This document shows, one piece after another, positions 1-32,000 of a stretch of DNA of 32,000 nucleotides. This DNA is from Ktedonobacterales bacterium (GTDB lineage Bacteria > Chloroflexota > Ktedonobacteria > Ktedonobacterales > JADMIN01). The translations under genes and the position numbers were made by a program. The stretch's first letter is position 1. Every line of letters starts with the position of its first letter. The notes beneath the pieces are model-generated. The model saw nothing but the letters and a program-made list of their open reading frames with translations. It did not search any database and had not been told where the DNA came from. Location: the NCBI GenBank assembly GCA_030167145.1, contig CP126532.1, positions 1,920,001 through 1,952,000 on the forward strand. Direction: 5' to 3'.

Positions 1-131
1 GCCACCTTGCCGGCATCGCCCCACTGGTCGAATCCAGCGGCATAGAGGGCGTCACCCCATTCCTTGAGTGTCTTCCGTTGCAACGCACGCCAACCCGCAA
101 GCTCCGCGCCCAGGCCCAGAATATATACCAT
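1..131 (-). CDS. hypothetical protein, N-terminal part only (continues past window start)
   Basis: Own minus-strand reading: ATG at 131 with GGAG about 10 nt upstream, open to position 1 (MVYILGLGAELAGWRALQRKTLKEWGDALYAAGFDQWGDAGKV...). It is truncated, so it is absent from the ORF track. No family recognised. Confidence 0.25.
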   Translation of the reverse strand, partial: MVYILGLGAELAGWRALQRKTLKEWGDALYAAGFDQWGDAGKV

Positions 132-283
132 GTGGCGTCTTCTCCAGTGAGGGCCGCAGGATTGCGACCTGCTGGTGAAGAGCATACCGGACCGCAAGGC
201 ATGGCGTCAAGCGTGATGGTGCGCGTGCGCTTTAGCTCGCGGCGTGTGGCTACCTGGGCGTGTAACACAGCGAGAGAGCGCCT

Positions 284-796
284 TCACTGGCGAGGGTCCG
301 CGTGGGACGACGCGAGCCGCAGCGCCTCCGCGCCGCGCGGAACCATGGCTGCCGCTAGCTCCGGCCCGGCATGGCGAGCCAGTAAGTCATAGGCGTATTG
401 CTGCCGCAGCAGGACGCGGTATTTGTCTGCTGGGCCGATGGCGAGACATTGACTGATCGCGTCGAGGAAGATCTCTGGGTCTTTGGGGAGCGTCTTGCCG
501 GATTCGAGCAGGCTGTAGGATCCACTGGTCATGCTGGGATAGCCGCAGTCGGTGAGACAATCTATCAATGAGAGCGCGGTGAGCGTAATTTTGGGGGCGC
601 CAGGACGGTTCTGTCCGGTTCGTTCGCCATAGGTGACCCGCAGATAGCGTAAGAGTTCGCCAAAACTCTGAAAGTCTTCCTGGCCGACAAAGGGCGCCAA
701 TGGTGTCGCATCGTTTGCTCTGCTGCTGGTTATGCCCCGTGTGTAGGTGCGCTTGTCTGATTCGGGCGCATTGGGGGGATGTCGCGGGGTAGCCAT
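284..796 (-). CDS. putative helix-turn-helix (XRE-like) DNA-binding protein
   Basis: 170-aa ORF with AGGAG 9 nt upstream of the ATG. The segment FGELLRYLR...ITLTALSLIDCL...GSYSLLESGKTLPKDPEIFLDAISQCL looks like a Cro/XRE-type HTH. Assignment is by eye only. Confidence 0.45.
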   Translation of the reverse strand: MATPRHPPNAPESDKRTYTRGITSSRANDATPLAPFVGQEDFQSFGELLRYLRVTYGERTGQNRPGAPKITLTALSLIDCLTDCGYPSMTSGSYSLLESGKTLPKDPEIFLDAISQCLAIGPADKYRVLLRQQYAYDLLARHAGPELAAAMVPRGAEALRLASSHADPRQ

Positions 797-1376
797 GGCT
801 CATGCTCCTATGCTGTGTGTCGCGCGCGGCGACGGCAAAATGTGCGCTTGGATATCAGAGGGGTGATGTGAGTTCCGTTTGACTAGGGGTGGTGCGGAAG
901 AGTCAAAAGGCGCATCGTTGGGGGATGAGCGTCGCGCCTGCTATTCGTCGTATTCGCTGCGCTCGCGTGTTCGTGCCAAACCGGATCTGAGCCGTCGCTT
1001 GTCTGCATACAACAGTGGTTGGCGCCACAGTGAAACCAGTGACGCAGTGGCAGCAGAGAGAGCGGGTGGCAACACGACACCCACCGCGCATGACATACTG
1101 ACCATAGCTGGCCTCCAAGGCACAAACACCGCGCATCCGCGCAACCGATAAACTCATCTCGCACGGTGGTATAGGCACGCACCACACGGAAGCTTCTCCG
1201 TCACCGTGAAGATGTCTTGACCACTGTCAAGATGTTCTCATTGGTCAGAGTGTAAGCTATTCGGCCCATGGTTGTCAATAGATGTAATGAAAGTCTCCAA
1301 GACGATATGCAATTCGTGACGTGACGGTGACGCGCGCACAGATGATCGGCGGGGTGAAGAGAGGAGCGCCCGATTT

Positions 1377-1823
1377 ATGCCAGTACCCACGGACGAAACG
1401 CCTGCGCTGCGGCTGACCATCGAGCTGGTGCCCGCCACGTGCTGGGGCGCGAACGTTCGAGACGTGCTGCCGCGCGCCCGCTGGGACGCACTGCGGCGCG
1501 AGGTCTATGCTGCGTCGGGGCATCGCTGCGCTATCTGCGGCGCAGGCGGCAAGCTGCACTGCCATGAGGTGTGGGACTACGATGACGCAGCACACGTGCA
1601 GCGGTTGCGCGGCTTCCGCGCGCTCTGCGTGGAGTGTCATCACGTGAAGCACATCGGGCATGCGCGGTTGCTTGCCAGCCAGGGCAAGCTCGATTATGAG
1701 CGCATCGTCGCGCATTTTCTGCGCGTCAACGGCTGTGACCGCGCTACGTTCGCGCGCCACCGCGACGAGGCCTTCGCCCGCTTTGCGGAGCGTTCGCGCT
1801 ACGAGTGGCGCACGGAGTTCTGA
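1377..1823 (+). CDS. HNH / zinc-ribbon nuclease-like protein
   Basis: 148 aa with GAGGAG about 10 nt upstream. Ligand pairs C51xxC54, H61-C62-H63-E64 and C84xxC87-H88-H89xxH92. The N-terminal LVPATCWGANVR motif is typical of small stand-alone HNH-type proteins. Confidence 0.55.
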   Translation: MPVPTDETPALRLTIELVPATCWGANVRDVLPRARWDALRREVYAASGHRCAICGAGGKLHCHEVWDYDDAAHVQRLRGFRALCVECHHVKHIGHARLLASQGKLDYERIVAHFLRVNGCDRATFARHRDEAFARFAERSRYEWRTEF

Positions 1824-1826
1824 ATT

Positions 1827-2750
1827 CTAGCGCAGCACGAGCGCGCCGGTATCCCGGCTCACAGGCGGCGACGGCATGCCCCAGAGCGCCGCTACGATCT
1901 CTGGCATATCGCGCAGGCGCTCGTGGATATTGCCGTTGAGCTGAAGACGCAGGGCAAACGGCGGACCCACCCGCAGCCCCAGATACGGCACGTCCCCCAA
2001 TACGCGATGCGACCAGATATCGCGCTCGTTCGCCACCGTCAGCAGTGTCACGCCGTGCGTGCTCGCCCAGCGATTCAACCCGTTCAGTCCGTCATCGGCA
2101 ACGCGGCGCAGATAGCTTTTCGCGCCAGACCAGCGACCTGCCAGCCCGGCAATTGCCGCATCCAGGGTCATGACGGCGCGCACCGGCATCAGCGGTTCCG
2201 GCTGCTGGCATGCGCGCACGCCGACGAGATACGAGAGCGCCGCCGCGCCACCGGAACTGTGGCCGATGAGATGCACGTGCCCGCGCTCGCCGTCGCCCTG
2301 GCCGCTGGCTGGCGCTGGCTGCGCGAGAAACGACCGGAGCCACGCGACCCCCGCTGAGATGCGCCGCACGGTCACGAAATGCACGTGCTCCGCACACCAG
2401 CGCTCCCATTGCGCCCGCAACGCCGGGTCTTCGCTATCGATTGGCCCTGCCCCACGCCACGCCAGAAATAACGCCTGCAATCGGCTCAGCCATACATCCC
2501 AGAGCAGCGTGGGTGGCGACAGGCGCATCCCAGGCACCACCGGCACGCCCCGCAGCAGCACGATGTGATCGGATGGCTCCGGCGTCGCCACCGGCAGCCC
2601 GGCCTCCGCCAGCACTGTTGTCAGCGCGTGTTCCAGGCGCGGGTCTCCTGTGCGCCGCAACTCATCACGCGCCGCGCCCGAAAAAGGCTGAGAAGGCTGA
2701 GTCTGCCGCGCTGGTCGCGGTCGTCGCTGTTGTCTGCTCATCCGCGCCAC
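1827..2750 (-). CDS. alpha/beta hydrolase (lipase/esterase-like)
   Basis: 307-aa ORF with a GxSxG nucleophile elbow (HLIGHSSGGAAAL). No finer family recognised. Confidence 0.65.
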   Translation of the reverse strand: MARMSRQQRRPRPARQTQPSQPFSGAARDELRRTGDPRLEHALTTVLAEAGLPVATPEPSDHIVLLRGVPVVPGMRLSPPTLLWDVWLSRLQALFLAWRGAGPIDSEDPALRAQWERWCAEHVHFVTVRRISAGVAWLRSFLAQPAPASGQGDGERGHVHLIGHSSGGAAALSYLVGVRACQQPEPLMPVRAVMTLDAAIAGLAGRWSGAKSYLRRVADDGLNGLNRWASTHGVTLLTVANERDIWSHRVLGDVPYLGLRVGPPFALRLQLNGNIHERLRDMPEIVAALWGMPSPPVSRDTGALVLR

Positions 2751-2794
2751 CTCCGCTTACCTGCCGCACAAAATGGTGTCTCCTGATTATTCGT

Positions 2795-2990
2795 GACATG
2801 CTCCCCATCCCTAAAGGGAAGGGGCTTCTCGCTTCACCACGGCAGCCTACGCCACCGCTCCACGACGGCTCTGCCCAAGCCGGAGAATATTTCGGGCCGC
2901 ATTCTCGTCGCGGTCCAGCACCAGCCCACAGGCGGTACAGACATGGGTACGCACCGACAGGCTCTTCCGCACCCGTGTCCCGCAGCCGCT
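2795..2990 (-). ncRNA. predicted TnpB guide RNA (omegaRNA/reRNA) scaffold region, bounds approximate
   Basis: Placed only by established knowledge that TnpB guide RNAs derive from the tnpB 3' end plus the IS right end. The hairpin is present, but no transcript evidence is available. Confidence 0.3.
2803..2824. repeat. IS right-end subterminal hairpin CCCCATCCC-TAAA-GGGAAGGGG
   Basis: Imperfect palindrome with an A.A mismatch, 23 nt beyond the tnpB stop. It is related to the hairpin at 4461-4482. Confidence 0.6.
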
Positions 2991-3983
2991 ACAATCCTGG
3001 CTGGTATAGGCGGGTTCCACCGCAACCACTCGTTTACCGGCGCATGCTGCCTTGTATTCAAGCGTGGTACGAAACTGCGCCCAGCCAGCATCACTGATGC
3101 TTTTGGCCAGATGGTGGTTGCGTACCAGGTTGCGAACCCGCAGGTCTTCGAGATAGATCACATCGTACTGGCGCACCAACGCCAACGCGGTCTTGTGATG
3201 AAAGTCCTGGCGTTGCCGTCTGACTTTCTGATGCTTCTTCGCCAGCAGTTGCACCGCCTTCTTGCGGCGATGGCTGCCCTTCTTGCGCCGCGAGACCACG
3301 CGCTGCGCTTTCTTCAGTCGCTTTTCTTCACGGCGGTAATGGTGGGGGTTCTCCACGAACACCCCATCTGCCGTCACCAGGAAGGCATTCAGCCCGACAT
3401 CTATGCCCGTCTCCTGGCCAGTGCGCGGCAACGGTTCCACCGGCACGTCGGCGCACGAGATACAGGCATACCAGCCATCCGCCTCTTTGGAGATGGTAAC
3501 GGTCTTGGGTGTGCCCTGCAAGCCGCCGGGTAGCGGACGATGCAGCCGGATACGAATCCGCCCAATCTTCGACAGATTGAGCACGCTCCCGTCCAGCACT
3601 GCCCCATGGCCGTACTGCGGATAGGTGAAGGAGTGGTAGCGGTTCGCACCCTGGAAGCGGGGATATCCCGGTGTCTGCCCCTCTTGGATACGTTGGAAGA
3701 AGGCGGCAAACGTGCGCTCAATTCGCAAGAGGACATCCTGCAAGACCTGCGAATGGACTGCGGCGTATTCCGGGAGCGCCGCCTTCAGGTCGGGCAGTTC
3801 CGCTTTCTGTTGGTAGTACGTCGCGCTCTTGCTTTGTCCGCGTCCCCACCACGTCTTGCGCTGTTCCAACGCGGTATTGTAGAGCGTGCGACAGTGCCAC
3901 AAGACGGTTGCCAGCACCCGCGCTTGCGCTGGCGTGGGGTTCAGTTGGTACTTGTACGTCTTGCGGACTGCCGTTTCTGCCAC
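2847..3983 (-). CDS. tnpB: IS605 OrfB / TnpB RNA-guided endonuclease
   Basis: 378 aa with the typical N-terminus KTYKYQLNPTPAQ. RuvC residues are intact (GIDVG, YLEDL, DRDENAARNI). Zn finger CSGCG...CTACG. Confidence 0.95.
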   Translation of the reverse strand: MAETAVRKTYKYQLNPTPAQARVLATVLWHCRTLYNTALEQRKTWWGRGQSKSATYYQQKAELPDLKAALPEYAAVHSQVLQDVLLRIERTFAAFFQRIQEGQTPGYPRFQGANRYHSFTYPQYGHGAVLDGSVLNLSKIGRIRIRLHRPLPGGLQGTPKTVTISKEADGWYACISCADVPVEPLPRTGQETGIDVGLNAFLVTADGVFVENPHHYRREEKRLKKAQRVVSRRKKGSHRRKKAVQLLAKKHQKVRRQRQDFHHKTALALVRQYDVIYLEDLRVRNLVRNHHLAKSISDAGWAQFRTTLEYKAACAGKRVVAVEPAYTSQDCSGCGTRVRKSLSVRTHVCTACGLVLDRDENAARNILRLGQSRRGAVA

Positions 3984-3986
3984 GCG

Positions 3987-4382
3987 CTATTTGCCCTTCT
4001 GGTTTTCGACGTAGCGTTTCAAGGTTTCTAGCGTCACGCCGCCCACCGTTGCCACAAAGTAGCTATTCGTCCACAGGGACGGTAGACGGCGCTTCAACGC
4101 GGGATACTCCACACGCAGCGCGTGCGAACTGTAGCCCTTCAAGAGCTTCACCAGCCGGTGAATGCCGAACTGTGGGTCACACCCGACGAGCAGATGCACG
4201 TGATCGGGCATGACCTCCATCTCGATCAGGTCTTGCCCCCACCACTCTATCTGCTCGGCAAGAATAACCTTCAGCCGTTCATCTATTGGTGGCATCAACA
4301 CCTTGCGCCGGTATTTGGGGCAGAACACCACGTGATAGCGGCAGACGTAGACGACAGTGTTGTTGCTCCGCATAGCTTTCAT
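3987..4382 (-). CDS. tnpA: IS200/IS605 Y1 (HUH) transposase TnpA
   Basis: MKAMRSNNTVVYVCRYHVVFCPKYRRKVL..., HUH motif DHVHLLV, catalytic Tyr in TNSYFVATVGG. The internal ATG at 4382 is preferred over the ORF start at 4418 by family N-terminus. Confidence 0.93.
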   Translation of the reverse strand: MKAMRSNNTVVYVCRYHVVFCPKYRRKVLMPPIDERLKVILAEQIEWWGQDLIEMEVMPDHVHLLVGCDPQFGIHRLVKLLKGYSSHALRVEYPALKRRLPSLWTNSYFVATVGGVTLETLKRYVENQKGK

Positions 4383-4460
4383 GCAACCAGTATAGCATGT
4401 TCGATAATACGCTATCAACTACTGTCGTTATTCGTCGCCTGTGGACGACGCGGCTTTCAT

Positions 4461-4482
4461 CCCTAGCCCTAAAGGGACGGGG
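4461..4482. repeat. IS left-end subterminal hairpin CCCTAGCCC-TAAA-GGGACGGGG
   Basis: Same CCC-TAAA-GGG core and GGGGCTTC flank as the right-end hairpin. It lies about 80 nt upstream of tnpA. Confidence 0.6.
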
Positions 4483-4786
4483 CTTCAGCCGCCTTTTTCG
4501 CTAACCATTCCTACGCGGGAAGGCTTTCGCGGGTTGAAGGGTGACGGCGAAAGCAGCGCCCAGCGTTGTGGGCTAATGTACGCTGCTTATGGCATAAACC
4601 GGTCCAATATAGTGTCGTTGCCGCCATCGGGCAGACGGGGCGGGGCGACCTATCACGGGCGGCATCGTCGCCCACGCTCCCCACGAGTTCACGGCTCACG
4701 TCTTCGCCCGCACTTGCGAAGATGGCGGCGGTTGGCTAGACTGAGAACTACATGGCTGAGAAGCACATTGCCCAGGAGGCCGATCG

Positions 4787-5695
4787 TTGCCTTCTCGCGC
4801 ATATTCAGAAGACATGCCGGAGAACCACATGGCGCAACTCATGCCGCTGAGTGAAGCCATCGCGCAGTTGATTCACGATGGTGATACGGTGGCGATGGAA
4901 GGGTTTACGCACCTGATTCCCTTTGCGGCGGGTCATGAGGTGATCCGGCAGCAGAAACGGGATTTGACGCTGATTCGCATGACACCCGATGTGATCTACG
5001 ATCAACTGATTGGGGCGGGATGTGCGCGGCGGCTGGTGTTTTCGTGGGGCGGCAATCCGGGCGTTGGCTCGCTGCACCGGCTGCGCGACGCGGTGGAGCA
5101 CGAGTGGCCGCACGCGCTGGAAATCGAAGAGCACAGCCATGCGGGTTTGTCGAACGCCTATGTAGCGGGCGCTTCGAATATCCCCTTTGGTGTATTGCGC
5201 GGCTATCAGGGATCGGACCTGCCGCGCTACAATGACCATATTCGCTTCATCCAGTGCCCATTCACCGGCGAAGAATTGGCGGCGGTACGCGCGGTTCGGC
5301 CTGATGTGACGGTGATTCACGCGCAAAAAGCGGATCGCAAGGGGAATGTGCTGCTCTGGGGCATCCTGGGGGTGCAGAAAGAAGCGCTGCTGGCGGCGCG
5401 GCGCGCTATCGTCACGGTCGAAGAGATCGTGGACGACCTGGATGCGTGGCCGAATGCCTGTATTCTCCCCGCGTGGGTCGTGACGGCCGTCTGTGTGGTT
5501 CCCGGTGGCGCGTTTCCTTCGTATGCGCAGGGCTATTATCAGCGCGACAATCGGTTCTATCTGGCATGGGATGACATCGCGCGGGAGCGCGAACGCTTCG
5601 CGGCGTGGGTGCAGCGCCACATCCACGATACCGCCGACTTCGCTGAGTTCCGGCGAGTGTTGCGGGAATCGCAGGGCACGGAGGAGCAGCGATGA
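4787..5695 (+). CDS. CoA-transferase subunit A (glutaconate/3-oxoacid CoA-transferase family)
   Basis: 302 aa, TTG start with AGGAGG 7 nt upstream. The family-I CoA-transferase alpha pattern is present (DGDTVAMEGFTHLIPFAAGHEVIR...). ATGA overlap with subunit B. Confidence 0.85.
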   Translation: MPSRAYSEDMPENHMAQLMPLSEAIAQLIHDGDTVAMEGFTHLIPFAAGHEVIRQQKRDLTLIRMTPDVIYDQLIGAGCARRLVFSWGGNPGVGSLHRLRDAVEHEWPHALEIEEHSHAGLSNAYVAGASNIPFGVLRGYQGSDLPRYNDHIRFIQCPFTGEELAAVRAVRPDVTVIHAQKADRKGNVLLWGILGVQKEALLAARRAIVTVEEIVDDLDAWPNACILPAWVVTAVCVVPGGAFPSYAQGYYQRDNRFYLAWDDIARERERFAAWVQRHIHDTADFAEFRRVLRESQGTEEQR

Positions 5696-6480
5696 GCGAC
5701 CTGACCTACACCACCAGTGAGATGATGACCGTCGCCGCCGCGCGCATGCTCCCTGACCGCGCAGTGTGCTTCGTGGGGATCGGCTTGCCTTCGACGGCGG
5801 CGAACCTGGCGCGCCTGACGCATGCCCCGGAGCTGGTGCTGATCTACGAATCCGGCCCGATAGGCGCGAAACCGGTGGTGTTGCCGCTCTCGATTGGCGA
5901 TGGCGATCTGGCCGAAACGGCGGATACGGTGGTCTCTACCTCCGAAATCTTCCGCTACTGGCTGCAAGGCGAGCGCATAGACATCGGCTTTCTGAGCGCC
6001 GCGCAGATAGATCGCTTCGGCAATCTGAATACGACGGTGATCGGCGACTATCGCCACCCCCGCACACGGCTGCCTGGTGCGGGCGGCGCGCCGGAGATCG
6101 CTGGCTCAGCGCGCGAGGTGTTCATCCTGCTCAAGCAGTCGCGACGGGCCTTCGTCGAAAAGCTGGATTTCGTCACCTCCGTGGGCTTTGGCAACGGCGG
6201 CGAGGCGCGGGCGCGGCTGGGCCTGAGCGGGCGTGGCCCCGTGGCGGTCATCACCGACCTGTGCATCATGGAGCCAGAGACCACGACGAACGAACTGATC
6301 GTGATGCGGCTGCATCAGGGCGTCACACGGGAGCAGGTGCAGGCGGCCACCGGCTGGCCAGTGCGGTTCGCGACAACGGTGGGGGCAACGGACCCGCCGT
6401 CCGAGCACGAACTGGCCGCACTGCGTGACTTGCAGCGGCGCACGGCGCTGGCGCACGGCACCCAATCAGAGCGCCAGTGA
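5692..6480 (+). CDS. CoA-transferase subunit B
   Basis: 262 aa. The VGIGLPS...LIYESGPIG motif contains the conserved ESG glutamate of beta subunits. Translationally coupled to subunit A. Confidence 0.85.
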   Translation: MSDLTYTTSEMMTVAAARMLPDRAVCFVGIGLPSTAANLARLTHAPELVLIYESGPIGAKPVVLPLSIGDGDLAETADTVVSTSEIFRYWLQGERIDIGFLSAAQIDRFGNLNTTVIGDYRHPRTRLPGAGGAPEIAGSAREVFILLKQSRRAFVEKLDFVTSVGFGNGGEARARLGLSGRGPVAVITDLCIMEPETTTNELIVMRLHQGVTREQVQAATGWPVRFATTVGATDPPSEHELAALRDLQRRTALAHGTQSERQ

Positions 6481-6612
6481 TGTGCGCGTGATCCTACGCC
6501 CGCTCTCAAGCCTGCTCGGCGGATACTCTGCAGGATGACTCGGCGCGGCCCAAAACAACCGCGCAGCGCACGCCGGAACCTACCTCGGAATCAGTACGCT
6601 AGCGGTAAGCCT

Positions 6613-7335
6613 TCATTGTGGCTCATTTTCTGTGCGCCCCTCGCCGTTTGGCGCGGCGGGGGGTGGTGCAGGGCGGAGCACATAGCCCACACCAGAGACG
6701 GTGAGCAGGTAGCGCGGGTCGGTGGGGTCGCGCTCAATCTTCTGGCGCAGGCGATGCACAATCTGCTTGAGCAATTGGCGGTCGCCCGCGCTCTCATAGC
6801 CCCAGACGTGGGTCGTCAGCCGCTCGACCGAGACGGTATGCCCCGCGTTCGCCATCAGATAGTGCAGCAGGCGAAACTCGCGGTTGGTCAGGTGGATAGC
6901 TGTGCTGTTGACGAATATGGACTGATCTTCGGGGTTCAGGCGCAGATCACCGGCGGCCAGCGTGGCGGGGTGTTCGAAACCCGCGCGGCGGTGCAGCGCG
7001 CGCAGGTGCGCCAGCAGCGTTCGCGGGCTGAAGGGCTTGGTGAGGTAATCGTCAGCGCCCTGGTCCAGCCCCGCGACATGGTCCTCTTCGGCATTGCGAA
7101 CGGTCAGCATCAGAACCGGCGTGGTGTCCTGGGCGCGGATGCGCTTGCAGACCTCGAAGCCGTTCATGCCCGGCAAGTTGACATCCAGAATCACGAGATC
7201 CGGCTGTTCGCGCTCGAACACCTCCAAGGCACGCGTGCCGTCCTGCGCCTCGACGACGAAGTAGCCAGCGGAACGCAGGGCAAAACCGATAAGCCCCAGC
7301 AGTTCGAGGTCGTCATCCACCACCAGAATCTTCAT
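6613..7335 (-). CDS. OmpR/PhoB-family response regulator
   Basis: MKILVVDDD...DLVILDVNLPGMNGF...DDYLTKPF receiver domain plus a C-terminal winged-helix (LTNREFRLLHYL...GVGYVL). Confidence 0.92.
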   Translation of the reverse strand: MKILVVDDDLELLGLIGFALRSAGYFVVEAQDGTRALEVFEREQPDLVILDVNLPGMNGFEVCKRIRAQDTTPVLMLTVRNAEEDHVAGLDQGADDYLTKPFSPRTLLAHLRALHRRAGFEHPATLAAGDLRLNPEDQSIFVNSTAIHLTNREFRLLHYLMANAGHTVSVERLTTHVWGYESAGDRQLLKQIVHRLRQKIERDPTDPRYLLTVSGVGYVLRPAPPPAAPNGEGRTENEPQ

Positions 7336-9388
7336 TGCGCCGCTCCACTGGTAACATCACGGATATGCGCGTGCCACCGGTTTCGCGGTTCCGCGCCGCC
7401 ACACGCCCGCCATGCCGCTCGACAATAGACTTGACGATCCACAGCCCCAGGCCAACACCGCCCTGCTCTGGCTCTTCGCCCTCCGCGCGCACGAACCGTT
7501 CGAACAGCCCGGACGGCGCGTGCATGGGAAGCCCTGGCCCGGCATCCTCAACCCAGAGCGCAACCTCCGTCTCGCCTACCGCCCCGCCAATGGTGATCGT
7601 CGTGCCAGCGGGCGCGAATTTGTTGGCATTCGCCAGCAGGTTGACGAACACCTGCGTGAGCCGCGCCGCATCGCCGGAGACCGGCGGGAGCGGATACGGT
7701 AGCTCGACGGCGACCTCCTGCCCGCGCAACTCCAGCAAGGGACGTGTCAGATCTACCGCCGCCTCTACCACATCTTCCAGCGCGACCGCCTGGCGGCGCA
7801 GCGAGTCTTTTCCCGCTTCGATACGCACGCTTTCCAGTAGATTATCTATCAATTGCGTCAACCGGAGCGAGCCGCGCTGGAGCGCATGCGCCAGTTGGCC
7901 GATCTGCTCCATACTCAGGTCGGGTAGCTGGTCCAGCAGCAATTCGATGGAGGCCAGTTGCGCCGCAAGCGGCGTCTTGAACTCATGAGAGATGTTGGCC
8001 AGCACCGTGTCGCGCAGACGGCGGGTCGCCTCCACCTCGGTCTCGTCGCGCAGCACCTGCACTTGCTGCGCCTCAACCGGCGCGGCGCTGGTGATGACGA
8101 CGGTGCGACGCGAGCCATCCGGCGCGCAGAGATGCTCGGTCGCGCTGGCTGCGCCCCGAAAGCGCGCCTGCACAATCGGGCACTGCTCTTCACAGGGACG
8201 AACGCCGTTACGACGTTGCGGGTTCAGCACATCGCCGCAGAAGCGCCCCAACGCCGCATCGGGCGCGATGCCCAGTAGTGCCGCCATTTGTGGATTGAGG
8301 TAGCGCATGCGCCGCTCGCGGTCTACCGTGAAGACACCCTCGACGACACCGGTAAGAATCGCCTCGGATTCTGCCTGCTGGCGGCGCAGGTCGCCGGTGA
8401 GCGTCAGCAGCCGCCCGCGCATCTCTTCGAGCGAGGCTGCGAGCGTGCCAATCTCAGCGCCAGCTTCCGGGCGGATGGGTGTGGTCAGATCGCCCTCGCC
8501 AATGCGCGCGGCGGCCTTGGTCAGCATAAAGAGTGGCGCACCCATGCGCCTGCCGATGATGAAGCTGATCGCAGCAAGCGCCCCCGATACACCCATCGCC
8601 AGCAGCAACAGCGTCTGGACGAGCTGGCGTAGCGAATCCGTAGTGCTGGTAGACGGCAGCAACGTTTCCATCACACCGATGACGTTGCCAGAGAAGTCGC
8701 GCACCGGCTGAATGGCGATGTAATCCGCCGGAGCATCGAGGCGCGCGGTGGCTGCCATGCCTGTGGCGAGTACACGAGCGCGCAGGGCCGCGCGCGGGCC
8801 GCTGGCAGACGCGAGCGCGGCGCGGCGGTCGAGTATCGCGACGGGCAGCGCAATCTGCGCGCTGAGACGCTGCGCGAAGGCATCGTTCAAGACCTCTGCC
8901 GTGAGGACCGTCGTATCCGCAAGGGTGGGAATCGCGGCCCATCCGCTCAGCAGCAGCGGGCCATCTGGCGGCGATTGGAGGGCGGGCGCATCGCTGGCAG
9001 GGTGCGTGGACTGTAGCGTCGCCCACGGCAGCGCAGCGCCGCTGGCAACGAACACACGCCCATCTACGAGCACCGCGCAGCCGTCGAGGTGGCTAGACTG
9101 GCGATATTGATCCAGATAGGCGACCAGTCCAACGTTATCGGCAGTTTCGATGAGATGCTTGAGAGTTGGACGCTCGGCAAGCACCTGGGCAGCGGTCAAC
9201 GTATCATCGCCAGAGCGTTCGAGCGCGTGCTGCGCGCCGACGCCCGCCTGTGCGACGCGCGCCAGCGATTGCTCGTCCGCAAGCTGCTGCAGGAGATGCA
9301 CGGCGACGAGCGCGACCCCCGCGACGGCAAAGAGCAGGAGCGCAACATTGATGGTGACGAGCAGCGTGCTGAGCCGGAAGCGGCGCAT
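7313..9388 (-). CDS. sensor histidine kinase (2 TM, periplasmic domain, HAMP, Cys-rich PAS, HisKA, HATPase)
   Basis: H-box ISHEFKTPL; N/G boxes NLLANANKF and DAGPGL...GGVGLGL. Start chosen at MRRFRLSTLL (9388); an alternative TTG at 9478 lies 5 nt after the cysW stop. Overlaps the regulator gene by 23 nt. Confidence 0.88.
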   Translation of the reverse strand: MRRFRLSTLLVTINVALLLFAVAGVALVAVHLLQQLADEQSLARVAQAGVGAQHALERSGDDTLTAAQVLAERPTLKHLIETADNVGLVAYLDQYRQSSHLDGCAVLVDGRVFVASGAALPWATLQSTHPASDAPALQSPPDGPLLLSGWAAIPTLADTTVLTAEVLNDAFAQRLSAQIALPVAILDRRAALASASGPRAALRARVLATGMAATARLDAPADYIAIQPVRDFSGNVIGVMETLLPSTSTTDSLRQLVQTLLLLAMGVSGALAAISFIIGRRMGAPLFMLTKAAARIGEGDLTTPIRPEAGAEIGTLAASLEEMRGRLLTLTGDLRRQQAESEAILTGVVEGVFTVDRERRMRYLNPQMAALLGIAPDAALGRFCGDVLNPQRRNGVRPCEEQCPIVQARFRGAASATEHLCAPDGSRRTVVITSAAPVEAQQVQVLRDETEVEATRRLRDTVLANISHEFKTPLAAQLASIELLLDQLPDLSMEQIGQLAHALQRGSLRLTQLIDNLLESVRIEAGKDSLRRQAVALEDVVEAAVDLTRPLLELRGQEVAVELPYPLPPVSGDAARLTQVFVNLLANANKFAPAGTTITIGGAVGETEVALWVEDAGPGLPMHAPSGLFERFVRAEGEEPEQGGVGLGLWIVKSIVERHGGRVAARNRETGGTRISVMLPVERRNEDSGGG

Positions 9389-9483
9389 GGGCAAGGGTCC
9401 GTGTTGAGTACCGCGGGCATGGGCGCGGTGCGCGCAAAGCTGGCCCATCGTAGCACACCAACGCGCGAGCGCGGCCAAACGGG

Positions 9484-10323
9484 CTAGACTCGCGCCCGTT
9501 TGCGTAGGCGTTCGATGCCAAACACCAGCGTGAGCGAGAGCAGCCCCAGCACCAGTGCGACGCTGAATGCGGCGCTATCGTTGCGGTTATCCAGCGCGCG
9601 GAAGATGTAGAGCGGAGCCGTTTCGGTGGACCCCTGGATATCGCCGCCGACCACGAGCACCGCGCCGAACTCGCCGAGCGCGCGGGCGAAGGTCAGCGCC
9701 ACGCCGTAGAAGATGCCCCAGCGCAGCGCGGGGAAGGTCACGCGCCAGAACGTGCGCCACGCGCTGGCGCCGAGCGTGGCCGCCGCGTGCTCTGGCTCCT
9801 GGTCGAGTGATTGCAGCAATGGTGCGACTTCGCGAATCATCAGCGGCAGGGTGACGAAGAGTGTCGCCAGGACCATGCCGGGCACAGCGAAGGCGACCTG
9901 GATGTTGAGCGCATCGGTCAGCGGGGCAAACAGCCCTTGCGCGCCGAAGAGTAGCAGAATGATGTAGCCCACGACGACCGGCGAGATCGCGAACGGCAGG
10001 TCAATCAGCGCGTTCAGCCAGCGGCGTCCCCGGAAGCGATGCCGCACCAGCACCCAGGCGACCACTGTGCCGAATATGGTATGGACGGCAACGGTGATGA
10101 GGCTGATCTGGAGCGTCAGCGAAAAGGCGGCTTGCGCGTCGGGGTCGCGCAGCGTAGCGAGCAGCGCGCCCACCCCATGCGAGAACGCGCCCACGATCAA
10201 TGCGCCCACTGGCGCGAGAATCAAGATCGCCACATAGGCGACGACGATGCCGATGAGCAGCCAGCGCATGCGCTGCGCGACGGGCGGCTGTGTGGTGATT
10301 GTCGCTGAAGACAGCAGCCTCAT
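9484..10323 (-). CDS. cysW: sulfate ABC transporter permease CysW
   Basis: MRLLSSATITT... with six hydrophobic segments and the EAA loop region EPEHAAATLGASAWRTFWRVTFP. Its ATG overlaps the cysT stop (ATGA at 10320-10323). The upstream 148 codons of the track ORF overlap cysT and are discarded. Confidence 0.9.
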   Translation of the reverse strand: MRLLSSATITTQPPVAQRMRWLLIGIVVAYVAILILAPVGALIVGAFSHGVGALLATLRDPDAQAAFSLTLQISLITVAVHTIFGTVVAWVLVRHRFRGRRWLNALIDLPFAISPVVVGYIILLLFGAQGLFAPLTDALNIQVAFAVPGMVLATLFVTLPLMIREVAPLLQSLDQEPEHAAATLGASAWRTFWRVTFPALRWGIFYGVALTFARALGEFGAVLVVGGDIQGSTETAPLYIFRALDNRNDSAAFSVALVLGLLSLTLVFGIERLRKRARV

Positions 10324-11168
10324 GATGTCCTCCTGGCGCTGCGCCGCTGAAGCAGCCCCACCAGCACGATCAGCCCGAAGGCGATGGCGAGCAGCACCAC
10401 CGACATCGCGCTTGCGCCAAGCTGATCGGAGGATTCGATCTCGCCAAGGACGTAGACCGCCGCTGTCTGGGTCTGGAAGGGGATATTGCCTGCGACGATC
10501 ACAATCGCGCCGAACTCGCCAATGCCGCGCGCGAAACTGAGCAGCGTCCCGCTGAGGATGGGCACGCTCAGCGCGGGCAGGATCACTCGCCGGAAGGTCG
10601 TCCAGCCGCCAGCGCCAAGCGTCGCGGCGGCGGCCTCCGGCTCGCGATCCAGGTCTTGCAGGACGGGCTGAATCGCGCGAACGACGAACGGGAAGGTGAT
10701 GAAGAGCAGCGCCAGAATGATGCCCGGCGGCGCAAAGATGATGTTGATGCCCAGCCGCTGGCTGAGCCACGCGCCCAGCGCCTGCTGCGGGCCAAACAAC
10801 ACCACGAGCATCACGCCAGTGACCAATGTGGGGATGGCAAGCGGCAGATCCACCACAGCGTTCAGCAGCGGCTTGCCGGGGAAGTCATAGCGCACCAATA
10901 CGTAGGCCGTCAACGTGCCCATCACCGCATTGATGGCCGCCATCAGCGCGGAGGTCCAGAGGGTGAGCAGCAGCGCGTGCCAGGCGATGGGCAGTGTAAC
11001 CGCGTGCCAGAACTCACCCAATCCCGCGCGGAGATCGTCATGAAGAATTACGAGCAAGGGGATGATAAGCATGCTCCCCAGGTAGATCAGAGCGCCAGAG
11101 CGCAGGCTCCAGCGCCCCCAGGGCAGCGGCGCGAGCGGTGGCCGTTTGTCGAGTGTCGCGGTGGTCAT
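10320..11168 (-). CDS. cysT: sulfate ABC transporter permease CysT
   Basis: MTTATLDKRPP... permease with REPEAAAATLGAGGWTTFRRVILP. Start at 11168, 4 nt after the sbp stop. Confidence 0.9.
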   Translation of the reverse strand: MTTATLDKRPPLAPLPWGRWSLRSGALIYLGSMLIIPLLVILHDDLRAGLGEFWHAVTLPIAWHALLLTLWTSALMAAINAVMGTLTAYVLVRYDFPGKPLLNAVVDLPLAIPTLVTGVMLVVLFGPQQALGAWLSQRLGINIIFAPPGIILALLFITFPFVVRAIQPVLQDLDREPEAAAATLGAGGWTTFRRVILPALSVPILSGTLLSFARGIGEFGAIVIVAGNIPFQTQTAAVYVLGEIESSDQLGASAMSVVLLAIAFGLIVLVGLLQRRSARRTS

Positions 11169-11172
11169 GTAC

Positions 11173-12210
11173 TCATTGTCCCTGCACGGCCGCAAGCGCC
11201 TGCACGTAGATGCCACTGTCGCCGAAGAAGCTCGCTTTGACAGCCTTCCAGCCGCCAAGGAAATCAATCGTCCAGAGATCAGTCACTGCGGGATACTTGG
11301 CTGCGTTTGCCTGCGCGACAGTGGCATCTATGGGGCGGTAGCCGGAACTAGCGAAGACCTGTTGGGCGGCGGGCGAGGCGAGGAAGGCAACGAACGCCTC
11401 GGCGACCTTGCGCGTGCCATGACGATTCACGTTGGCATCTACCACGGCGGCGGGCGTCTGGATCAGAATCGTCGAAGTAGGTATCACCAGATCGTCATCT
11501 TTCCCGGCGGCCTGCGCGGTGAGTACCTCACTCTCATACGTGATGGCCACGTCGCCCACGCCTTGCTCGAAGTTCGTGATACTGGTACGCGCGTCTTTAT
11601 CGAAGGCTTTGACATTCTTGAGCACCGCTTCGAGGAAGGTGAGCGCGGCATGAGGGTCGTTCTGGGCTACGCCGGTCACATACCCGCGCATGGCCGCGCC
11701 GTAGAGCGCGAGGATGTTCCACTGCGCGCCGCCACTGGTCTTGGGGTCGGGCGTCAGAATCTGGATGCCGGGACGCGCCAGATCGGCCCAATCGTGGATG
11801 CCCTTGGGATTGCCCTTGCGAACGGCGAACGCGACGATGGAGGTGCTGACCATGCCTTTGGTGGGCGTGTTGGTCCAGTCATGGGTGATGAGACCCGCTT
11901 TAGCAATCGCATCCACGTCTGGCGCGACGGAGAGGGCGGCGACATCGGCCTGGAAGCCGTTGACGATGGCGCGCGATTGCGCCCCGGAGCCGAGATAGGA
12001 TTGCTTGAACGTGACATCTTGCCCGGTTTGCTGCTTCCACTGTTGCTGGAACATGGGAATGAGCCTGGCATAGACCTCCTGCGGCGCGCTATAGGCGCCA
12101 AGAATCAGTGTGACGGATTTGCCATTGGCTGAGGCATTCGCGCCACATCCGGCCAGCAGCGTCAACAGCGAGCAAGACACCAATAGCGCCGCGAACAAGC
12201 GTTTCATCAA
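11173..12210 (-). CDS. sbp: sulfate/thiosulfate-binding lipoprotein (Sbp/CysP family)
   Basis: Lipobox LLAGC in the signal peptide. Sbp-like blocks SYLGSGAQSRAIVNGFQADVAALS and KGNPKGIHDWADLARPGIQILTPDPKTSGGAQWN. Confidence 0.9.
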   Translation of the reverse strand: MMKRLFAALLVSCSLLTLLAGCGANASANGKSVTLILGAYSAPQEVYARLIPMFQQQWKQQTGQDVTFKQSYLGSGAQSRAIVNGFQADVAALSVAPDVDAIAKAGLITHDWTNTPTKGMVSTSIVAFAVRKGNPKGIHDWADLARPGIQILTPDPKTSGGAQWNILALYGAAMRGYVTGVAQNDPHAALTFLEAVLKNVKAFDKDARTSITNFEQGVGDVAITYESEVLTAQAAGKDDDLVIPTSTILIQTPAAVVDANVNRHGTRKVAEAFVAFLASPAAQQVFASSGYRPIDATVAQANAAKYPAVTDLWTIDFLGGWKAVKASFFGDSGIYVQALAAVQGQ

Positions 12211-14117
12211 AACCTCTCCTCAACAAGACTGCGGGACTCGATAGATGCCGCGCGCTCGGTCGCGGCAGCGGCATAGGGTGAGCGCACGATGAGCACGGGA
12301 TAGGTGGCTGCGCCACTCACGAAGGCGCGGATTTTCGAGGACGCGATGGGATAGAGCGGCGCGCCGAGCACGAGCAGGTCATAGCGACCCTTATCCATCT
12401 CCGCTTCGATGACCTCGCGCAGTGCGCCAGCGCGCATCGCGGTTTCAGCGGAGACGCCCAGCAGGGCAAGTGTCCGCGCGCCAGCATCGAGGAAACGCTG
12501 GGTTCGGTCGGTGGTAGCGTCACCGTTCGCTTCATCCGCCAAGACAGAAAGCAGGGTTGCCTGTGCGCCAAGATGGCGAGCCAGCCGCCCGGCGAAGAGC
12601 ACATCGTCTTTGCTCGGCTCGCCGCCAGCCACGCAGATCAAGGCGCGCGTGGGCATCGGCGCGCCATCGCGCGGGACAATCAGCACGTGATGCTCGCCAC
12701 TCTCCAGCGCCCGCTCGACGAGTTCCATCGTGTTCTCAGCGCCGCCAGGAATCGCCACGATGTCATAGGGCTGGCGCTCCACTTCGCGAACCGTGGCTAT
12801 GGCGGGCGTATCAGCCGATGCGCGCGTTTCCAGCGCGGGCAGATGAGCGAGATGCGCTTTTACGGATTCGAGGCCAGCCTGAAGCTGCGCCTGCGTGAGG
12901 CCAGCGCCGAGGACGGTGACACGCGCATGCGCCAATTGCGCGAGTTGTCCCCCGAAGGTGAGCGTCGCCTGATCGGCGGCTCCGTCGGTGACGAGCAGCA
13001 GACTCAGCCCCGGATGCGCCAGCGCGTGCATGCGATGCACCCCGACCCAGGCAACATCGCCGGGGCGCAGCGGGAAGCGCCGCGATTGCTCTTGCGAGCG
13101 CACGGCATCCAGCGGAAGATAGTCGCTGCCGAAGGGCGCGGCTGGCGCAATGGCGCGGACACCAGGGAGCGGGGGCAGGCGCAGCCGCAGACGTTCGTAT
13201 GACCCGGCGAAGGCGCTTTCTTCGACCACCGCCTGGCCGAGTGGGGGATCGGCGAGCGCCTCCGCCGACGCGGTGAGCGCGATGTCTTCAGGGCGGAAGA
13301 GCACCTGCACGCGGCGCGTATCATGTGTTTGGCGCGCGTCGCCAGAGAGCGGAAAATGCAGCGGTCCAACCTGGACGCCGGTTGGTGTGGTCTCACCAAC
13401 CAGGAGATTGGCCGAGCCAAGGAAGGTCGCGGCGAATTCGGTCTGCGGGCGCAGATACAGTTCAGTGGGTGGGCCAGCTTCCAGCAGCCGCCCCACGTTC
13501 ATCACGCCAAGTTGGTCGCCAAGCTCAAAGGCTTCTTCCTGGTCGTGGGTGACAAAGATGGTGGTGATGCCCAATTCACGCTGGATCGCGCGAAGGTTGC
13601 GCCGCATATCTACGCGAATCTTGGCGTCGAGCGCGCCGAATGGCTCGTCGAGCAAGAGCACAGCCGGGCGAGGCGCCAGCGCGCGGGCCAGTGCGACCCG
13701 CTGCTGCTGGCCGCCGGAGAGTTGACGCGGCAGGCGGTTGCCAAGGCCAGCCAGCCCCACGAGATCGAGTAGTTCCTCGCGACGGCGGCGGCGCTCCGCC
13801 GCTGGCATGCCGCGCACGCGCAGGCCGAATTCGATGTTCTCGGCAATGCTCATATGCTGGAAGAGCGCGTATTGCTGGAAGACGAAGCCAATGCTGCGCT
13901 CTTGCGGTGGCAGATACGTCACGTCGCGGCCGTGCAGCGACACTTTGCCGCTCTCGATGCCGGTGAGGCCCGCGATCATCCGCAGCACGGTGCTTTTGCC
14001 GCTGCCGCTCGGCCCCAGCAAGACGAAGAAGTCGCCGTCGGCCACTTCCAGCGAGATGTTATTCACGACGGGGCGGCCATCATACCGCTTCGTCAGGTGT
14101 TCGAGCACGATAGACAT
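12207..14117 (-). CDS. cysA: sulfate ABC transporter ATPase CysA fused to two C-terminal USP-like domains
   Basis: Walker A GPSGSGKST, signature LSGGQQQR, Walker B LLLDEP, and a TOBE-like middle region. About 260 extra C-terminal residues follow, with two USP-like units (LSLLLVTDG...HHVLIVPR; ALICVAGG...YDLLVLGA...YPVLIVR). Start taken at MSIVLEHL (14117); the ORF opens at 14129. Confidence 0.85.
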   Translation of the reverse strand: MSIVLEHLTKRYDGRPVVNNISLEVADGDFFVLLGPSGSGKSTVLRMIAGLTGIESGKVSLHGRDVTYLPPQERSIGFVFQQYALFQHMSIAENIEFGLRVRGMPAAERRRRREELLDLVGLAGLGNRLPRQLSGGQQQRVALARALAPRPAVLLLDEPFGALDAKIRVDMRRNLRAIQRELGITTIFVTHDQEEAFELGDQLGVMNVGRLLEAGPPTELYLRPQTEFAATFLGSANLLVGETTPTGVQVGPLHFPLSGDARQTHDTRRVQVLFRPEDIALTASAEALADPPLGQAVVEESAFAGSYERLRLRLPPLPGVRAIAPAAPFGSDYLPLDAVRSQEQSRRFPLRPGDVAWVGVHRMHALAHPGLSLLLVTDGAADQATLTFGGQLAQLAHARVTVLGAGLTQAQLQAGLESVKAHLAHLPALETRASADTPAIATVREVERQPYDIVAIPGGAENTMELVERALESGEHHVLIVPRDGAPMPTRALICVAGGEPSKDDVLFAGRLARHLGAQATLLSVLADEANGDATTDRTQRFLDAGARTLALLGVSAETAMRAGALREVIEAEMDKGRYDLLVLGAPLYPIASSKIRAFVSGAATYPVLIVRSPYAAAATERAASIESRSLVEERF

Positions 14118-14201
14118 CGGCAACCCCATGAGTATTTCGCAACAGGCAGTACACCCGCGCGCATCTCGCCCAGACGAGACACCGCACGCTCATCAGTGTT
14201 C

Positions 14202-14262
14202 AGAATACGCTGGCTTGGTTCCAAAAGCGGTTCCATTGGCGTTCCAAAATGGTTCCAAAATG
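14202..14262 (-). promoter_or_regulatory. four tandem TTTTGGAACC-type direct repeats abutting a -10-like TATTCT; putative activator-dependent cys operon promoter
   Basis: Minus strand reads CATTTTGGAACC ATTTTGGAAC GCCAATGGAACC GCTTTTGGAACC, then 9 nt, then TATTCT (14207-14202). There is no -35-like hexamer at the expected position. Confidence 0.45.
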
Positions 14263-14312
14263 CTGAGCAATAGGGGTATCGCCGGACGCCAGCAGCATAT
14301 GGTTGTGTCGCC

Positions 14313-14342
14313 TTGACGCCGCTTGCGGGGGAGCGCCACAAT
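14313..14342 (+). promoter_or_regulatory. possible sigma70-type promoter for the FAD-oxidoreductase gene
   Basis: TTGACG (14313-14318), 18 nt spacer, CACAAT (14337-14342), about 40 nt before the start codon. Confidence 0.25.
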
Positions 14343-14378
14343 CGAAGAGCAATACTTGAGATGAGGAGCGATCAAGGA

Positions 14379-15800
14379 ATGGGCGGTACACCAGCTATGC
14401 GATACGATGCGGTGATCGTGGGCAGTGGGATGGCGGGGCTGCTGGCAGCGCACCGGCTGCTGCGCGAGCGGCCCGGCGCGGCGGCGTTGATCGTGGACGC
14501 TGGCCCCGCGCTGGATGCGCGCAATCGCTATGGCACGGGCGAGTGGGGCGGCTATGGCGGCGCGGGATTGTTCCTCGGCGGGCGAGTGTACCTTGGCGCC
14601 GCGACAATTCCGGTGTTGCCGCCGCTGAGCCTGCCCGCTGGCGCGCATGTGGTGCTGGAAGGCAAGGCGTATGCGGAGCGAACCCGCGAAGTGAATGCGC
14701 TGCTCGACCGCCTCGGCGCGCATGCGCCGTTGCGCGACACGCCGAACGAAGGCGTGACGCAGGCGATGGAACGCGCGGCTGAGGCGGGGCTGGAATACGT
14801 CACCAGCTATCCGGCACGCTTCCTGAGCATCGAAGAGCGTATGGGCGTGCTGCGCGCACTGCACGACGAACTAGGCGCGGCAGGTGTGGGCTTTCGCTTT
14901 GGCGCGCCAATGACGGCGATAGCGCGGACCGTAGAGGGCTACCGGCTCACGCTGGGAACAGCGGAGGCGGCGGCGAGCGAAGACACGGCGCAGAGCATTG
15001 AGACGCGGGCGTTGCTGCTGGCGCCGGGGCGCTACGGCGCGGAGTGGCTGGTGCGCGTGGCGGGCGAACTGGGCGCGGGAGTCGTGCCGCTAGCGCCCGC
15101 GTTCGGAGTCCGTATAGAGGTTCCCAGGGCGGCGTATGCGCCGCTGACGGATGTGAACCCCGACCCGCGCTTGCAGCGGACGTTAGAAGACGCAGACGCT
15201 ATGGTCAAGACGTATGCGACCTGCCCCGGCGGCATCGTCACGGCGGTCGAACGCTACGGGAGGCTGGTGGCGAGCGGTGTGCCGCTGATGGGCGAGGAGC
15301 GCACGCCGAACACCACCTTTGCGGTGCTGGTGCAGCCAGGGGTGCGCGGCGCGGCGGAGCGATGGCGCGGGGGTGAGGCGAGTGCGGCGCTGCTGAATGA
15401 GCGCGCACCGGGGCGGCTGGTGGTTCAGCGGCTGGCGGATATGCAGGCGGGCAGAGCGACTATGGCGGCTGCACTTGCCGCGAACAGCATCGCGCCGACG
15501 AACCGCGCGGCGCAACCGGGCGCGCTGCACGACGCCTACCCAGACGCCTACTGGCGCGCGTTTGAAGATCTGCTGGCGCGTATCGAGCGGCTTGCGCCGG
15601 GGGTTGCTACCGGCGACACGCTGCTCTACGGTCCGGCGGAGGAGCGATTCTGGTACTTCCCGACGGATGAGCGGCTGCAAACGACGCTGCCCGGCCTCTT
15701 CGTCGCGGGGGACGGGCCGGGGCAGAGTCAGGGGATCGTGCAGGCGGCGGTGACGGGGCTGCTCGCGGGCGAGGGCCTCGCCCGCCACCTGGCTGGCTAG
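14379..15800 (+). CDS. FAD-dependent oxidoreductase (uncharacterised FAD-dependent dehydrogenase type)
   Basis: Dinucleotide fold YDAVIVGSGMAGLLAA and the C-terminal motif LFVAGDGPGQSQGIVQAAVTG. Start 14379 has GAGGAG 10 nt upstream; alternatives are 14313 and 14397. Confidence 0.75.
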   Translation: MGGTPAMRYDAVIVGSGMAGLLAAHRLLRERPGAAALIVDAGPALDARNRYGTGEWGGYGGAGLFLGGRVYLGAATIPVLPPLSLPAGAHVVLEGKAYAERTREVNALLDRLGAHAPLRDTPNEGVTQAMERAAEAGLEYVTSYPARFLSIEERMGVLRALHDELGAAGVGFRFGAPMTAIARTVEGYRLTLGTAEAAASEDTAQSIETRALLLAPGRYGAEWLVRVAGELGAGVVPLAPAFGVRIEVPRAAYAPLTDVNPDPRLQRTLEDADAMVKTYATCPGGIVTAVERYGRLVASGVPLMGEERTPNTTFAVLVQPGVRGAAERWRGGEASAALLNERAPGRLVVQRLADMQAGRATMAAALAANSIAPTNRAAQPGALHDAYPDAYWRAFEDLLARIERLAPGVATGDTLLYGPAEERFWYFPTDERLQTTLPGLFVAGDGPGQSQGIVQAAVTGLLAGEGLARHLAG

Positions 15801-15847
15801 CTGGCGTGCCGGTCGCGGCGATGAATGGCCGACGCACAGTACGCTAG

Positions 15848-17305
15848 TTAATCGAGGTCTACGTAGATGTTCTTGACCTCGGTATAGAGTTCGATGCCGT
15901 ACATGCCTAGTTCGCGCCCGATGCCGGACTGGCCGTAGCCACCGAACGGCGCTTCCAGGTGGACGCTGTCATTCGAGTTGATCGAGAGCGTGCCGGTGCG
16001 GACCTTGCGGGCGACGCGGTGCGCGCGGCCAATGTCGCGGGTCCAGATGGAACCGGAGAGACCATAGATGGTGCTATTGGCGATGCGCACCGCCTCTTCT
16101 TCGGTGTCGAACGGGATGACCACGACGACGGGGCCGAAGATCTCTTCCTGGCCGATGCGCATCTCCGATTTCACGTCGGTGAAGACGGTGGGTAGCAGGA
16201 AGTTGCCATGCGCCAGCGAAGCGTCATCGGGGGTCTTGCCGCCGCAGGCGAGGGTCGCGCCCTCGTGCTGGCCGATCTCGATGTACTCCTCGACGCGCGC
16301 CTTCTGCTGCGGTGAGATGATTGCGCCAATCTCGGTCTTGGGGTCCAGTGGATCGCCGACGCGCAACTGCTGGACACGCTCGACAAAGCGGCGGGTGAAT
16401 TCGTCTACCGCCTCGCGCTGGACAAGGATGCGCGAGCGCACGGTGCAGTCCTGGCCCGCGTTGATGAAGCTGCCAATCACGGCTTTCTCGGCGGCCTTGG
16501 CGATGTCGGCGTCGGCGAAAATGATGTTGGCCGACTTGCCACCAAGCTCCAGCGAGATGCGGGTGATGTTGTCTGAGGCCATGCGCATTAGTTCGCGGCC
16601 CACCTCGGTTGAGCCGGTGAACGCGATCTTATCTACGCCGGGATGGCGCACCAGCGCCGCGCCGATCAGCGGGCCGGAACCGGTGATGACGTTGACCACG
16701 CCAGCAGGCACGCCAGCTTCCAGGCAGATCTGTCCCAGCGCCAGCGCCGAGAGCGGCGTCTGCTTCGCGGGCTTGAGCACCACGCAACAGCCAGCGGCGA
16801 GCGCGGGGGCGAGCTTCCATCCGGCCATGACGATGGGATAGTTCCAGGGGATGATCTGCCCAGCGACACCAACCGGCTCGCGCAGGGTGTAGTCTAGCCC
16901 GGAGCCGTAGACGGGGATGGTCTGGCCGAAGATCTTAGTGGCCGCGCCCGCGTAATACTCGAAGCACATCGCCACGCCCTTCACCTCGGCGGTGGCGTCG
17001 CGAATTGTCTTGCCACAGTTCTTGGATTCCAGCGTCGCCAGCTCGTTGACGCGCTCGTTGATGAGTTGGGCAACCTTGAGCATGACTTTGGTGCGGCGTC
17101 CGGCAGGCCAGCGCGCCCACGGCCCCTCGTCGAACGCCTGGCGCGCGGCGGCGACGGCACGATCTACGTCTTCGATGCCCGCCTCGGCCACCTGCGCCAG
17201 CACTTCGCCGGTGGCGGGGTTGAGCGTCTCATAGGTCTTGCCGGTGGCGGAGGGCACACGCTTGCCACCGATAATCAAGTCTTCAGTCGTCAGGGTCACA
17301 GACAT
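15848..17305 (-). CDS. NAD(P)+-dependent aldehyde dehydrogenase
   Basis: 485 aa. ALDH signatures ELGGKS and catalytic Cys in FINAGQDCT; PWNYP motif. Confidence 0.92.
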   Translation of the reverse strand: MSVTLTTEDLIIGGKRVPSATGKTYETLNPATGEVLAQVAEAGIEDVDRAVAAARQAFDEGPWARWPAGRRTKVMLKVAQLINERVNELATLESKNCGKTIRDATAEVKGVAMCFEYYAGAATKIFGQTIPVYGSGLDYTLREPVGVAGQIIPWNYPIVMAGWKLAPALAAGCCVVLKPAKQTPLSALALGQICLEAGVPAGVVNVITGSGPLIGAALVRHPGVDKIAFTGSTEVGRELMRMASDNITRISLELGGKSANIIFADADIAKAAEKAVIGSFINAGQDCTVRSRILVQREAVDEFTRRFVERVQQLRVGDPLDPKTEIGAIISPQQKARVEEYIEIGQHEGATLACGGKTPDDASLAHGNFLLPTVFTDVKSEMRIGQEEIFGPVVVVIPFDTEEEAVRIANSTIYGLSGSIWTRDIGRAHRVARKVRTGTLSINSNDSVHLEAPFGGYGQSGIGRELGMYGIELYTEVKNIYVDLD

Positions 17306-17459
17306 CGTCGTCTCCTTCTGCGCGCTTCACGCGCGACGTATTAACACGGGCAGTTAGCTAGTGGGTGTCAGTATCGCGGTAGTCTTCCCATTATGGCAGC
17401 GGAAACATGGACGAGGCAAGGCGTCGCATCGCGCGGGTTCTCACGTGCGCGGGGCACGG

Positions 17460-18500
17460 CTACGGCTCATGCTCATGCACGAACGCCACCAGCCGTTCCA
17501 GCGTCTCCACCGGCGTGGTGGGGAGGATGCCGTGGCCGAGGTTGAAGATGTGGCCCGGCTGGCCGCCCGCGCGCCGCAGCACATCCGCCGCTCCGGCTTG
17601 CACGGCCTCCCATGGCTCCAGCAGCAGCGCGGGATTCAGGTTGCCCTGCACGGCCACGCGCTCCGGACCACCCACGCGCCGCCAGCCGTCATCCAGCGGC
17701 ACATGCCAGTCCAGGCCGATCACATCGCCGCCAGCCGCCGCCATGAGTTCGAGCAGATGTTGCGTGCCGGTGCCGAAGTGGATCAGTGGCATGCGCGGGG
17801 TGTATGCCGCCAGTGTACGGAAGATGCGCGCGACATGCGGCTGGACGTGCGTGGTGTACTCTTGGGGGCTGACGTGGCCAATCCAGCTATCGAAGAGTTG
17901 GAACGCCTGGATGCCCGCGTCAATTTGCGCCTGCGCGTAGCCAATCACCAGCGTCGCCAGCCGCTCCATCAGCGCGTGCCACAGATCTGGCGCGTCGCGC
18001 ATCATCGCCCTGGTCTGGGTGAAGGTCTTTGATGGCCTGCCCTCGATGAGATAACTCGCCAGAGTGAACGGCGCGCCCGCGAAGCCGATCAGCGGCGTGT
18101 CAGTCGCCGCCAGCTCACGCCGCAGGATACGGATCGTCTCCTGTACATGGGGCATATCCGCGTCCGGCGCCAATGGCCGCAGCGCCGCCACATCGGATGC
18201 CGCGCGCACCGGATGGGCGATGACTGGCCCCACGCCTTCAACTATGTCGAGGTCCACGCCAATCGCCACCAGCGGCGTCATGATGTCGGCATAGAGGATC
18301 GCCGCGTCCACGCCGAGCCGCCGCACCGGCTGCAACGTCACCTGGGCGCAGAGTTCCGGCTGGCGGGTGATGTCGAGCAGCGAATACTGCGCTTTGATGG
18401 CGCGATATTCGGGTAGCGCCCGCCCTGCCTGGCGCATAAACCAGACCGGCGCGCGGTCTACTGGCTCGCGGTGGCAGGCGCGAAAAAAGCGGTCGTTCAT
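17460..18500 (-). CDS. hemE: uroporphyrinogen decarboxylase
   Basis: MNDRFFRACHREPVDRAPVWFMRQAGRALPEYR... is the classic HemE N-terminus. GGAAGGA Shine-Dalgarno before the ATG at 18500. Confidence 0.95.
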   Translation of the reverse strand: MNDRFFRACHREPVDRAPVWFMRQAGRALPEYRAIKAQYSLLDITRQPELCAQVTLQPVRRLGVDAAILYADIMTPLVAIGVDLDIVEGVGPVIAHPVRAASDVAALRPLAPDADMPHVQETIRILRRELAATDTPLIGFAGAPFTLASYLIEGRPSKTFTQTRAMMRDAPDLWHALMERLATLVIGYAQAQIDAGIQAFQLFDSWIGHVSPQEYTTHVQPHVARIFRTLAAYTPRMPLIHFGTGTQHLLELMAAAGGDVIGLDWHVPLDDGWRRVGGPERVAVQGNLNPALLLEPWEAVQAGAADVLRRAGGQPGHIFNLGHGILPTTPVETLERLVAFVHEHEP

Positions 18501-18611
18501 AGAATGCTCGTCCTTCCCACCAGATAATTGTACCGGCCAGCATGGAAACGATGCACAGCCCAGGCAGGGCACCCAATCGCGTCCATAGTGGCATCGTCCT
18601 GCGCAAACCCA

Positions 18612-18640
18612 TATATACGCAAAAATGCGTAGATTAACAA
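18612..18640 (-). promoter_or_regulatory. near-consensus sigma70-type promoter for hemE (TTGTTA-17-TATATA)
   Basis: Minus strand: TTGTTA (18640-18635), 17-nt spacer, TATATA (18617-12), about 100 nt upstream of hemE. The spacer contains the palindrome TACGCA-N4-TGCGTA. Confidence 0.5.
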
Positions 18641-18653
18641 ACTCTTTTGCGTA
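18616..18653. promoter_or_regulatory. operator-like TGCGTA sites (perfect inverted repeat plus a third half-site)
   Basis: TACGCAAAAATGCGTA at 18616-18631 and a further TGCGTA at 18648-18653, 22 nt from the second half-site. They sit between and within the two divergent promoters. Confidence 0.45.
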
Positions 18654-18657
18654 GGTA

Positions 18658-18686
18658 TTGACATTTGTCTATCTCATCCTTATACT
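18658..18686 (+). promoter_or_regulatory. near-consensus sigma70-type promoter (TTGACA-17-TATACT) facing the S53 peptidase gene
   Basis: TTGACA 18658-18663, exact 17-nt spacer, TATACT 18681-18686. Confidence 0.55.
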
Positions 18687-19019
18687 TGCCTGTAATTGCT
18701 GAGCGCTGCCCCCACCACAACGCACACTACACTATCCAATGGCTTCTGGTGGACAACATGGGGTCCCTTGCCACTACCCCTGTCGTATTCCCCGCGTAGT
18801 GGCGGCATCCCTTCTCCGCGTGCCCACTTGCAATACCCCACACACTACTAAGAATCGGGAGCAAGTGAACACGCGCGCGTGGACGGTTCCACGTGCAGGT
18901 CCAGGTTCTTTTGCCAGGAATCCCGAGCTGTCAACGGGATAGCCTCGGGTCATGTTATGCCTGGGGCGAAGCATGCTTGTTTTTGCGCTTCGCCGTGTTC
19001 ATTGGAGGGTTTGTCCTAC

Positions 19020-20249
19020 ATGCTCCGACGTCGTATCGTGTTTGGAGCCCTCGCGGTAACGGCGACTGCCGTACTTGCGATTGCCGCCGTGTTTACCGGC
19101 GTGGCGGGCGCTGCCCCCGCGAGCCACAGCGCGCCTGCCAGCCACACCAGCCCACAGTACTCATTTGTGCATGCGTGTGGCGCATCTGCCGCTGGCTTTG
19201 CGCACTGCAACGCAATTGTCCGCATCGGCGGAAAGGTGGGGTCGAACGCCAGCAGCCCCAGTGGCTACAATCCCGCTGATTTGCAGTCGGCCTACAACCT
19301 GCCTTCCGCGACCGCTGGCTCTGGCCAGACGGTGGCCATCGTAGACGCCTACGACGACCCGAACGCGGAAGCTGATCTCGGCGTCTATCGCGCGCAGTTC
19401 GGCTTGCCTGCCTGCACCACGGCCAACGGCTGCTTCCGCAAGGTGAACCAGAGCGGTGGCACCAAGATGCCGCGCGCCAATGGTGGCTGGGCACAGGAAA
19501 TCTCGCTCGACCTGGATATGGTCAGCGCGATCTGCCCCAACTGCCACATCATCCTGGTCGAAGCCTCGTCCTCTAGCCTGACCAACCTCGGCACTGCTGT
19601 CAACGAGGCGGCCAGCCTTGGCGCGAACGCCATCAGCAACAGCTATGGTGGCGGTGAGTCCAGCAGCGACACCAGCTATGATGCGTCGTACTACAATCAT
19701 CCAGGTATCGCTATTACCGCCAGCGCGGGCGATAGTGGCTATGGTGCGCAGTATCCCGCCGCGTCGCAATATGTCACGGCGGTTGGCGGCACGTCGCTGA
19801 GCCACGCGAGCAACAGCCGTGGCTGGAGCGAGACGGTCTGGAGCGGCAGCGGCAGTGGCTGCAGCGCCTATGATCCTCAGCCAAGCTGGCAGAGTTCCGT
19901 CGCAAACATCACGTCGGTCTGTGGCAAGCGCGCGGAAGCTGATGTCTCAGCGGTCGCGAACCCCAGCACGGGTGTGTCGGTCTACGACAGCTACAGCTAT
20001 CAGGGCCTTAGCGGCTGGCTGGTTTTCGGCGGCACCAGTGTCTCTTCGCCTATTATCGCCAGCGTCTACGCCCTGGCCGGCAACGCCAGCAGCGTGACCT
20101 ACGGCTCGTATCCCTACAGCCACACCGGCAGCCTGAACGATGTCACCAGCGGCAGCAATGGTAGCTGCGGCAACCTGCTCTGCAACGCTACGACCGGTTG
20201 GGATGGCCCGACTGGCCTGGGCACGCCGAACGGCACCGGCGGATTCTAA
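19020..20249 (+). CDS. secreted S53 (sedolisin-like) serine-carboxyl peptidase
   Basis: Start MLRRRIVFGALAV... (signal peptide) with GGAGGG upstream. Sedolisin-type residues in EISLDLDM, SAGDSG and GGTSVSSP. The upstream 47 codons of the track ORF are discarded. Confidence 0.8.
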   Translation: MLRRRIVFGALAVTATAVLAIAAVFTGVAGAAPASHSAPASHTSPQYSFVHACGASAAGFAHCNAIVRIGGKVGSNASSPSGYNPADLQSAYNLPSATAGSGQTVAIVDAYDDPNAEADLGVYRAQFGLPACTTANGCFRKVNQSGGTKMPRANGGWAQEISLDLDMVSAICPNCHIILVEASSSSLTNLGTAVNEAASLGANAISNSYGGGESSSDTSYDASYYNHPGIAITASAGDSGYGAQYPAASQYVTAVGGTSLSHASNSRGWSETVWSGSGSGCSAYDPQPSWQSSVANITSVCGKRAEADVSAVANPSTGVSVYDSYSYQGLSGWLVFGGTSVSSPIIASVYALAGNASSVTYGSYPYSHTGSLNDVTSGSNGSCGNLLCNATTGWDGPTGLGTPNGTGGF

Positions 20250-20378
20250 GCCCGCGTGTCGCGATCATCTTTCGTACAGCGCGCCAGCTCTCCATGTGTG
20301 GGGGGCTGGCGTCGCATTGGCTGCGCAAAAGCTCTCTCCTACCCTCGCAGAGACAGCCGGACAGCGCGCAATGTCCGT

Positions 20379-20401
20379 AGGTGCGTCTGTCGGACGCACC
20401 T
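20379..20401. terminator. GC-rich hairpin between convergent genes (possible bidirectional terminator, no U-tract)
   Basis: AGGTGCGTC-tgtcg-GACGCACCT, a 9-bp perfect stem between the S53 stop (20249) and the PHP stop (20434). Confidence 0.35.
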
Positions 20402-20433
20402 CGGCGGCGCAATGGAGGAGCAAGGGGATAGGT

Positions 20434-21318
20434 CTATTCTTGAGTGGGCGCAGGCAAGGTGAAGGCGGGCGCGGGCAGTTTGCGGTTGAACTCGCCGGTG
20501 CGGCGCAGTCGCTCTAGCGAGTCATCGGGCACGTAGCGCGCGCCCAGCGGCGTGGGGTGCATGTTGGGGCCGTGGTAGTCGCTGCCTCCAGTGGGGATCA
20601 GGCCATAGGTGTTCGCCAGTTGCAGCAGCCGCGCCACTGTCACGGTGTCGTACTCGCCATAGTAACATTCCAGCCCTTGCAGGCCAACCATCACCAGCGA
20701 CGGCAACAGTGTTTCCTTGAGTTCGGGGATGTTCGCCGGATGCGCCAGCACCGGCACGCCGCGCGCGCTCTTCACCAGCCGCACCGCGTCCTCCGCCGAG
20801 AGCTTGTAGCGCGGGATGTAGGCCGGGCGACCGGGGCCAATCCACTTATCGAAGGCGTCGCTGATGCTGTCGGCGTAGCCTTTTTCGAGCAGCGCCCGCG
20901 CCACATGCGGACGCCCCACCGCACCGCCCGCGATCTCGCGCACGCGCTCCCAGGTGACATCCAGCCCCTGCTCGCGCAGCTTGGCGACCATGCGCTCACC
21001 GCGCAGCGCCCGCGCCTCGCGCAGCACGGCGATGCACTGCTGAAACTCCGGGCGGTCGTATTCGATGTAGTAGCCGAGCATGTGGGCTTCGCCCTGCTTG
21101 TTGGGCAGGTCGGTGTTGATCTCGATGCCCGGAACGACGGCCACGCCCAGCCGTTCGCCCGCCGCCAGCGCCTCTTCCAGGCCGCCGGTGGTATCGTGAT
21201 CCACCAGCCCGATGGTCTTCAGGCCAGCCTCATGCGCCAGGGTAACCAGTTCGGTCGGGCTATGGATGCCATCCGACGCGGTCGAATGGGTATGCAGGTC
21301 GAGCGTATTGAGCGTCAC
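20434..21318 (-). CDS. PHP-domain metal-dependent phosphoesterase (TrpH/YciV-like)
   Basis: LDLHTHSTASDG...IGLVDHDT motif. GTG start with GGAGG 5 nt upstream. Confidence 0.85.
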   Translation of the reverse strand: MTLNTLDLHTHSTASDGIHSPTELVTLAHEAGLKTIGLVDHDTTGGLEEALAAGERLGVAVVPGIEINTDLPNKQGEAHMLGYYIEYDRPEFQQCIAVLREARALRGERMVAKLREQGLDVTWERVREIAGGAVGRPHVARALLEKGYADSISDAFDKWIGPGRPAYIPRYKLSAEDAVRLVKSARGVPVLAHPANIPELKETLLPSLVMVGLQGLECYYGEYDTVTVARLLQLANTYGLIPTGGSDYHGPNMHPTPLGARYVPDDSLERLRRTGEFNRKLPAPAFTLPAPTQE

Positions 21319-21330
21319 AGGGACCTCCGC

Positions 21331-21355
21331 ATCACATCACATCACATCACATCAC
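21331..21355. repeat. pentanucleotide microsatellite (ATCAC)x5
   Basis: Five perfect head-to-tail units. On the coding strand this reads (GTGAT)5, beginning in the rny stop codon and ending 5 nt before the PHP gene Shine-Dalgarno. Confidence 0.9.
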
Positions 21356-22905
21356 TTCGCATAATCAATCGAGCGTGTTTCACGCACGACGCAGACCTTG
21401 ATCTGGCCAGGATAATCCATGCTTTCTTCGATCTTGCGCGCCACTTCACGCGCCAGATTGGAGGCGGCAATCTCGTCCAGTTCTTCTGGCCGCACGATGA
21501 TGCGCACCTCGCGGCCAGCCTGAATCGCGAACGACTTTTCGACGCCGGTGAAGGAGTTGGCGATGCTCTCCAGCGCCTCTAAGCGGCGGATGTAGAGGTC
21601 AATCGTTTCACGGCGTGCGCCAGGGCGCGCGGCTGAGATGGCGTCCGCCGCCTGGACGATGGCCGCCTCTAGCGATTGCGGCTCCGATTCGGTGGCGTGA
21701 TGCGAGACGATGGCGTGGATCACCTTTGGTGAGCGGTTGAAGCGACGGGCAATCTCGCCGCTGATGAGCATGTGCGGTCCCTCAACCTCCTGGTCAATCG
21801 CTTTGCCCAGGTCGTGCAGAAGTCCCGCGACTTTGCAGACGCCGACATCCGCGCCCAGTTCCGCGGCGATGGTCGCCGCCAGCACCGACACTTCAATGGA
21901 GTGGTTCAGCACGTTCTGCCCGTAGCTCGACCGGAAGTGCAGCCGCCCGATCAGTTTCACCAGTTCGGGCGGCAGATTGGTGACGTTGGCTTCGGCGCAG
22001 GCGCGCTCGCCCTCCTCGCGGACGATGTTTTCGATGTCTTGCTGCGCCTTGGCTACCACCTCTTCGATGCGCGCGGGATGGATGCGCCCATCAAGGATCA
22101 GCTTGGTGAGGGCGACACGAGCGACCTCGCGCCGCACCGGATCGAAGCCGGAGAGGATCACCGCTTCGGGGGTGTCGTCAATAATCAGGTCTACACCGGT
22201 CGCGGCCTCAAGCGCGCGGATGTTGCGGCCCTCGCGCCCGATGATGCGGCCCTTCATGTCGTCGTTGGGCAAAGGCACGACGGAGATGGTCACTTCGGAG
22301 ACCTGATCTGACGCGCAACGCTGGATCGCCAGCGCAATGATCTCGCGGGCACGCGCGTCGGCTTCTTCGCGGGCCTGCGCTTCGATCTCGCGGGCGCGTT
22401 TGGCGGCGTCGCGACGGGCGTCGTCTTCCACCGCCGCCACCAGTTCGGCCCGCGCCTCGTACTGGGTCATGCGCGCGACACGCTCTAGCTCGGCGACGCG
22501 CCGCACGCGGGTCTCCTCCAGGTCCGCCTTCACTGTGTCAAGCTCCTGGATGCGCTGGCTAAGAGTTCGCTCGCGCTTTTCCAGGTTATCGGTTTTGCGG
22601 TCGAGGTTCTCTTCTTTCTGCGTTAGCCGCTGTTCCTGACGCTTCAACTCCTGCCGTCGCTCGCGCGCTTCGGCTTCGAGGGACGCGCGCATCTTTGCCG
22701 TTTCGTCTTTTGCTTCTCGTAGCGCCTTCGCCTGTTCCTGCTGCAAGGATTCGAAGTGCGTCTGCGCGTCTTCTTTCTCTTGCAGCATCTGTTCGGCATG
22801 GCGCTTCCCTGCCCAGCTTTGTCCAAGGGTGATGCCGCCAAGTGTGCCGCCGCATGCGCCCAGGACAAATACGACCAGGATCAGGGTTATTTCGCCCCAG
22901 TTCAC
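21352..22905 (-). CDS. rny: ribonuclease Y
   Basis: N-terminal TM segment, coiled coil, KH domain ([15 protein letters not shown]) and HD domain (LLHDLGKA). GTG start at 22905 with GGAGGA 8 nt upstream gives 517 aa, the typical length. The longer track ORF (to 23001) is discarded. Confidence 0.9.
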
Positions 22906-23125
22906 GTATGTAGTCCTCCGCGAGGCTGGTGAAAAAGATAGTGTGCGGGCCATAGAGGCCGCACAGGATGAAGAGGAATAGGGTAAAAGGAATGACGGCA
23001 ATGGGAGACATGACCATCAATCCTTTCCGTTGTGTTGGATTGGGAGACAATCCACTGTGTCAACTGTTTACGTTACTATATGAACGAAACACCGAAGCTG
23101 TCAAGCTGCCTGCAATAATCCGCAT

Positions 23126-23148
23126 ACAAACGGCGTTTGTGATATACT
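23126..23148 (+). promoter_or_regulatory. 15-bp perfect palindrome overlapping an extended -10 (TGaTATACT) upstream of apt
   Basis: ACAAACG-G-CGTTTGT at 23126-23140, immediately followed by TG-A-TATACT (23140-23148), about 50 nt before the apt ATG. Confidence 0.4.
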
Positions 23149-23201
23149 GGCCTGCGTTCGCTATCCAACCCGACACCGGCCTCCAGAGAGGATAGATCGC
23201 T

Positions 23202-23771
23202 ATGTCGCATCCCGGTTCAGGCTCGTCCATCCCCGGCACACTGGCGCCCGCGCAGACGGCGTGGCTCAGCCAGTTCGTCCGCGCCATCCCCGACTATCCG
23301 CAGAAGGGCATCCTCTTTCGCGACATCACGCCGCTGCTGCAGAACGCCAATGCGCTGCGCTTCGCCATCGAGACGATGGCTGAACACTATCGCGGCATGG
23401 GCATCGAGCAGGTGGTGGGCATCGAGTCGCGCGGCTTCATCTTCGGCACGCCGCTGGCGTATATGCTCGGCACAGGGTTCGTGCCGGTCCGCAAGAAGGG
23501 CAAACTGCCGCACGATACCATTTCGATAGAGTATGACCTGGAATACGGTTCGAATGTGCTGGAGGTGCATACCGACGCCGTCAAGCCGGGGCAGCGCGTG
23601 CTGGTGGTGGATGACTTGCTCGCCACCGGCGGCACCACAGCGGGCACGGTGCAACTGATGGAGCGGCTGGGCGCGCGGGTGGTCTCGCTGGCCTTCTTGA
23701 TCGAGCTGGCCGCGCTGAACGGGCGGGCACTGCTGAACGGGCGCGATGTCTTCGCGCTGCTCGCATTCTAG
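23202..23771 (+). CDS. apt: adenine phosphoribosyltransferase
   Basis: IPDYPQKGILFRDITPLL and PRPP-binding VLVVDDLLATGGT motifs. Confidence 0.92.
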   Translation: MSHPGSGSSIPGTLAPAQTAWLSQFVRAIPDYPQKGILFRDITPLLQNANALRFAIETMAEHYRGMGIEQVVGIESRGFIFGTPLAYMLGTGFVPVRKKGKLPHDTISIEYDLEYGSNVLEVHTDAVKPGQRVLVVDDLLATGGTTAGTVQLMERLGARVVSLAFLIELAALNGRALLNGRDVFALLAF

Positions 23772-23786
23772 CAAAGGCGCGCACTC

Positions 23787-24092
23787 ATGGCGATTCTCGT
23801 GCATCCCGCCCGTGCTACGCGCCACTGGATTCCCGCTGGCGTGCTGCGTGGCGACCGCATGTACCATGTGCTCTCGGACTTTCTGGGCGCGGAGGGCACA
23901 CGCGAGCTAACCGCCTTCGTCGTGCCGTATGGGCTGCGCCCCGCGTGGATACAGTATCCGGGCACGTACCGTGAGCATTTTGATGTGCGCCCGGAAACGG
24001 GTGAGCGCATGCTGGCGGATGGCGCGCGGCTGGCGACTAATCGCGAGGTGGGGCTGCTGCTGCGCGCCAAGCGCGAGGCGATGTCCATATGA
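23787..24092 (+). CDS. DUF4031-like protein
   Basis: 101 aa. The pattern MAILVHP...YHVLSD...ELTAFVVPYGLRPAWIQ...EHFDV...ML..GA matches my memory of DUF4031. Confidence 0.6.
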   Translation: MAILVHPARATRHWIPAGVLRGDRMYHVLSDFLGAEGTRELTAFVVPYGLRPAWIQYPGTYREHFDVRPETGERMLADGARLATNREVGLLLRAKREAMSI

Positions 24093-24179
24093 GCTATTGT
24101 CTCTTCGTAGGGGCGCCTGCCAGACGCCCGTCATCACATGCCCCACACGCCACATACCCAGATGAAAGGACATAGGCGT

Positions 24180-24473
24180 ATGTTTGTCGCCGTCACCAGG
24201 ATCAGCAATCTGCCGCCACAGGCGCGAGACCACATGCTCGCCGCGTTCCGCAAGGCAGCGCCGGACCTGAAGAGCTTCGCGGGCTTCCTGGGCTTTGAGC
24301 TTTGGCACAATGACGATACGCTGGAAGCGATCTCGCGCTGGGAGTCGCGCGAGGCGATGGAAGCGTATGCCAAGAGCGGCATGTTCGCAGCGCACCACGG
24401 CCCAGAGACGGGCGCGCCCGCGACCCACGGCGCAGCCGTCATCGAGAGCTACGAGGGGGAAGTGGTGGTGTAG
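24180..24473 (+). CDS. antibiotic-biosynthesis-monooxygenase (ABM) domain protein
   Basis: MFVAVTRIS...GFLGFELWHNDDTLEAISRWESREAMEAYAKS is a typical ABM ferredoxin-like fold signature. AAAGGA lies 9 nt upstream of the ATG at 24180. Confidence 0.7.
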   Translation: MFVAVTRISNLPPQARDHMLAAFRKAAPDLKSFAGFLGFELWHNDDTLEAISRWESREAMEAYAKSGMFAAHHGPETGAPATHGAAVIESYEGEVVV

Positions 24474-24493
24474 GCGGGGGAGTGGAGTGTATC

Positions 24494-24528
24494 GCCAGCG
24501 TCCCGCTGGCTGCCGCCGGGACGGCGGC
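24494..24528. terminator. two consecutive GC-rich hairpins between convergent genes
   Basis: GCCAGCG-tcc-CGCTGGC (24494-24510) and GCCGCCG-gga-CGGCGGC (24512-24528). No U-tract. Confidence 0.3.
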
Positions 24529-24593
24529 GCTACAGGCCCACGACTTGCACCGTGCTCCGGTCATTCATAGCCGCGATGGATTTTGGCTGCATC

Positions 24594-26225
24594 CTAATGG
24601 CGGAAGTGGCGCTGGCCGGTCGTCACCATGGCAATGCCGTAGCGATTCGCCATGCGGATGGATTCTTCGTCGCGGATCGAGCCGCCCGGCTGGATGATCG
24701 CGGTGATGCCCGCCTTCGCCGCTTCTTCCACGCCGTCGGGGAAGGGGAAGAACGCATCGGAGGCCAGCACACTGCCGCGCGCGCGGTCGCTGGCGCGGTC
24801 CACGGCGATGCGCACGCTGTAGACGCGGTTCATCTGCCCCGCGCCGACGCCCACCACCGCCAGCCGCTTGGCCAGCACAATCGCGTTGGATTTCACGTGC
24901 TGCACGGCTTTCCAGGCGAAGCGCAGGTCGGTGATCTCCTCGAAGGTCGGCTTGCGCTCCGTCACTGGCGTCAGCGCGACCTCTTGCTCGGCGATCAGGT
25001 CGGGTGTCTGGATAAGCAGTCCGCCACTCACACGACGCAGATCCAACCGGTGCGGGTCTTGGGCATCGGCAAGCAGCACGCTCGGCCCAATCGGCGCGCC
25101 GGTCGCCAGCAGCCGCAGATTCTTCTTTAGCGTCAGGATCTCCAGCGCCTCCTGTGAATAGCTGGGCGCGATGATGCACTCATAGAAGATCTGCGAGAGT
25201 TCGGTCGCCGTCTCTGCGTCCACCTCGCGGTTGAAGCCGAGAATGCCACCATACGCCGAGACGGGATCGCCCGCGTGCGCCTTGTGGTACGCCTCCACCA
25301 GCGCATCGGCGCAGGCGATGCCGCAGGGGTTGGTGTGCTTGATGACCACTGCCGCGGGCGGTCCGAAGCTCGCCACCGTCGTCAGCGCCGCATCCAGGTC
25401 CAGCAGATTATTGAAGCTCAACTCTTTGCCGTGCAGCAGCCGCGCCCCGGCGACGGTGGGCATGCTCTCGCGCTCCGGCGAATGCGGCTTGCCGTTGTGC
25501 TCGCCACCTTCGTCGTCCTGCTCGCGCAACCCCTGGCCGATGCCGCCCCAGCTATAGAGCGCCGCCGCCTGATGCGGATTCTCGCCATAGCGCAGCTTTT
25601 GCAGCCGCCGCAGCCCAATGGTCATCTCTTCGGGGAAGAGCGCGCCCGGCGTGTCGCGGCGCAGATATTCGGCGATCATCGTGTCGTAGAGCGCGGTATG
25701 CTGGAAGGCCAGCGCCGCCAGCCGCTTGCGCGTCTCCGGGCTGGTCGCGCCCGCCATCTTCAGTTCATCAAGCACGGCGTCGTAGTCTTCGGGGTGGGTA
25801 ATGACCGTGACCGACGGGAAGTTCTTCGCCGCCGCGCGCAGCAGCGTCACCCCGCCGATGTCTATCTCTTCCAGCGCCGTTTCCTGTGTCGCCCCGGGTT
25901 GGGCTACGGTGCGCGCGAAGGGATAGAGGTTGCAGACGACGAGATCAATCGGCGTGATGTTGTGCGCGGCCAGTTCGGCCATGTGCGCCGCGTCGTCGCG
26001 CCGGGCGAGGATGCCGCCATGCACCGCTGGATGCAGTGTCTTGACACGCCCGCCCAGAATCTCGGGGAAGCCGGTCACGTCGGAGACCGCGCGCACCGGG
26101 ATGCCCGCCGCCGCCAGCAGCGCCGCTGTGCCGCCGGTCGAGATAAGCTCCACTTGCAGCGCGCTCAGGCCGCGTGCCAGCCCTTCGATACCGGTCTTAT
26201 CGGCAACACTCAGCACCGCGCGCAT
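24594..26225 (-). CDS. purH: bifunctional AICAR transformylase / IMP cyclohydrolase
   Basis: [20 protein letters not shown]...[16 protein letters not shown] is the classic PurH N-terminus. GAGGAG before the ATG at 26225. Confidence 0.95.
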
Positions 26226-26362
26226 CGTGTGTCTCCTCTCGCCGCGCCCATAGCCAGGCGGCGTCACATGCCCTTTGCTCCAAAGGAAAGAGGCTCGGGG
26301 TGGTTCATTCGATACAGGGCGCGCTCTAAGCAGCGTAGTATCCGCGCAGCCCCGACACACTA

Positions 26363-26938
26363 TTATAGCCGCTCCATGACATCTTTGCAGACCGTTCGCA
26401 GGGTGGGGAAGACGCCCTGGCCTGTCACCGCTGACGCTTCGTAGGTCTGGACGCGCCGCCGGTTGAGGTAGCGGTCGAGCGTTGCGACGGGAATGGCGTT
26501 GGGCACGTCGCGCTTATTCCACTGGATGACGAACGGAAAGGCACCGAGGTCCTTGCCCAGTTGCCGCATGTTGGTTTCCAGTTCGATCAAGCTCTGGAAG
26601 TTCTCTTCGAGCTTCTCCGGCGTCGAATCCACGACGAAGACGACGCCATCCGCACCGTTGAGCACGGCGACGCGCGTCCGCTCGTAGAGCACCTGCCCTG
26701 GCACGGTATACAGGTGGAAGCGCACGCGGAAGTCATGCACCAGCCCCAGATCGAGCGGAAGGAAGTCGAAGAAGAGGGTACGCTCGCTCTCGGTGGCGAT
26801 GGTGAGCAGGTCGCCGCGTGCGGGCTGGGGCGCGTGGCTATAGATGTATTGCAGGTTGGTGGTTTTGCCGCAGAAGCCGGTGCCGTAGTAGACGATCTTG
26901 CAGTGGATCTCGCGGCTGGCGACGTTGATCAGCGCCAT
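26363..26938 (-). CDS. mglA: MglA-type Ras-like small GTPase
   Basis: REIHCKIVYYGTGFCGKTTNLQYIY...RTLFFDFLPL...FHLYTVPGQV...NKRD is near-diagnostic for MglA. Confidence 0.9.
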   Translation of the reverse strand: MALINVASREIHCKIVYYGTGFCGKTTNLQYIYSHAPQPARGDLLTIATESERTLFFDFLPLDLGLVHDFRVRFHLYTVPGQVLYERTRVAVLNGADGVVFVVDSTPEKLEENFQSLIELETNMRQLGKDLGAFPFVIQWNKRDVPNAIPVATLDRYLNRRRVQTYEASAVTGQGVFPTLRTVCKDVMERL

Positions 26939-26958
26939 AGTCTTCGCAACTCCGCCAG

Positions 26959-27453
26959 CTACTCCTGGAACAACTGGTCAATGGCGTTCTGCGCCGAGTT
27001 GCGGAACTGCACGCTGACGATCTGGTCTTTGGCCTGCGCGCCGCCCGCCCGCACGCGCTCCAGGATGCGATCCAGTTCTTCGACGGCCTTGCGCGCCAGC
27101 ACCTTCACCAGCCCCACATGCGTCTGCTTCTCGAAGACGACCACCAGCAGCCACTGCTCGCCGACCAGACTGGTATAGATGCTCTCGTAGATGCCCTGTT
27201 GCAGGATGCTATGAAAGTCTTTCTCGCCCAGGATCTGCGCGACCTGGCGCGAGGACGAGAACGCGCCGGCGAGCAGCGCTCCCAGCGCCAGCAGATCGCG
27301 CTCACCGACTTCGCCTTGCGTGGCGATGAGCTGGCCGCTCTTATCCAGCAGCAACACATGGCTCGCCCCGGTTTCGAGCGTGAGGCGTCCGAGCACGCGG
27401 GCAATGTGTACCAGTTCCGCCTCTGAGACCACCAGATTCGTCAGTTGCTCCAT
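26959..27453 (-). CDS. mglB: MglB-type Roadblock/LC7 domain protein (MglA GAP)
   Basis: 164 aa, directly upstream of mglA. Roadblock-like pattern HVLLLDKSGQLIATQG...LGALLAGAF. Confidence 0.8.
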   Translation of the reverse strand: MEQLTNLVVSEAELVHIARVLGRLTLETGASHVLLLDKSGQLIATQGEVGERDLLALGALLAGAFSSSRQVAQILGEKDFHSILQQGIYESIYTSLVGEQWLLVVVFEKQTHVGLVKVLARKAVEELDRILERVRAGGAQAKDQIVSVQFRNSAQNAIDQLFQE

Positions 27454-27530
27454 ATCCCGGTCTCCCTCGCCGTGCGTGGCAGCGCGCCCGCGCCTTCGCT
27501 GGCATGCCCGCGTACCCCAAAGCCGCCGTC

Positions 27531-27536
27531 ATTATA
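27531..27536 (-). promoter_or_regulatory. perfect TATAAT -10 box upstream of mglB
   Basis: Minus strand TATAAT, 78 nt upstream of the mglB ATG and 9 nt downstream of repeat R1. No good -35 element. Confidence 0.35.
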
Positions 27537-27545
27537 CGGCCACCG

Positions 27546-27583
27546 CCCCCACGCGCGCTACACCGATAGGCGCATCTGGCGAG
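27546..27583. repeat. 38-bp direct repeat R1 (copy downstream of hicB)
   Basis: CCCCCACGCGCGCTACACCGATAGGCGCATCTGGCGAG; 36/38 identical to 28224-28261. Confidence 0.9.
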
Positions 27584-27664
27584 ATAAGATGCACCACATC
27601 TCTGTTTCTATGCTTGCTATGTGGCCAGTGCTTACGTCGGTGCCAATCCGGTGCATGGCGCGGG

Positions 27665-27880
27665 TTAGGCGCTGGCGGGCACATCATGGTCTTGCGGGGT
27701 GGGGATTGCCTGCCCACGTTCACGCGCGGTCTCGATCCACATTGCGATGACTTCCTGAGCCATGGCGAACGCGGCTTCTGGCGTTTCGCCATCGGCCATC
27801 GCGCCGGGGAGGTCTGGGATTTCTACGATCCAGGCTTGATCCGGCTCGCTCCAATACAGGTGCATGCGGTACTTATACAT
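27665..27880 (-). CDS. hicB: HicB-family antitoxin (short, UPF0150-type)
   Basis: 71 aa. YWSEPDQAWIVEIPDLPGAMADGETPEAAFAMAQEVIAMWIE is the typical HicB N-domain. Starts 19 nt after hicA. Confidence 0.8.
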   Translation of the reverse strand: MYKYRMHLYWSEPDQAWIVEIPDLPGAMADGETPEAAFAMAQEVIAMWIETARERGQAIPTPQDHDVPASA

Positions 27881-27899
27881 GGCTTTCTCTTTCTAAGCA

Positions 27900-28151
27900 T
27901 TACTCGTGGCCATACCGTCGCAGTACGTCACGAACCTGCTTGACCTGGTACGGCTTCGCTTTCCCGCTCTTGCCGGGCTGGATATTGATGTTTTCCGGGC
28001 GGTCCGGGTGAACAAAGATATGGTGCGAGCCGTGCTGCCGCCATGCTTGATACCCCACATGGGGCAGCATAGCACATAGGTCTTGAAAGTCTACGTTCGT
28101 GTCCGCCTGGCCGCCCATGACCCGCCGCAAGGTCTTTTCCCATTGCGCCAC
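27900..28151 (-). CDS. hicA: HicA-family mRNA interferase toxin
   Basis: WEKTLRRVM...FQDLCAMLPHVGY...GSHHIFVHP...AKPYQVKQVRDVL. GTG start at 28151 (GAGG 5 nt upstream) is preferred, because the track ORF start at 28232 lies inside repeat R2. Confidence 0.75.
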   Translation of the reverse strand: MAQWEKTLRRVMGGQADTNVDFQDLCAMLPHVGYQAWRQHGSHHIFVHPDRPENINIQPGKSGKAKPYQVKQVRDVLRRYGHE

Positions 28152-28223
28152 CTTTGCCTCACTTCCCGTATACCTCGCATGTTCCGCCGGGCACGTAATC
28201 AAAGCCAACCTATCAGGTGACTG

Positions 28224-28261
28224 CCCCCACACGCGCTACACCGGTAGGCGCATCTGGCGAG
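28224..28261. repeat. 38-bp direct repeat R2 (copy upstream of hicA)
   Basis: CCCCCACACGCGCTACACCGGTAGGCGCATCTGGCGAG; 36/38 identical to R1, offset 678 bp. Confidence 0.9.
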
Positions 28262-28294
28262 GATGAGCGGTGAAGATCATCAAATCCTTCCCGC

Positions 28295-29110
28295 TCATAT
28301 GGGAAGCAACCCTTCTGTCAGAAATGCCAATTCCTTATCTGGACGCCTGCGCTTACATTCGAGTCCTGGGAAGCCACCCCAGCGAAAGCAGATACGCAGG
28401 TAGTTCACGAACGTGGTGTGATGCCATTCATAATCCAAGGTACTGTCACTTGCTGCATTCGGCAAGGCTACAGTGTAATCGCCTCCCCCTGGATAACCGA
28501 GCTTGAAATGCTCGTCGGGAGCTAACGCCAATGTCGGTGTCACTAACTCCTCTAGATATGCGCGGGCATTATCAAATGGATACACCCAGAGAGGATCAAG
28601 ATCATGCCGACATGGACGCCCGCCCATTAGCTCGGTATATTCTCGCATAGTGAACTGCTTACCAGATGCCTTGACTTGTGGCAGGTGAGCGAATCCTTCG
28701 GGGTCTGAAGGATCATCCACTGGATACATCCCTACCAAATTCACGGATCCAACGTGCTCATACCAGGCCCGCAGGGAAAGTGGCAGAATTCCAACCTTTT
28801 CCTCAAGGTCGTCGAGCTGTAAAATGATGTCTGGGTCGGGTTCAGTAAAAGGCGGGGGAGGGTCGAGTTCTCTTTCCAAAAATGATTGTTCACTCTGTGA
28901 ACACCACGAATATCCAAAACGATAGCCTACTTCAAGCAACCGCTGAATTATCAGCACGATGTTGTGCTTTGCGCGGCGCATCGTCTCGTCGGCGACGGCA
29001 CAAGCGTCGGTGTATACTGGTTCTTCTCGTACCCGCTCGCCGAGCGCGAGTAAATCGTCCCATACACGCTCATGTTCACCGGCGAGATAACGGCGCAAAT
29101 AATCAGTCAT
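28295..29110 (-). CDS. hypothetical protein, weak SUKH/SMI1-KNR4-like central motif
   Basis: 271 aa from the ATG at 29110 (GGGGGTG upstream). LDDLEEKVGILPLSLRAWYEHVGSVNLVG resembles the SMI1/KNR4 core. The 49 upstream codons of the track ORF overlap the uvrC remnant out of frame and are discarded. Confidence 0.55.
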   Translation of the reverse strand: MTDYLRRYLAGEHERVWDDLLALGERVREEPVYTDACAVADETMRRAKHNIVLIIQRLLEVGYRFGYSWCSQSEQSFLERELDPPPPFTEPDPDIILQLDDLEEKVGILPLSLRAWYEHVGSVNLVGMYPVDDPSDPEGFAHLPQVKASGKQFTMREYTELMGGRPCRHDLDPLWVYPFDNARAYLEELVTPTLALAPDEHFKLGYPGGGDYTVALPNAASDSTLDYEWHHTTFVNYLRICFRWGGFPGLECKRRRPDKELAFLTEGLLPI

Positions 29111-29172
29111 GATCACCCCCGCGTATGCGCTGGCACCGGTGGGACATGTGCCACACGGCGCGCCAGCCGCCG

Positions 29173-29249
29173 CTACTCCGTCTTGATGAGGCCCGCGCCG
29201 ATGCGCTCTTTGATGCGCTCCGCCAACTCTGCGCTGATGCCCCGCACCT
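29173..29249 (-). pseudogene. displaced duplicate of the uvrC 3' end (fragment)
   Basis: Translates ...VRGISAELAERIKERIGAGLIKTE* versus the intact uvrC ...VEGISADLAERIKEHIGAGLIKTE*. 71/78 nt identical to 30190-30267 by hand alignment. The frame is closed upstream by a stop at 29308-29310. Confidence 0.8.
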
Positions 29250-29358
29250 GATTGCACCTCAGCAGGCTGACCAACCGGTCTCCAGTATGCTCGCCTTCAA
29301 CACATCTTCAAATACTCAGCGGCGCGAGTTTTCGTGCGTGTTGGAGGGTGGTGAGCCA

Positions 29359-29607
29359 CTATCGCTGAGGAGTGGTCTCCACTGGCGTGATGGCGCGCGC
29401 ATGCGTCACTTCGTTCTTCGTCGCTGGGCGAATCTGGCCCTCCTGGACGGTCACGACATCATAGGTCGAACCATCTCCCCGGAAGATTTCCACCTCATAG
29501 GCTTTGCCTGACGGGTGAATATCCGCGACGGTACCCACGTCGCCAGCCAGCAGACCATACTGTGGCAGATCCACCGTCAAGACCACTTGCTCAAATTCCT
29601 GAATCAT
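29359..29607 (-). CDS. DUF4926-like small protein
   Basis: MIQEFEQVVLTVDLPQYGLLAGDVGTVADIHPSGKAYEVEIFRGDGSTYDVVTVQEGQIRP matches my memory of DUF4926. GAGGGG lies 5 nt before the ATG at 29607; the track ORF opens at 29643. Confidence 0.7.
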   Translation of the reverse strand: MIQEFEQVVLTVDLPQYGLLAGDVGTVADIHPSGKAYEVEIFRGDGSTYDVVTVQEGQIRPATKNEVTHARAITPVETTPQR

Positions 29608-29639
29608 GGAAACCCCTCTTTCGGCCCGTTCAATTTGCC

Positions 29640-29960
29640 TCAATCGAGCGCATAGGCAGAGATGAGCCGTGGATAGCTTCTTCCGCCGTCAATCATCCAG
29701 ACCGAGCGCACCTGTGGATTCCGGCCATCCGGCGATGGCAACTCCCCCTCAACGACATACTTTACCCCATCATCGAGCGGGATTTCTTTCACATACGGAT
29801 GCGTGACTACATGGTGCAACAAGGCATCACGCAACACCTGCCACTGCGCCTGCGTAAACCCATATCCGTGAAAGAATTTGGCTTTGCCGGGATTCTTCAA
29901 CAGGTAGTCGGTGATTTTTGCATCCCCAATCACCGCTTGCGCCGCATTCGGCACCAACAT
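29640..29960 (-). CDS. DUF6883-like small protein
   Basis: 106 aa with GGAGGA 6 nt upstream. The pattern PNAAQAVI...KITDYLL...KAKFF...GF...W..L...L....G.KY...LPSPDGRNPQVRSVW...PRLISAY resembles the DUF6883 family. Confidence 0.7.
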   Translation of the reverse strand: MLVPNAAQAVIGDAKITDYLLKNPGKAKFFHGYGFTQAQWQVLRDALLHHVVTHPYVKEIPLDDGVKYVVEGELPSPDGRNPQVRSVWMIDGGRSYPRLISAYALD

Positions 29961-30062
29961 CGCTCATCCTCCGGTGTTTCCCGTGAACTGGTGTTCCCAT
30001 CCTCTTCCCATCCACTCGCGGCGACGGGTCACACTGGTGGCCGATACGAGTCACGAACTCAG

Positions 30063-30076
30063 ACACCGATAGGCGC
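30063..30076. repeat. third, partial copy of the R1/R2 core (ACACCGATAGGCGC)
   Basis: 14-nt exact match to the centre of R1, with loose similarity for about 9 more nt. It lies in the leader of the DUF6883 gene. Confidence 0.6.
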
Positions 30077-30190
30077 GCCTCGCTGCTTACAATATCCACC
30101 CTCTCAATTATAGCCATACTTTTAATGGCATCTGTGGCAGGCGGGCGGGTGACAATACTGTGCCACTCCTGTGTCTGGCCAACTCTCTGG

Positions 30191-32000
30191 CTACTCCGTC
30201 TTGATGAGGCCCGCGCCGATGTGCTCTTTGATGCGCTCGGCCAGGTCGGCGCTGATGCCCTCCACCTCTGCTAGCTCTGCCGTGCTCGCCGCCGCGATGC
30301 CCCGCGCGGAGCCGAAGCGGCGAATCAGCGCCTTCTTGCGCTTCGGGCCGATGCCGGGGATTTCGTCCAGCAGCGAGCGGAACGTGCGCGTGCTGCGGAC
30401 CTGCCGGTGATAGGTGATGGCGAAGCGGTGCGCCTCATCGCGTACCCGCTGCAAGAGATACAGCGCCTGCGACCCACGCGCCATCACCAGCGGCTCCACC
30501 TGCTCCACCAGATAGATCTCCTCGTGGGTGCTGATGCTGCCGTGGTCCTCCTTGGCGATGCCGATCACCGGCACACCTACCGCCAGATCGCTCAGCACCG
30601 CCAGCGCCGCGTTGAGTTGCGGACGCCCGCCATCCACCATCACCAGATTCGGCAGCAGCGCCCACGGATCGCCCACCGCGTCCGCGCTCGCCCCCTCCTC
30701 GTTCGGCATCTCAGAGTCGTCTGGCGGCTGCAACCCATCGCCGCTATCTACGCTTTCCTCTACACCATCACCCTCCGGCTCCACTGCTTCCAGCGCAACG
30801 GATTCCTGGGCATCGCCAGCGTCGCCGGTCGTCAGCAGCCGCTTGAAGCGCCGCCGCAGCACTTCTTGCAGGCTCGCCACATCGTTCTGCCCTTCCACCG
30901 CCTTGATCTTGAAGCGCCGGTAATCGCTGGTCTTGGGCTTGCCGCCCTCGAAGACCACCATCGAGCCGACCGCGCTGGTGCCCTGGATGTTCGAGATGTC
31001 GTAGCATTCGATGCGCTGCGGCGGCGACGGCAGGTTCAGCGTCTCGCCCAGCTCTTCCAGCGCCATCGCCGTCTTCTGCGAATCCGAAAGCCACTTGATG
31101 CGCTGCTGCTCCAGCACCTCGCTGGCGTTCTGCGCCACCATCTCCACCAACCGCAGCTTGTCGCCCCGCTGCGGTAAGGTCAGCGTCACCACCGCTCCGC
31201 GCTTCTGCCGCAGCCACTGGCGCAGCGCCTCGCCGTTCTCCGGCTCGTGCTGCACGACCACCTCAGCCGGAATGTGCGGCGCGGAATCGTAGAACTGCTG
31301 CAAAAACGACGCCATAATCTCGCCCGGCTCGGTATCGCGCGTGCCCTGCAAGAGGAAGTATTCGCGCCCAGCCAGCTTGCCGCCCCGGAAGAAGAACACT
31401 TGCGCGCAGGTCTCGTCATCCGCGCCCGCCAGCGCCACCACGTCCTGATCGCCCGGCCCAGTGGTGTTGATGATCTTCTGCTTCTCCAGCACCTGCTCTA
31501 CGGCGCGCACGCGGTCGCGCAGCGCCGCCGCTCGCTCGAACTCCAGGTTCTCCGCCGCCTCGGCCATCTGCGCCTTCAGATCGGCCAGCGCCTCATCATG
31601 CTTGCCTTCTAGGAAGAGCATCACCTGGCGGATCACCGCGTCGTACTGCTCGCGGGTGGCGTTGCCCACGCACGGCGCGTTGCAGCGGTGGATGTAGTAC
31701 TGTGTGCAGGGGCGCGGCAGATACTTCTGCTTCCACTCCGCTGGTGGGTGCTCCTCCTGCCCGCGCGGCGGCGCCCAGGGCGAGCCATCATAGCGGCAGG
31801 TGCGATAGGGAAACAGTTTGTTCATCAGGTCCAGCGTCGCGTCCACGGCGCCTGAATTGGTGTAGGGTCCGAAGTAGCGGTTGCCGTCGCGCCGGAAGCT
31901 GCGTACGCGGTAGACACGCGGGAAATCTTCGGTGAGCGCGACTTTGATGTAGGGGTAGTTTTTGTCATCGCGCAGCCGCACATTGTATTTGGGCTGATAC
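30191..32000 (-). CDS. uvrC: excinuclease ABC subunit C, C-terminal about 600 aa (5' end beyond window)
   Basis: The UvrC blocks FERAAALRDR, IECYDISN, PNLVMVDGG and HRFAITYHR and a terminal (HhH)2 domain are present. The reading frame stays open through 32000. Confidence 0.95.
   Translation of the reverse strand, partial: YQPKYNVRLRDDKNYPYIKVALTEDFPRVYRVRSFRRDGNRYFGPYTNSGAVDATLDLMNKLFPYRTCRYDGSPWAPPRGQEEHPPAEWKQKYLPRPCTQYYIHRCNAPCVGNATREQYDAVIRQVMLFLEGKHDEALADLKAQMAEAAENLEFERAAALRDRVRAVEQVLEKQKIINTTGPGDQDVVALAGADDETCAQVFFFRGGKLAGREYFLLQGTRDTEPGEIMASFLQQFYDSAPHIPAEVVVQHEPENGEALRQWLRQKRGAVVTLTLPQRGDKLRLVEMVAQNASEVLEQQRIKWLSDSQKTAMALEELGETLNLPSPPQRIECYDISNIQGTSAVGSMVVFEGGKPKTSDYRRFKIKAVEGQNDVASLQEVLRRRFKRLLTTGDAGDAQESVALEAVEPEGDGVEESVDSGDGLQPPDDSEMPNEEGASADAVGDPWALLPNLVMVDGGRPQLNAALAVLSDLAVGVPVIGIAKEDHGSISTHEEIYLVEQVEPLVMARGSQALYLLQRVRDEAHRFAITYHRQVRSTRTFRSLLDEIPGIGPKRKKALIRRFGSARGIAAASTAELAEVEGISADLAERIKEHIGAGLIKTE

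Follow-up and report, generated by a model that had tools for sequence, protein, structure and literature searches.

A duplicated uvrC 3' end brackets a toxin-immunity gene pair in a Ktedonobacterales genome

The stretch of DNA analysed here (the window) comprises 32,000 nt of the genome of a Ktedonobacterales bacterium and ends within uvrC, which lies on the minus strand at 30191..32000, with its stop codon at 30191-30193 and its 5' end cut by the window edge. Matches to the Pfam families UvrC_RNaseH_dom, UvrC_RNaseH, UVR and HHH_5 were found, and in the source contig the product is full-length (691 aa, P0001) with a complete UvrC Pfam architecture. A repeat search of the 32-kb window revealed a 78-nt direct repeat at 29172-29249 and 30190-30267 (spacing 1018 nt, 71/78 identical, or 91%), which has only two copies in the window; just one other good direct repeat of at least 30 nt was present there. 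The proximal copy, U1 (30190..30267, minus strand, GC 65%), is the working end of uvrC, and since it includes the stop codon and all domains are kept, the gene has been left intact. The distal copy, U2 (29172..29249, minus strand), has the same orientation, giving an intact uvrC followed by an orphan fragment of its own 3' end. This duplication, with its spacing of 1,018 bp and 71 of 78 matching positions, was described in the original prediction and is confirmed by the repeat search, but it covers the last 25 codons, the stop and 1 nt rather than the 22 codons claimed.

An in-frame stop located 21 codons upstream makes U2 a dead fragment, as had been proposed, and the translation of U2 ends ...RGISAELAERIKERIGAGLIKTE*. 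A 33-aa ORF was called by JGI on this relic. All seven differences between U1 and U2 fall within the first 46 nt and none within the last 32 nt, a clustering that rests on 7 substitutions (p = 0.025, random placement). Five of the differences are internal, three being synonymous and two conservative (D>E, H>R), so that both copies look like ends that evolved under selection. Both also carry the lineage-specific tail IGAGLIKTE*, and so they are not demonstrably different alleles. The repeat boundary is exactly the stop codon plus 1 nt. Past the relic is a GC-rich spacer (29111..29171, minus strand, 74% GC) that has GTGGCACA...TGCCA in common with the stretch after U1 and is probably the old uvrC 3' untranslated region. 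The weaker similarity claimed to continue past the stop is marginal only (local alignment p ~0.03 against shuffles). Terminator hairpins after both copies were considered and rejected, as folding there is no more stable than that of shuffled sequence. The 29249/29250 junction shows no clean microhomology. A separate public assembly of run SRR22113990 contains two contigs that match the window at 100% identity and break off exactly within the perfectly identical 32-nt repeat core. The short-read contig L097 is bounded by this core. The seven differences between the copies and the match of these separate contigs to the window exclude an assembly artefact.

The segment between the two uvrC ends is 940 bp long, with a GC content of 53-57% versus 65% for uvrC and both repeat copies. 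It carries only the genes for DUF6883 and DUF4926, as expected from the original prediction, and all of its features are on the minus strand. The leader (30048..30189) is unique sequence of 53.5% GC, without DNA homology to other DUF6883 loci, and contains a 14-nt motif (GCGCCTATCGGTGT, 30063-30076) and a TATAAT (30107-30112). The latter, a perfect TATAAT belonging to the gene pair according to the original prediction, is present, but was not called by a consensus promoter scan, as a -35 match is absent. The core that is conserved at other loci (29355..30047) consists of about 87 nt of 5' region followed by DUF6883 (29640-29960, Pfam E 1e-24) and DUF4926 (29359-29607, Pfam E 5e-18), families assigned as a BECR-Tox3 RNase toxin and its immunity partner (bioRxiv 10.64898/2026.08.28.747851). 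The trailer (29250..29354) is again unique sequence, of 55% GC, and its end at 29250 forms the left junction with the relic. A motif in the trailer (GGTGCAATSAGG) was also seen at L084, but this was the only other locus with it and the match is probably due to chance.

The stretch from 27600 to 30190 is low in GC throughout and rich in addiction-type genes. Beyond the spacer lies p272 (28295..29110, minus strand, 52% GC), an accessory gene of 271 aa that has no Pfam match but at least 496 homologues in varied contexts. The possibility that it is a hidden recombinase was rejected, as it has no Pfam or PADLOC match, and its AF2 model is confident (pLDDT 94) with only faint Knr4/SUKH-like matches. 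It was not found directly after uvrC in relatives. Next is a toxin-antitoxin pair (27665..28151, minus strand) with hicA at 27900-28151 and hicB at 27665-27880 (Pfam HicA_toxin and HicB_lk_antitox), which is bracketed by a repeat of its own of about 100 nt, with the upstream copy, D2a, at 28174..28286 and the downstream copy, D2b, at 27499..27600 (both minus strand). A TATAAT (27532-27537) and then mglB (26959-27453) follow. Identity between the repeat copies in this islet is 86-91%. The gene order mglB-mglA-purH is conserved in relatives while the upstream side of mglB is variable, and D2-like DNA is not present upstream of mglB in those relatives.

Mobility genes were sought in JGI gene calls with Pfam and by our own scans over about 37 kb, made up of window positions 1-32000 and 5.4 kb beyond uvrC. 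No site-specific recombinase of the tyrosine or serine type was detected, in agreement with the original prediction, and the sole mobile-element genes are IS200/IS605 TnpA/TnpB (2847-4373), which are 26 kb away and unrelated. Mobilisation in trans by this element, in the manner of PATEs, was rejected, the IS hairpin motif occurring only at the IS ends (2809-2828 and 4467-4486). An integron attC/CALIN arrangement was likewise rejected, as core sites (GTTRRRY/RYYYAAC) are absent from all four inter-cassette spacers, and there was neither an Rfam match nor an integrase. No integrase pseudogene or phage gene fragment was seen.

The DUF6883/DUF4926 module also occurs at five other loci (L083-L087), all in unrelated contexts, with a DNA identity of 82-84% (blastn) and with homology confined to the operon (window 30047..29355). 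At five or more other loci the pair is flanked by neither uvrC nor uvrC-like sequence nor repeats, which shows that the cassette is not dedicated to targeting uvrC. A search of viral and metagenome contigs for further copies of the repeat, using a degenerate DNA pattern for IGAGLIKTE*, gave 0 matches.

The search for an empty site yielded no species-level relative of the source genome, either among 80 GTDB uvrC loci or among 5.8 billion proteins, in which the nearest UvrC is 81% identical. Exact MglA/MglB matches were restricted to the source genome and one Logan run, and synteny with six related genomes is broken on the downstream side of uvrC. A clade of Dehalococcoidia was found to have the same uvrC architecture with true presence/absence polymorphism. 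The gene located behind a relic in L064 comes directly after uvrC in L075. L073 is without the second cassette of L064, and in L077 two uvrC ends are separated by an additional insert of 698 nt. The relics of this clade vary in length (39, 52 and 70 nt), and in the arrays the relic has the tail allele REGL* and the working end REYL*, indicating that the new uvrC end arrived with the cassette. In L064, L067, L075 and L077, the working and orphan ends clearly belong to different alleles, and each is collinear with the downstream gene that accompanies it in other genomes. Variable relic lengths and differing tail alleles are more readily explained by the import of orthologous gene ends than by a fixed att site. 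The inserts encode no recombinase, and single-gene units recur in the arrays, also without remnants. In this clade uvrC is followed, 4 kb downstream, by an XerD-like gene.

Similar scars occur at other genes. In L078, an hicAB pair lies between copies of 98 nt from the 3' end of another gene, and in L080 a 3-kb insert lies between copies of 184 nt from the end of a third gene; together with the hicAB repeats in the window, these indicate that the process is not specific for uvrC. In independent events in other genomes (L064, L077 and L078) the repeat likewise extends just 1 nt beyond the stop codon. Orthologous gene ends are homologous only as far as the stop codon, which would place the repeat boundary there; a staggered cut would not be expected to fall at this point.

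These features support an insertion scar in which the intact end is at uvrC and the displaced old end is distal, as originally proposed. With modest confidence, we favor 3'-end displacement, or insertion with long target duplication, by host recombination and repair without a dedicated recombinase. For the source of the DNA, the sequence of steps and the enzymes involved, we infer the following. A foreign fragment of about 0.94 kb (leader with its -10, DUF6883, DUF4926 and trailer) would have entered attached to its own uvrC 3' end, most likely from the uvrC locus of an unsampled relative. The first junction would have formed by homologous recombination in the last uvrC codons, in a zone that may be marked by the 32-nt identical block at the stop, and the second (29249/29250) by joining of the fragment end to a point 78 nt ahead of the stop of the resident uvrC, either through a Campbell-type single crossover of the recircularised fragment or through a one-sided homologous anchor and an illegitimate join. 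This would have left uvrC intact with a new end (U1) and the old end (U2) stranded 1 kb downstream as a dead relic, after which the toxin-immunity pair may have stabilised itself by addiction. Recombination over just 32-78 nt of homology is inefficient, and this counts against displacement, as do the tail common to U1 and U2, the lack of clean microhomology at 29249/29250 and the apparent excess of relics at uvrC.

A true long target-site duplication, in which the uvrC end suffered a staggered or resected double-strand break that was filled in on either side of captured DNA, and the distal copy then decayed neutrally, is unlikely but is given some weight. This class of event has been so described for restriction-modification systems, with a proposed role for double-strand breaks (PMC2853133), and it would agree with the lineage-specific tail and GC content that are the same in both copies, and with the two different repeats that bracket two modules in one islet. 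However, uniform neutral drift is not expected to produce differences that are clustered (0/32 nt versus 7/46 nt) and biased towards synonymous changes, nor does the scheme sit well with repeat boundaries at the stop codon in several independent events, with relic and working ends of different allele in the Dehalococcoidia arrays, or with published repeats that are 94-100% identical compared with 86-91% here.

Site-specific integration in trans, by which a recombinase-less CIME or integron-type cassette with an att that mimics the uvrC 3' end would have been inserted by an integrase encoded elsewhere, is distinctly unlikely. Gene-3'-end direct repeats with an identical 32-nt core do give the textbook attL/attR picture, and the tandem relic arrays at uvrC in Dehalococcoidia, the apparent enrichment of such scars at uvrC (see below) and the XerD-like gene near uvrC in that clade all point the same way. 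Against this are the lack of a tyrosine or serine recombinase within about 37 kb, the five other cassette loci that are without uvrC-like sequence and show homology only as far as the operon borders, the absence of the U pattern from viral and metagenome contigs, repeat lengths that differ between events (39-78 nt), the equivalent scars at other genes, and inter-cassette spacers devoid of integron core sites and Rfam matches. The minimal uvrC-targeting cassette mobilised in trans that was offered in the original prediction is not supported, in view of the same contexts, the missing U pattern and the varying lengths and alleles of the Dehalococcoidia relics. Its other suggestion, capture by an unknown mechanism, comes near the truth, except that the pattern has already been described (PMC2853133, PMC5361080).

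Relics were present at 3 of the 80 uvrC loci, plus the window, versus two such events among about 1,700 other genes in 1.85 Mb, and this apparent over-representation could hint at a site preference. It is the sole positive hint for a further reading, which we consider improbable, that Chloroflexota use the uvrC 3' end as a dedicated site of capture. A trans-acting recombinase or nuclease, possibly of the host Xer type, would then recognise the conserved last codons and insert promoter-bearing toxin-immunity and other accessory cassettes, to give integron-like arrays in which uvrC-end relics take the part of 'attC'. It is highly improbable that the segment is the remnant of a larger island or prophage that was placed into uvrC by its own integrase and then lost nearly everything, integrase included, for although the tract at 27600-30190 is entirely low in GC and full of addiction-type genes, and the downstream side of uvrC is a synteny break, the relic lies in the middle of this tract and not at its end (requiring at least two islands and two clean decays), no trace of an integrase or phage gene was seen, and the Dehalococcoidia arrays repeat single-gene units that are likewise free of remnants.

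Islands with an integrase, and cis-mobilisable elements, insert at the 3' ends of genes such as those for tRNA and tmRNA, guaA and others. As at uvrC, the insert lies between direct repeats of the target-gene 3' end, the gene is restored by the proximal copy, and elements can accumulate in tandem; at uvrC, in contrast, there is no integrase in or near the insert, the cassette is not tied to this att-like sequence elsewhere, and repeat lengths are inconstant. Displacement of C-terminal ends is also known from rhs, CDI and T6SS effector loci (Jackson et al. 2009; Kirchberger et al. 2017, PMC5361080), where orphaned 3' ends have been explained by homology-facilitated illegitimate recombination (PMC5361080). 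There too, a conserved body gains a new 3' end and downstream gene while the old end and its gene are pushed back, and repeated events produce arrays of orphan ends, exactly as in the Dehalococcoidia uvrC arrays with their different tail alleles. In Rhs/T6SS loci, however, the displaced end is a variable toxin domain and function changes, whereas the uvrC end is a conserved housekeeping (HhH)2 tail, function is unchanged, and the gene is merely a homology anchor.

Insertion with long target duplication (Nobusato et al. 2000; Furuta, Abe and Kobayashi 2010, PMC2853133) was described for restriction-modification units, which lack mobility genes and whose target duplications are long and variable and often include a stop or start codon (PMC2853133). 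The uvrC insert is similar in being a small addiction-type unit without transposase or integrase, bracketed by a direct repeat of more than 30 bp that is not a dispersed family, spans the stop of an intact neighbor and varies in length between events. An empty site, another feature of that class, is seen in the analogous Dehalococcoidia events when L075 is compared with L064. The differences are that the cargo here is a BECR-Tox3/DUF4926 toxin-immunity pair, the repeats are less alike than the published ones and lie almost wholly within coding sequence, and the host belongs to the Ktedonobacterales. Experiments in E. coli have shown that recircularised DNA can integrate by a single crossover to give recombinase-free inserts flanked by gene-end duplications of variable length (109-950 bp; Amarir-Bouhram et al. 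2011, PMC3240628), the same outcome as here, but those laboratory cases involved plasmid DNA and longer duplications than the 78 nt found in this natural genome. The recombinase-free insertion at uvrC is a scar of a known kind and not a new type of mobile element.

The uvrC insertion provides a clean, checkable example, outside the Proteobacteria, of toxin-immunity modules entering chromosomes without mobility genes, with the conserved end of a housekeeping gene serving as a homology handle and a stranded gene end remaining behind. Such relics are markers of past insertions, and also a source of spurious small ORFs. The gain, loss and allele replacement observed in Dehalococcoidia bear on how insertions with long target duplication come about, and suggest that at least some long 'target duplications' are two alleles of one gene end rather than duplications made on the spot.

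The uvrC gene, which encodes a complete UvrC domain set, lies on the minus strand with its stop codon at 30191-30193. A repeat search and MAFFT alignment both recovered a 78-nt direct repeat between the working 3' end of this gene (30190-30267; U1) and a second copy (29172-29249; U2) at a spacing of 1,018 nt, with 71 of 78 positions identical, as in the original prediction. Only one other good direct repeat of at least 30 nt is found in the 32-kb window, and it lies in the same islet. The translation of U2 ends in RGISAELAERIKERIGAGLIKTE followed by a stop, and an in-frame stop 21 codons upstream makes it a dead fragment, also as proposed. The JGI gene calls place a 33-aa protein-coding gene over this relic (29173-29274), almost certainly a spurious ORF. 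The seven differences between the copies are confined to the first 46 nt, leaving the last 32 nt identical (p = 0.025 if random). Two are in the first three codons, at the border, while the five internal ones are synonymous (three) or conservative (two), and such clustered, synonymous-biased differences are to be expected if both copies once served as real uvrC ends. An identity of 32 nt is about the minimum required for RecA-type recombination (MEPS literature). The duplication is not an assembly artefact, since the copies differ at seven positions and two Logan contigs (run SRR22113990; 30219..29174 and 29201..24667) match the window at 100% identity, each breaking off within the 32-nt core. 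The right border is the stop codon plus 1 nt, here and in the other events described below, as expected from a comparison of orthologous gene ends, in which homology stops with the conserved gene. The similarity claimed past the stop codon is marginal (p about 0.03), and hairpins there fold no better than shuffled sequence.

The source genome is a Ktedonobacterales MAG with a 5.07-Mb contig (JGI 3300045419). Among 5.8 billion proteins, the closest UvrC shows 81% identity, and exact matches to its MglA and MglB occur in the genome itself and in a Logan assembly, evidently of the same organism, and nowhere else. The tail IGAGLIKTE-stop is common to U1 and U2, and UvrC of relatives ends ...KEHIG(N/S)GRAE..., indicating that this tail is lineage-specific; a degenerate DNA pattern for it gave no match in metagenome or viral contig collections. 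In six related genomes (UvrC 73–80% identical) uvrC is followed after 11–49 nt by the start of a convergent gene of about 530 aa, so uvrC in the window sits at a synteny break. The mglB-mglA-purH order is kept in relatives, while the side upstream of it is not.

GC content falls from 65–67% in uvrC to 49–59% across 27600-30190, and is 62% in mglBA. This low-GC tract holds three accessory units, all oriented as uvrC (minus strand): a DUF6883 gene (29640-29960) and a DUF4926 gene (29359-29607), which lie between the repeat copies as predicted; a gene for a 271-aa protein (28295-29110); and hicA/hicB (27665-28151), followed by mglB-mglA-purH. The TATAAT noted at 30107-30112 is present, without a -35 partner, and the site was not called by a consensus promoter scan. 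DUF6883 proteins have been assigned to the BECR-Tox3 RNase toxins, and DUF4926 has been described as the immunity partner conserved downstream of them (recent preprint, bioRxiv 10.64898/2026.08.28.747851). The 271-aa protein has no Pfam or PADLOC match and belongs to a large, uncharacterised family of at least 496 members, itself without a Pfam entry. Its predicted structure is confident (pLDDT 94, pTM 0.92) and had no significant neighbour in the PDB; the top non-significant matches were of the SUKH type (Knr4/FBXO3), and on these faint matches it may be an immunity-like protein. The lack of Pfam and PADLOC matches, together with a confident model without a significant PDB neighbour, rules it out as a recombinase. 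Toxin-antitoxin modules are abundant around uvrC, and addiction-type genes also lie on its other, upstream side, where positions 1-5200 of the 5.4 kb past the window encode a HigB toxin paired with an HTH_3 protein, and a Fic protein whose partner has 74 aa.

Mobility genes were sought across the whole window and the 5.4 kb beyond uvrC, using JGI gene calls with Pfam and our own scans. The predicted absence of a recombinase held, the sole mobility genes being an IS200/IS605 pair (2847-4373) on the minus strand: TnpA (Y1; 3987-4373) and TnpB (2847-3983), in an element spanning 2800-4490. Its matching terminal hairpins (GAAGCCCCnTCCCTTTAGGG; 4467-4486 and 2809-2828) do not occur near the cassettes, and the element is considered unrelated to them. 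Integron core sites were found in none of the four spacers, and an Rfam search was also without match.

Homologues of DUF6883 are numerous (dozens at 76–89% identity). In five loci that were fetched, the DUF6883/DUF4926 pair occurs in unrelated contexts, with neither uvrC-like sequence nor flanking long repeats. DNA homology to the window runs from 30047 to 29355, covering both genes and about 87 nt of 5' region, and ceases 4 nt beyond the DUF4926 stop. Between this core and U1 lies a 142-nt leader, and between it and U2 a 105-nt trailer; both are unique and, like the core, low in GC. No homologue of the 271-aa protein adjoins uvrC. The observation behind the original prediction, a real and recombinase-less scar, is confirmed, and its interpretation is partly supported; a uvrC-targeting element, as in its suggestion of a minimal cassette mobilised in trans, is not, given the promiscuous contexts of the cassette.

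Eighty uvrC loci were scanned for copies of their own 3' ends, followed by pairwise blastn and a ten-sequence alignment, and one Dehalococcoidia clade showed the same architecture. Reading from uvrC to a conserved DUF72 gene, L064 has two lipoprotein genes, the first trailed by a 39-nt uvrC-end relic and the second by one of 70 nt. In L075 the second lipoprotein gene comes directly after uvrC, so that the site of the first cassette is empty; in L073 the second cassette is missing and another gene follows uvrC; and in L077 the working uvrC end and a 52-nt relic are separated by an additional insert of 698 nt encoding a 222-aa membrane protein. No insert encodes a recombinase. Each relic has a stop codon and is collinear with the sequence following it in a relative, left borders vary, and tail alleles differ (REGL-stop in relics, REYL-stop or REHL-stop in working ends). 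Taken together, these alignments indicate that a new uvrC end arrives with a new cassette and displaces the old end. The interval between uvrC and DUF72 is a hypervariable slot (11587-13760 in L064; also seen in L067, L073, L075 and L077), containing single-gene cassettes (two lipoproteins, AlbA_2-like, membrane and PHP-like proteins) and uvrC-end relics of 39–70 nt. A XerD-like gene lies 4 kb downstream of uvrC in conserved synteny.

When 1.85 Mb of Chloroflexota loci were systematically compared with themselves, only 13 dispersed direct repeats of 35–400 nt emerged, two of which, outside the uvrC cases, are of the same kind. In Dehalococcoidia MAG CBDBMD010000003, a 98-nt repeat (87% identical; span 8860-9648) surrounds hicAB (9057-9619, opposite strand); it corresponds to the 3' end of a CoA-transferase-like gene located immediately upstream of uvrC, and the relic still reads GLLGFSEAEYQRPEADSTIGTAYTEDAT up to the stop. 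In Dehalococcoidia MAG CBDCYU010000003, a 184-nt repeat (89% identical; 6052-6231 and 9221-9404) surrounds a 3-kb ABC-transporter insert, the repeated sequence being the 3' end of the gene for a 113-aa membrane protein that lies immediately after a XerD-like gene. With relic scars at 3 of 80 uvrC loci against two events among about 1,700 other genes, uvrC looks over-represented, although the counts are low and sampling was centred on uvrC. The second repeat of the window (about 100 nt; 27499-27600 and 28174-28286) brackets hicA/hicB and has a 42-nt core at 93% identity. Its architecture matches that of the uvrC-end repeat, yet it is located in a promoter region, the downstream copy being followed by a TATAAT (27532-27537) and mglB, and no similar DNA is found upstream of mglB in relatives. 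Both copies contain a 14-nt motif, GCGCCTAYCGGTGT (28238-28251 and 27560-27573), that recurs in the DUF6883 leader (30063-30076), 31 nt past the TATAAT there (p about 0.01). The motif is not kept at other DUF6883 loci, and its presence in the leader could reflect either an earlier junction that left it as a relic or an operator common to both places. Three Ktedonobacteraceae loci (L014, L016 and L057) have short palindromic repeats of 18–28 nt (139 nt in L016) recurring several times, in both orientations, shortly downstream of uvrC, which look like a REP/MITE-type family and not gene-end relics.

The scar in the window most probably arose by 3'-end displacement through host recombination. Incoming DNA carrying a related uvrC end and a low-GC toxin-immunity segment would have undergone homologous recombination within the last uvrC codons, and its other end would have become linked to the resident gene 78 nt short of the stop codon, either when a recircularised fragment underwent a single crossover or by a one-sided anchor and an illegitimate join. 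In E. coli, events that looked like homology-facilitated illegitimate recombination were mostly single crossovers that left gene-end duplications of 109–950 bp (PMC3240628), and orphaned 3'-end arrays of Rhs and T6SS genes have been explained likewise (PMC5361080). The locus also fits, descriptively, the 'insertion with long target duplication' of units that lack mobility genes and have variable repeats of >30 bp, often spanning a stop or start codon (PMC2853133), but the published cargo is restriction-modification whereas here it is toxin-immunity.

A true target duplication followed by drift is unlikely, as a staggered cut with uniform neutral decay predicts neither the clustering of differences nor a border at the stop codon, and relic and working alleles differ in the Dehalococcoidia arrays. 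An integrase acting in trans could have used the 32-nt identical block as its site-specific core, but there is no recombinase nearby, the cassette contexts are promiscuous, repeat lengths vary and like scars occur at non-uvrC genes, making this explanation quite improbable. A dedicated capture system acting at uvrC ends is very doubtful, and a decayed large island, which would require two clean decays and has left no remnants, is the hardest of all to credit.

The scar follows a pattern that is already described; in this Ktedonobacterales genome its cargo is a toxin-immunity pair. Most useful among the new observations are the Dehalococcoidia uvrC arrays, with their demonstrable gain and loss of cassettes and allele replacement, together with the hint that some 'long target duplications' may be two alleles of one gene end.
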